Positions 1 to 64,000 are shown, counted from the stretch's first letter. The stretch is DNA of 64,000 nucleotides from Myxococcota bacterium (GCA_052034865.1 JBPOIC010000014.1:1-64000); one strand, 5' to 3'. The notes: generated from the sequence alone by a model not told the origin. Numbers and translations are program-made.

Positions 1-50
1 CGACCTCCCGCGTGACAGGCGGGCGTTCTAACCAACTGAACTACGGCTCC
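1..50 (-). tRNA. tRNA-Asp (anticodon GTC), 5' portion only; 3' end lies before the window start
   Basis: Reverse complement of 1-50 reads GGAGCCG-TA-GTTC-AGTTGGTTA-GAAC-G-CCCGC-CTGTCAC-GCGGG-AGGTCG. This gives a cloverleaf acceptor, D arm and anticodon arm with loop CTGTCAC (GTC). Confidence 0.85.
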
Positions 51-164
51 AAAAACTCATCTTCTTTAGCTTTCCTGCTTAGTAAGGTCAGCCAAAGTGG
101 GTACGTCCTTAGTGTTTAGCGCCGAAAATGTAAATAATTTTCTTTGCCAAAATCTAGGATACCA

Positions 165-236
165 TGGGCGATGTAGGACTTGAACCTACGACGTCTGCCT
201 TGTAAGGGCAGCGCTCTACCTCTGAGCTAATCGCCC
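165..236 (-). tRNA. tRNA-Val (anticodon TAC)
   Basis: Reverse complement gives GGGCGAT-TA-GCTC-AGAGGTA-GAGC-G-CTGCC-CTTACAA-GGCAG-ACGTC-GTAGG-TTCAAGT-CCTAC-ATCGCCC-A. Acceptor and T arm (GTTCAAGT-like) are canonical and the anticodon loop carries TAC. Confidence 0.85.
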
Positions 237-382
237 GGAAGACGGCCTTCATAGCAGCTCGCCTTTTGAGGGTCAAGAAGATGGGTGTCTTTATCATAAG
301 TGGTTAGAAATTCCGCTGTCTTCTGGATTTCCCAAAATCTCTGTGTTAACGCCTTTTCCATTCTTAAAGAGCGCCAAGCCCT

Positions 383-2086
383 ATGCTTCAAAAACTTTCC
401 ATCCAGAATTTTGCGATTATCGATCGCCTCGATCTTGAATTTGAATCCGGACTCAACATCTTGTCGGGTGAAACCGGCGCGGGAAAATCGATCATTATCC
501 AGGCGGTGAGTTTATTGCTTGGGTCTCGTGGCTACTCAGACCTGATCCGTTCTGGGGAGTCTGAGTGTGAGGTGATGGCGACATTCGATATTGAAAAATC
601 TCCATCGGTTCGGCGTCTTCTCAGTCAGTTGGGTTATCCCGACCACTCACCTCTTGTGATTCGCCGGATCCTTGCACGCAGTGGCAAGGGAAAGATTTTT
701 ATCGACGATCAAACGGCCACCGTAGCGACGCTTCACGAAATAGGAAATAGGCTGATCGATCTGGTGAGTCAGCATGAATCCCAAAATTTGCTGAATCCTT
801 CCATGCCACTCATTTATCTGGATGAATGGGGTGGACACGGCTCCAGTCTGCACCGTTATCGTCAGGTGTATGAGGAGTATCAAAACATTCTTTTTCAGAT
901 CAAAAGTCTAGGCGAGAAGGCCAGACTCGCTCAAGAAAAGGAAGATCTGATTCGATTCCAGCTAAAGGAAATAGAAGAAGTAAATCCAAAGCCAGAGGAA
1001 GAAGAACAGCTGTTGAAAGATAAAAAAATTCTGGCCAATGCCTCGAAAATTCATGAAGCTGTATCCCAGGCAGAGTCATTTTTGTATTCCGCTTCGGGTT
1101 CCGTGACGGAACTTTTGGGCCAAGCCACCCATGCCCTCGCCCGCATTGCGCAGATTGATCCCGAGATCGATCATCCGGCAAAATCGCTTGAATCCCATGC
1201 CCTGGAGATCGAAGAAATCGCGCGGTTTTTTAATTCCTACCTAAAAAAGATCGACTTTGACTCTGGCTCCCTGACTCAAATTGAAAATCGGCTCGATATC
1301 CTTTCTTCTCTCAAGCGAAAACATGGGGGAAGTGTGACGTCGATTTTAGAGAAGAGAAGTCATCTTCAAGAACAGCTTCGACTTTTGGATGATTTCGAAG
1401 ACGCCAGTGGAGAATGGAATCGCAGGCGTGAAGAGACTGAGAATAAACTCGCTCAAGAAGGGTTGCAGCTTCGAAAACTCAGGCAGAAGGCGGCAGAAAA
1501 ACTGGCTCGCGAGATAGAAAAAGAGCTTGCGACACTATCGATGCCTCAATGTCGATTCGAAGTACGGATGAGTGCCAAAAAATCAGAAGAAGATTTGGAA
1601 GGCGGTAAAATCCATTTTTCTCCCACCGGCATGGACGACATTGAATTTCTGATTGCGCCGAATGTGGGTGAAGAGCTGAAACCTTTGGGTCTCATCGCCT
1701 CAGGCGGAGAGCTGGCCCGTATCCTTTTGGCAATCAAAACCCTGGTTCGTCGCCCCGAGAGCGCCTTTACCTTTATATTTGATGAAGTAGATACGGGAAT
1801 CGGAGGGGGGGTCGCTGAAGGAGTGGGGCGCAAACTCCAAAAAATTTCACGGTCAGCCCAGGTTTTATGTATTACCCACCTGCCTCAAATAGCTGCCTGT
1901 GCGGATTCTCATTACCAGATTTTCAACGCGCAAAAAAAACAGCGAACTCTCACGAGTGTTCGCCGTCTCGATCTTCACGAGCGAGAAGAAGAAATCGCCC
2001 GCATGTTGGCTGGGATGACAATTACTGATAAGGCAAGGCAGCATGCAAAAGAGTTGATCCGCCAGTTAAAAGAAGTTGAAGGATGA
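383..2086 (+). CDS. recN: DNA repair protein RecN
   Basis: 567 aa. N-terminal Walker A in an SMC-like head (IQNFAIIDRLDLEFESGLNILSGETGAGKSIII), central coiled coil, C-terminal signature/Walker B region. Length and architecture are typical of RecN. Confidence 0.9.
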   Translation: MLQKLSIQNFAIIDRLDLEFESGLNILSGETGAGKSIIIQAVSLLLGSRGYSDLIRSGESECEVMATFDIEKSPSVRRLLSQLGYPDHSPLVIRRILARSGKGKIFIDDQTATVATLHEIGNRLIDLVSQHESQNLLNPSMPLIYLDEWGGHGSSLHRYRQVYEEYQNILFQIKSLGEKARLAQEKEDLIRFQLKEIEEVNPKPEEEEQLLKDKKILANASKIHEAVSQAESFLYSASGSVTELLGQATHALARIAQIDPEIDHPAKSLESHALEIEEIARFFNSYLKKIDFDSGSLTQIENRLDILSSLKRKHGGSVTSILEKRSHLQEQLRLLDDFEDASGEWNRRREETENKLAQEGLQLRKLRQKAAEKLAREIEKELATLSMPQCRFEVRMSAKKSEEDLEGGKIHFSPTGMDDIEFLIAPNVGEELKPLGLIASGGELARILLAIKTLVRRPESAFTFIFDEVDTGIGGGVAEGVGRKLQKISRSAQVLCITHLPQIAACADSHYQIFNAQKKQRTLTSVRRLDLHEREEEIARMLAGMTITDKARQHAKELIRQLKEVEG

Positions 2087-2266
2087 AACTGATCGGAGGT
2101 TTTAGTCTTTTTCCAGGAATACAATCTCAGATTGACTGGTTTGGATGGGGCAGGTATGGATTGAACTTTTACGGCTTGCTCATGAACTTTTTCTGTTTTT
2201 AGCTCTTATCCTTTTGTAATCTTTTATGTTTTTAAGAAATAGCCTGTCTGTTTTCTTTAGCTTTTT

Positions 2267-2278
2267 CATCACGTGATG
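2267..2278. promoter_or_regulatory. Perfect 12-bp palindrome CATCACGTGATG 11 bp upstream of the PP2C phosphatase start
   Basis: Seen in the sequence, with a CACGTG core. Possible operator; function unknown. Confidence 0.2.
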
Positions 2279-2288
2279 GTCATTTTCT

Positions 2289-3050
2289 ATGAAAATAGAA
2301 TCCTACGGAATTTCCAATGTCGGCATGAAACGGGGTCAGAATGAAGATAATTATCTGATCAATGAAGATCTCAACCTTTTTGTCGTTGCCGACGGGATGG
2401 GAGGGCATGTCGGAGGGGAGTTTGCTTCCCGAATGGCAGTCACTACGGTTGAAGAGGTTCTACAAAGAATTTCCGGACCTGACTCAACCTTGATCCATGG
2501 GGTTAATTCTGAAGGAGCCGATTTTGGCGAGCGCCTGCGTTTTGCCATTCGGGAAGCGGGAAAACGGATTTATGATCAGGCCCTTTATGACGAAAGTTTA
2601 AAGGGGATGGGAACCACAACCGTGGCTGCACTGTTGCATGAAGGCAAGGCTTACATCGCCAATGTCGGGGATTCTCGCGGTTATTTTATTCGGGATCATC
2701 AAATTGAGCAGGCCACCGAAGATCATTCCCTAGTCGGAGAACAGATCAAGGCCGGTATTCTTTCGGCAGACGATGCAAAAGGCCATCGACTGAAAAACAT
2801 TATTACCCGATCGGTCGGATATCAGGAGGATGTTGAAAGTGATTTATCAATTCGAGATCTAAAATCGGGTGATTGCATTCTTTTGTGCTCTGATGGTCTC
2901 TCCAATCTGGTCGATAGCAAGGAAATCTGTGAATCGGTGGTTCAATATCCCCTTGTTAAGGCCTGCCAGAACCTCATCCAACTCGCCAATGAAAGGGGAG
3001 GGGATGATAATATTACGGTCGTTTTGGTGCAAGTTGTTGATATTGTTTAG
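2289..3050 (+). CDS. PP2C-family Ser/Thr protein phosphatase
   Basis: 253 aa. Motifs GMKRGQNEDNY, FVVADGMGGH, DGLSN and GGDDNITVV are typical of PPM/PP2C (Stp-like). Confidence 0.85.
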   Translation: MKIESYGISNVGMKRGQNEDNYLINEDLNLFVVADGMGGHVGGEFASRMAVTTVEEVLQRISGPDSTLIHGVNSEGADFGERLRFAIREAGKRIYDQALYDESLKGMGTTTVAALLHEGKAYIANVGDSRGYFIRDHQIEQATEDHSLVGEQIKAGILSADDAKGHRLKNIITRSVGYQEDVESDLSIRDLKSGDCILLCSDGLSNLVDSKEICESVVQYPLVKACQNLIQLANERGGDDNITVVLVQVVDIV

Positions 3051-3332
3051 GTTTTATAGGTTGACTTCTAAGCTCCCACCTTGCTAGCTAGCCCCCTCAC
3101 GACATTTCAACTCTGAGAAAAATCAGACCTTCTCTCGCAATGCTGAAAGGCTTTAACCCCCTTGTTGCAGAGAAATTTTCGGATCCTTCAAAAAAGTCAT
3201 GCGGTCCCAGCAACATCTAAGGCTTTGGGCCGATAAGGTTAATAAACACAAAGTAGTGAGTCCTCATCCTCAGCAGTCTTGATTCCAGGAGGAAGGGAGT
3301 AGTTTATTAATAGATCAGACAAGGAGTTCCCC

Positions 3333-4268
3333 ATGGCTCAATATAGTATTCTGTTGATCCCTGAAAATCACCTGGAGTCCAAACGCTTTCATTTACCCAA
3401 GATCGCGGTTCATCTGGGTCTCGTCTTCTTTGTCCTCGCCCTCTGTTTTACTACCGCCATGACCTGGGGTTTTATCCATTATCGCCAGGTTGCCCAGCAT
3501 CTTCGCACAGAAATGAAGCCAGGTGATGAGCAGACAAAAATCCAAATGATCTCAAAAATTCAGAGTCTCGAGCAGGCCTTTCAGAGGACTCAGCAATATG
3601 CTGCTCGTATTGAGTCTTTGATGCAGATGGATTCAGGTAAAATGAAGATGGGAGTAGGACCTCTTTCCGAGGAGGAAGATTTTGGAAAATACCTTGAGGA
3701 AATCAGTAAGCTTCCCAAGCCGAAAGGTCTCACTTATAACTCTTCTTTTGATACCTCTTCTAATCTTTACCAACAACTTGGCAGTAAACTTGAAGATGTT
3801 TCGAACTATGCTCTTTCTGTAGAAACCCAGCTGAATGAAGTTTATGAGCTCAGCCAGGATAAGTTTTCTTACTGGGCTTCCACCCCTTCCATTACCCCCG
3901 TCCGAGGATGGCTCACCAGCGATTTTGGAAGTCGTTCTTCTCCTTTTAATGGAGCGCCCAAATTCCATGAAGGAGTCGATATCGCGGCATCCGTGGGTTC
4001 TCCCGTCTTTGCTCCCTCTGACGGCATTGTCTCTTTTTCAGGAAACAAGGGAGGATATGGAAATGCCCTGATTTTGGATCATGGTTACGGCATTACGACT
4101 TTATATGGTCATAATTCCACCCTTGAAGTGAAGGAAGGACAAAAGGTTAAACGAGGTCAGCTCATTGCACGAGTCGGAATGAGCGGATCCACCACAGGTC
4201 CACACCTTCACTACGAAGTGCATGTTGATGGTGTCCCTACTGATCCAATGAAATTCATTTTGAGATAG
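3333..4268 (+). CDS. M23 (LytM-domain) metallopeptidase, membrane anchored with coiled-coil region
   Basis: N-terminal TM helix and a Q/E-rich coiled coil. C-terminal LytM domain with intact HxxxD (HEGVDIAA) and HxH (HLHYEVH) motifs. AGGAG RBS sits upstream of the ATG. Confidence 0.85.
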   Translation: MAQYSILLIPENHLESKRFHLPKIAVHLGLVFFVLALCFTTAMTWGFIHYRQVAQHLRTEMKPGDEQTKIQMISKIQSLEQAFQRTQQYAARIESLMQMDSGKMKMGVGPLSEEEDFGKYLEEISKLPKPKGLTYNSSFDTSSNLYQQLGSKLEDVSNYALSVETQLNEVYELSQDKFSYWASTPSITPVRGWLTSDFGSRSSPFNGAPKFHEGVDIAASVGSPVFAPSDGIVSFSGNKGGYGNALILDHGYGITTLYGHNSTLEVKEGQKVKRGQLIARVGMSGSTTGPHLHYEVHVDGVPTDPMKFILR

Positions 4269-4466
4269 CGCCTTTTCCCCAGACATTTCTGATCCAGCAG
4301 ACTTCTTTTTGTTTTTCTCCTGATTCTGTAGAGAATTCCAATAAACAGTACATTTTTTGTAAAAGGTCATTCACCGAGAATAGAAAAAAAGTGAATCAAC
4401 CATAACCTCTTAATCCGGAGTTTAACAAAGAGCTTACTGCGGTATCCTGAAAAGAAAAGAAAACGG

Positions 4467-6509
4467 ATGAATCCTGCCTGCAGAAAAAAAACTCTTTCCT
4501 TTGCATTTCGATTTCTGATTCTGACCCTTGCTTATTATCTGGCGAGCAAGTTGGGTTGTGTGTTGGCATTTTTTGCGCCTCCAACCACGGTTGTTTGGCC
4601 TGCGGTCGGTGTCGGACTTGCGGGAATGATGCTTTGGGGATATGGAGTCGCTCCTGCGATTTTTTTAGGATCGATCCTCGCCAATTATCAACTCGGGAGT
4701 TATTGGCAGACTCCCTTGCTGGTTTCCTTGGGGAATTTTCTGCAATCATTCACAGGATATTTTTTAATCCGCTCTTTCGGTTTTGGAAATGAATGCTTCC
4801 AGACACCTCGAGGGGTTTTCCGGTTTTTTGCTTTTGCAGGTGTGTTCAGTTCTTTGTTGGGAAGCTCTATCGGGAGTTATGCTTTTTTAAAAGGTCCTTC
4901 TTTTCTTAAAATTCAAACTCCCTGGATGTTTGCCTTGGCCTGGTGGTTAGGGAATATTTCGGGAGCCCTCATCATCACTCCTCTGATTCTGTTTTGGTCT
5001 CGAGCGAATCAGTTTCATTGGAAAAAAAATCAACGTCTGGAAGCGGTCTTTCTTGCCTTTTCTTTTCTGGTTTCTGCCTGGATTGTTTTCTGGCCCAGTT
5101 CTCCATTGGCTCAGAAACATTACCCAATCGCCTTTCTCTTTATTCCTCTAATGATCTGGGTGGCCTATCGTTTTGGGCCTCGGGAAACCGTTTCTCTTTT
5201 TTTCATTCTCTCGGCTTTAGCCGTATACAGCACTCTTTTTCATACAGGTCCTTTTGTTCAGGATACCCAGGATGAATCCCTTATTCTTCTCCAGATCTTT
5301 TTGGTTGTTATGGCCCTGATGACTTTGAGTATTAGCGCTAGCAGCTCGGAGTGGAGACGAATTGAAAAGGCCTTAAGACAAAGTCATGAGCGCTATCAGT
5401 CTTTAGTTTTGGCTTCGGCTCAAGTGGTGTGGACGGCGTCTCCTGAAGGAAATGTCGTCGAAGATCTGCCGAGTTGGCGAGGTTTTACGGGGCAAAGCCT
5501 GAAAGAAATTTTGGGAAGAGGATGGATGTCGGTTTTGCATCCGGAAGATCTGGAAAAAACAGCCCTGGTTTGGGAAAACTCCCTGCGGACACAAAGCGCC
5601 CATGAGAATGAATTTCGTGTGCGCAGAAGTGATGGGAGTTATGCCCATGTCTATGCCCGTGCCGTCCCTGTTTTTGAACACGAAGGTCATATTCGGGAAT
5701 GGGTAGGTACCTGTACGGATATTACGAAACGAAAGGAACAGGAAAAACTCCTCCAGCAAAAAACAGAAGAGTTGGCCAAATCCAATCGTGAACTCGAACA
5801 ACTCTCGAGCCTTAAATCAGAGTTTGTCACGATAGTGACTCATGAGCTCCGAACCCCTTTGGCCGTGATCCTCGAAGGGATCAATCTGATATTGGAAGGA
5901 GTCGATGGGCCCGTGACCCTTTCCCAAAAAGAGACTCTCAATGTGGTCAAACGCAATATCGATCGATTGGGGCGAATGGTTAATAATGTGCTCGATTTCC
6001 AGCGTTTGAGCTCTGGAATTGGTGAATTGCATTTTGAAGAAAATGATTTAAAGACCATTGTGGATGAGGTTTGCGAAGGAATGCGTCTGGAAATGGAGAA
6101 AAAACAGATTCTACTTGAAGTGAAGTCTACCGCCACAAACATGAGGGCTGTTTGCGATTCCGATCGGGTCAAACAGGTTTTGATGAATCTGATCGAGAAT
6201 GCTTTCAAGTTTACCGAGAAAAAAGGAACGATTTCAGTGGAGGTTGAAAGTGAAGGTGATGAGGTTTCTCTTTGTGTTCGGGATACGGGAAAAGGCATTC
6301 CTCAAGAGGATCAGAAAAAAATCTTTGAAATGTTCAGTCAATCGGGTTCTCAGGGTTGGAAGGCAGGAGGTTTTGGAGTCGGACTGACTGTTTGTCGAAA
6401 AATTGCAGAGGCCCATGCGGGAAAAATTCTTTTGGAAAGTAAAGAGGGAGTTGGGAGCTGTTTCAAGTTTGTTTTTCCGAGAAGAAGAAATCTGTCAGTG
6501 GTTTCGTGA
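4467..6509 (+). CDS. Sensor histidine kinase (MASE1 membrane domain - PAS - HisKA - HATPase)
   Basis: N-terminal multi-TM region with MASE1-like WPAVGVGLAGMML/APAIFLGSIL motifs. PAS-like segment, H-box VTHELRTPL and G1/G2 ATPase motifs (RDTGKGI, GGFGVGLTV). Confidence 0.85.
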   Translation: MNPACRKKTLSFAFRFLILTLAYYLASKLGCVLAFFAPPTTVVWPAVGVGLAGMMLWGYGVAPAIFLGSILANYQLGSYWQTPLLVSLGNFLQSFTGYFLIRSFGFGNECFQTPRGVFRFFAFAGVFSSLLGSSIGSYAFLKGPSFLKIQTPWMFALAWWLGNISGALIITPLILFWSRANQFHWKKNQRLEAVFLAFSFLVSAWIVFWPSSPLAQKHYPIAFLFIPLMIWVAYRFGPRETVSLFFILSALAVYSTLFHTGPFVQDTQDESLILLQIFLVVMALMTLSISASSSEWRRIEKALRQSHERYQSLVLASAQVVWTASPEGNVVEDLPSWRGFTGQSLKEILGRGWMSVLHPEDLEKTALVWENSLRTQSAHENEFRVRRSDGSYAHVYARAVPVFEHEGHIREWVGTCTDITKRKEQEKLLQQKTEELAKSNRELEQLSSLKSEFVTIVTHELRTPLAVILEGINLILEGVDGPVTLSQKETLNVVKRNIDRLGRMVNNVLDFQRLSSGIGELHFEENDLKTIVDEVCEGMRLEMEKKQILLEVKSTATNMRAVCDSDRVKQVLMNLIENAFKFTEKKGTISVEVESEGDEVSLCVRDTGKGIPQEDQKKIFEMFSQSGSQGWKAGGFGVGLTVCRKIAEAHAGKILLESKEGVGSCFKFVFPRRRNLSVVS

Positions 6510-6587
6510 ACATTTGTTGAACCCCAATCTGATGCGCGCAAGATTTTAATAAAAATGTTTATTTTTTAAAGGATTTTTTTTATATAC

Positions 6588-6611
6588 CGCCCTCAATTCG
6601 GCTGGAGGGCG
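6588..6611. promoter_or_regulatory. Hairpin (CGCCCTC-N10-GAGGGCG) in the leader of the radical SAM gene
   Basis: 7-bp inverted repeat preceded (not followed) by a T-run. This is not a classical plus-strand terminator, so it may be a 5' UTR element. Confidence 0.3.
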
Positions 6612-6667
6612 ATTTCCTGTCGAATGAAGTCCATAACCCGAAGTATTTAAAAGGAGGTTTTAAGGAT

Positions 6668-8656
6668 ATGGCCGTTGCAATCGAAGAACTTGAGGATATG
6701 CAGCAGGAAGCAAATCAAAGCAAGATCGACCGAGCCCGTAAATACTCCTTCTACTTTCCCTCCCCAGGAAAACTTGCCTCAGAAAAACTGGATCAAGGGG
6801 GTTCGCGCTTTCTCGAAAAATGCCTCGTGGGTGTTGCCAAGGCAGCCTGGCCTGTTTTCAAACTGATCAATCGTCTTTATCAGGGAAAACCCTTTCAACC
6901 CAAGTGGGCTCCCGCTCCCATTTTAAAATCCAAAGAAAAAACATTTCCTCAATTAGGCTGGCCACGGAGCACCGATTCTCTCTGCCCGGGTTGTGTGAAA
7001 GAAGTCCGTGCTGCCGTTGTCTCGGGTCAAAAAGATTACACCCATCTGATCGAAGGAAATCCTGGAGAAATCAAAGCTCAAATCATTGAAAAAGACGGCC
7101 AGATTTTTATGGTGAAAGAATGTCCCAAGCACGGGAAATTCGAAGATATCATGGCCATTGATTCTGAATTCTTAAAGCGCATTGAAAAACTTTATCCGGG
7201 CCGTGATTTTAAATCTCCCTTAACATCCCTTCGAAACCACGGTACTTCAAGCATTCAATATGGTCGCGGTGCAGTACTCACTCTTGATCTCACCAATCGC
7301 TGCAACATGATGTGTGACCCCTGTTTCATGGATGCCAATCAGGTCGGCTATGTGCATGAGCTTTCCTGGGAAGATCTCAAGGAAATTTTGGACAACTCTC
7401 TTCAGATCAAGCCCCGCAGACAAATGTCCGTTCAGTTCTCCGGTGGTGAGCCCACCCTTTCTCCGTATTTTCTTCAGGCAGTTCGTTACGCGAAAGAAGT
7501 CGGCTATTTCAGCGTACAGGCGGCCACGAATGGCATCCGTTTCGCTCAAGACCCCGATTTTGCCAGTCAGGCCTACGACGCCGGTATGCGCATTGCCTAT
7601 CTTCAGTTTGATGGCGTTGGAAACCTTTCCAATGAACATCGCAAAATTTCCAATCTCTTCGATATCAAGTTGCGTGCCATCACCAACCTGGCCAATGCCG
7701 GAATCGACGTCGTGCTTGTGACAACGATCGTGAATTCCATCAATGACCATCAGGTCGGACCGATCATCGATTTTGCGATTCAGAATTCTGATAAAATCAC
7801 TTTCTGTTCCTTCCAGCCGGTATCATTCACTGGACGTGACGAAGACGTCAGCGACGAAGATCGCGCCCGTCAGCGTTACACGCTCTCACATCTGGCTCGG
7901 GATGTGAAAAAGCAAACAGGAATCTCTGAGCCTTTGCGTGACTGGTTTCCACTTTCAGCGATTGGTCCTTTCTCCGATTTAACCGATTTGATGAAAGGTC
8001 CTGAGCAGGAATGGGGAACCTTGAAGTGCGGCTGTCATCCCAACTGTGGAACCGGCATGGCCCTTATTGTCGATAAACAGAAGAAGAAATGGTTGCCAGT
8101 TACCGAATTCATACACCTGGAAAATATCCTCAAAGACGTCCAGGAAATCGTCGATGCCTGTCAGCCCGCCTGGTTGATGAAGCTTCAAACCGCGTGTTCG
8201 ATCTTACGCAATTACGACCCATCTAAAGCCCCAAAAGAAATGACTCTCAAAGACCTTGTTCGCAAGATCGATAAACAGACCGGCGGTAGCATGACGGCAG
8301 GCAAGATCGATTATGGTGTGGGGAAAGAACGTAAAAAAGATCGTTGGCATATCATGTTTGTGGCAGGAATGTGGTTTCAGGATCTTTTCAATTACGATTT
8401 CCGAAGAACCGAAATGTGCATCATTCCTTATGGAACGCAAAAAGGAGAAATTTCTTTTTGCGCCTACAACACTGGGATCGGCTGGAGACAGATCGTTGAG
8501 GAATTGCATAAAAATGCTTCAGTGAGTGAGTGGTACCGGCAAAAAGGTCGCCACGATGTTTACGCAGGAAATAAACCGATGCATCTTCCCAGCTTCGATC
8601 ACGAGGTGAATGTTCCACCGGCAGAAGCCAGCTCGAAATCGACGGCTATTCACTAA
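6668..8656 (+). CDS. Large radical SAM protein with additional Cys-rich modules (tetraether-synthase/Tes-like candidate)
   Basis: 662 aa. Canonical CxxxCxxC (LTNRCNMMCDPCF) with a downstream SGGEPTL glycine-rich SAM motif. An N-terminal CPGC...ECPKHG module looks like a zinc ribbon or rubredoxin, and a C-terminal KCGCHPNCG motif suggests an auxiliary cluster. Strong AAAGGAGG RBS. Confidence 0.7.
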   Translation: MAVAIEELEDMQQEANQSKIDRARKYSFYFPSPGKLASEKLDQGGSRFLEKCLVGVAKAAWPVFKLINRLYQGKPFQPKWAPAPILKSKEKTFPQLGWPRSTDSLCPGCVKEVRAAVVSGQKDYTHLIEGNPGEIKAQIIEKDGQIFMVKECPKHGKFEDIMAIDSEFLKRIEKLYPGRDFKSPLTSLRNHGTSSIQYGRGAVLTLDLTNRCNMMCDPCFMDANQVGYVHELSWEDLKEILDNSLQIKPRRQMSVQFSGGEPTLSPYFLQAVRYAKEVGYFSVQAATNGIRFAQDPDFASQAYDAGMRIAYLQFDGVGNLSNEHRKISNLFDIKLRAITNLANAGIDVVLVTTIVNSINDHQVGPIIDFAIQNSDKITFCSFQPVSFTGRDEDVSDEDRARQRYTLSHLARDVKKQTGISEPLRDWFPLSAIGPFSDLTDLMKGPEQEWGTLKCGCHPNCGTGMALIVDKQKKKWLPVTEFIHLENILKDVQEIVDACQPAWLMKLQTACSILRNYDPSKAPKEMTLKDLVRKIDKQTGGSMTAGKIDYGVGKERKKDRWHIMFVAGMWFQDLFNYDFRRTEMCIIPYGTQKGEISFCAYNTGIGWRQIVEELHKNASVSEWYRQKGRHDVYAGNKPMHLPSFDHEVNVPPAEASSKSTAIH

Positions 8657-8704
8657 CCATGAATAGAGCTTTCCTCTTAAGAACATTTACCAGACAGAGG
8701 AAAG

Positions 8705-9610
8705 ATGTCAGTGTTTCCCTGGATGTTCAGGGCGTTCTCTCTTGTCGGGAGAGCGCCTTTTTTTCCTTTTTCAGGAATAACAGACTCAAGATTGAAAAAT
8801 GCTATGCAGACTTGGAATGAACAGACACGAACGATTTGGGTCACACTCGCTCCTTTAGTACTCATCAACCTCATCGCTCTCTCCACGGTTCCGATATTTG
8901 CCTACTTCCGCAAAAAAAACCCTTCAGCTACCGATTCCATTGGTGAAGTCAAAAAACGGCATCACTCAAAGTTTTTGAGCCTTTGGTTCAAGGAATACTG
9001 GTACTGGATCACAAGCCCCATCGAAAAACTTGCCCTAGCCGTCGGCCTTACTCCCAATTTTTTTACTACCTTGGGTTTTTTCATCAGTGCCCTGGCCGGC
9101 TATTTTTTTTACCGAGGTTATTGGGGGATGGCGGGTTGGACCTTGATCATCGGAGGATCCTGCGATCTTATGGATGGTCGTGTGGCGCGTGCGACGGGTC
9201 ATACGTCGGTTTCGGGGGCCTTTTATGATTCGGTGATGGATCGATATGGCGAGCTTGTCTGTTTTGCCGGTTTGGCGGGCTATTACCGTAATCATTTTAT
9301 GTTTTGGGTGGTTTTAGCCGCGATTACGGGTTCGATGATGGTGAGTTACACCCGAGCGCGTGGCCAGGCGGCGGGAGTGGATTGCGATAAAGGACCTATG
9401 CAACGACCCGAGAGAATTGTTTATCTCGCGGTAGGATCGATCTTCAGTCCGATGATGGCCTACCTGCTAAGCCCCTGGGGTTCGCTCCCTTCTGAATTTC
9501 TTACCATGCTCGCGCTGATTCTGATTGCCGTGATGACCAATCTCACTGCCTTATATCGTCTTCTATGGGTTTACAAAAGATTGCCTGCCGCCAAAGTACA
9601 TTCCTCATAA
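8705..9610 (+). CDS. CDP-alcohol phosphatidyltransferase family protein
   Basis: Polytopic membrane protein with the D-G-x2-A-R-x8-G-x3-D-x3-D signature (DLMDGRVARATGHTSVSGAFYDSVMDRYGE). Confidence 0.85.
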   Translation: MSVFPWMFRAFSLVGRAPFFPFSGITDSRLKNAMQTWNEQTRTIWVTLAPLVLINLIALSTVPIFAYFRKKNPSATDSIGEVKKRHHSKFLSLWFKEYWYWITSPIEKLALAVGLTPNFFTTLGFFISALAGYFFYRGYWGMAGWTLIIGGSCDLMDGRVARATGHTSVSGAFYDSVMDRYGELVCFAGLAGYYRNHFMFWVVLAAITGSMMVSYTRARGQAAGVDCDKGPMQRPERIVYLAVGSIFSPMMAYLLSPWGSLPSEFLTMLALILIAVMTNLTALYRLLWVYKRLPAAKVHSS

Positions 9611-9626
9611 ATCAGAAGTTTTTTCA

Positions 9627-10772
9627 TTGGCGCAACCTGATCTGATGTCATCAGGACAGATGAGGATCTCAAATCACTGCATGCAAAACACCTCTCTCCA
9701 ATCGTCATGTCTCCCAGCCTGCCCTGTTTTTGGTAGCTGTGGAGGGTGTGCGTATCAGCATTTATCCTATCCGGAAGAATTACAACTCAAGCAATCCCAG
9801 ATTCAGAAATTATTTGAAAACCAGCTCGGCCTGTCTGCACCTCATCCAGATCCTATCCTCGCTTCTCCCAAACCCTACCATTATCGCCATCGACTGGATG
9901 TGGGAATTCGAAAAACAAAAGAGGATGGCTTTGTCTTTGGCTTTGTCAATCAGGAGAAAAAACGCCTCATTCCTATCGATAATTGCCCGATTGCCTTGAG
10001 TGCCGTTTCTGATTTTTTGCCCGAGCTTAAACGTCAGGCGATTGAGAAATTTACGGCCGATTATCGGGTGGCCAGTCTGGTGGTAAAATCCGATGATACC
10101 GGGCGCGTACGTTGGGGCGGGATTGGCCGCAGATCACTTCGCTTAAATCCTTCCGATTATTTTTATACCGAAATCCGAAATCGCAAAATTTATTACTCTC
10201 TCGATACTTTTTTTCAGGCCAATCTTTCGATTCTTCCCTTGTTAATGGATCAGATCGAAGCCCTCGTTTCCAGTCATCCCAAAAAAGGATTTCTCGATCT
10301 TTATGGAGGGGTAGGATTGTTTAGCTTTGCCCTGTCTCATCTTTTTTCCAAGATCATCCTGATTGAAAATCACCCGACTTCCACCGAGCTTGCTACCTAT
10401 AATCAATCCATTCATTCACTTCCTTCATTTATAATTCAGAATGGACGTGTGGAAGATCTGCTTCCAGATCTGACAGACTCAATCAATTTTTCAGACTGGG
10501 TGGCCATGATCGATCCACCCCGCAAAGGCCTGGAGCCGAGCGTTATCGATACCCTCACGAAAGCTCAGTCGCTTCAGACGCTTTTATATTTATCCTGCAA
10601 TCCCGAAACTCTGGTCAGAGACTTGAAGCTGTTTTTGAAACAGAATTGGAGGATCGAACGCATCGTGCCGTTCGATTTTTTTCCCAAAACAGCGCATCTG
10701 GAAGTATTGGTAAAGTTGAGTCGAGAAGAAGTCATCTCCTCGCAAATTGTTTCAAAACACCGTATCAATTGA
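9627..10772 (+). CDS. Class I SAM-dependent RNA (uracil-5)-methyltransferase, RumA/TrmA family (no TRAM domain)
   Basis: Fe-S cysteine cluster (CPVFGSCGGC), SAM motif DLYGGVGLFSFAL and a C-terminal nucleophile region. Exact start uncertain, with several in-frame Met. Confidence 0.7.
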   Translation: MAQPDLMSSGQMRISNHCMQNTSLQSSCLPACPVFGSCGGCAYQHLSYPEELQLKQSQIQKLFENQLGLSAPHPDPILASPKPYHYRHRLDVGIRKTKEDGFVFGFVNQEKKRLIPIDNCPIALSAVSDFLPELKRQAIEKFTADYRVASLVVKSDDTGRVRWGGIGRRSLRLNPSDYFYTEIRNRKIYYSLDTFFQANLSILPLLMDQIEALVSSHPKKGFLDLYGGVGLFSFALSHLFSKIILIENHPTSTELATYNQSIHSLPSFIIQNGRVEDLLPDLTDSINFSDWVAMIDPPRKGLEPSVIDTLTKAQSLQTLLYLSCNPETLVRDLKLFLKQNWRIERIVPFDFFPKTAHLEVLVKLSREEVISSQIVSKHRIN

Positions 10773-10818
10773 GTATTGGATCTTTAAACCAACAAGAATC
10801 ACACTTTAAATTCTTCTT

Positions 10819-11724
10819 ATGAACATCCTCATTTCAGGCTCTACAGGTTTTTTAGGCACGGCCCTGGTTTCTTTTTTAACAGAGCGCGGACATGAAGTTC
10901 GCCGGCTGCTTCGAAACTCAAAAAATAAAAATTCTTTTGATCTGATTTGGGATCCTGAAAAAGGATTGGAGAATCCCAAAAGCCTCGAAGGCATTGAAGT
11001 CGTCATCCATCTTTCTGGAGAAAATGTTGGGGAGCGCTGGTCAGACCAGAAAAAAAGACTCATTCGCGAAAGTCGTGTGCATTCTACTCAAACTTTAGCC
11101 CAGCATTTGGCCAAGATGAAAAATCCTCCGCAGACTTTTTTGTGTGCCTCGGCGATTGGGTTTTATGGAGATCGAAAAGAAGAAGAACTGACTGAAGAAA
11201 GTCCTGCGGGTTCCGGGTTTTTGGCGGAGGTTTGTCAGGAGTGGGAAGCAGCTTCGGCGCCTGTGGTTTCGAAAGGAAGCCGGGTGGCTCATCTTCGGTT
11301 CGGAGTTATCCTGGACAAAAGCGGAGGAGCTTTGGAAAAAATGCTCACTCCTTTCAAGCTGGGCGTGGGCGGGGTGTTGGGAAACGGAAATCAGTTTATG
11401 AGCTGGATTGCTCTCGAAGATGTTTTGCGCGCAATTGAGTATGTGATTCAAATACCCGTGCTCGCAGGTCCGATCAATTTCACATCGCCGCACCCAGTGA
11501 CCAATCGTGAATTCACGCACGCGTTGGGTCACGCCCTGCACCGTCCCGCTGTTCTTTCTGTTCCTGCGTTTGCCCTGCGTCTGGCTTTTGGCGAGATGGC
11601 CGATGAGGCATTGCTGGCGAGTGCTCGTGTCCTGCCAAAAAAACTTTTGGATGCAGAATTTCAGTTTGAATATCCCTATCTGGAAAAAGCCTTTGAGCAT
11701 TTATTTAAGGATAAGACTGTCTGA
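10819..11724 (+). CDS. TIGR01777 (YfcH-like) NAD-dependent epimerase/dehydratase family protein
   Basis: N-terminal Rossmann ILISGSTGFLGTALVSFL. Length of 301 aa and C-terminal DUF1731-like region. Confidence 0.8.
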   Translation: MNILISGSTGFLGTALVSFLTERGHEVRRLLRNSKNKNSFDLIWDPEKGLENPKSLEGIEVVIHLSGENVGERWSDQKKRLIRESRVHSTQTLAQHLAKMKNPPQTFLCASAIGFYGDRKEEELTEESPAGSGFLAEVCQEWEAASAPVVSKGSRVAHLRFGVILDKSGGALEKMLTPFKLGVGGVLGNGNQFMSWIALEDVLRAIEYVIQIPVLAGPINFTSPHPVTNREFTHALGHALHRPAVLSVPAFALRLAFGEMADEALLASARVLPKKLLDAEFQFEYPYLEKAFEHLFKDKTV

Positions 11725-11852
11725 TGGGGCGATCAGCATAGTTAAGAATTCCTGATAAATCTGCACGGTACAATTCTTTTCCTCCTTAATGTTCAAATCC
11801 GTGTGTTGAATTCTTCCTTGTCAAACTGATGAGCGTTTTGTAGCGAAGATTC

Positions 11853-12731
11853 ATGAACTTCAAATCCCGCGTGTTTCTTATCTTTGCGATGATCCTCGTT
11901 GTTCTCCTGCTCATCGTTGCCAATTCTATCATCTTAATCAGCCCCGGCCATGTCGGTGTGCTCATCCATCGCAGTAAGGGAGGGGTGGACCCCAAACCCA
12001 TGGATGTAGGATTTCATTTCAAATGGCCCATTCTACAAGAGATCGAAGAATATCCCATTTATATGCAGACCCTCGTTTTGACCAAGAGTAATCGGGAAGG
12101 AGGTGAAGACAATGAAGAAATCAACGTGAACTCCGTTGAAGGTCAGCCAATCGGTTGCGATGTCTCGCTTTCTTTCGAGCTTGATCCTTTAAAAGTCCCT
12201 GCCCTCTACAGCGCCTTTCGCAGCAATATCCGGTTGATTACCCACGGTTTCGTCAAACAAACGATTCGCCAATCCCTTCAGCAGGTTGTGGGGCAGACCG
12301 AGGTGGTGAATTTTATCGGGAAAGATAAGGCCCTCGTGGTAAAATCGACTGAAGAGGAGTTGCAAAAGCGGCTGGGAGAATACGGATTTCTCATCAAGCA
12401 ATTTACACTCAATGAAGTGCGCGCCCCAGAAACAATCGTGAAAGCGATTGAGGCCAAGAATGCGATGGCTCAGGAGGCCTTGAGATCCCAGAATGAATTG
12501 CAGAAAAAACAGTTCGAGGCTCAACAGCGGGCGATTGAAGCAGAAGGAGATGCCAAGGCGATCATGACCCGCGCCCAGGCAGAGGCCGATGCGAATCGAC
12601 TGATTTCCAATTCGATTACGCCGACCCTGGTCGATTATAAACGCGTCGATAAATGGGATGGAAAACTTCCGCAGGTTTCAGGAGAAGCCACTCCTTTCAT
12701 CAGTCTTCCAGGAGATCCTTCCCCAAGATAG
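11853..12731 (+). CDS. SPFH/band-7 (prohibitin/HflC-like) membrane protein
   Basis: N-terminal TM helix, SPFH-like core and an Ala/Glu-rich C-terminal coiled coil (AQQRAIEAEGDAKAIMTRAQAEADA). Confidence 0.75.
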   Translation: MNFKSRVFLIFAMILVVLLLIVANSIILISPGHVGVLIHRSKGGVDPKPMDVGFHFKWPILQEIEEYPIYMQTLVLTKSNREGGEDNEEINVNSVEGQPIGCDVSLSFELDPLKVPALYSAFRSNIRLITHGFVKQTIRQSLQQVVGQTEVVNFIGKDKALVVKSTEEELQKRLGEYGFLIKQFTLNEVRAPETIVKAIEAKNAMAQEALRSQNELQKKQFEAQQRAIEAEGDAKAIMTRAQAEADANRLISNSITPTLVDYKRVDKWDGKLPQVSGEATPFISLPGDPSPR

Positions 12732-12744
12732 GACAGCGAATTTC

Positions 12745-15297
12745 TCATCCTCCCACGATAGCCATGACATAGGCATCCAGATTCAGATAGCGGTTGGCGG
12801 CCTCCCGCACCTGCTCGCGCGTGACCATTTCAATTCTTCCGGGAAATTTTCTCCAATGATCGGCACCCAGACCGTAAATCTCGCTCAAGGCAAGTTGTCC
12901 GGCGACGTTTGAGTTGCGCTGAAGATCGATTTCGAATGATCCCATCAGATAGCGCTTTGCACGGTCGATTTCAGCATCGCTTGCCAGTTCCGATTTTATC
13001 TTTTTCAACTGAGTAAAAATTCCGTCGATCGCCTTCTCAGTTTTTTGTGGCTCGGTCGCAATGTAAACCGAGAAAAATCCGCGCTCAATTCCTTCCTGGC
13101 TGAAACTCGTCACTGAGTAAGCCAAAGACTGTTTGTCCCTCAACTCCAGAAAAAGCCGTCCTCCCTGACCTGCCAGAATGTTGTTCATCACATCCATCGC
13201 ATAACGATCCTTTCCATTCAGCGTCGTCCCCAAAAAACCCACGACAATATGGCTCTGTGCTTTGGATTGTTTGAGGACTGCCTTGATCGGTGATTTCGGA
13301 AGTGTGGGCTCTTTCAGTTTGAGTGCCGCGGACCCTTTGAAAGGTTTTAAATCTTCGAGGTGCTTTGAAAAACAGTCTTTGATCTCATTCGGGTCGCAAT
13401 CTCCCACGACGGAAAAAACCAAGGTTTCCGGATTTAAAAACTGACGATGGGCCTTCAGCAGATCAGCGCGTGTGAGCGATTGAACGGATTTTTCCACTCC
13501 CACAATGGGAAGGCCGTAAGGATGATGGGGATAAAGCTCAGAAAGAAGTTTTTTATAGGCAATGCTTGCGAGCTGATCCTGTTCGCGCCTTAATGCCTCC
13601 AGTGTATGCTTTTTCTCTTTTTCGATCTGGTTGGGCTCAAAGGCAGGATTGAGCAGAATGTCGCTGAAAAGATTCAGACCGGCTTCCAGTTTCTCGCTTA
13701 AAAAATCCGCCTGAAGTCCATCGAGATTTCTTCCCGAGTAGGCGCTGATGGAGGCCGCAATCTGTTCGATCTCCAGGGCAAGCTGCTCGTGTGAGCGTGA
13801 TTTTGTTCCTTTGGTCAGAGTTTGTGCCAGCAGATGATGGATTCCATTGTTTTTAGGATTCTCAAATCGAACGCCCCCAAAATTGGCCATCTTGATCGAT
13901 ACCAGGGGGAGACGCTGGTTCTCTTTATAGATCAGGGTGATTCCATTTTTAAGACGGGTAATCTGGATATCTTTTTTCTCGGTCAGTTTCTTTTTGGGAA
14001 GACGGAGCTCAGAGGCCTTGAGCAGTTTTTCAGGAGCGAGCTGGGCTTGGGTCAATTTGGATTTTTCAGGAAGCAAAACGACCCAGTTCAAGGCTTGAGG
14101 AATCAGATATTTTCGAGCGACCTCATGCACATCTTCAGGATCGATTTCATCAATTTTCTGATAATATTTCTGATCAAAATTGCAATCGCCCAGAATGGTT
14201 TCTAGATAGCCATATTTGCGCGCCAAACCCTCGACAGATTCCCGTTCATACCAGGCATCGCTTTTAATGTTTACCCGAGAACGTGCAAGCTCAGCATGTG
14301 AGATGCGGTCATTCTCAATCAAAAGAATCTCTTTTAAAATAGCTGTCGCTGCAGGAATGATTTTTTTCTCGGCGGTGGTGAACCCAATGACAAAAAGTCC
14401 TGGATGAAAGGGGGTGTAGGCATAAGAATAAATTGAATCGACCAGCCCTTTTTTCTCTTTGATGCGCTGCTCGAGCCGGGAGCTTAATCCTTCGCCTAAA
14501 AGATGAGATAGAATATCCAATGCAGGTACATCCGGTGAAGTGATCGCCGGAATGGGGAAGGCCAATTGAGCGTATTGTCCACTGACGGGTTTCCGAATTA
14601 CTGTGAAGCGTGCCTTATGTTGAGGAGGCTCCAAAGGGAACGATAGAGCCGGCAGAGTGCGATCTTCATAATTTTCAAAAATCTTAAAAACTTTTTGTTT
14701 GGCCTGGGCGGAGTCGAAATCTCCAGCAATCACAAAAACGAGATTTCTGGGGACATACCAGCGGTGATAAAAATCAAGAATGTCGGCACGGGTAAAAGAA
14801 AGAACCGATTCTTTGGTGCCGATGATGGGTTTCCCGTAAGGGTGGGCTTTAAAGGCACATCGGAATAGATTTTCAGAGAGAATTTTGCTTGGGTTGTCGG
14901 CAGAGTGATTGATCTCTTCGAGGATAACCGGTTTCTCACGCGCGATTTCTTCATCTTCAAAAAGAGGATTTAAGACAGCATCCGATAGGACATTCAAACC
15001 CTCATCAAAAAAACGCGAAGAAACAGTGCAGTAATAAACGGTTTCGTCGAAGCTCGTGTATGCGTTGATCTCACCACCTGCCGCTTCAATCGTGCGGGCA
15101 ATCTCTCCTGCTGGCCTTGAAGGAGTTCCTTTGAAAATCATGTGCTCGATAAAGTGACAGATCCCCGCTTCTTTGGATTGTTCCACAACACTGCCAACCC
15201 GAAAACAGGCATTGAAAGCAACCACGGGACTTTGATGGGATTCTATCAAAAGGAGGGTCATTCCATTCGGAAGGACAATTTTTTCAGGTTTTATCAT
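12745..15297 (-). CDS. Tandem M16 (insulinase/pitrilysin) family zinc peptidase
   Basis: 850 aa. Inverted zinc motif HxxEH (CHFIEHMIFKGT) near the N-terminus of the first unit. The second M16-like half lacks the motif, matching fused PqqL-type architecture. Confidence 0.85.
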   Translation of the reverse strand: MIKPEKIVLPNGMTLLLIESHQSPVVAFNACFRVGSVVEQSKEAGICHFIEHMIFKGTPSRPAGEIARTIEAAGGEINAYTSFDETVYYCTVSSRFFDEGLNVLSDAVLNPLFEDEEIAREKPVILEEINHSADNPSKILSENLFRCAFKAHPYGKPIIGTKESVLSFTRADILDFYHRWYVPRNLVFVIAGDFDSAQAKQKVFKIFENYEDRTLPALSFPLEPPQHKARFTVIRKPVSGQYAQLAFPIPAITSPDVPALDILSHLLGEGLSSRLEQRIKEKKGLVDSIYSYAYTPFHPGLFVIGFTTAEKKIIPAATAILKEILLIENDRISHAELARSRVNIKSDAWYERESVEGLARKYGYLETILGDCNFDQKYYQKIDEIDPEDVHEVARKYLIPQALNWVVLLPEKSKLTQAQLAPEKLLKASELRLPKKKLTEKKDIQITRLKNGITLIYKENQRLPLVSIKMANFGGVRFENPKNNGIHHLLAQTLTKGTKSRSHEQLALEIEQIAASISAYSGRNLDGLQADFLSEKLEAGLNLFSDILLNPAFEPNQIEKEKKHTLEALRREQDQLASIAYKKLLSELYPHHPYGLPIVGVEKSVQSLTRADLLKAHRQFLNPETLVFSVVGDCDPNEIKDCFSKHLEDLKPFKGSAALKLKEPTLPKSPIKAVLKQSKAQSHIVVGFLGTTLNGKDRYAMDVMNNILAGQGGRLFLELRDKQSLAYSVTSFSQEGIERGFFSVYIATEPQKTEKAIDGIFTQLKKIKSELASDAEIDRAKRYLMGSFEIDLQRNSNVAGQLALSEIYGLGADHWRKFPGRIEMVTREQVREAANRYLNLDAYVMAIVGG

Positions 15298-15540
15298 AGA
15301 CGATCAGGAGAGCTTAAAATGGTAATGAAGTAAATAGATAAATTGAAAGGGGAAGGATGGGGTTTTCTTGTCCTGGGCGGTGTGGGCCAGAAACGACCTT
15401 TTACTCCTGAGGCGGACCTGTCCCTACCGGAGATTGAATTTAGAATTTTTTTTCTGTCTTCTGGATTCTCTCTCCTGTCTTCTGACTTCCCTCCTAAATT
15501 ATCGATTTACGATTTTATTCATTTTAGGCAATAAAGATGC

Positions 15541-16167
15541 ATGCTTGAAATTCTACTCATCCGTCATGGACAAACAGATTGGAATGCACAGCGCAGGATT
15601 ATGGGTGATCAGCCGGTAGGGCTCAATGAAACCGGTCGCGCTCAGGTACAGGGTTTAGCCGGGTTTTTAAAAGACTTGAGCGTGCATCAGCTCTATGTGT
15701 CTCCGTTACTGCGCACCCAGCAAACAGCCGCCATTCTCAATGTGAACTGGAATTTGCCTGTGCAGCTTGAGCCAGGCTTGCGTGAGATCGAGTATGGGGA
15801 ATGGGTTGGAAAAACCTTCCACCAGATTCGCGAGGAAGTGGGGCATTTCGAATACTACCGCCATCCTGAGAAACCCATCTGCAATGGGGCTGAATCGTTG
15901 GAAGGTGTGAAAAATCGAGGGGTTGCCGTGATTGAACGTTTGCGGCAGGAGTATCCCCAAGGTCGTCTTGCCCTTGTTTCGCATGCCGACTGGATCAAAT
16001 GCGTGCTCATGCACTATCTTAAAATTCCCCTGCCTCAAATCTATCAATTCAGAATCGACAATGCCTCGCTCAGTCTCCTGGTTTTTGAAGAAGGGCGCGA
16101 GCGTGTACTGGCGATCAATCATGGCTCCGAAATGGGGCGGCTGTTTATCCCTCGTGAAACCTTTTGA
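15541..16167 (+). CDS. Histidine phosphatase (phosphoglycerate mutase) family protein
   Basis: LLIRHGQTDWN catalytic RHG motif; 208 aa. Confidence 0.8.
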   Translation: MLEILLIRHGQTDWNAQRRIMGDQPVGLNETGRAQVQGLAGFLKDLSVHQLYVSPLLRTQQTAAILNVNWNLPVQLEPGLREIEYGEWVGKTFHQIREEVGHFEYYRHPEKPICNGAESLEGVKNRGVAVIERLRQEYPQGRLALVSHADWIKCVLMHYLKIPLPQIYQFRIDNASLSLLVFEEGRERVLAINHGSEMGRLFIPRETF

Positions 16168-16228
16168 AGATCGTTTTTAAAATATCACTTGGCATCTCTC
16201 CGCTTTCTTTTCCTTCTATCCGCTTGCT

Positions 16229-18184
16229 ATGAAATCCCTCACCCTTCAGGAAATTGAATCTTTATCCCTCTCCGAGCTGGAAACACAGGTGCGCCATCAC
16301 AACCAGCTTTATTTCGAGCTTCATCAGCCTGAGATCTCCGATTACGATTTCGATCGTTTGGTCGAGAGACTTAAAAAAATCCATCCTGAATCCCCCATCC
16401 TCAATGAATTGGGCTCCGATTTACGCAAGGGCGTGAACGTCCCTAAAATCGTTCATACGTCTCCCATGCTTTCGCTTGATAAGTGTTACAGTCTGGATGA
16501 TTTGATGAGTTGGGCAAAAAAATTTGAGGGCGATGTTTTGGTGACGCCCAAGATTGATGGATGTGCGGTGGAGATTCGCTACGATGAAAAAGGTGAGCTT
16601 GAAATGGCGGCCACGCGCGGAGATGGGGTGAAAGGTGAGGATATCTCGGCGAATGTGCGCTTTGTGGCCGATATTCCCAAACGCTTACCTTCTCTCTCTC
16701 AGACTCAGGAAAAATCCCAGGGGCTTGAGGTGCGCGGTGAAGTCTATATGCCGCTGTCGGTTTTTAAAAATTTCAAATCCAGCTTTGCCAATCCCCGAAA
16801 TTTAGCCGCGGGCGCGATCAAGCAGAAGCAGGCGAGCAAAACACGAGAGTATCAGTTACGATTTTTTGCCTACGATGTGCGTGATCAGGAGTTTGAATCT
16901 GAATTTGAAAAGATGAATTTTCTCCACACTCTCGGATTTCAAACCGTCGAATTCCGAAAACTCATGCCGGATGCCGATCTTCTTCAATCTGAATGGGATC
17001 GTTATCTCGCTCAGCGAAACGAGGTCGATTACGAGCTGGATGGGGTCGTCTACAAAACGGACCGTGTTTCAGAACAAGAGCGTCTTGGCGCTTCGGCTCA
17101 TCATCCGCGCTATGCCATTGCCTATAAATTTCAGGGAGATTCTGGTGTGACGATCTTGCGGGAGGTCGAGTGGAGTGTTGCCCGCACCGGAGTTATCACG
17201 CCCGTGGGAATCGTGGATCCAGTCGAACTTTCCGGAGCGAAGGTCTCTCGCGTTTCTTTGCACAATTACGGATTGCTTCAAAAGTTGAGCGTGACGCTTC
17301 CTTGTGAGGTTTTGATGATTCGACGGGGCGGAGTGATTCCCTATCTGGAAAAGGTTCTTGAAAATGATGGAGAGCCAGTCCTCATCCCAGAGCATTGTCC
17401 GTCCTGTGGTTGTCCTGCCGAGGTTCGCGAGGAGTTTCTTTATTGTACAAATCGCGAAAATTGCCAAAGCTCGCGTATTGGCGAACTGAATCATTTTATC
17501 AAAACTCTAGAAATCGATGGGTTTGGTGAGGTGCTCATCCGCAAGCTATACGAAGAAAAACTTATCGAAGACCCTGCTGATTTTTACACCCTGCAGAAAG
17601 GGGATTTGCTCAATCTGGAGCGGATGGGTGAAGTGCTGGCGACAAAGCTTTTGGCAAACATTGAAGCCAAGAGAAAGGTTCCATTAGATTTGTTTTTGCA
17701 ATCCTTGGGGATTCGAGAGCTTGCCAGGCACGCCTCCAAACTTCTCGTTCAGCAATTTGGATCACTCAGCCGAATTCTTTCGGCTACCGAAGAGGAGCTT
17801 TTGCTAATCCATACCTTCGGGGAGGTCATGGCCCGCGAGATTGTGTTGGGTCTTCAGAAAAGAAGACCACTCATCGATAAGTTACTGAAGCACCTCCAGC
17901 TGAACGAGGGCAAGATTCCACAAAAAGGCCCGCTGGCTGGGCAATCGTTTCTATTCACAGGCAAGATGCAAACAATGGATCGCAGTAACGCCGAAAAAAA
18001 AGTTGAGGCTTTGGGGGGTGCGATTGCTTCAGGGGTGACGAAAGATCTTCACTTTTTGGTGATTGGCTCAGAGGGCTTCAAAAACCGGGAGAAAGGCAAT
18101 AAGTGGATCAAGGCCGAAAAACTCATCGAAAAGGGAGCTTCACTTCAGATTATTTCGGAGGAGGAATTTTTGAAGAAGTTATAG
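16229..18184 (+). CDS. ligA: NAD-dependent DNA ligase LigA
   Basis: 651 aa. KxDG adenylation motif (VTPKIDGCAVE), OB fold, Zn finger CPSCGCPAEVREEFLYCTNRENCQ, HhH and a C-terminal BRCT (FLFTGKM...). Confidence 0.9.
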   Translation: MKSLTLQEIESLSLSELETQVRHHNQLYFELHQPEISDYDFDRLVERLKKIHPESPILNELGSDLRKGVNVPKIVHTSPMLSLDKCYSLDDLMSWAKKFEGDVLVTPKIDGCAVEIRYDEKGELEMAATRGDGVKGEDISANVRFVADIPKRLPSLSQTQEKSQGLEVRGEVYMPLSVFKNFKSSFANPRNLAAGAIKQKQASKTREYQLRFFAYDVRDQEFESEFEKMNFLHTLGFQTVEFRKLMPDADLLQSEWDRYLAQRNEVDYELDGVVYKTDRVSEQERLGASAHHPRYAIAYKFQGDSGVTILREVEWSVARTGVITPVGIVDPVELSGAKVSRVSLHNYGLLQKLSVTLPCEVLMIRRGGVIPYLEKVLENDGEPVLIPEHCPSCGCPAEVREEFLYCTNRENCQSSRIGELNHFIKTLEIDGFGEVLIRKLYEEKLIEDPADFYTLQKGDLLNLERMGEVLATKLLANIEAKRKVPLDLFLQSLGIRELARHASKLLVQQFGSLSRILSATEEELLLIHTFGEVMAREIVLGLQKRRPLIDKLLKHLQLNEGKIPQKGPLAGQSFLFTGKMQTMDRSNAEKKVEALGGAIASGVTKDLHFLVIGSEGFKNREKGNKWIKAEKLIEKGASLQIISEEEFLKKL

Positions 18185-18241
18185 TGTTTCGTAAAGACGT
18201 CGCAGGATAAGACTTTATAAAAGAGATCAGTGTCAAAAAAC

Positions 18242-19168
18242 TCACTGCCTTGCACTTAGCTCCAACATCTTTTTCAGCGGGGCATAAGCCCGCTGTCTTA
18301 ATTTTTCATCCATCACAATCTCTGGTGAACCTGTCTTCATGCACTCAAGAAGCTTTTCCAAAGTATTGAGACGCATGTAGGGGCATTCGTTACAGCTGCA
18401 ACCGCTGTCGTTTGGGCCCTCGATAAAAATTTTATGAGGTGAGGCCTTTTGCATCTGATGAAGAATTCCCGATTCGGTTAAGACGATAAATTCCTGATGA
18501 GGACTTTTGATGGTGTAATCGAGCAGGGCCTTGGTCGAGCCAATAAAATCAGCTTCTTTCAACACCGACTCATCGCATTCGGGATGAGCAATGACTTGCG
18601 CATTCGGATGATTTTCTTTCAGCTGGATGAGTTTTTTCAGATTAAACGTTTCGTGCACGATGCACACACCTTGCCACAATGTCATGGGGCGACCAGTTTT
18701 TTGAATGAGATAGGCGCCGAGGTGACGATCCGGTCCAAACAAAATTTCCCGATCGGCGGGGATCGATGCAATCATCTGAGGTGCGTTGCTGGAGGTGCAG
18801 ATGAGATCGGACAGGGCCTTAATTTCCGGGCTAGAATTGATGTACATCACGACATAGGGATTATTGAGTTTGGATTTAAAGTGCTCAAAAGGTGCGGGAG
18901 GACAGCTATCTGCCAAAGAACAGCCAGCCGCCAGATCTGGCAAGATCACCTTCTTGGTAGGATTTAAAATCTTCGCCGTTTCGGCCATGAATTTCACACC
19001 ACAAAATACGATGACATCGGCATCGGTTTTTTCACAATACTGAGCCAGGGCGAGGGAGTCGCCGACACAATCAGCCAGATCCTGGATTTCTCCATCCTGG
19101 TAATAGTGAGCAACGAGGGTGGCATTGAGACGTTTTTTTTCTTTAAGAATTTCTTCGCGCAGGTTCAT
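18242..19168 (-). CDS. nadA: Quinolinate synthase NadA
   Basis: 308 aa, NadA-like throughout (VAHYYQ, three-fold repeat architecture, conserved Cys ligands). Confidence 0.85.
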   Translation of the reverse strand: MNLREEILKEKKRLNATLVAHYYQDGEIQDLADCVGDSLALAQYCEKTDADVIVFCGVKFMAETAKILNPTKKVILPDLAAGCSLADSCPPAPFEHFKSKLNNPYVVMYINSSPEIKALSDLICTSSNAPQMIASIPADREILFGPDRHLGAYLIQKTGRPMTLWQGVCIVHETFNLKKLIQLKENHPNAQVIAHPECDESVLKEADFIGSTKALLDYTIKSPHQEFIVLTESGILHQMQKASPHKIFIEGPNDSGCSCNECPYMRLNTLEKLLECMKTGSPEIVMDEKLRQRAYAPLKKMLELSARQ

Positions 19169-19356
19169 GATGCGCGAAGTTAGAAGAAGGATTTGTCCTT
19201 GTAAAGATGAAATAAAAATGACTTGCTAGTACTCTGTCACATTGTTTTAAACAGCAGTAGGGATGGCGCAAGTGCTTCTAACCGCGCTGGTTTTTCAGAT
19301 TTTTTAGCTGTCAGTTACAGCGTGGAGAAGCACTAGTCGATATTTTTGCCGGAAAT

Positions 19357-20259
19357 ATGCCGACGATGTCTTCTGATTCACTTCGTAATCCAAAATCTTA
19401 CTCCTGGCTGAAACAAGCTTTAGATCACCTGGTTGCCAGGTATAGCTCAGCTTACCTGTCCTCCGATCCTCTCTGGTTTCCCCATCAATATCAAAATCCG
19501 CTCGATCAGGAACTCGTTGCCTTTTTATCCTCTGCCTGTGCGTATGGAAGTGTGCCGCAGATTTTAAAACTCTTGCGCCAGATTCTTAAAGAACTGGGCG
19601 ATTCTCCGGTAGACTGGATTTGCCGGTATCAGCCTCAGAAATATCCACGATTATTTGAGGGAATCTATTACCGCTTTCATCAGGCGAAAGACTTTCGCAT
19701 GCTGATTTATTTGCTTTCCAGAATCTATCTCAAAGAAGGTTCGCTAGGCGCTTCATTTCAAAAACACTTCTCGCCTCACGATTCAAACATAGGGCCGGCC
19801 CTTGCGAGCTGGACAGAAGAGGTTTTGGCGAGCGATCTCAAACCTTTTTATTCTTCTGGAAAACTACCGCCCCGCTCCTGCGTACGCTTTTTTTTCTCAT
19901 CACCTAATGAAGGATCCGCATGCAAACGTCTCAACCTGTTTCTACGCTGGATGGTGCGGGGACCGGATGGGATCGACTTGGGCTTATGGAAATTTATCGA
20001 TCCTTCCAAATTGATCATACCGTTAGACACCCATATTTATCGCGTCGCTCAGTCTTTAAATCTCACCCAGCGAAAATCACCCAACTGGAGAATGGCAGAA
20101 GAAATTACAGAGTACTTAAAGCGCCTGGATCCCAACGATCCCATTCGATACGATTTTGCGCTCACACGACTTGGAATTCTGGATCTTTGTCCTCCTCAAG
20201 AATTGGGAATTGTTTGTCGCAAGTGTCAAAAGACAGGCAGGTGTTTGTTTTTAACCTAA
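19357..20259 (+). CDS. Conserved hypothetical protein, TIGR02757/DUF2400-like (HhH-GPD-related)
   Basis: The segment IIPLDTHIYRVAQSLNL resembles the VDTHVxRVxxRLGL helix of HhH-GPD glycosylases. Cys-rich C-terminus CRKCQKTGRC. Confidence 0.45.
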   Translation: MPTMSSDSLRNPKSYSWLKQALDHLVARYSSAYLSSDPLWFPHQYQNPLDQELVAFLSSACAYGSVPQILKLLRQILKELGDSPVDWICRYQPQKYPRLFEGIYYRFHQAKDFRMLIYLLSRIYLKEGSLGASFQKHFSPHDSNIGPALASWTEEVLASDLKPFYSSGKLPPRSCVRFFFSSPNEGSACKRLNLFLRWMVRGPDGIDLGLWKFIDPSKLIIPLDTHIYRVAQSLNLTQRKSPNWRMAEEITEYLKRLDPNDPIRYDFALTRLGILDLCPPQELGIVCRKCQKTGRCLFLT

Positions 20260-22565
20260 AAAATCGGTCCGATTTTTCTCATCTTTTTATCTTCGATCTT
20301 TGAAAGGATGGCTGGTTCGGCAAAGCGCGCAAGTTCTGAAAGCAAATCGGCCGCCCAACGGTAGATATTGTTTTCGGTGACTTGCGATTTTAATCGAATC
20401 ATGCGCTTCATCTGTTCATCCGGCGGCATTTCCAGGGCAGAACGAAGGGCTTCGGCAAAACTTCCACGATCGTAAGGATTCACCTGCAGGGCGTCGGTGA
20501 AATCCTGAGAGACGCCCGCAAATTCTGAAAGAATCAGTACTCCGTCTTCATTCCTTCTTGCCGAAACAAATTCCTTGGCTACCAGGTTCATCCCATCGGC
20601 CAGCGAGCTCACCACGCAGATCTCTGCCATTCTTAAAAAAAGATAAACAATTTCGGGCGAATGATTCTGCTTTAAAAGGTGAATGGGTTTCCAGGTTTCA
20701 GAACCATGACGCCAGTTGATTTCATCAATTCTCTTTTCAATCTCCGTCATCAAATGGCGATATTGAGGGATGTGCACGCGAGTGGGTGCGCCCAGTTGTA
20801 TAAAACTGACCTGCCCCCGATAGTGTGGATATCGCTCCAGAAAAAGATCGATAGCCGCCAGGCGTTCTGGAATTCCCTTTGTGTAATCAAGCCGATCAAC
20901 ACTGATGATCAGCCGTGTATTTATGATTCTCAGTTCTTCGCGGATCCTTGTTGCCTGTGTTTCCAGTTCCTTCTCAGGAATGCGATTTCGTTCACTCCAG
21001 GGCTGAATGCTGATCGGAAAAGGTTTGACCAGGGTTGTGCCCCCCTCGTGCAGAATCGCCAGGCGATCCCAATCGATTTGTACCGGAAGAAACGTGTTCA
21101 CGGTATGCAAAAACTGGGTGCAGTAAGAAGATAGATGAAAGCCAATCAGATCCGCGCCCAGCATGCCTTTAAGAATTTCCTTTTTCCAGGGACAGATCCT
21201 GAACACCTCGGGTGTAGGCCAGGGAATGTGCCAGAAAAGGCCGATCACGGCATCGGATCTTTCCTTGCGAATCATTTGAGGAAGAAGAGTGAAATGATAA
21301 TCCTGAATCAGAAAAAATGGAGTTTGCTGATCACATTCTTCGAGTGCTTGTTTAGAAAATTTTAAATTCACGTTTTGGTATTGTTTCCATTCCTCTTCTT
21401 CAAAGTGCGGTCTTGAGTAGGTTTGATGGCACAAGGGCCATAAGGTTTCATTGGAAAAACCGTAATAATATCCGTCCTCTTCTTCTTTCGAAAGCCAGAC
21501 CCGCTTTAAGGTGTAATAAGGAGCATCCGGTGGAACCAGAAGTTTCCCATGACGATCGCTCGTTTCACGATCTGCCTCCCCAGATCCATGCGCGATCCAA
21601 AGCCCGCTGATCGCCTTTAAAAGAGGATCTAGCGCCGTTACAACACCACTAGCAGGGATCTGGAGTTGAATCTTTCCTGCTTCGCGAGTGTGCACGTAGG
21701 GTTCACGATTTGAAATGACGATCAGCTTTCTATCGCCAAAGTGTGTAAAAGCATGGGCCTTTAAACGGGCGGAGGTCCAAAGATCACGTACCTGTCTTGA
21801 CCTTGAGACCTCACGTGCCGTCTCGCGTGCAGATCTGAGTTTGGCTGCAAGCTCGGCGACTTCTTCGGAAACTGGAGCTAAAAGAGAAGTAGGGGGAGTG
21901 GAATAGGTCGCTTGCGATTTTACAGAACGTATCCATTCCATAAATTTGAGGATTGAGCGCTGATAGGAAAAACGTGAGAGAAAATAGGTAAAGGCGGAGG
22001 CCAGGGCTGCAAAAAAAATCAGTACAGAAGCCGAGATAATAAGGTTCGATCGAGTCCGCTGTTCGATATAGGTCGCGTCGTGAGCGACAATAAGTGCTCC
22101 GCTGATCTGACCGGTTCGCTCAACTAAGGGATCCAGAAAAAAATGAAAAGTTCGGGATCCACTCTTTCCCATCCAGAGTTGAGTTTCTGATTTTTGAATA
22201 GCTTTGCGAACCGCTGGATCCGAGCAGGAAATGATTTCGGCAAGGGGAGCCGAGCGTGCAATGAGGGTCTCATCAGGGGTGCAGAGAAGAATTCCTAACG
22301 TCCTTTCCTGCCCTGCAAGTCTTTCCGCCAGATTCTCCTCATTCGAAGGTGGGGGTCGATTCAGGGCACGGCGTGCAACTGGCTCAATTCCGCGGGCAAT
22401 GATTTTCGCCCGACGATTGAGGTCGTCGACCATTTGTCCCCGCTCCTGTAAAATCCGGTATCCGAAAAATAAAAGTCCACACAAGAAAAGAAAAAAAAGG
22501 ATAGGCAGGTTGAGTTTGAGAAAAAGGGACCTTTGAGCGTCCGATGGGTTTCTCATGGAATTCAA
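20256..22565 (-). CDS. Trehalose-6-phosphate synthase (GT20, OtsA-like) fused to an N-terminal two-TM sensor-like domain
   Basis: The C-terminal ~470 aa is GT20-like (LIVISNREPY, WIAHGSG, FFLHIPWP-like WHIPWPTPE, ISVDRLDYTKGI, CVVSSLADGMNLVAKEF). The N-terminal ~270 aa has two predicted TM helices flanking a ~130-aa extracytoplasmic segment. Confidence 0.8.
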   Translation of the reverse strand: MNSMRNPSDAQRSLFLKLNLPILFFLFLCGLLFFGYRILQERGQMVDDLNRRAKIIARGIEPVARRALNRPPPSNEENLAERLAGQERTLGILLCTPDETLIARSAPLAEIISCSDPAVRKAIQKSETQLWMGKSGSRTFHFFLDPLVERTGQISGALIVAHDATYIEQRTRSNLIISASVLIFFAALASAFTYFLSRFSYQRSILKFMEWIRSVKSQATYSTPPTSLLAPVSEEVAELAAKLRSARETAREVSRSRQVRDLWTSARLKAHAFTHFGDRKLIVISNREPYVHTREAGKIQLQIPASGVVTALDPLLKAISGLWIAHGSGEADRETSDRHGKLLVPPDAPYYTLKRVWLSKEEEDGYYYGFSNETLWPLCHQTYSRPHFEEEEWKQYQNVNLKFSKQALEECDQQTPFFLIQDYHFTLLPQMIRKERSDAVIGLFWHIPWPTPEVFRICPWKKEILKGMLGADLIGFHLSSYCTQFLHTVNTFLPVQIDWDRLAILHEGGTTLVKPFPISIQPWSERNRIPEKELETQATRIREELRIINTRLIISVDRLDYTKGIPERLAAIDLFLERYPHYRGQVSFIQLGAPTRVHIPQYRHLMTEIEKRIDEINWRHGSETWKPIHLLKQNHSPEIVYLFLRMAEICVVSSLADGMNLVAKEFVSARRNEDGVLILSEFAGVSQDFTDALQVNPYDRGSFAEALRSALEMPPDEQMKRMIRLKSQVTENNIYRWAADLLSELARFAEPAILSKIEDKKMRKIGPIF

Positions 22566-22652
22566 TATAACCCATGGGGTTTGGCTTTTGGTAGGGAGGG
22601 GGTTAGAAGGGCTTGGCTGGTATGTAAAAAGAAAGGAAGAGTTGTACGCTTT

Positions 22653-23339
22653 TCAGGATGAGATTTTCAGAATGAGGTCTGGGAGTAGTGAAACGCCTAT
22701 CGAATTCGTTACCACGCTTAAGGTAAAGTCCTCTTTTACAAAATTTTTCCAATAAAGCGTTATGTGTTCGTGGACGGTAAGGGTTTGCCCGCTCCAGTCC
22801 GCTTTAATCTCAGTCGGTGAAACTTTTCCAAAAATTCCTTCTCCCAAAAATTTCAGGGTGGCTTCTTTTAGGGTCCAAAGCTCAGTCAGTCGTGAATGGT
22901 AGAGAGTCGGGTTTTCTTCCAGGCCCTGTAATTCGAGCTTTTCCTGAGGATGACAGAGAAAGTCTTGTAGCCGTTTGGCATGACGATGGATCTGAAATTC
23001 TTCCAGATCAATTCCCACCGGACAATAAGACCCTACTGCCAGAGCGACCTGATTCTTTTTGTGACTGAGACTCACTGAAACTTCCGAGAGTAATTTTCCT
23101 CTCAAAAACAAAACCGGTTTTAAATGCGGAGGATTTGAATGAAGGGAAATCTGGGTAAGGTCGGTTTCGCCGTATGTCTTGCTCACCCAGGTCTTCAGTA
23201 AAGATCGCCCGGTGAGAAATTGTTGCCTGCGTTGAAGAGGAAGAAAGCCCTGATAAAAGCCCGTTTCCTCTTTTGAAAGGATCGAAAGGTTTTCATCCCC
23301 TAAAATTTTTGTCCATGTGAGAAACAGAGAGGGTTGCAC
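22653..23339 (-). CDS. 4'-phosphopantetheinyl transferase (Sfp/EntD superfamily)
   Basis: GIDLEEF and WTLKEATLKFLGEG motifs (Mg-binding Asp/Glu, W-x-x-KEA-x-x-K). Confidence 0.75.
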   Translation of the reverse strand: MQPSLFLTWTKILGDENLSILSKEETGFYQGFLPLQRRQQFLTGRSLLKTWVSKTYGETDLTQISLHSNPPHLKPVLFLRGKLLSEVSVSLSHKKNQVALAVGSYCPVGIDLEEFQIHRHAKRLQDFLCHPQEKLELQGLEENPTLYHSRLTELWTLKEATLKFLGEGIFGKVSPTEIKADWSGQTLTVHEHITLYWKNFVKEDFTLSVVTNSIGVSLLPDLILKISS

Positions 23340-23414
23340 AACAGGTTCATGCTTGATTCGGTTCGCTTAAGTCAATGAATCAGGCGTCTTTCAGGAGAGC
23401 ATGAGTGAAAGAGG

Positions 23415-23579
23415 TTAGCGTTTTTTTCCTGACTTCGTTTCGCCTTTTGCGGCCCGCTGTTTGTTCACAATGCGTGAAGCGACTTCTTCTTCATGCCCTG
23501 CATAACGTCCTTCCTGTTTAAATTTCGATTTGAGTTCTTTGTATTCGCGCTCTCTTTTTGGGCTGGCTCCTCGTGGCAT
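23415..23579 (-). CDS. Small basic hypothetical protein (54 aa)
   Basis: Internal ATG with a perfect AGGAGG RBS 6 nt upstream. It is Lys/Arg/Glu-rich (MPRGASPKREREYKELKSKFKQEGRYAGHEEE...). The longer 85-aa ORF upstream has no RBS. Confidence 0.5.
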   Translation of the reverse strand: MPRGASPKREREYKELKSKFKQEGRYAGHEEEVASRIVNKQRAAKGETKSGKKR

Positions 23580-23719
23580 ATGTCCTCCTGAATTATTGTT
23601 AGGCAAAGAAAGATAACTTCCGGAAAATTCTTCGCTGAGTTCATAAAGAGGAAAGATTTCAAAGAAACGCAAGGGGGGCCTCTTCGAGTATTTTTAAAAG
23701 GAAGAATAAGAGGAAAAAA

Positions 23720-24862
23720 TCAGAGAAGGTCACAGGTCAGTCGTGTTACCGACTCTACGTGATAGGTCTGCGGAAACATATCGATTGCTTGAGTGAAATC
23801 ATGTCGATAGCCCAGATTTATCAGTGAGCGAAGATCTCGCGCCAGGGTGGAGGGATCGCACGAGACATAGACAAGGACTGGAATTTTAAGACGCGCAATG
23901 CTTTCCATGCTCTCGATGGCTCCCCGTCTCGGAGGATCCAGAAGGAGACGATCAAACTTTTCCTTTCTTTCCCAAAGATCTTCAGTGGCTCGATGGGCGG
24001 CAGCCTGAATCCATCGAATATTTCGGATGTGTTTTTGGGATGAGCGCTTTTCTCCCTTCAAAATCGAAGTCTCGCTCATTTCAACCGCACTCACAAACGC
24101 GCTTTGCTGAGCGATCGGAAAAGTAAAATTTCCCTCACCGGCAAAAAGCTCCAGAACTTTTTCTTTTAAACTCAGACTCAGGGCTTCAATTACTTTTTCG
24201 ATCAGTTTTTGATTTTGAAGCGAGTTCGTCTGTGTGAAACCCGATTCGCCCTTGGGGTCAGGCTCCAGAACGATTTTATTTTCTTCGTTTCTTATCTCGA
24301 TTTCGTGCCGCGTTACTTTATCTTTTTGGATTAAGAGCTGGGCAAGTTTTTTGGCCTCCGGAATTTTTTCATTCAGACTTTCTTCGGCGATGAGACAGCG
24401 CTCGATGGGAATCACTTCATTTGAATGCATGCGATGAAACCCCACCTCGCCCTGGCGCGAGACCTGGAGCCGAATGCGGTTGCGATAGTGCTGGGGGATA
24501 GGAGAAGGGATTGGAGGCAGTAGAGTGGGCTCTGGAATCTTGGCGATCCGCTGAAGGGCGTCTTGCAAGAGTCTTTGCTTGAATTCGAGTTGCCCCTCCT
24601 GCGTGACGTGTTGCCACTGACAGCCGCCACATTTGAAAAAATAAGGGCAGGGAGGGGAAATGCGGTGAGGAGATTTTTTCAAAATTTCTACGATTCGCAC
24701 GCGGGCGTAGTCTTTTTTATCTTCGACGATCTCCGTTTTTAGCTTATCGCCAGGAACGCCCCAGGGGATGAAGATTTTTTTTCCTTGATGCGTCGCAATC
24801 GCTTCGCCGCCCAGGACAAAACGGTCGGGGATGAGCTCCAGAATTTGTCGTGTTTTGTTCAT
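23720..24862 (-). CDS. 23S rRNA (uracil-5)-methyltransferase RumA/RlmD-like with TRAM domain
   Basis: N-terminal TRAM-like beta barrel, Fe-S Cys cluster (PPCPYFFKCGGC) and SAM fold LELFAGEGNFTFPIA. Confidence 0.8.
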   Translation of the reverse strand: MNKTRQILELIPDRFVLGGEAIATHQGKKIFIPWGVPGDKLKTEIVEDKKDYARVRIVEILKKSPHRISPPCPYFFKCGGCQWQHVTQEGQLEFKQRLLQDALQRIAKIPEPTLLPPIPSPIPQHYRNRIRLQVSRQGEVGFHRMHSNEVIPIERCLIAEESLNEKIPEAKKLAQLLIQKDKVTRHEIEIRNEENKIVLEPDPKGESGFTQTNSLQNQKLIEKVIEALSLSLKEKVLELFAGEGNFTFPIAQQSAFVSAVEMSETSILKGEKRSSQKHIRNIRWIQAAAHRATEDLWERKEKFDRLLLDPPRRGAIESMESIARLKIPVLVYVSCDPSTLARDLRSLINLGYRHDFTQAIDMFPQTYHVESVTRLTCDLL

Positions 24863-24883
24863 ATGAAAACTAATCCTTAAGTT

Positions 24884-25936
24884 CTAGAAATGAAGGTACC
24901 CTTTTTTATTCATTTCAATTCTTTTTCCATTTTTATCGATCACCTGAATCGATTTCGGTTTCGACACCATCTCGCCAATACAATGCACAGGGGTTTTTAG
25001 CTTTTCAAAAGTGCGTTTAATTTTTTGATGATTTTCAGGGCGTGCGGTAAACAAAAGCTCATAATCTTCTCCACCACTCAAGGCGAGCTCCAGAGAGTTG
25101 AGCTTCATGGAGTGCGCCAAATCCTTGTGTGATTTTTTCAAAGGGATGAGATCCGCACGAATTTTTGCTCCGACTTTTGATTCCGTGCAAAGGTGCTCCA
25201 AATCGAGAAGCAGACCGTCACTCACATCAGTCATGCTCGTCGCAAGTTTTTGTTGCGAAATTGCCTGTCCCTCCAGTACTCGCGGCGCGGGGTCGAAATG
25301 AGTTTTAAGAAATTCATTGTTCGAAACCGGAGCACGCGGTTTTTTTTTCTTTTGATCTTCCCGCTTTCTAAAAAAAGAAGCGTGAGAGAGGAGTTTGAGA
25401 GCCAACGCCGAAGCCCCCAGATCTCCTGTCACCCAGATCTGATCTTTTGCTTTGGCACCGCTGCGACAGATTGGATGCCGAGCTTCACCGATTATGGCAA
25501 TCGTGATTTTCCATCCGCCTTTCGAGCGATCCGTATCGCCTCCCACCATGCCAACGCCGAACTCTTTGGCACAGGCGCTGAGTCCTTCATAGAATCGCCT
25601 GAGGGCATGCCAGGAGGTTTTTGAAGGAAGAGCCAGGGAGATCACGGCCCACCTTGGAATTCCTCCCATCGCGGCGATATCGCTTAAGTTGACCGAAAGA
25701 CTTTTTCGCCCGAGCAGGTAAGGATCGGTGTAGCGCCAATCAAAATGGACGTTTTCCAGTAAGGCATCGGTGGTGAAAAGCAGGTTTTTATTTCCAAAGC
25801 GGATCACCGCTGTGTCGTCGCCGATGCCTAAGAGAAGATCGGAAGAGTTTGTGGGAAGAAGATGGGAAAGCTCACGAATGAGTCTGGTTTCTCCCAGGGT
25901 ATCGATTGTTTTTTTCGATGAACGTGGCGGAGGCAT
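24884..25936 (-). CDS. thiL: Thiamine-monophosphate kinase ThiL
   Basis: 350 aa. ETRLIRELSHLL...LGIGDDTAVI N-terminus, AIR-synthase-related fold and the GGDT motif region. Confidence 0.8.
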   Translation of the reverse strand: MPPPRSSKKTIDTLGETRLIRELSHLLPTNSSDLLLGIGDDTAVIRFGNKNLLFTTDALLENVHFDWRYTDPYLLGRKSLSVNLSDIAAMGGIPRWAVISLALPSKTSWHALRRFYEGLSACAKEFGVGMVGGDTDRSKGGWKITIAIIGEARHPICRSGAKAKDQIWVTGDLGASALALKLLSHASFFRKREDQKKKKPRAPVSNNEFLKTHFDPAPRVLEGQAISQQKLATSMTDVSDGLLLDLEHLCTESKVGAKIRADLIPLKKSHKDLAHSMKLNSLELALSGGEDYELLFTARPENHQKIKRTFEKLKTPVHCIGEMVSKPKSIQVIDKNGKRIEMNKKGYLHF

Positions 25937-26069
25937 TTATCTTTCCTGTTGATTCGGATGCATTTGTTCCGCTAGCACGACGTGAAATCCTTATAAACAT
26001 CCTTCAGAACTGCACAAGTCCTTCTCACCCCGTGCTCGTAGCGTAGAGAAGGATTAGCAAAAATAAACT

Positions 26070-26909
26070 ATGTCTAAAACAAAATCTTACCAGGGAACCG
26101 ACGATTACGTCGCCTCCGAAGAACTCCAGGAAGTTGTGAATGTCGCCCTTTCGATTGGTCGCCCTTTACTTTTAAAAGGGGAACCCGGCACGGGTAAGAC
26201 CCTGCTGGCGGCCTCGATTGCACAAGCGATCGGACGTCCTTTGCTCCGCTGGAATATCAAATCCACCACCAAGGCAGTAGAGGGCTTATACACTTATGAC
26301 ACCGTTCAGCGCCTGAATGACAGTCGTTTTGGCGACGGCGATGTGTCTGACATTCAGCACTATATTAAGCTTGGAAAAATGGGAGAGGCCTTCGTTTCCG
26401 ACAAACCCGTCATTTTGCTGATCGACGAAATCGATAAGGCCGATCTGGAATTTCCGAATGATCTTTTGGCCGAGCTGGATGAGATGCGCTTTTACATTCC
26501 GGAAACCCGCGAAGAGATTTCTGCCCGTTATCGTCCACTCGTTGTGATCACCTCCAATTCCGAAAAAGAATTGCCAGATCCTTTTTTAAGGCGCTGTGTG
26601 TTTCACTTCATTCAATTTCCCGATTTGGAAATGATGACACGCATCGTAAAAGTTCATTTCCCAGATTTGGACAATACCTTGATGAAGGCCGCGCTTCATA
26701 AATTTTATGAAATCCGCTCACTTACTCATCTTAAAAAACCACCTTCAACCTCCGAGCTTATCGATTGGATCCATGCCCTGCTGGCGATGGGGCTCGATGC
26801 GCGGGCGCTAAAAGAAGAGGTGCCGTTGATAGGGTGTCTACTTAAGAATGAGCAGGATTTGAATCCGATTGATAGGGCTCAGCAAAGGGGGCGAAATTTT
26901 TTTAGCTAA
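26070..26909 (+). CDS. MoxR/CbbQ-like AAA+ ATPase
   Basis: Walker A GEPGTGKT, Walker B LLIDEIDKA and sensor regions; 279 aa. Confidence 0.8.
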   Translation: MSKTKSYQGTDDYVASEELQEVVNVALSIGRPLLLKGEPGTGKTLLAASIAQAIGRPLLRWNIKSTTKAVEGLYTYDTVQRLNDSRFGDGDVSDIQHYIKLGKMGEAFVSDKPVILLIDEIDKADLEFPNDLLAELDEMRFYIPETREEISARYRPLVVITSNSEKELPDPFLRRCVFHFIQFPDLEMMTRIVKVHFPDLDNTLMKAALHKFYEIRSLTHLKKPPSTSELIDWIHALLAMGLDARALKEEVPLIGCLLKNEQDLNPIDRAQQRGRNFFS

Positions 26910-27080
26910 GGGAATCTCTAAAAATTTGCCAAAGGTTTAAGATCAACCCATTCCCTGCGAGTCCATGGTAGGGGCGGCAATACGCCACTACGATCCTTCA
27001 AACAGCGCCTTGCATCTGAATTTATTATTCACTCTCTAAAACTGCATCGATTCAAAACGCTTAGAAATTTTAATTCACCC

Positions 27081-28265
27081 ATGCTCCTTCCTTTTTTCTA
27101 CACCTTACGTGCCTTGAAAATTCCCGTCGGAACCCAGGAGTGGCTATGTTTAATGGAAGCCCTCACGGAAAACCTAGCAGACTCTTCGCTCGACCGCTTT
27201 TACTATCTGGCGCGCGCTATCCTTGTGAAATCCGAATCTCTCTACGATGCCTTCGATCAGGCGTTCTTGATGTGTTTTAAGGGAAAAGAAGAAGATTTTC
27301 AGATCAAACAGGAACTTTCGGACTGGCTCAACAAAGTGATCGATCCCGCTCAGCGGCCCAAGCTTCCCGAGATTCCGCCCCTGGATCTTGAAGAATTACG
27401 CAAAAAATTTCTGGAGCGCTTGAAAGAGCAAACCGAAGAGCATCACGGCGGAAATAAATGGATTGGGACTGGTGGTACCTCGCCTTTCGGTCATTCGGGA
27501 TCGCATCCGAGTGGAATCCGCATTGGCGGTCCGGGCGGTGGGCGTATGGCTGTCAAGGTGGCCGAAGAGCGGCGGTTTGCGAATTATCGCCATGACCTTG
27601 TGCTCGATACCCGTCAGTTAAAAGTCGCTCTCAAGCGTCTGCGTCGTCTAGATCGATTGGGTCAGCCTGAAGAATTGCAGGTCGAAAAGTCGATCGATCG
27701 GACGTGTAAAAATGCGGGGGAGATCGAGTTGGTTTTTGAGCCCCTGAAGAAAAACCAGACTGAGCTTTTACTAATGATGGATGTCGGAGGAAGTATGGAC
27801 GTCTATGCCCATCTGGTCGAATCGCTTTTCTCCGCGGCTCATGCTTCGACACATTTTAAGGCCTTTGAACATTTTTATTTTCACAACTGCATTTATCAAA
27901 AGATGTTCACCAATATGGTCCGCCGAGAATTTAAACTCACCGATGAGCTTTTCAGAAAATACCGCAGCAGTTTTTACGTCATCATCGTGGGCGATGCGTG
28001 CATGAGCCCTTATGAGCTTTTTGCGCCGAACGGAAACATTGATTACTGGGAAAACCACCGTGAACCTGGAATTGAATGGCTGCAACGAATTAGGCAGCAT
28101 TTTCCAAAAACCATCTGGCTTAATCCGGAGCCCAAAGACTTTTGGGCCACGCATCCCACCATTCATGCTATCTCCAAGCTCATCCCCATGTATCCCCTCA
28201 CCGTCGAAGGACTTACCCAGGCTGTTAATCAACTCAGAAAAATAACGACAACCCTTACTGCTTAA
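27081..28265 (+). CDS. VWA-domain protein (CoxE-like partner of MoxR ATPase)
   Basis: C-terminal VWA MIDAS motif LLMMDVGGSMD. Gene order is AAA-VWA. Confidence 0.7.
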   Translation: MLLPFFYTLRALKIPVGTQEWLCLMEALTENLADSSLDRFYYLARAILVKSESLYDAFDQAFLMCFKGKEEDFQIKQELSDWLNKVIDPAQRPKLPEIPPLDLEELRKKFLERLKEQTEEHHGGNKWIGTGGTSPFGHSGSHPSGIRIGGPGGGRMAVKVAEERRFANYRHDLVLDTRQLKVALKRLRRLDRLGQPEELQVEKSIDRTCKNAGEIELVFEPLKKNQTELLLMMDVGGSMDVYAHLVESLFSAAHASTHFKAFEHFYFHNCIYQKMFTNMVRREFKLTDELFRKYRSSFYVIIVGDACMSPYELFAPNGNIDYWENHREPGIEWLQRIRQHFPKTIWLNPEPKDFWATHPTIHAISKLIPMYPLTVEGLTQAVNQLRKITTTLTA

Positions 28266-28648
28266 TGCGGAAGAAGTCCTGGCGCTCTTCCCGGTTTTTT
28301 GGGACCTGACTGACCTGTCCAACTTGGGGCGTCGCTGGCTGGAAAGGATTCTTCAGAGGCCTCCTGAACGACATCCTTTTTGGGGGGAGGATTCATCTCA
28401 GGCGTGGACGTCGAAACTCCCATACTCTGATAGAGAGAGCAAACCCCTGAGCGACCACGGTTTATAAGGGCATAACCTGCGATGAAACCCAGTAAGGCGC
28501 GCAAAGAGCCTTTGCGTGCAAGTCCATATAGAAAAAGGAAAATTCCCATCCCTATTGAGAATTTTCTCTCATTCTCGCCGACATTTTGATTGGCCACATT
28601 TTCTTTGAGCCAAAAATTCCGATCCATCAAAGTTCTCAGAAAAGACAT
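28262..28648 (-). CDS. DUF2892 (YgaP-like) small membrane protein with Pro-rich C-terminal tail
   Basis: NVGENERKFSIGMGIFLFLYGL matches the DUF2892 signature. The second ATG was chosen because AAGGAGG lies 5 nt upstream. Confidence 0.6.
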   Translation of the reverse strand: MSFLRTLMDRNFWLKENVANQNVGENERKFSIGMGIFLFLYGLARKGSLRALLGFIAGYALINRGRSGVCSLYQSMGVSTSTPEMNPPPKKDVVQEASEESFPASDAPSWTGQSGPKKPGRAPGLLPH

Positions 28649-28763
28649 AAAACCTCCTTGTTTTTTCATACATAGGCTTTTTCAATCTCTTGGGACAAGA
28701 AGGGGAGAGAAAACGTCAAGATCCCTACGGATTGTGGTGTTAGAGTCCGAGAGCTACCATTAA

Positions 28764-28775
28764 TGGTATTCCCCT
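28764..28775. promoter_or_regulatory. Perfect 12-bp palindrome ACCATTAATGGT upstream of smc
   Basis: Seen in the sequence, followed by a G8 tract. Candidate dimeric regulator site, function unknown. Confidence 0.2.
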
Positions 28776-28988
28776 CTTTACAGGGCGGGGGGGCTATGCT
28801 ACCGAATTTGGATCCAAAATTGAGAAATTTCTCAAAACTTCCCATCTATCGCAGGGGCAATAAACAATTGGGTTTCACGGTCCACCTTGCCTCACGGGGT
28901 TTTTGAGAGGTCTCTTAAATGAATAGAATTTTCCCAAGCAAGTTTCTAACCTGCATCACCAAAACTACCTATAAAAAAGGAAGGCCCC

Positions 28989-31900
28989 TTGAGAATTAAA
29001 ACCATTGAAATTCAAGGATTTAAGTCATTTGCCGACCGAACTCTCATCGATTTTCAATCCGGAATTACCGGCATTGTCGGGCCGAATGGTTGTGGAAAAT
29101 CAAACGTGGTCGATGCCCTCCGCTGGGTGATGGGAGAAATGAGTGCCAAACACCTTCGCGGAAGGGAAATGCAGGATATCATCTTTTCTGGAACCGAAAA
29201 GCGCGCACCGGCCGGGATGGCAGAAGTAACCCTAACCTTAACCACCGAAGATGGGCGTGTCCCTCAGGCCTACGTGGGTTTTTCAGAAATCTCGATCACT
29301 CGTCGTCTTTTCAGATCCGGAGAAAGTGAATATGCAATCAACAAGATCCCGTCACGCCTGCGCGATATTTACGATCTGTTTTTAGGGACAGGGGTTGGAA
29401 CGAAAGCTTACTCGATTGTCGAGCAGGGTCAGGTGGGTCTGATCATTTCGGCCAAACCTGAAGATCGCCGTCGTCTTATCGAAGAAGCCGCAGGAATTTC
29501 CAAGTTTAAGGCCCGAAAGGAAGCGGCCCTGCGTAAGATGGAGGCGGCTCAGCTGAATTACACTCGTATTCAGGATATTCTTACTGAGCTTTCCAAGCAG
29601 ATTGCCTCTCTTGATCGTCAGGCTAAAAAGGCTGAAAAATACCGTGTGTTACGCGATGAATTGCGCGTGCTGGAGCTCCATCTTTCTTCTCTGCAGTTTC
29701 TCGATCTCAGTCAGGCACGCGATCTCGGCGAAAAGCGCCTGGCTGAACTTTCTGAAAAAGATGCTACCTTTTCCATCCAGCTTGCCCAGTTGGAAGCCGA
29801 TATCGAACAATTCCGTCTTTTGATTACAGGTGAAGAACAGGAGCTTTCGGCGCTGCAGGAAAGTCTCTACGAAAAAAATAATCTCATCAACCTTCATGAG
29901 CAGGGGGTTCAGTTCAAACAACGTGAAGTGAAAAACCTGGCAGAACGTGAAGCGGGCTTTTCGCGAGAAATCGAAGAGCTTCAGGTTAAAAATCAGCAGA
30001 TTCATCTTGAGCTCGATGCCATCAATGGAGAGCATCTTCAGTGTGATCTTCAGGTAGCGCAGGCAGAAGAGCAACTGGGAACGCTTGAAAAACAGGTGTT
30101 GGACAAAGAAGAAACTCAGAATCTTTTACAAAAAAACCTGGATCGCCTTCAGAAAGAAGTGATGCAAACGGTTCAGTCATTATCGTCCTCCACTTCCCGC
30201 AAAGAGTGGATGGAACGGCGAAAGATCGAGATTCAGAGTCGGATTGAACGCAATCAACTGGAGATGGAAAGTATTGAAGGAGAGATTCAAAAGCTTGAAT
30301 CCCGTCAGAGACAGGCGGAATCTTCGTTAAGTGGACTCAATCAGTTTAAACTCGATTTATCGACCCAATCCAGCTCGCTTCAGGGCTCTCTCGAGCGTGA
30401 AAAAGTAGAAGGACAGATTTTAAAAACCGAAAACAATCGACTGAAAGAAGAGTTAAGTCGCAAAACTTCCCGCCTGCACTCTCTTGAGGAAATTCAGAAA
30501 AACTTTGAAGGTTATCAGGAAGGGGTTCGAAAAATCCTCCTGGAGCGCGCTTCCAACGAAAAGCTGCAGGAGGTGTTGGGAACCGTTGCGGATCTTTTTG
30601 AAGCTGAACCGCGCTATCAACTTTCGGTGGCAGCGTGCCTGGGAGAAAAGCTTCAGTTTGTGGTGGTGAAAAGCCAGGAAGCCGGCTTGCATGCGATTGA
30701 GTATTTAAAAGCAGCGGCCGTTGGGCGTTCGACATTTATTCCTACTCAACTGCGTCTCAAAGATCCAAAAGCCAAATTTTTTGATGTCTCAGAAAGCGGT
30801 GTTTTAGGCCCCTTAAAAAACTTTATTCAGGTGCGCGAAGAATATCAAAGCCTGGGAGAGTATCTCTTTCAGGATGTGTGGCTTGTGGAAAATCTGAAGA
30901 TTGCTTTAGATCTCTGGAATCGTTCGGAGGTACCTGTCACCCTGGTGACTCTCGAAGGGGAAGTGATCGATCCACAAGGTCTTCTTTCGGGGGGTGGGGT
31001 TTCTTCTCAGGATTTTGCCATCCTTGAGAAAAAACATGAGATGCGCGAACTTTCGGATCAGATCGCTCTTTTGAAATCTCAGCTGGCAATCAAGGAAGAA
31101 GCGCTCTCAAAAAACGAAGAACGATTGATGAGTCTGATGCACTCTCTGGAACATCTTAAAAAGGATTCGCATCAGGAAGAGCTAAAAATCGTTACTCTTG
31201 AAAAAGATCTTTCTCACCTTCAGACCGAAATGAAACGCTGGATTCAGCGACGCGAAGAGCTTTTGCGCGAACGCACCCAGTTTTTGGCTGAAGATCAAAA
31301 CCTTGCGGAAGATTTTGTTTTACTCAGCGAAGAAATTGCCCGCTTCGAGCAGGAAAAGATCGAGAAAGAAGAAACCCTTCTTGAAACTCGTGAAAGTGCA
31401 GCAGGAGCACAGGAAAATCTTGGTGGGCTGAAAGAAGAACTCACACGCCTGCGAATGAGTACAAGTGGAATTCGTGATCGAAAGGCCCAGGTGGATAAAG
31501 ACTGGAAGCGTCTTTTGGATCTTCAGGTTTCATATACCTCTCGAATGGAAGAAGCGAAAAAACAGCTGGCTCATGGAATCCACCAGACAGAAATCCTGAA
31601 TGAAGAAATCAATCGCTCTCAGGAAACACTGACCCTTCTGATTTCAGAAGTGCGCGATCTTCAGGACAAACAGGTTGTCCTGAAAGAAGGGTATGAAGGA
31701 CACAATTTTCAAATCAAAGAGCGCGAGTTAAGCCTGCGTGAGATCCGTCGCCAGGCGCAGGAGATTCAAGCCGAGCTTGGAAATTCTAGAATTCAAATGG
31801 CAGAAGTTCGCTCGAAGCTTCAGTATTTAAATGAGCAGATTTTTGAGCGCTACCACACCGATATTGCTCTGGTCGCACCCGAATATCAGGACAAGCCTTT

Positions 31901-32573
31901 GGAAAATCGTGCCGAAAAAGAAGAAGATCTGAGACAGTTAAAAGACAGGTACGCAAAGATGGGCGAGGTCAATCTGGGGGCGATTGCCGAATATGAAGAA
32001 TTAAAAACCCGACACGATTTTTTAACCACCCAGTCCGATGATTTAAAAACTTCACTCGATGCCCTCGCGCGAACCATTCATAAAATCAATCGTTCCACGC
32101 GCAAGCGTTTCCAGGAAACCTTTGAGGCGATCAACCATCGCTTTGAAGATCTCTTCCCCAAAATCTTCCAGGGCGGCAAGGCCAAACTGTTGCTCACCGA
32201 TGAGGAAAATCTTTTGGAGACCGGCGTGGAAATCGTTGCCCAGCCTCCTGGAAAAAAACTTCAATCCATCAGCCTGTTGTCTGGAGGAGAAAAAGCCCTC
32301 ACGGCGATCAGTCTGATCTTTGCCATCTTCCTCTTCAAACCCTCTCCATTCTGCGTGCTGGACGAAGTTGATGCTCCGCTCGATGACGCGAATGTAGATC
32401 GCTACAACAACATTGTCCGCCAAATGACCGATCGTTCTCAGTTCATCCTCATCACACACAACAAGCGCACAATGGAAATGGCCGATATCCTTTATGGGGT
32501 GACGATGGAAGAAGCAGGCGTCTCGCGAACCGTCAGTGTGCGGTTAAATGAAGATCAGCAGGAAGTGGCGTGA
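28989..32573 (+). CDS. smc: Chromosome segregation protein SMC
   Basis: 1194 aa. TTG start with AAGGAAGG RBS. N-terminal Walker A GPNGCGKSN, long coiled coils, hinge, and C-terminal LSGGEKAL signature plus Walker B. Confidence 0.9.
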   Translation: MRIKTIEIQGFKSFADRTLIDFQSGITGIVGPNGCGKSNVVDALRWVMGEMSAKHLRGREMQDIIFSGTEKRAPAGMAEVTLTLTTEDGRVPQAYVGFSEISITRRLFRSGESEYAINKIPSRLRDIYDLFLGTGVGTKAYSIVEQGQVGLIISAKPEDRRRLIEEAAGISKFKARKEAALRKMEAAQLNYTRIQDILTELSKQIASLDRQAKKAEKYRVLRDELRVLELHLSSLQFLDLSQARDLGEKRLAELSEKDATFSIQLAQLEADIEQFRLLITGEEQELSALQESLYEKNNLINLHEQGVQFKQREVKNLAEREAGFSREIEELQVKNQQIHLELDAINGEHLQCDLQVAQAEEQLGTLEKQVLDKEETQNLLQKNLDRLQKEVMQTVQSLSSSTSRKEWMERRKIEIQSRIERNQLEMESIEGEIQKLESRQRQAESSLSGLNQFKLDLSTQSSSLQGSLEREKVEGQILKTENNRLKEELSRKTSRLHSLEEIQKNFEGYQEGVRKILLERASNEKLQEVLGTVADLFEAEPRYQLSVAACLGEKLQFVVVKSQEAGLHAIEYLKAAAVGRSTFIPTQLRLKDPKAKFFDVSESGVLGPLKNFIQVREEYQSLGEYLFQDVWLVENLKIALDLWNRSEVPVTLVTLEGEVIDPQGLLSGGGVSSQDFAILEKKHEMRELSDQIALLKSQLAIKEEALSKNEERLMSLMHSLEHLKKDSHQEELKIVTLEKDLSHLQTEMKRWIQRREELLRERTQFLAEDQNLAEDFVLLSEEIARFEQEKIEKEETLLETRESAAGAQENLGGLKEELTRLRMSTSGIRDRKAQVDKDWKRLLDLQVSYTSRMEEAKKQLAHGIHQTEILNEEINRSQETLTLLISEVRDLQDKQVVLKEGYEGHNFQIKERELSLREIRRQAQEIQAELGNSRIQMAEVRSKLQYLNEQIFERYHTDIALVAPEYQDKPLENRAEKEEDLRQLKDRYAKMGEVNLGAIAEYEELKTRHDFLTTQSDDLKTSLDALARTIHKINRSTRKRFQETFEAINHRFEDLFPKIFQGGKAKLLLTDEENLLETGVEIVAQPPGKKLQSISLLSGGEKALTAISLIFAIFLFKPSPFCVLDEVDAPLDDANVDRYNNIVRQMTDRSQFILITHNKRTMEMADILYGVTMEEAGVSRTVSVRLNEDQQEVA

Positions 32574-32618
32574 AGGTAGAAGGATAGAAGTCAGGATTCA
32601 GGAGACGGAAGTCTAATT

Positions 32619-32639
32619 CCCCTCCTTTGTAAGGAGGGG
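32619..32639. repeat. Palindromic repeat unit CCCCTCCTT-TGT-AAGGAGGGG (copy 1)
   Basis: 9-bp perfect stem with a 3-nt loop. It lies in the hairpin-dense intergenic region downstream of smc. Confidence 0.6.
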
Positions 32640-32689
32640 CTCGGGGAGGTAGAAATAAAACTCCACTGAAATCTCTCTACCCTCCCTAA

Positions 32690-32710
32690 CCCTCCCTTAC
32701 AAAGGGTGGG
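32690..32710. repeat. Palindromic repeat unit CCCTCCCTT-ACA-AAGGGTGGG (copy 2, opposite orientation, one mismatch)
   Basis: Same element as copy 1, reverse-complemented (loop ACA versus TGT). Confidence 0.55.
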
Positions 32711-32923
32711 AATCAACAACCTCCCGCCCTTAATGGGCGTGTGTTTGGTGGCGGATGATAATTGTTTTTCCCTCTCACTTCCTGCCTAAAGGCAGGAGCC
32801 TCACCGTTCATCCTGAGTCGTTCGCCCTGAGCTCCGTCGAAGGGGCGAGGGACGGGGACTTCGTCCCCAATGCGAGGGGGAGAAAAGAATCCAGAAGTCA
32901 GAGCAACACCTTCTCCTTACCCC

Positions 32924-33835
32924 TTACCACGCCTTTTCAAAATGGGTCAGCTCGCAGAATTCCCTGTAGCGGGCATCGATTTCAGGAGGCGTCAGTCTGC
33001 GCAGGCGATCCATGCTGAACTCCTCCACATTAAAGCTCGCCATGACGCTTCCGTAAATGGAGGCCTTCTTTAAAATCTCAAAATCAAAACTGTTCGACTT
33101 TGCAAGATAGCCTAAAAATCCTCCGGCAAAACTATCTCCTGCGCCGGTCGGATCCTTCACGTCTTCCAGTGGTAAGGCAGGAGCGGCAAAAATCTGATCT
33201 TCATGGAAAAGCAGGGCGCCGTATTCTCCACGTTTGATTACGACTGTTTTGGGTCCCCAGCCTTTAATTTTTTTGGCTGCCTTGGCCAGGTTGGGCTCTT
33301 GTGCCAGCTCCCGCGCCTCTCCTTCATTGATTAAGAGCATGTGAACCCTACCGATTGTTTTGATTAAGGCATCGCGTTTTCCTTCGATCCAGAAATTCAT
33401 CGTATCCATCGCGATCAGCTTGGGAGTAGGGCACTGGTCGATCACCCGCGATTGAAGATCCGGATCAATATTGGCCAAAAAAAGAATTTCTTTTTTGCGG
33501 TATTCAGAAGGAAGTTCCGGAAGAAAATGCTCGAAGACGTTGAGTTGAGTTTCTAGGGTTTCGGCGCTGTTCAAATCGTAGGAATATCGACCTTTCCAGC
33601 GAAAGGTTTTACCTTTCACTTTCTGAAGACCGGAGAGATCGACTTTTCTGGATCTTAGAAATTGTAGATGGGCTTCTGGAAAATCTTCGCCGACCACCGC
33701 CACCAGGGAGAGGGGAGTGAAAAAACTCGCCGAAGCGGAAAAGTGAGTGGCAGAACCGCCCAAACCTTCTTCAATTTTTCCAAACGGGGTTTCCACCGTA
33801 TCGAGTGCGACCGAACCTACGACAAGAATATCCAT
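32924..33835 (-). CDS. PfkB-family carbohydrate/nucleoside kinase
   Basis: N-terminal GG motif (VGSVALDTV...GGSATH) and C-terminal GAGDSFAGGFL anion hole motif. Confidence 0.8.
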   Translation of the reverse strand: MDILVVGSVALDTVETPFGKIEEGLGGSATHFSASASFFTPLSLVAVVGEDFPEAHLQFLRSRKVDLSGLQKVKGKTFRWKGRYSYDLNSAETLETQLNVFEHFLPELPSEYRKKEILFLANIDPDLQSRVIDQCPTPKLIAMDTMNFWIEGKRDALIKTIGRVHMLLINEGEARELAQEPNLAKAAKKIKGWGPKTVVIKRGEYGALLFHEDQIFAAPALPLEDVKDPTGAGDSFAGGFLGYLAKSNSFDFEILKKASIYGSVMASFNVEEFSMDRLRRLTPPEIDARYREFCELTHFEKAW

Positions 33836-33923
33836 ATTTTTCTCCTGAGTTTGAGGTGAGAGAGCCTGCCTATCGAATCCCTAAAAAAAATCAAGGATGA
33901 ATTTGGGAAAAATCTCGGCAAAT

Positions 33924-34397
33924 TTAGGTGGGATAAGACCTGGCGGCGGTCAGGATCAGAACGATCAATCCAGATAAAAGGACGATGGAGTTGAGGATTA
34001 CACTGATTTTGTGCAGACGGTTAAACTCAAGCTGCTTTAAGTCTTTTTCGGGACTGTCTTCCATCGTGCGTAAAACCGTTCGGAGGACATGGGTTTTAGG
34101 CTGAAGATTCAGTCCACCATACAACGTGGCGCCGATCATCACACTGAGCAAGGCCATTCGGATCCAAGGAAAAGATTTGCTCAAAATCGAAGTGAGGAGG
34201 AGTGAGAACAGGGCAAGCGCCAAGGTGCAATAACCGAGTAAATAATAACGTGGAAAAATTTTGCTGATCACTTCTCCCGCCATGGGGCGCGGTAATTCCT
34301 TAAAAAGGGTAGGGGCTGTAAAAAACGAGAAAAAAAACATGCTGCCGATCCAAAGAGACATGCTAAGGGAAAAAAGAATTCGGGTGAGAGCAAGCAT
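33924..34397 (-). CDS. DUF4149 family membrane protein (4 TM)
   Basis: Hydrophobic profile and the WIGSMFFFSFFTAPTLFK / IFPRYY motifs typical of DUF4149. Confidence 0.6.
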   Translation of the reverse strand: MLALTRILFSLSMSLWIGSMFFFSFFTAPTLFKELPRPMAGEVISKIFPRYYLLGYCTLALALFSLLLTSILSKSFPWIRMALLSVMIGATLYGGLNLQPKTHVLRTVLRTMEDSPEKDLKQLEFNRLHKISVILNSIVLLSGLIVLILTAARSYPT

Positions 34398-34510
34398 TTT
34401 AGACTCCGTTCAGTATTTTGAGAATCAAGGTTTGGTTTGCGATCGAAAGAAAGGGTTCGTGGGTGCTTTATAGAAATGTCGATTAGTTTTTGAATTTCTA
34501 CATTCCCAAG

Positions 34511-34528
34511 CCCCTCCTTACAAAGGAG
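34511..34528. repeat. Palindromic repeat unit CCCCTCCTT-ACA-AAGGAG (copy 3, shortened stem)
   Basis: Third copy of the same hairpin family, in the DUF4149/SDR intergenic region. Confidence 0.5.
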
Positions 34529-34618
34529 AAGAGTGTTATCTTCAGAGTTCTGTCTTTATGAGACGATAATTTTTCATTCCATTTCCTTTAAATACACCAA
34601 CTCATTCAAGGAGAATTT

Positions 34619-35437
34619 ATGATTTTTAGAGAAAATCTTTTGCAGGATCAGGTTGCAATCGTCACGGGTGGGGGTAGTGGGATTGGTCGTGAAATTGCGC
34701 TGACGTTTGCGAAGCTTGGGGCGCAGGTCATGCTGGTGGGTCGCACGCCCGAGAAACTGAAATCCGTAGCTGATGAAATTCAAGCGCACAAAGGCCGCGC
34801 GGTCTGTCTTCCTACCGATGTGCGAGATCCAGAGCAGGTGGACAAAATGGTTCAGCAAATCGTTGAACGTTACGGAAAAGTTGACATCCTCGTAAACAAT
34901 GCAGCCGGAAATTTTCTGGCCCGTGCTGAAGATCTTTCGGTGAATGGTTGGAAGTCCGTCACGGGGATTGTGCTCGATGGAACTTTCTATTGTTCTCAAG
35001 CGGCGGGCAAACAAATGATTCGGCAAAAATCCGGGAACATCGTCAATATCGTTGCGACCTATGCCTGGACGGGAAATCCTTTCACTGTCCACTCGGCTTG
35101 CGCAAAAGCAGGGGTGGTGGCGATGACTCAAACGCTGGCTGGTGAGTGGGGGAAACATTGCATTCGAGTCAATGCAATCGCCCCGGGTCCCATTCAAACT
35201 GAAGGGGCTTCCAAACGTTTGTGGGCCGGGTTTGAAAAACAGCTTGCGGAAAAAATTCCCTTACAGCGTTTTGGGACGACGCAGGAGATAGCGCAGGCGG
35301 TGGTCTACCTCGTGAGTGAAGCGGCAGCGTACATCACGGGTGAAGTGCTTGTGGTCGATGGAGGAGATTGGCTTGGTCAGTCAGATTTTCCGGAGGATTT
35401 GATCGATCAGTTGCGGGAGGCGACCAAGAAGAAATAA
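34619..35437 (+). CDS. SDR family oxidoreductase
   Basis: TGGGSGIG Rossmann motif, NNAAG and a catalytic YxxxK-like region; 272 aa. Confidence 0.85.
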   Translation: MIFRENLLQDQVAIVTGGGSGIGREIALTFAKLGAQVMLVGRTPEKLKSVADEIQAHKGRAVCLPTDVRDPEQVDKMVQQIVERYGKVDILVNNAAGNFLARAEDLSVNGWKSVTGIVLDGTFYCSQAAGKQMIRQKSGNIVNIVATYAWTGNPFTVHSACAKAGVVAMTQTLAGEWGKHCIRVNAIAPGPIQTEGASKRLWAGFEKQLAEKIPLQRFGTTQEIAQAVVYLVSEAAAYITGEVLVVDGGDWLGQSDFPEDLIDQLREATKKK

Positions 35438-35552
35438 TATTATTTTTATTTCTTGTTCTATCTTCGATGTGAGGACATCTCTTAAGAAGATGTCTGGATA
35501 GAGAGGATACCATAAAATCGGTTCAATAAATTTTTAAAACAGGAGTGTGTTC

Positions 35553-36206
35553 ATGAAAAAAATCGGCGTACTCCTCGCAGGTTGCGGGGTAAAAGATGGG
35601 AGTGAGATTCATGAAGCGGTAGCGACCTTGCTCGCGATTGATCGGCAAGGGGCTCAAGCGGTTTGTATTGCCCCCAATTCGGAGCTCGATGAAGTCGATC
35701 ATCTTCAGGGAGAGTCCACAGGAAAAAAACGCAATGTCCTGGTAGAGTCGGCAAGGATTGCGCGAGGTAACATTCGCGATCTGGCTTCCGTCCAGGCTTC
35801 AGATATCGATGCCTTGATTATTCCCGGAGGCTACGGCTCTTCAAAAAACCTGTCGGATTTTGCCTTTAAAGGCGGAAAAGCCCAGGCTCAGGTGGGTGTT
35901 GCTCGGCTCATCCATGAAATGGTGGAGGCCAAAAAACCGATCGGTGCGATTTGCATCTCGCCCGGAACCCTTGCGGCTGTGGTGGGAAATACCCTTCATC
36001 CGACCCTTACCATCGGAACGGATGCATCTACCGCTCAGGCGATTGAGCAGTTGGGAGCCCGGCACCAGGAATGCTCCGTCAAAGAATTTGTCGTGGATGA
36101 GAAAAACAAAATCGTCTCAACGCCGGCGTATATGTTGGCGACACGTATTTCCGAAGTGTTTGAGGGGATTGAGAAGGTCGTGAGGGAAGTGATTCGACTG
36201 GTTTGA
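35553..36206 (+). CDS. ElbB/DJ-1/PfpI-family protein (isoprenoid biosynthesis protein ElbB-like glyoxalase)
   Basis: MKKIGVLLAGCGVKDGSEIHE N-terminus and nucleophile elbow AICISPG. AGGAG RBS 7 nt upstream of ATG 35553. The GTG at 35547 offered by the ORF track is less likely. Confidence 0.75.
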   Translation: MKKIGVLLAGCGVKDGSEIHEAVATLLAIDRQGAQAVCIAPNSELDEVDHLQGESTGKKRNVLVESARIARGNIRDLASVQASDIDALIIPGGYGSSKNLSDFAFKGGKAQAQVGVARLIHEMVEAKKPIGAICISPGTLAAVVGNTLHPTLTIGTDASTAQAIEQLGARHQECSVKEFVVDEKNKIVSTPAYMLATRISEVFEGIEKVVREVIRLV

Positions 36207-36230
36207 GGAAGCCTCTAAATAAGCTCCAAT

Positions 36231-36270
36231 AAAAAAGGCGCCCGCTTTTAGCAGACGCCTTTTTATTTTT
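36231..36270. terminator. Bidirectional intrinsic terminator between convergent elbB-like and peroxiredoxin genes
   Basis: AAAAAAGGCGCCCGC-TTTTA-GCAGACGCC-TTTTTATTTTT: an A-run, an imperfect GC stem-loop and a T-run. Confidence 0.55.
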
Positions 36271-36323
36271 CTCGACTCTCCATCTCATCTTAAAAAAGAG
36301 AGATCAGGGTTTGGTTCAAGACC

Positions 36324-36911
36324 TTATCCATGTTTTGAGAAATAGGTCTTGGATTTTTCAACATCCGGCTTGATCGTGTCAGATCCTGGCTTCCAGTTGG
36401 CCGGACAAACCTCTCCATTCTTTTCGTAGAACTGAAGGGCGTCCACCATTCTTAATGCTTCGTCCACACTCCGACCCAACGGCAAGTCGTTAACGACCAT
36501 GTGGCGAAGAACGCCTTCGCGATCGATCAAAAATAAACCACGCAGTGCAATCCCGGCATCTTCCAAAAGTACTCCGTATTTTCGGCTGACTTCTTTGGTG
36601 ACGTCCGCAATGAGGGGATATTGAATTTCGCCGATTCCGCCTTCTTTGCGAGGGGTTTTTCTCCAGGCAAGGTGAGAAAATTTTGAATCGATGGATGCGC
36701 CCAAAACCTGAACGCCTCTTTTCTGAAATTCACCCGTGGCCTCCGAAAACGCGATGATTTCGGTTGGGCACACAAACGTAAAATCTAAGGGATAGAAAAA
36801 CAGAACGACGTATTTTCCTTTGTAATCGGAAAGAGAGACGTCTTTAAACTGGTTGTTTTCCATTACGGCGCCCGCCTTGAACTCGGGGGCTTTTTGACCC
36901 ACTTGAATCAT
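36324..36911 (-). CDS. Peroxiredoxin (typical 2-Cys, AhpC/Tsa family)
   Basis: FTFVCPTEI peroxidatic Cys motif and a resolving Cys near the C-terminus (EVCPANW). Start set at the Met preceded by an AGGAGG RBS. Confidence 0.85.
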
Positions 36912-37100
36912 AAAATTCCTCCTGTAAAAAAGTGTAAGAAGATTGAAAGTGACTTTTATAATCAGGCAAACCCTGTGCGTCAAGACAAGCGAGAGGCTGA
37001 ATTTTTAGCGTTTTTATCGCTATTGACCTTTGGAATCTCTCATGGAAACTAGATTCTTCGTGCTTTCAATCTGACTCATTAAAACCCAAGGAGAAGATGG

Positions 37101-38108
37101 ATGACCCACCGTCCGATTAAAATCGAAGACCTCTACCCCCAAGGTGCCTCCGAAGAGCAGGTTCGCGCTGTCTTCAACGCCTCTGAAAACGAGTTTTTTG
37201 AGACATATCTTCCTTTGGCCAATCAAATCCGTGAAAAGGCCTTCGGAAAGGAAATCAGCTTTTGCTCCATCGTCAATGCGAAGAGTGGGGCCTGCGTGGA
37301 AAGTTGCAGTTTTTGCTCTCAATCCGCTCAATACAAAAATACCGAGGCCCCGGTTTATCCCTTAATGAATGCGCAGAAAATTCTTGAGAAAGCGAAAGAG
37401 GCCGAAAGCCTGGGCGGGACAGAATTTTCGATTGTGACCAGTGGTCGTGGAATGACGAAGGCCAGAGAGCTCGATACCCTGGTGGAGGCCTTTCAAAAAA
37501 TTCGTGAGGAAACTTCTTTGGAGAGTTGTGCCTCTTTGGGCTTGATGAAGCGCGAAGATTTACAACGCTTAAAAAATGCAGGCATGCGCCACTATCATCA
37601 CAATATCGAAACTGCGCGATCTTTTTTCCCAAACATCGTCACCAGCCACACCTGGGAAGAAGAAGTTCAAACCGTCCTGCTAGCGAAACAGATGGGATTT
37701 GAAACCTGCTGTGGTGGAATCATGGGAATGGGAGAAGGCCGCGAGCAGCGCGTAGAATTTGTGATGCAGCTTAAAGAAATTGACCCTCACTCCATTCCAA
37801 TCAATTTTTTAAATCCTCGCCCCGGAACCCCTCTGGAAGGAAAAAATGATCTCACGCCCCTGGATTGCTTGAAGATTATTACGGCCCTGCGTTTGGCGAT
37901 GCCAACCAAAGATATTTTTGTCTGCGGAGGGCGCGAGGTAAATCTGAAAGAATATCAGGATCTGATGTTTGAAGCCGGCGCCTCGGGAACGATGCTTGGA
38001 AACTACCTGACCACACGCGGTCGAGATATCGAAGAAGATGTCGCGATGATTGAGCGTTTGGGATTTAAGGCCGTGCAGCCGCATCGGCGGGCGCAAAAAG
38101 TACTTTAA
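37101..38108 (+). CDS. bioB: Biotin synthase BioB
   Basis: Radical SAM CxxxCxxC (CVESCSFCSQS) plus downstream Cys residues that may ligate the 2Fe-2S cluster. AAGGAG RBS. Confidence 0.9.
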   Translation: MTHRPIKIEDLYPQGASEEQVRAVFNASENEFFETYLPLANQIREKAFGKEISFCSIVNAKSGACVESCSFCSQSAQYKNTEAPVYPLMNAQKILEKAKEAESLGGTEFSIVTSGRGMTKARELDTLVEAFQKIREETSLESCASLGLMKREDLQRLKNAGMRHYHHNIETARSFFPNIVTSHTWEEEVQTVLLAKQMGFETCCGGIMGMGEGREQRVEFVMQLKEIDPHSIPINFLNPRPGTPLEGKNDLTPLDCLKIITALRLAMPTKDIFVCGGREVNLKEYQDLMFEAGASGTMLGNYLTTRGRDIEEDVAMIERLGFKAVQPHRRAQKVL

Positions 38109-38116
38109 TTCCAATT

Positions 38117-39295
38117 ATGTCTATTCAAGAGGAATTAAAAACAATTCATAAAAACCACCTCTACCGCACCCTTCGTCCAATTGATTCCGCCCAGGATGCT
38201 CTCATCCAATCGAATGGAAAATCGCTCTTGAATTTTTCTTCGAATAACTATCTTGGTTTAGCCAATGATCCACGCTTGAAATCGGCTGCCATCGAGGCCA
38301 TTGAACTTTACGGTACGGGGAGTGGTGCCTCTCGCCTCATCACAGGCTCGATGAGCCTGCATCATCAGCTCGAAGAAAAACTCGCTCAATTTAAAGGGAC
38401 GACATCCGCTCTCGTTTTCAACTCCGGTTATCACGCCAATTTGAGTGTGATATCCGCCCTGATGCGCGAAGGGGACGTGATTTATTCCGATGAACTCAAT
38501 CACGCCTCCATCATCGATGGCTGTCGGCTTTCCAGAGCTCAGGTGAAAGTGTATCGCCATTCAGAACTAACTCATCTTGAAGAAATCTTGCGTGAAACTG
38601 CTCCAGCTCAGTCCGGCATTCGCCGTCTGATCGTCACCGATTCGATTTTCAGTATGGATGGAGATCGTGCTCCGCTCGCTGAGCTTGCGCGTCTTGCGGA
38701 ACACTACGATTGCTGGCTGATGGTCGATGAGGCCCATGCGACGGGTGTGATTGGTCCCTCCGGAAAAGGTTTGGTTGAAGAGGTTTGGCCGAATCAGCGT
38801 CCTGCCTATTTGCAAGAGCGCCTGATCCAGATGGGAACTTTAGGTAAGGCCCTGGGATCTTTTGGTGCCTATGTGGCGGGCTCTCAGGAGTTGGTTGAAT
38901 TTCTGATCAACAGGGCGCGTCCCTTCATTTACACGACGGCCTTGCCTCCTTCGGTGCTCGCCGCTTCCTTTAAAGCAATTGAGATTGTCGAGCAGGAGCC
39001 AGAAAGACGGGAACGTCTGTGGGAGAATGTGAGAGAGTTTTTGAAATCGTCCCGATATTTTCAAAAGAGTTTGGGGGAGAGTTGGGAGCTAAGTCCCATT
39101 CTTCCGCTGATCATCGGTGATTCACAAAAAACGCTTAAGCTCAGTCAGCACCTTTTTGAAAAGGGATTTTGGGTCGGAGCAATTCGGTATCCGACGGTTC
39201 CGCCAAAAACCGAGCGACTTCGAATCACATTGATGGCCACTCACACGAAAGATCAGATCCGACAACTTATGGAGAATTTGAATGAACTCCTCTGA
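38117..39295 (+). CDS. bioF: 8-amino-7-oxononanoate synthase BioF
   Basis: PLP fold-type I with the Lys motif region TLGKALG; 392 aa, directly downstream of bioB. Confidence 0.85.
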   Translation: MSIQEELKTIHKNHLYRTLRPIDSAQDALIQSNGKSLLNFSSNNYLGLANDPRLKSAAIEAIELYGTGSGASRLITGSMSLHHQLEEKLAQFKGTTSALVFNSGYHANLSVISALMREGDVIYSDELNHASIIDGCRLSRAQVKVYRHSELTHLEEILRETAPAQSGIRRLIVTDSIFSMDGDRAPLAELARLAEHYDCWLMVDEAHATGVIGPSGKGLVEEVWPNQRPAYLQERLIQMGTLGKALGSFGAYVAGSQELVEFLINRARPFIYTTALPPSVLAASFKAIEIVEQEPERRERLWENVREFLKSSRYFQKSLGESWELSPILPLIIGDSQKTLKLSQHLFEKGFWVGAIRYPTVPPKTERLRITLMATHTKDQIRQLMENLNELL

Positions 39296-40613
39296 AATTT
39301 CCCGTCTTGAAAAACTGGATCAGGAGATCCTGTGGCATCCTTTTACTCAGATGAAAGAATACATGGGTGATAAGCCGCTCATCATCGAGCGAGGGGAAGG
39401 TTCCAGTCTGATTGATGTCGATGGGAAGCGTTATTTAGACGGGGTTTCCTCGCTTTGGGTAACCGTGCATGGCCACCAAAAAAAAGAAATCGATGCGGCC
39501 ATCAAGGCTCAGCTCGATCAGATCGCTCACTCTACTCTGCTGGGACTTTCCAATGTTCCCGCCATCCTTCTGGCAGAAAAACTTTTACAGCTTGTTCCTC
39601 AAAATCTGAAAAAGGTTTTTTATTCGGATTCTGGTTCAACGGCAGTTGAGGTCGCCTTGAAAATCGCGTTTCAATATTATAAAAATCAGGCCTCCTCTTC
39701 CGCGAATGGAGAGAAAGAAAGTAGAAAACAAAAATTCCTTACGCTTCAAAATGCGTATCACGGTGATACGATTGGTTCGGTGAGTGTGGGAGGGATCAAT
39801 TTGTTTCATTCGGTCTATCGTCCTCTTCTTTTTGAATCATATCAAATTCCCTCTTTTGATCTGAACTGGACGGAAAATTTCCTCAAAGAAAAACATCAGG
39901 AAATGGCAGCGGTGATTGTGGAACCGATGATCCAGGGTGCGGCCGGAATGCTTTTGCAGCCGTCCGGTTTTTTGCGAGGACTTCGCGAGCTCACGAAGCG
40001 CTACCAGATCCTGCTCATCGCAGATGAAGTTGCGACAGGTTTTGGACGCACCGGAAAAATGTTTGCATGTGAGCACGAAGGGGTGGCGCCGGATCTTTTG
40101 TGTGTGGCGAAAGGGATCACCGGAGGATATTTGCCACTCGCGGCGACACTTGCAACCGAAGAGGTTTACCGCGGGTTTTATGCTGATTACGCCGAGCTGA
40201 AAACCTTCTTTCATGGTCATACCTACACGGGAAATCCTCTGGCTTGTGCGGCTGCGATTGCAAACCTGAAAATCTTTGAGCAGGAAAAAACGATCGAAAA
40301 CCTTCAGTCTAAAATTCATCATTTCTCTGAGCTTTTAGCGCCATTCAAAAATCACCCGCACGTGCGCGAGGTCCGTCAGCTGGGAATGATGGTAGGGATA
40401 GACCTGATCCGTGATCGCGAGAAAAATATCGAATACCGCTTAGAGGAGCGCATCGGTCATCAGGTCGTTTTGGCAGCCCGAAAACTGGGTGTGATTATTC
40501 GCCCCTTGGGTTCTGTAATTGTGCTCATGCCCCCGCTTTCGATTTCTGAGGATGAACTTCGAAGCCTCGTGTCAGCCGTCTATCAGTCAGTGAATGGGAT
40601 TTGTGGGTGCTGA
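39282..40613 (+). CDS. bioA: Adenosylmethionine-8-amino-7-oxononanoate aminotransferase BioA
   Basis: Class III aminotransferase (IADEVATGFGRTG). Overlaps the bioF stop by 14 nt. Confidence 0.85.
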   Translation: MNSSEISRLEKLDQEILWHPFTQMKEYMGDKPLIIERGEGSSLIDVDGKRYLDGVSSLWVTVHGHQKKEIDAAIKAQLDQIAHSTLLGLSNVPAILLAEKLLQLVPQNLKKVFYSDSGSTAVEVALKIAFQYYKNQASSSANGEKESRKQKFLTLQNAYHGDTIGSVSVGGINLFHSVYRPLLFESYQIPSFDLNWTENFLKEKHQEMAAVIVEPMIQGAAGMLLQPSGFLRGLRELTKRYQILLIADEVATGFGRTGKMFACEHEGVAPDLLCVAKGITGGYLPLAATLATEEVYRGFYADYAELKTFFHGHTYTGNPLACAAAIANLKIFEQEKTIENLQSKIHHFSELLAPFKNHPHVREVRQLGMMVGIDLIRDREKNIEYRLEERIGHQVVLAARKLGVIIRPLGSVIVLMPPLSISEDELRSLVSAVYQSVNGICGC

Positions 40614-41387
40614 GTGATTACTTCTTTTAATCATAAAAAACTTTTCATTGTAGGCACCGATACAGGGGTTGGCAAAACCCTTGTGACTGCGGCTTTGGCG
40701 GCTTATCTGTCTTCTATTGGTTATCAGGTAGGGGTAATGAAACCCCTGGAATCGGGATGTTCGCCTTCACTCGACACAAAGGGTCAGAAAATCTTAATCC
40801 CGCAGGATGCGCTTTATTTGCAGTCGATGTCTCAAACCCAAGAAAATTTGGATCAGATCAATCCTTATCGCTTCGAGGCCCCGCTGGCCCCTGGAGTGGC
40901 GGCGGATATTGTGGGGGTCAAAGTTGATTTGGATTTCATCCTTCAGACTGCTGAATCAATGACTCGCCGACAGGATATTATCTTGATTGAAGGGGCGGGT
41001 GGTCTGATGGTTCCTTTAAGTTCCAGTTTTCTTGGAATCGATCTAATTGAAAAAATGAACGCTTCCGTTCTGCTCGTGGGAAGGGCCGGATTGGGAACGA
41101 TTAATCACTGCCTGCTCACACTCTCCGCGCTTGAAAACAGAAATATTCCCGTTGTGGGAATTCTCCTTAATCACACAGATCCGAAAACAGATCTTTCTTC
41201 CCATACAAATCTCCAAACTCTTTCCCGTTGGACCTCAGTGCCTGTGTGGGGAGAGTTTTCATTTCTTAAAAATCCTCTCGATCGTCTGGAGTTGATAGAA
41301 GAGGCAAAGAAATTTCATCCTTATTTAAAATCTCTTCTGGATGATTTTTCTTCCAGCGGGTTTCAGCCTCGTCCAAAGCCCGAATGA
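40614..41387 (+). CDS. bioD: Dethiobiotin synthetase BioD
   Basis: P-loop FIVGTDTGVGKT and EGAGG motif. Start abuts the bioA stop. Confidence 0.85.
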   Translation: MITSFNHKKLFIVGTDTGVGKTLVTAALAAYLSSIGYQVGVMKPLESGCSPSLDTKGQKILIPQDALYLQSMSQTQENLDQINPYRFEAPLAPGVAADIVGVKVDLDFILQTAESMTRRQDIILIEGAGGLMVPLSSSFLGIDLIEKMNASVLLVGRAGLGTINHCLLTLSALENRNIPVVGILLNHTDPKTDLSSHTNLQTLSRWTSVPVWGEFSFLKNPLDRLELIEEAKKFHPYLKSLLDDFSSSGFQPRPKPE

Positions 41388-42880
41388 GAGGACGCTGGCA
41401 GAGAAGGGGGAGTGAACGAAGAGGGTTGTGTGGATGGGGGGAATAGAGTGGTTTTCTGTTTTGAAAATGTGTTTTGTGCGATGGGATCAAAGTGGTGTGC
41501 AAAGGACTGATAGGTTTTATCGATCCATTGAGGATCGATATCCTTTACCTGAACAAAGACCTTACGCACATCGAGAGGAATTTTTACAATCGGTTGTAAG
41601 GATTCATGAGCAAGGACCTCTTTCAGAATATCTTCCCTATCAAATCCCCTCACTTCTGCAATTTGGGCGAGCAGGGGGTGAAAATCCCTGAAAAGTGAAG
41701 ATCGGCCCTCTTTGCCTGTCAGAGCAGAAATAAGGCCGGCATAAGGGAAAATTCCTTCCGAGACCTGAGCCATCCGGCAGGGAAGAGGATCGACCTGAAG
41801 GGATGTTTTAAACAGATGACGAATGTGGTGTTTTTTGTCTTTGAGCAAAAACTCTGGGCGATACGGAACGCCACCTCTGTCTTGAGCGAGTTTCCGCGAG
41901 GCATCTTCACATTCTTCCTGAATGAAAAAACCGATTCGATCGGCCAGTGAGACGGCCTCTTCGCTATCGTAGGGAATGCGCAAAATGTAGAGAAGGTCTG
42001 CCCAACCCATCACGCCGAGTGAAATGGCGCGGTAATGTTGATGGGTCCGCTTGGAGGCAAGGGTAGGGTAGCAATAAAAGTCGATGGCATTATCCAAAAA
42101 ATGAATGGCTCTTTGAATGCTACAGCGCAGCTTTGCCCAGCTGATTTCTTCCTCTTCGATAAATGCCGCAAGATTCAGGTAGGCGGTTGGAATATGAGCT
42201 GGATCGATTTGTTCCAGAGAGGGATCCAAAAATAAATCACTGGGGGAATAAGTTTCCGGACGGGTTTGAGAAGAAAGATTTCCGAGGTAGGGTTGTCCTG
42301 ATTTTAGATTGGCTTTCAGCAAAGCTCTTCCAGGTAAAAAACGCAGGTGAGTCATTTCTTCATAGAAGGCTTGGGATCTGGTGCATGGATCTGAGAAAGC
42401 ATCATATTCCAGATCGATGGCGGCCAAAACCTGGCTTAAGTCCTGAAAATATTGTCGGGCATGGATCTGCAAGGTTTGCCGGTCTAAACCGCTTTCAAGA
42501 TTAAGATGGTGTGTCAGCGTTGAAAGATTACGTTCTTCCCAGATAAGTGTTGGGACCGAAGAGAGTTCTGATTCAGCAGGTGCTTGTTTTTGGGAAGGAA
42601 AGTTGGATGGATGGAAGATGGATTTCTCATTTTGAACTGCAGGGCCTGAGATGGAAAAAAGCGAGAGAATTCCCATTTCCATCAATCGGGAGCGAACAAG
42701 GTCTGAAATCCTGATCAGAGTAAGATTATTTGTATGGGGGTTTTGATCTTCTGGATCGAATCGCTCTGAGAGCAAAAGGCTCAGTGAAGCAGTCATTCTG
42801 GAATTGTCTGGCAAAAATAGATTATGCATCGGTTTAGTCTCATTGAAGCCAGGTTCCAAAAATTCTGAGATGGGCGACAT
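41363..42880 (-). CDS. Ribonucleotide reductase class II-like protein, truncated and catalytically degenerate (possible pseudogene or neofunctionalised domain)
   Basis: The central region (YLNLAAFIEEE...FLDNAIDF...ISLGVMGWADLLYILRIPYDSEEA) matches the RNR C-terminal barrel segment SINL-LDNVID-RRIGLGVMG-LGIPYDSEEA. The NPCGE / SCNLGS catalytic cysteine motifs and the N-terminal ~500 aa of a real NrdJ/NrdA are absent. Confidence 0.5.
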   Translation of the reverse strand: MSPISEFLEPGFNETKPMHNLFLPDNSRMTASLSLLLSERFDPEDQNPHTNNLTLIRISDLVRSRLMEMGILSLFSISGPAVQNEKSIFHPSNFPSQKQAPAESELSSVPTLIWEERNLSTLTHHLNLESGLDRQTLQIHARQYFQDLSQVLAAIDLEYDAFSDPCTRSQAFYEEMTHLRFLPGRALLKANLKSGQPYLGNLSSQTRPETYSPSDLFLDPSLEQIDPAHIPTAYLNLAAFIEEEEISWAKLRCSIQRAIHFLDNAIDFYCYPTLASKRTHQHYRAISLGVMGWADLLYILRIPYDSEEAVSLADRIGFFIQEECEDASRKLAQDRGGVPYRPEFLLKDKKHHIRHLFKTSLQVDPLPCRMAQVSEGIFPYAGLISALTGKEGRSSLFRDFHPLLAQIAEVRGFDREDILKEVLAHESLQPIVKIPLDVRKVFVQVKDIDPQWIDKTYQSFAHHFDPIAQNTFSKQKTTLFPPSTQPSSFTPPSLPASSHSGFGRG

Positions 42881-43213
42881 ATCCACAGTCCTTTGACGGT
42901 TATCCTCAGTTTATTCACCCTTCATCCACATTTAATTCACAGATTATCCACAACATGCAGTGGTTAGCTCATATAAACTATCAATATATAGTGGTGTCAC
43001 TTTGCGTCAATGAATTTGAAAGTTGGGATCTTGACGGTTTAATTTTCAGAATCATTTTAAGTCCTTAAACGCGAAAAAAATTTAGCGGTCCTTCAAAAAA
43101 TCTGAGAAAACTAAAGATGAGATGAAGGATAAATAAAAACTCTTTTTGTTTTTAAAGACTTATAAAAAATGAGGAGGTTTGATTAAAAATTTTCAAAGTG
43201 AATATTTTTTAAG

Positions 43214-44371
43214 CTATTGGAGGATAGGTATTTCTTTGGATTGAAAATCCAGAAGCCCCGCACTTCCACTAAAACCGGCTCCAAATGAAACCATCAGTCC
43301 CAGGCCTGGAGAAGGATGATTCATGAAGAGGTCATGAAGGATAAATCCAATCGAGCAGGAGGAGAGATTCCCGTAACGGTTCAGAATTTTATACGAAGAA
43401 GCAGTTTTGGGGCTTTGATTCGGGATTTGAAAGGTTTTGCATACCCCGTTGAGAATCTTAAAGCTTCCTGTATGGATGAGATAGTGATCCAGATTTTGTA
43501 GGGTCAATCCAGGGATGGGCGCCTGTTGAATCAACTCGGTTGCGCAGCGCTCGGCATAAATGGCTCCACGTTGGGGCACATTTTTACTCATTTGGTAAAA
43601 AGGGATGTGACGATGGCCAGGAGTAAGAACACGTCCTTCAGAGATCGTGAGCAGGTTTTCATCCTCTTTGGATAAATTCGTGTAGTGCTGAAAGGGACCG
43701 ATGGCGGGTTTGTTTTCCTGGGCCCCCAAAAGGAGAGAAACGGCACCGTCCCCAAAAAGAAAAATTTCAATCAGCTTTTGGGTTGCGATGAGGTTTTCGG
43801 GATTTTTGCCATCCAGCTCGGACAAGGCGTAATGAAATCCTCGATGAAGATCCGCATAACCGGTATGGGCTTCGGCGGCAGTAATCAGGACTTTCTGATC
43901 CGGATGCAAAATGAGATAATCATGCGCCAGCTCGAAGGCCTTTAGCAAAACTGAGCATCCCTGATTCATCATGTTTACGACGTTGGGATGTTTTGGAAAC
44001 CTCTCTTCCATTCGAGTGATCAATTGATAACCCAAACACGGAAAGTGATAATCGGAAGTATTGGTTAGGGCGATCAACATTCCGATCTGAGAGGGATCAC
44101 AATCAGATTGTTTCAAACAGAGCTCGGTCGCTTTTTGTGCCAGGTCTGTTGTGGTCTCCGCGAATTCAGGAGGGCACTTGCCTTGCATCCATCCTGCATA
44201 ATCCTTGAGAATCGAATGTCTGGCATCGATTTGAAGTCGCATCACACTTTCTTTCAGTTCATCAGACATGCTGCCGTTGAGAGTATCCATCAACTCTGGG
44301 GTTGTAACGGGGGCTCCAGGTAAATAGGTGGCGATCGAGAGAATCGAAGGACGGGGATGAGCGATGGTCAT
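43214..44371 (-). CDS. Type III polyketide synthase / KAS III-like condensing enzyme
   Basis: Cys-His-Asn triad context of type III PKS type: QGCSVLL, HTGSFK and YGNLSSCS (like GNMSSA). AAAGGA RBS. Confidence 0.7.
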   Translation of the reverse strand: MTIAHPRPSILSIATYLPGAPVTTPELMDTLNGSMSDELKESVMRLQIDARHSILKDYAGWMQGKCPPEFAETTTDLAQKATELCLKQSDCDPSQIGMLIALTNTSDYHFPCLGYQLITRMEERFPKHPNVVNMMNQGCSVLLKAFELAHDYLILHPDQKVLITAAEAHTGYADLHRGFHYALSELDGKNPENLIATQKLIEIFLFGDGAVSLLLGAQENKPAIGPFQHYTNLSKEDENLLTISEGRVLTPGHRHIPFYQMSKNVPQRGAIYAERCATELIQQAPIPGLTLQNLDHYLIHTGSFKILNGVCKTFQIPNQSPKTASSYKILNRYGNLSSCSIGFILHDLFMNHPSPGLGLMVSFGAGFSGSAGLLDFQSKEIPILQ

Positions 44372-44522
44372 AATGATCCTTTATTTTGTTGAGCAAAAAT
44401 TTTTTTTATGGGGTGTTCACGGCATTATCGAAACTCTAAAGATTGAGTTGCGTAAAAAAATGAGAATCTGCTTTATTCTTATGGGGTGACTGGGTAAGGA
44501 GCTTTTAAAGGAGACAAGGATC

Positions 44523-47231
44523 ATGCTGAGTTCGATTGCGCGTAAAATTTTTGGAAGTAAAAATGATCGGGAGTTAAAGCGTATTGTTCCCGTGATAGAT
44601 CAAATTCGTGAGTTGGAATCCCAAATGCAGGCCCTGTCTGATGAAGGTCTGCGTGAGAAAACATTTTCATTTAAGGACAGGCTGACAAAAGGGGAAACCC
44701 TTGATGACATTCTGCCGGAGGCCTTTGCCGTGGTTCGGGAAGCCTCAATACGTGTGTTGGGAATGCGCCATTTCGATTCACAGATGATCGGTGGTTTTGT
44801 GTTGCACGAAGGAAAAATCGCCGAAATGAAGACGGGTGAAGGAAAAACCCTTGTCGCCACCTTGCCGGTTTATCTCAATGCCCTCGAAGGCAAAGGTGTG
44901 CATGTGGTGACCGTAAATGATTACCTTGCACGACGAGATTCCGAGTGGATGGGAAGGGTTTACCGTTTTTTGGGATTAAGCGTAGGAGTGATTGTCCACG
45001 GATTAAACGATGAACAGCGCCGGACTTCCTATCATGCCGATGTTACTTACGGCACGAACAACGAGTTTGGATTCGACTATCTCCGCGATAACATGAAATT
45101 TGATCTGGCGAGTTGTGTTCAGCGCGGGCTGCATTACGCCATTGTCGATGAGGTCGATAGCATTCTCATCGACGAAGCACGCACTCCTTTGATCATTTCA
45201 GGTCCTTCTGAAGTATCGACCCACCAATATTATCAAATCGATCAGGTTATTCCCCAACTGACCCGAGAGACTCATTTTACCATCGATGAAAAAATTCGTT
45301 CCGCCAGTTTGACCGAGGCGGGAGTTGCCCAGGTCGAAAAGATTTTAGGGATCGAAAATCTTTATGATCCTCAACAAATTGAAACCCTGCATCACGTTGA
45401 ACAGGCCCTGCGAGCGCATGCGCTTTTCAAAAGGGATGTTGATTATGTCGTAAAAGACGGCGAGGTCGTGATTGTTGACGAATTCACGGGACGACAGATG
45501 CCCGGCAGACGCTGGAGTGATGGTCTTCACCAGGCGATTGAAGCCAAGGAAAAGGTCCAGGTCGAAAATGAAAATCAGACCCTGGCGACGATTTCTTTCC
45601 AAAATTATTTTCGCATGTACCAAAAACTTTCCGGTATGACCGGAACTGCAGATACCGAGGCTGCAGAGTTTGGAAAGATTTACAATCTGGAAGTCATGGT
45701 GATTCCTCCCAACCGGCCCATGATCCGAAAAGACGATGCAGACATGATCTATAAAAATGAGAAAGGAAAATTTAAGGCAGTAATCAAGGAGGTTGAAGAT
45801 TGCCACCAGCGGGGACAACCGGTGTTGGTAGGTACAATCTCCATTGAAAAATCCGAACTCCTTGCCGGCATGCTTTCCCGCCGCGGGATCAGGCATTCTG
45901 TGCTCAATGCCAAACATCATGAAAAAGAAGCCGAGATAGTTGCCCAGGCAGGACGCTTTGGAGCTGTCACGATTTCCACCAACATGGCCGGTCGCGGAAC
46001 GGATATTCTTCTCGGTGGCAATCCAGAGTTTTTAGCCAAGTCAAAAATCAGGCCCGAGGAAAACCCTGAAGAGTATTTTAAGATTTGTGAAGAATTTAAG
46101 AAAAACTGCGAGGATGAAAAAAGGAAGGTCATGGATGCAGGTGGTTTGCATATCATCGGAACCGAGCGTCATGAATCCCGCCGAATTGACAATCAGTTGC
46201 GTGGACGTGCAGGTCGTCAGGGGGATCCCGGCTCTTCCCGATTCTATATTTCTTTAGAAGACGACCTTATGCGTATCTTTGGATCTGATCGCATTGCTGG
46301 CATGATGGATCGTCTGGGAATGGAAGAAGACGAGCCGATTTTTCATCCCTGGATCACTAAGGCGATCGAAAGTTCCCAAAAGAAAGTGGAGGCTCACAAC
46401 TTCGACAGTCGAAAAAATCTTTTGGAATTTGATGATGTCATGAATCAGCAGCGTAGTACGGTTTATAAACTGCGTCGCGAGTTACTGGCAGGCATTGGTA
46501 CTCAGGATAAAGTGACCGATCTAATTGACCAGTGGGCCGAAAAAATCCCGATGGATTTTGAGCCGGATCGTGGTGAGGAGTGGAATGTAAAAGCCCTGAA
46601 TGATCAGTTGTTCAAGGTTTTTGGTGCAAGATTAGAGTCTTTGCCGAGCCCCACCATCGGGCTTTCGATGGATGAAGTGGGAGAAAAAATCTATCACCAT
46701 GCCCTTTCTCTCTACGAAGCCAAGGAAAAGAATGTAGGTTCCGATGTGCTCCGCCATGTCGAGCGCGTTTTGATGCTTCAAACCCTCGATGCCCTCTGGA
46801 AAGATCATCTTTTAAGTATGGATCATCTTCGCGATGGAATCGGTTTGCGTGGTTATGCCCAAAAAGATCCAATTGTTGAATACAAGCGAGAAGGTTTTAA
46901 TCTTTTTGAAAAGATGATGATTCGCTTTACCGAAGACGCCCTGGAAAAAGTTTTTAGGGTTCAGATTCACATAGAAAAAGCTCCAGCTCCTCAACCGATT
47001 GCACCTTCCAATGCTTCCCAACCAGAGCTTCAAAAACCGGTTTTTCCTGGGGCTTTTCCATCATCCGCCCCGACGCCCGCCCTACGACCAGCGGCTGCGA
47101 ATCCAGTCTCAAAACAGGCTTACATTCAAACCGCCACTGGTTCTTTGCAACGAGAGGCCCCCAAGGTACGTCGCAATGAATCCTGCCCCTGTGGGAGTGG
47201 AAAAAAATATAAAAAATGTTGTGGGGCTTAG
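44523..47231 (+). CDS. secA: Preprotein translocase ATPase SecA
   Basis: 902 aa. DEAD-like motor motifs ([19 protein letters not shown]), preprotein cross-linking domain, C-terminal zinc-binding [14 protein letters not shown]. Confidence 0.95.
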
Positions 47232-47234
47232 GAA

Positions 47235-47957
47235 ATGACCGAAGCCACACTAATGTATCTGGAACAAAACTATTATGGGGTTCTTGCAAAGATTCAGTCT
47301 GCCCTTCAAAAGGCAGGACGACCCCAAGGATCTGTTCGTTTGTTGGCTGTATCAAAAGGGCATTCGTGGAAGGCCATTCAAAAAATTCATTTTTTGGGAC
47401 AGTTGGACTTTGGTGAAAACTACGTCCAGGAGCTTAGGCAAAAAAGAGCCTTACAGGAATCAAGCCTTTCTCAGAACGACTTTCATTGGCATTATACCGG
47501 TCATCTCCAAACTAATAAGTTAAAAGATCTAATCGGAACGATCCGTCTTTTTCATTCCATTGATCGCTTGAGTTTAGCTGAAAAAATGAATGCCCTGGCT
47601 CAGCAGAGGCAGGTTCGATGTCAGGGTTTGGTCGAGGTGAATCTGGGAAATGAGATGGGTAAATTCGGGATCCAAAAAGAAAATCTGGAAACATTTTTAG
47701 AACAACTTAATAGGCTTTCTTTTGTCGATATTCAAGGTTTGATGATTATCCCTCCTTTCTCAGAAAATCCTGAAGATACAAGGCCTTACTTTAAAGAACT
47801 TCGAGATATTCTTAACCAAATTAATCATCGGAAAATTTACCGAGCTCCCTTGTGTGAGCTTTCCATGGGGATGTCTCACGATTATGAAGTGGCGATCGAA
47901 GAAGGCGCCACATGGGTGCGGGTGGGAACAAATATTTTTGGGCCCCGTCACCCATAA
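47235..47957 (+). CDS. yggS: YggS-family pyridoxal phosphate homeostasis protein
   Basis: LLAVSKGHS PLP-Lys motif on a TIM-barrel alanine-racemase N-terminal-domain fold; 240 aa. Confidence 0.85.
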   Translation: MTEATLMYLEQNYYGVLAKIQSALQKAGRPQGSVRLLAVSKGHSWKAIQKIHFLGQLDFGENYVQELRQKRALQESSLSQNDFHWHYTGHLQTNKLKDLIGTIRLFHSIDRLSLAEKMNALAQQRQVRCQGLVEVNLGNEMGKFGIQKENLETFLEQLNRLSFVDIQGLMIIPPFSENPEDTRPYFKELRDILNQINHRKIYRAPLCELSMGMSHDYEVAIEEGATWVRVGTNIFGPRHP

Positions 47958-47973
47958 CCCATCAAAGGAACCT

Positions 47974-48810
47974 ATGATTACACAACCTCTCTTGGGATTT
48001 ATTGGTGCAGGAAATATGGCGCAGGCCCTGATCGCCGGATGGGTGTCGAAAGGTCAGTCTGCCTCATCGATTTTAATTTCGGATGCCAATCCTCAAAAAC
48101 TTTCCCAGCTTAAGAAAAAATATGGTGTGTTACCGGTTTCTTCAAATCAGGAACTTGTACAAAAGGCTTCGCAAATTGTTCTGGCGGTCAAGCCACAAGA
48201 TCTTAGGCAAGTTCTGTCAGAAATTGTTCCTTTTGTGAAAAATCAAACCTTTGTTTCCATTGCAGCTGGTATAGATCTTTCCTTTATTTCTCGTCATCTG
48301 ACTTCTCCTTCACAGAAAAAAGCTCCTCTTGTGTTGCGTGCCATGCCCAATAATCCTGCTTTGATTGGGCAAGGAATAACGGCTCTTTACACTCCTTTGA
48401 AGCTCAACTCTTCTCAGAAAAAAAACATTCAAAACATTTTTTTGGGGGCAGGTCAGGTACTTTGGGTGGAAAAGGAAAAGGATCTGGATGCTGTCACCGG
48501 TCTTTCGGGCTCGGGGCCTGCATATGTGTATCTTTTTACAGAGGCTTTGATTCAGGCCGGAATCGCTAGAGGACTTTCGTTGGAAATTGCCTCCCAGTTG
48601 GTCATCAGTACCTTGGTTGGCTCATCCCTCATGATTCAAAAGACGATGCAAAAGCCAGAGGAGTTGATCGCCCAGGTGACTTCCAAGCGAGGGACCACGC
48701 TTGCAGGTCTTCAGGTCTTAAAAAAGGGAGGGCTTTTTCGCCTGATAAAAAAGACGGTCCGTGCGGCCACGCTTCGAGCTCAGCAGATGCGAAAAGAGTT
48801 CGGCTCTTAA
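47974..48810 (+). CDS. proC: Pyrroline-5-carboxylate reductase ProC
   Basis: LGFIGAGNMAQAL Rossmann motif and a C-terminal dimerisation domain. ATG 47974 with AAAGGAA RBS chosen over the ORF-track extension into yggS. Confidence 0.85.
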   Translation: MITQPLLGFIGAGNMAQALIAGWVSKGQSASSILISDANPQKLSQLKKKYGVLPVSSNQELVQKASQIVLAVKPQDLRQVLSEIVPFVKNQTFVSIAAGIDLSFISRHLTSPSQKKAPLVLRAMPNNPALIGQGITALYTPLKLNSSQKKNIQNIFLGAGQVLWVEKEKDLDAVTGLSGSGPAYVYLFTEALIQAGIARGLSLEIASQLVISTLVGSSLMIQKTMQKPEELIAQVTSKRGTTLAGLQVLKKGGLFRLIKKTVRAATLRAQQMRKEFGS

Positions 48811-48859
48811 GTTTGTTATTTTTCAAATGCTTGGCAATTAAATTTTCAAGAGGAATTTT

Positions 48860-49186
48860 ATGCTGCTCCACTCGGTAGGTTATTTTATTATCTCCCTTGC
48901 GAAAATCGTTCAGTTATTAGCGGAGATGTATGTGTTTGTCATTGCCGCTTCGGTTCTTATCTCCTGGATTGGTGCCGATCCTTATAATCCCATCGTCCGC
49001 TTTGTTCGGCAGATGACAGAGCCGGTCTTTAGCCGTTTTCGGCGCTACGTCCCAAAAGCCTTGTTTCGGACAGGGATGGATTTTACGCCGGTGCTGGTTT
49101 TGATCCTTTTAATTTTTATTGAGAACTTTGTGGTCAATGTTCTTTTTGAGCTCGGCCAGTCCTTATTGATGAATAAAAAAATGTGA
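48860..49186 (+). CDS. yggT: YggT family membrane protein
   Basis: 108 aa, 2-3 TM, with the ISWIGADPYNPIVRFVRQMTEP motif. Conserved position after yggS-proC. Confidence 0.75.
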   Translation: MLLHSVGYFIISLAKIVQLLAEMYVFVIAASVLISWIGADPYNPIVRFVRQMTEPVFSRFRRYVPKALFRTGMDFTPVLVLILLIFIENFVVNVLFELGQSLLMNKKM

Positions 49187-49376
49187 TGATGAAATGGTGA
49201 CATTCTGGTCGAAATAATGGTGCGCCAGAGACTCGACACACCAGTTTTTTCCAATTAAGATTAATAGGTTAGGAAAACTGTAGACAACAAACCCCACCTC
49301 CTCTATTCTGATTTTGGCTCAGAGGAATCAAAACAATTTATGGGATGATTCGATGTAAAAACCACTGAGGTGATGA

Positions 49377-49991
49377 TTGGTCGACCGGATCGAAAAAACA
49401 AAATCCTCCCACTATTGGAAAATTGACGGAGGATTGGATCTTAAAAAAGATCAGGAAGAACAATCCTCAGAGAAGGGTCAACAGGAGAATCCCTCAAAAT
49501 TTGATGAGAAAACCGACTGGACGCGACTGATTTCAAAAGATTCCGTCCCGCGAGAGACCGTCAATCTTCCATTAAAATCGATTCAAACCCTGCTGTTTCG
49601 TGGGGTCTCCACCTGGAGGGATAGAGCCTCGCTTGAAGTTGATCTGATTCTTAAAGATGGTACCCGAACAAATTCGGCTCTGCTTTCAATTTCTCGCTCG
49701 GAAGGTTTAAAACTGGTTCATGTCAAGCCCGGCCAAAGTCTTGATTTATACCTGCTAGGGAATGCCCCGCAGGTGCGGGTGGGAGTGGTCGTTCAGGAGA
49801 AAGTGAATCCTCCGCCTGTACCTCTTGTTATGGAAAAAAAATCTGAGTTTGTGATTGAAGAGGAAAAAACTCAGCTGCTGGATTTGCCAGCCGATATTCG
49901 ATTTGGAAAACTCCAGCTTGCCTTATTCATTTTAGGAACCTTGGTGTTGCTGTTCGGAGGATATTGGTTGGTAATGCTTTTGATGTTTTAA
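49377..49991 (+). CDS. Hypothetical protein with C-terminal TM anchor
   Basis: 204 aa. TTG start straight after an in-frame stop (GAGG 6 nt upstream). A single C-terminal hydrophobic helix. No recognisable domain. Confidence 0.4.
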   Translation: MVDRIEKTKSSHYWKIDGGLDLKKDQEEQSSEKGQQENPSKFDEKTDWTRLISKDSVPRETVNLPLKSIQTLLFRGVSTWRDRASLEVDLILKDGTRTNSALLSISRSEGLKLVHVKPGQSLDLYLLGNAPQVRVGVVVQEKVNPPPVPLVMEKKSEFVIEEEKTQLLDLPADIRFGKLQLALFILGTLVLLFGGYWLVMLLMF

Positions 49992-50209
49992 TATCGGTCC
50001 TTCCATCTTTTCTTAAAATTCATCTTTAACATTGAGGTTTTTCAAAATGAATTCACTCCTGATTGGGAGAAGTTGTTCTTACAGCCTTGAGTATTTCTTA
50101 ATGTTATTGGCTCTCTCCTATAAAAGATGAAATAACTGATTCGCCGGATCATCGAAGACAATTGTAGTGTGGGTGCCGAGATAAGGCCCGGAAAGTAAAA
50201 TGAATTCTT

Positions 50210-64000: not shown

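What the first reader, a model, noticed from the sequence alone, without database searches (positions are those of the whole stretch)
6668..9610. Large multi-cluster radical SAM enzyme paired with a CDP-alcohol phosphatidyltransferase (candidate membrane-lipid modifying module)
The 662-aa radical SAM protein has the canonical CxxxCxxC, an N-terminal CxxC...CxxH zinc-ribbon or rubredoxin-like module and a C-terminal CGCHPNC cluster motif. It is far larger than housekeeping radical SAM enzymes. It is followed 48 bp downstream by a CDP-alcohol phosphatidyltransferase on the same strand. Size and extra-cluster architecture resemble archaeal tetraether synthase (Tes / GDGT-MAS) and bacterial membrane-spanning-lipid synthase families, so a role in unusual (ether or membrane-spanning) lipid synthesis is plausible.
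Basis: partly seen in the sequence, partly recalled or inferred. Interest (0 to 1): 0.6.

Follow-up and report, generated by a model that had tools for sequence, protein, structure and literature searches.

The report
Bacterial Tes-like lipid enzyme, inositol-lipid synthase
An uncultured bacterium carries a homologue of the archaeal enzyme that welds two lipid tails into membrane-spanning lipids, next to a dedicated inositol-phospholipid-type head-group enzyme; this pairing recurs in related genomes and gives a compact, testable candidate for bacterial membrane-spanning lipid synthesis.

Summary
ORF 6668-8656 (662 aa) is a radical SAM protein with CxxC...CxxH, CxxxCxxC and CGCHPNC motifs. The next gene on the same strand is a CDP-alcohol phosphatidyltransferase. 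One correction: that gene most likely starts at 8804, not 8705. The gap is then 147 bp and holds a terminator-like hairpin.

The radical SAM protein is a bacterial-type homologue of archaeal tetraether synthase Tes/GDGT-MAS (PDB 7TOL, E 2.7e-71; predicted fold TM 0.85). It keeps the rubredoxin-like site, the SAM cluster and the C-terminal cluster with its Met and Tyr. It lacks the N-terminal auxiliary cluster and scores below NCBIfam's Tes cut-off (333 versus 450 bits).

The transferase is of the phosphatidylinositol-phosphate synthase type, and both phosphate-binding arginines are kept.

The Tes-like family is large and already described, in Acidobacteriota, Gemmatimonadota and Polyangia among others. 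Its function is still untested. Adjacency to this transferase subfamily is confined to one terminal clade. About 19 loci were checked directly, with shuffled neighbours and both orientations, and many also carry a MarR-like regulator.

Most likely role: head-group synthesis plus tail-to-tail coupling, giving inositol-phosphate-capped membrane-spanning lipids. This is inferred, not shown. Moderate interest.

The parts
6651..6657 (+). Shine-Dalgarno sequence AAGGAGG, 10 nt upstream of the radical SAM start codon
   Evidence: Read directly from the sequence.
6668..8656 (+). Bacterial-type Tes/GDGT-MAS homologue, a radical SAM protein of 662 aa
   Evidence: Pfam Zn_ribbon_HMPTM plus Radical_SAM. 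NCBIfam Tes 333 bits, below the 450 cut-off. PDB 7TOL E 2.7e-71. Model pLDDT 80, pTM 0.86, and Foldseek to 7TOM/7TOL E 1e-31, TM 0.85.
6809..6967 (+). Conserved N-terminal extension (residues about 48-100) that M. jannaschii GDGT-MAS lacks. It contains an amphipathic helix (48-70) and the motif KPFQPKWAPAP...GWPR.
   Evidence: W61, N68, W80, P94, G97, P99 and R100 are invariant in 48 homologues. The helix is predicted with pLDDT above 90. Hydrophobic moment 1.8. A membrane-association role is inferred, not tested.
6983..7132 (+). Rubredoxin-like site C106xxC109 ... C152xxH155, with an insertion of about 22 residues relative to the archaeal enzyme
   Evidence: Matches the CX2C...CX2H iron site of GDGT-MAS (PMC9433317). 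Alignment. Invariant.
7196..7270 (+). Region that in archaeal Tes holds the N-terminal auxiliary [4Fe-4S] motif CX3CX2C. Here it reads ...LRNHGTSSIQYGRG with no cysteine.
   Evidence: Alignment with Mj GDGT-MAS and archaeal-type representatives. Archaeal-type sequences carry two CX3CX2C motifs 25 residues apart, whereas the bacterial type has one.
7301..7324 (+). Radical SAM cluster motif C212x3C216x2C219
8027..8461 (+). C-terminal auxiliary-cluster region: C454-G-C456-H-P-N-C460-G, M568 (equivalent to Mj Met439), C584, Y588 (equivalent to Mj Tyr459) and C598
   Evidence: Alignment to 7TOL and to archaeal-type representatives. The residues are invariant in 48 homologues. The roles of Met439 and Tyr459 come from PMC9433317.
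8729..8769 (+). Terminator-like hairpin (perfect 13-bp stem, 5-nt loop) followed by a T-run, between the two genes
   Evidence: It lies inside the 8705-8803 extension of the ORF and argues for the 8804 start.
8804..9610 (+). PIP-synthase-like CDP-alcohol phosphatidyltransferase, 268 aa. The alternative annotated start at 8705 gives 301 aa. It has seven predicted helices, including an extra N-terminal transmembrane helix.
   Evidence: Pfam CDP-OH_P_transf. NCBIfam archaetidylinositol-phosphate synthase 137.5 bits, Bacteroides-type PIP synthase 139, actinobacterial PIPS 101, pgsA only 19.8. Model pLDDT 91. Best folds are PIP synthases 6WMV, 6H5A and 5D92. Start choice.
9164..9241 (+). CDP-alcohol phosphotransferase signature D154xxD157G158xxA161R162x8G171xxxD175xxxD179 (numbering of the 301-aa ORF)
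   Evidence: All eight signature residues are invariant in the 14-sequence alignment A2. In the 46-sequence alignment A4 (one search's counterpart) seven are invariant and G158 is nearly invariant (at least 90%). Signature definition from PMC4634129.
9404..9559 (+). Acceptor-site arginines: R234-P-E-R237 (RxxR motif, R237 equivalent to MtPIPS R155) and R285 (equivalent to MtPIPS R195)
   Evidence: Mapped through the phmmer alignment to M. tuberculosis PgsA1 6H53. Invariant in the subfamily. Role in binding the phosphate of inositol-1-phosphate from PMC4634129.

Best explanation
Two neighbouring genes encode a lipid tail-coupling enzyme and a lipid head-group enzyme that most likely act on the same lipids.

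Gene 1 (6668-8656) is a bacterial-type homologue of archaeal tetraether synthase (Tes/GDGT-MAS). By analogy with the solved archaeal enzyme, it would work as follows. The SAM-bound [4Fe-4S] cluster makes a 5'-deoxyadenosyl radical, which abstracts hydrogen from the terminal carbon of a lipid tail. The lipid radical is parked as a C-S bond on the C-terminal [4Fe-4S] cluster (ligands C460, C584, C598 and labile M568). A second SAM activates a second tail, which attacks that carbon and forms a C-C bond. Two SAM are used per bond. The bacterial enzyme does this with one auxiliary cluster fewer, because it has no N-terminal [4Fe-4S]. It also carries a conserved N-terminal amphipathic extension that may dock it on the membrane.

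Gene 2 (most likely 8804-9610) is a membrane CDP-alcohol phosphatidyltransferase of the phosphatidylinositol-phosphate synthase type. It probably transfers the phosphatidyl (or dialkylglycerophospho) group of a CDP-activated lipid to inositol-1-phosphate or a similar phosphorylated polyol.

The proposed pathway is that head-group-bearing lipids made by gene 2 are the preferred substrates of gene 1. The product would be membrane-spanning lipids of the iso-diabolic-acid or brGDGT kind, capped with phospho-inositol ('phosphohexose').

Shown here: homology, cofactor motifs, folds, and the conserved neighbourhood. Inferred: the substrates, the products, the order of the steps, and any physical interaction between the two proteins.
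For: Radical SAM protein:
- The top NCBIfam family is Tes (2e-99).
- PDB 7TOL matches at E 2.7e-71 over residues 135-625.
- The model superposes on 7TOM/7TOL with TM 0.85-0.86 and E 1e-31, while the next hit, MoaA, is at 3e-8.
- The rubredoxin site, the SAM cluster, the three C-terminal cluster cysteines, the Met439 equivalent (M568) and the Tyr459 equivalent (Y588) are invariant in 48 homologues.
- Orthologues at about 60% identity occur in Acidobacteriota, including Ca. Solibacter usitatus MAGs. The cultured strain Ellin6076 makes brGDGTs and was chosen for study because of its Tes homologue (PMC10087280).

Transferase:
- NCBIfam scores are 137-139 bits to archaeal and Bacteroides inositol-phosphate lipid synthases, against 19.8 bits to pgsA.
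- The best folds are PIP synthases (E 4e-8, TM about 0.8), with PgsA at only 3e-2.
- The full 8-residue signature is present, and both phosphate-binding arginines are invariant.

Linkage:
- The two genes are adjacent in the window and in L002, L081-L084, L090 and L171.
- They are also adjacent in 11 metagenome loci reached from the transferase side.
- Orientation is tandem or convergent, and the flanking genes are otherwise different.
- All directly verified linked genome loci fall in one terminal clade of a neighbour-joining tree. In that clade 34 of 64 database members share a contig length with a transferase homologue. Outside it the figure is 0 of 54.

Context from the literature:
- Tail coupling is thought to follow head-group addition (PMC13274423).
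- GDGT-MAS binds phospholipids with their head groups facing outward.
- The brGDGT intact polar lipids of S. usitatus carry phosphohexose at one or both ends. I infer from composition that this mass also fits phospho-inositol.
Against: - No bacterial Tes homologue has been tested biochemically or genetically in the literature I could search.
- Known producers of diabolic and iso-diabolic acid in Thermotogales and Clostridia lack Tes homologues and use Mss instead. Only 3 of 14 iso-diabolic-acid-producing Acidobacteria had a Tes homologue under strict criteria (PMC13159169).
- The protein is below the curated Tes cut-off and lacks one metal site.
- Adjacency is absent from most of the family (L003-L080, L085-L088). 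It is also absent from one member inside the linked clade, L089.
- A terminator-like hairpin separates the two genes here.
- The window contains no inositol-1-phosphate synthase, ether-lipid (plsA, ger, elbD, agps) or branched-chain fatty-acid genes.
- The tree is neighbour-joining without support values. The contig-length match is only a proxy.
Confidence: 0.5

Rival explanations
1. The two genes are neighbours by descent only. The Tes-like enzyme modifies lipid tails. The transferase is simply this lineage's general inositol-phospholipid (or other head-group) synthase, with no special relation to the products of the radical SAM enzyme.
For: - Adjacency is restricted to one clade and is missing in L089, which lies inside that clade.
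- Transferase homologues at 35-48% identity mostly stand alone.
- A terminator-like hairpin lies between the genes in the window.
- Some pairs are convergent and so cannot be co-transcribed.
Against: - The pair persists while every other neighbour changes. The flanks are RimP/NusA in L081 and L171, MreB/PBP2 in L082, squalene-synthase-like genes in L083, ResB/CcsA in L084 and L090, and a histidine kinase and a methyltransferase in the window.
- It survives inversions.
- A shared MarR-like regulator accompanies it in at least 9 loci.
- 0 of 54 family members outside the clade show the proxy signal, against 34 of 64 inside.
Confidence: 0.25
2. The radical SAM enzyme carries out a different radical modification of lipids. 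Examples are intramolecular macrocyclisation of one lipid (as GDGT-MAS also does), mid-chain cross-linking or ring formation. The products would not be membrane-spanning.
For: - Archaeal Tes homologues differ in product. MA_1114 gave only traces of macrocyclic archaeol (PMC8941075).
- The bacterial type lacks the N-terminal cluster and has extra invariant residues C454, C456 and H457, so its chemistry could differ.
- Tes homologues are missing from many known membrane-spanning-lipid producers.
Against: - The residues tied to the C-S intermediate mechanism are all kept: the C-terminal cluster ligands, the Met439 equivalent and the Tyr459 equivalent.
- S. usitatus, which carries an orthologue, makes brGDGTs and brGTGTs, the expected product and intermediate.
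Confidence: 0.15
3. The system does not act on membrane lipids. Either the radical SAM enzyme acts on a small molecule (the old MJ0619 annotation as a pterin methyltransferase, or the TrsS-type organometallic system), or the transferase makes a soluble inositol-phosphate solute like DIPP synthase under an osmoregulator-like repressor.
For: - The second-best NCBIfam family is TrsS at 226 bits.
- Some database entries still carry the name 7,8-dihydro-6-hydroxymethylpterin dimethyltransferase.
- The associated regulator weakly resembles the choline regulator CudC (64 bits, cut-off 218).
- DIPP synthase is a weaker NCBIfam and fold match of the transferase.
Against: - The TrsS score is far below its cut-off of 490 and below the Tes score.
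- The pterin activity of MJ0619 could not be reproduced by the authors of the structure, who found bound phospholipids instead.
- No cytidylyltransferase domain or gene accompanies the transferase, as it does in IPCT-DIPPS.
- PIPS-type models outscore DIPPS (139 versus 53 bits), and PIP synthases are the best folds.
Confidence: 0.05

Closest known systems
Archaeal tetraether synthase Tes / GDGT-MAS (M. jannaschii MJ0619, PDB 7TOL/7TOM; M. acetivorans MA_1486)
   Same: - Homologous along the full length: phmmer 2.7e-71, 31% identity, model TM 0.85.
- The rubredoxin-like CX2C...CX2H site, the radical SAM motif and the C-terminal cluster cysteines are kept.
- The Met439 and Tyr459 equivalents are kept.
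   Different: - No N-terminal auxiliary [4Fe-4S] motif.
- About 100 extra N-terminal residues, with a conserved amphipathic helix.
- An insertion of about 22 residues in the rubredoxin module.
- Extra invariant residues C454, C456 and H457.
- 333 bits, below the 450-bit equivalog cut-off.
- The host is a bacterium, with no sign of archaeal isoprenoid ether-lipid genes in the window.
Bacterial 'Tes homologues' of Acidobacteriota and other phyla (Zeng et al. 2022), e.g. in brGDGT-producing Ca. Solibacter usitatus
   Same: Same protein family. Identity is 57-65% across phyla, the architecture is identical, and the same residues are invariant. This is the group the window protein belongs to.
   Different: In those genomes the gene is not next to a CDP-alcohol phosphatidyltransferase: 0 of 78 loci L003-L080, plus L085-L087. 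The window's clade adds the linked transferase and, in many members, a MarR-like regulator.
Membrane-spanning lipid synthase Mss (Thermotoga, Thermoanaerobacter; Sahonero-Canavesi et al. 2022)
   Same: [quoted passage not shown] Only Mss has experimental support.
   Different: Mss is described as only remotely related to Tes. I had no Mss sequence to compare directly. Mss producers lack Tes homologues.
Phosphatidylinositol-phosphate synthases (M. tuberculosis PgsA1 6H53, R. salmoninarum PIPS 5D92, Bacteroides BT_1523 type) and archaeal archaetidylinositol-phosphate synthase
   Same: - Same fold: TM about 0.8, 27-29% identity.
- Full CDP-alcohol signature.
- RxxR motif and the second arginine that bind the phosphate of inositol-1-phosphate.
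   Different: - Below all three curated cut-offs: 137.5 versus 180, 139 versus 350, and 101 versus 170.
- An additional N-terminal transmembrane helix.
- A separate subfamily of a few hundred sequences, mostly from uncultured bacteria.
- Donor and acceptor untested.
TrsS radical SAM (seleno)protein (NCBIfam NF045646)
   Same: Related radical SAM lineage. It is the second-best NCBIfam hit, covering residues 134-418.
   Different: 226 bits against a cut-off of 490. The match covers only the N-terminal half, and none of the TrsS gene neighbourhood is present.

Membership tests
Tes / GDGT-MAS (archaeal tetraether synthase) | Radical SAM CX3CX2C cluster motif | tested here: met
   C212x3C216x2C219. 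Pfam Radical_SAM 4.9e-16.
Tes / GDGT-MAS (archaeal tetraether synthase) | N-terminal rubredoxin-like iron site CX2C...CX2H | tested here: met
   C106, C109, C152 and H155. Pfam Zn_ribbon_HMPTM 2.7e-14. Aligned with archaeal-type sequences, with an insertion of about 22 residues.
Tes / GDGT-MAS (archaeal tetraether synthase) | N-terminal auxiliary [4Fe-4S] cluster (Mj C73/C77/C80 plus His) | tested here: not met
   There are no cysteines in the aligned segment, which reads LRNHGTSSIQYGRG. There is a single CX3CX2C in all bacterial-type sequences. Most archaeal-type representatives have two, 25 residues apart.
Tes / GDGT-MAS (archaeal tetraether synthase) | C-terminal auxiliary [4Fe-4S] cluster with labile Met439, and conserved Tyr459 | tested here: met
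   C460, C584 and C598 are kept. M568 aligns with Met439 and Y588 with Tyr459. All are invariant in 48 homologues. This is alignment-based only; metal content was not measured.
Tes / GDGT-MAS (archaeal tetraether synthase) | Score at or above the curated equivalog cut-off (NF045702, 450 bits) | tested here: not met
   333.4 bits.
Tes / GDGT-MAS (archaeal tetraether synthase) | Overall four-domain fold | tested here: met
   The AlphaFold model (pLDDT 80, pTM 0.86) matches 7TOL/7TOM at E 1e-31 and TM 0.85-0.86 relative to target. The segment corresponding to the N-cluster domain is low-confidence (residues 193-197).
Tes / GDGT-MAS (archaeal tetraether synthase) | Catalyses C-C coupling of the terminal carbons of two lipid tails | not testable with these tools
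   This needs expression and lipid analysis. No bacterial homologue has been tested.
Bacterial Tes-homologue family (Zeng et al. 2022) | Bacterial protein with significant full-length similarity to functional archaeal Tes (their criterion: BLASTP e < 1e-50, identity above 20-30%) | tested here: met
   phmmer 2.7e-71 to Mj GDGT-MAS, with 31-35% identity. Identity is 57-65% to homologues in Acidobacteriota, Gemmatimonadota and Polyangia.
Phosphatidylinositol-phosphate synthase (PIPS / AIPS) | CDP-alcohol phosphotransferase signature D1xxD2G1xxAR...G2xxxD3xxxD4 | tested here: met
   D154, D157, G158, A161, R162, G171, D175 and D179.
Phosphatidylinositol-phosphate synthase (PIPS / AIPS) | Two arginines that bind the phosphate of inositol-1-phosphate (MtPIPS R155 and R195) | tested here: met
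   R237 (in the R234-P-E-R237 motif) and R285 align with them and are invariant in the subfamily.
Phosphatidylinositol-phosphate synthase (PIPS / AIPS) | Score at or above a curated equivalog cut-off | tested here: not met
   NF040950 137.5 versus 180. NF052561 139.2 versus 350. NF045883 100.8 versus 170.
Phosphatidylinositol-phosphate synthase (PIPS / AIPS) | Six-helix transmembrane fold with a juxtamembrane helix | tested here: met
   The model (pLDDT 91) has PIP synthases 6WMV, 6H5A, 6H59 and 5D92 as its best folds. It has one extra N-terminal helix.
Phosphatidylinositol-phosphate synthase (PIPS / AIPS) | Uses CDP-diacylglycerol (or CDP-archaeol) plus L-myo-inositol-1-phosphate | not testable with these tools
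   No inositol-1-phosphate synthase was seen in the window or in related loci. That search used only a crude motif and is inconclusive.
Phosphatidylglycerophosphate synthase PgsA (the name given by some sources) | Match to the pgsA equivalog model (TIGR00560, cut-off 109 bits) | tested here: not met
   19.8 bits. The PgsA structure 7DRK/7DRJ is only a weak fold match, E 3e-2.
TrsS radical SAM (seleno)protein | Match to the equivalog model (NF045646, cut-off 490 bits) | tested here: not met
   226.4 bits, covering residues 134-418 only.

The most novel reading that the evidence does not exclude
A two- or three-gene cassette (MarR-like regulator, Tes-like radical SAM enzyme, dedicated PIP-synthase-like transferase) makes phospho-inositol-capped membrane-spanning lipids in an uncultured lineage labelled Deltaproteobacteria. 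If so, it would tie the tail-coupling step genetically to a specific head group. It would also suggest that the 'phosphohexose' head group of brGDGT intact polar lipids is inositol phosphate, and it would point to a non-acidobacterial source of brGDGT-like lipids.
Probability: 0.3. Interest if true: 0.7.

Novelty: new variant of a known kind. Interest (0 to 1): 0.5.

Why it matters
Branched GDGTs are among the most used terrestrial palaeotemperature and pH proxies. Their producers and biosynthesis are still only partly known, and the bacterial Tes homologues proposed in 2022 have not been tested.

A compact, conserved pair (often a trio with a regulator) gives a concrete construct for heterologous expression. 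It also gives a concrete hypothesis about the substrate: head-group-bearing, probably inositol-phosphate, lipids.

[quoted passage not shown] It indicates that this cluster is dispensable for whatever reaction the bacterial enzymes perform.

If the function differs from tail coupling, gene-based surveys that count Tes homologues as brGDGT markers would need revising.

Tried and rejected
Rejected assignments:
- TrsS: 226 bits against a cut-off of 490, N-terminal half only.
- The old pterin methyltransferase (HMPTM) name: not reproducible according to the authors of the structure.
- The PgsA name used by JGI for the transferase: 19.8 bits and a weak fold match.
- Reading the 8705 start as certain: the homologue alignment and the hairpin favour 8804.

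Things that led nowhere:
- An exact-sequence look-up of the window protein's contig found nothing on record.
The lineage can only be described by the NCBI labels of relatives, such as 'Deltaproteobacteria bacterium' or 'bacterium'.
- A regex search for inositol-1-phosphate synthase motifs in the window and 167 loci found nothing. It was crude, so it is inconclusive.
- The rest of the window holds no ether-lipid or membrane-spanning-lipid genes. It contains housekeeping genes only: RecN, SMC, SecA, LigA, NadA, the biotin operon and flagellar export.
- No paper in the library combines Tes, brGDGT and CDP-alcohol phosphatidyltransferase. The one paper combining tetraether synthase and PIP synthase is a general review of archaeal lipids.

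Caveats on my own tests:
- The contig-length proxy for linkage is conservative. P0003 and P0010 failed it yet are linked.
- L001 (75% identity) is uninformative, because the gene sits at a contig end.

Full report
**1. What is in the sequence**

The window carries an ORF at 6668-8656 (+) of 662 aa. The next ORF on the same strand runs 8705-9610.

The first ORF has a strong ribosome-binding site, AAGGAGG, 10 nt before its ATG.
- C106xxC109...C152xxH155
- C212x3C216x2C219
- C454-G-C-H-P-N-C460

The second ORF matches Pfam CDP-OH_P_transf.

One detail needs correcting. Conservation among homologues of the second protein starts near residue 44 of the long ORF. Most homologues are 250-290 aa long. 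One gene call for the identical protein is 268 aa, while NCBI's is 301 aa. A perfect 13-bp hairpin with a U-run lies at 8729-8759, inside the supposed N-terminal extension. The gene therefore most likely starts at ATG 8804. The intergenic distance is then 147 bp rather than 48 bp, and the first gene appears to have its own terminator or attenuator.

**2. The radical SAM protein**

Sequence and fold evidence:
- Pfam finds Zn_ribbon_HMPTM plus Radical_SAM.
- The best NCBIfam family is tetraether lipid synthase Tes (2e-99, 333 bits). This is below the curated cut-off of 450. TrsS is second (226 bits, cut-off 490). Everything else matches only the radical SAM core.
- The only strong PDB sequence match is GDGT-MAS of M. 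jannaschii (7TOL, 2.7e-71, residues 135-625).
- An AlphaFold model built on 48 homologues (pLDDT 80, pTM 0.86; low confidence mainly in the cluster-binding loops) matches 7TOM/7TOL at E 1e-31 and TM 0.85-0.86 relative to the target. The next hit, MoaA, is at 3e-8 and covers only the core.

I compared the protein with the published structure (PMC9433317), which has one rubredoxin-type Fe and three [4Fe-4S] clusters.
- Kept: the rubredoxin-like site, the SAM cluster, and the C-terminal cluster cysteines (C460, C584, C598). The equivalents of the labile ligand Met439 (M568) and of Tyr459 (Y588) are also kept. All are invariant in 48 homologues.
[quoted passage not shown] The aligned segment reads LRNHGTSSIQYGRG.

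This loss is a property of the whole bacterial family. In a search of 1.84 billion representative proteins, the archaeal-type relatives (31-38% identity, about 500-550 aa) mostly carry two CX3CX2C motifs 25 residues apart. All bacterial-type sequences have one.

The bacterial type also has:
- a conserved N-terminal extension with an amphipathic helix (residues 48-70, pLDDT above 90);
- an insertion of about 22 residues in the rubredoxin module;
- extra invariant residues C454, C456 and H457.

It has no transmembrane helix.

**3. The family is large and already described**

The best 80 are mostly Acidobacteriota, including Ca. Solibacter usitatus, Bryobacteraceae, Vicinamibacterales, Pyrinomonadaceae and Terriglobia. 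Gemmatimonadota and Polyangia are also represented. These proteins are 57-65% identical to the window protein.

Zeng et al. 2022 reported such bacterial Tes homologues and proposed a role in brGDGT synthesis (PMC8941075). S. usitatus, which has such a homologue, makes brGDGTs and brGTGTs.

Later papers and a 2026 review still describe the activity of the bacterial homologues as unconfirmed. Known diabolic and iso-diabolic acid producers in Thermotogales and Clostridia use a different radical SAM enzyme, Mss, and lack Tes homologues (PMC13159169). So the protein itself is a new member of a known but functionally untested group.

**4. The transferase**

- NCBIfam places it nearest to inositol-phosphate lipid synthases. 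Scores are 137.5 bits for archaeal archaetidylinositol-phosphate synthase, 139 for the Bacteroides BT_1523-type PIP synthase and 101 for actinobacterial PIPS. All are below cut-off. PgsA scores only 19.8 bits.
- The PDB sequence search finds M. tuberculosis PgsA1 (a PIP synthase) best, at 5e-15.
- A confident model (pLDDT 91) has PIP synthases as its best folds (E 4e-8 to 3e-7, TM about 0.8). AF2299 and DIPP synthase come next, and PGP synthase is far behind at 3e-2.
- The eight-residue CDP-alcohol signature is complete.
- Mapping through the alignment to MtPIPS shows that both arginines are present. Mutagenesis has shown that these bind the phosphate of inositol-1-phosphate. R155 (in the RxxR motif) corresponds to R237, and R195 corresponds to R285. 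Both are invariant in the subfamily.
- The subfamily has an extra N-terminal transmembrane helix.
- It comprises a few hundred sequences, almost all from uncultured bacteria.

It is PIPS-like, but not demonstrably a PIP synthase.

**5. Is the pairing meaningful?**

Starting from the radical SAM side:
- The transferase is adjacent in the window, L002, L081, L082, L083, L084 and L171, at 68-80% radical SAM identity.
- Orientation is tandem or convergent, and the flanking genes are otherwise unrelated: RimP/NusA/IF2, MreBCD/PBP2, squalene-synthase-like genes, or ResB/CcsA.
- It is absent from L003-L080 (Acidobacteriota and others), and from L085, L086 (Latescibacterota), L087 (Pendulispora) and L088. 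It is also absent from L089, which lies inside the linked clade.

In a neighbour-joining tree of 245 sequences, all directly verified linked loci fall in one terminal clade. In that clade 34 of 64 database members share a contig length with a member of the transferase subfamily. Outside it the figure is 0 of 54. The proxy is conservative, because two members that failed it proved to be linked.

Starting from the transferase side:
- A randomly chosen member (P0150) sits next to a Tes-like gene.
- In 80 metagenome loci, a Tes-like gene is adjacent in 11. All of these have transferase identity of at least 45% to the window's protein. None below 41% is linked.

A MarR/CudC-like regulator lies immediately upstream of the radical SAM gene in at least nine linked loci. 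It also accompanies the transferase homologue in loci that lack the Tes-like gene. It is not found in the window.

The pairing is therefore conserved in one lineage through rearrangements, which suggests selection for proximity. It is not a property of the family as a whole.

**6. Most likely mechanism**

Three points from the literature bear on this:
- GDGT-MAS binds phospholipids with their head groups outward and tolerates ester lipids.
- Recent work argues that tail coupling follows head-group addition.
- S. usitatus brGDGT intact polar lipids carry phosphohexose at one or both ends. I infer from composition that this mass is shared by phospho-inositol.

From these I propose that the transferase supplies inositol-phosphate-type lipids. 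The Tes-like enzyme then couples the terminal carbons of two tails, using two SAM per bond and a C-S intermediate on the C-terminal cluster. The result would be membrane-spanning lipids.

Homology, cofactor motifs, folds and neighbourhood are shown. Substrates, products and the order of steps are inferred.

Points against:
- The window contains no inositol-1-phosphate synthase and no ether-lipid or iso-fatty-acid genes.
- A terminator-like hairpin lies between the two genes.
- No bacterial Tes homologue has any experimental data.

**7. Verdict**

The radical SAM protein belongs to the known bacterial Tes-homologue family and is not an orthodox Tes. The curated cut-off and the N-terminal-cluster feature were both tested and not met.

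Three things appear unreported in the literature I could search:
- the clade-specific cassette with a dedicated PIPS-like transferase and, often, a MarR-like regulator;
- the family-wide absence of the N-terminal cluster;
- the conserved N-terminal extension.

Interest is moderate. The result is not surprising to a specialist, but it offers a compact, directly testable handle on an open question: what bacterial Tes homologues do, and how brGDGT-like lipids acquire their head groups.

Noticed in passing
L002, L081, L084, L090, L094, L096, L098, L102, L112, L171 (upstream of the Tes-like gene); L103, L108, L110, L111, L114, L115, L151 (next to the transferase homologue only): A MarR/CudC-like HTH regulator of about 190-216 aa (Pfam MarR_2, weak; NCBIfam CudC 64 bits, cut-off 218) travels with the transferase subfamily, with or without the Tes-like gene. 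No copy was found in the window by tblastn at E <= 1e-6.
   Followed up: partly
L108 290-1192, L111 3036-3971 (-), L115 3543-4475 (-): In loci where the transferase homologue (44-48% identity) has no Tes-like neighbour, it is flanked by a different, small radical SAM protein. This is 312-337 aa with CX3CX2C and a C-terminal CxxCxC. Its best NCBIfam hit is ScmE at 75 bits (cut-off 400), and it shares only the core domain with the window protein (23% identity). The same head-group enzyme may therefore pair with another radical SAM enzyme.
   Followed up: partly
P0019, P0079, P0100, P0105 (C-termini, alignment A1): Several bacterial Tes homologues end in a cysteine-rich tail (S/G)CGxGCGC(H/G). 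The window protein lacks it and ends ...KSTAIH.
   Followed up: no
P0246, P0248, P0257, P0291 (representative clusters, 37-45% identity): Intermediate clusters of the family have lost most of the C-terminal cluster cysteines. The motifs degenerate to, for example, VNAHPDAS, and C584 is replaced. P0248 still retains one cysteine, at the C456-equivalent position (YSCHADGG). These may be paralogues with another function, or inactive.
   Followed up: no
L082, L083, L084, L090 (and L095 for enolase): An Mrr_cat restriction-endonuclease-like gene sits directly beside the transferase gene in L082, L083, L084 and L090. Enolase lies close by in L083, L084 and L090, but not in L082. In L095 the transferase homologue sits next to enolase without any Tes-like gene.
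   Followed up: no
L116 6233-7054 (+): A PAP2-type lipid phosphatase lies downstream of a transferase homologue (42% identity). It is a possible candidate for the still unidentified PIP phosphatase step.
   Followed up: no
window 9627-10772 (+) and 23720-24862 (-): There are two RlmD/TrmA-like uracil-C5 methyltransferase paralogues in the window. The first starts 17 nt after the transferase stop, but it is not conserved next to the pair in any related locus.
   Followed up: partly
window 43214-44371 (-) and 22653-23339 (-): A divergent KAS III / type III PKS-like condensing enzyme (FabH models 54-73 bits, far below cut-off) and a 4'-phosphopantetheinyl transferase. They could relate to unusual fatty-acid starter or chain chemistry, but they are about 14-35 kb from the pair.
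   Followed up: no
window 20256-22565 (-): A trehalose-6-phosphate synthase (GT20) with an N-terminal extension of about 280 residues that has no Pfam match.
   Followed up: no
window 41363-42886 (-): A 507-aa ORF matches only about 110 residues of the ribonucleotide reductase barrel domain (Pfam profile positions 230-336 of 523). It may be a fragment or a divergent relative.
   Followed up: no
window 1-50 (-), 165-236 (-); 58711-63479 (-): Two tRNA genes lie at the left edge of the window, the first cut by the window end. A flagellar export and switch cluster (FliR-like, FliP, FliM, FliK-like) lies at the right edge, so the organism is probably motile.
   Followed up: no
window 6668-6805 (residues 1-46 of the radical SAM protein): An additional leader of about 45 residues (predicted helix 5-26, low confidence) is shared only with the closest relatives (P0019, P0037, P0038). 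It is absent from most of the family.
   Followed up: no
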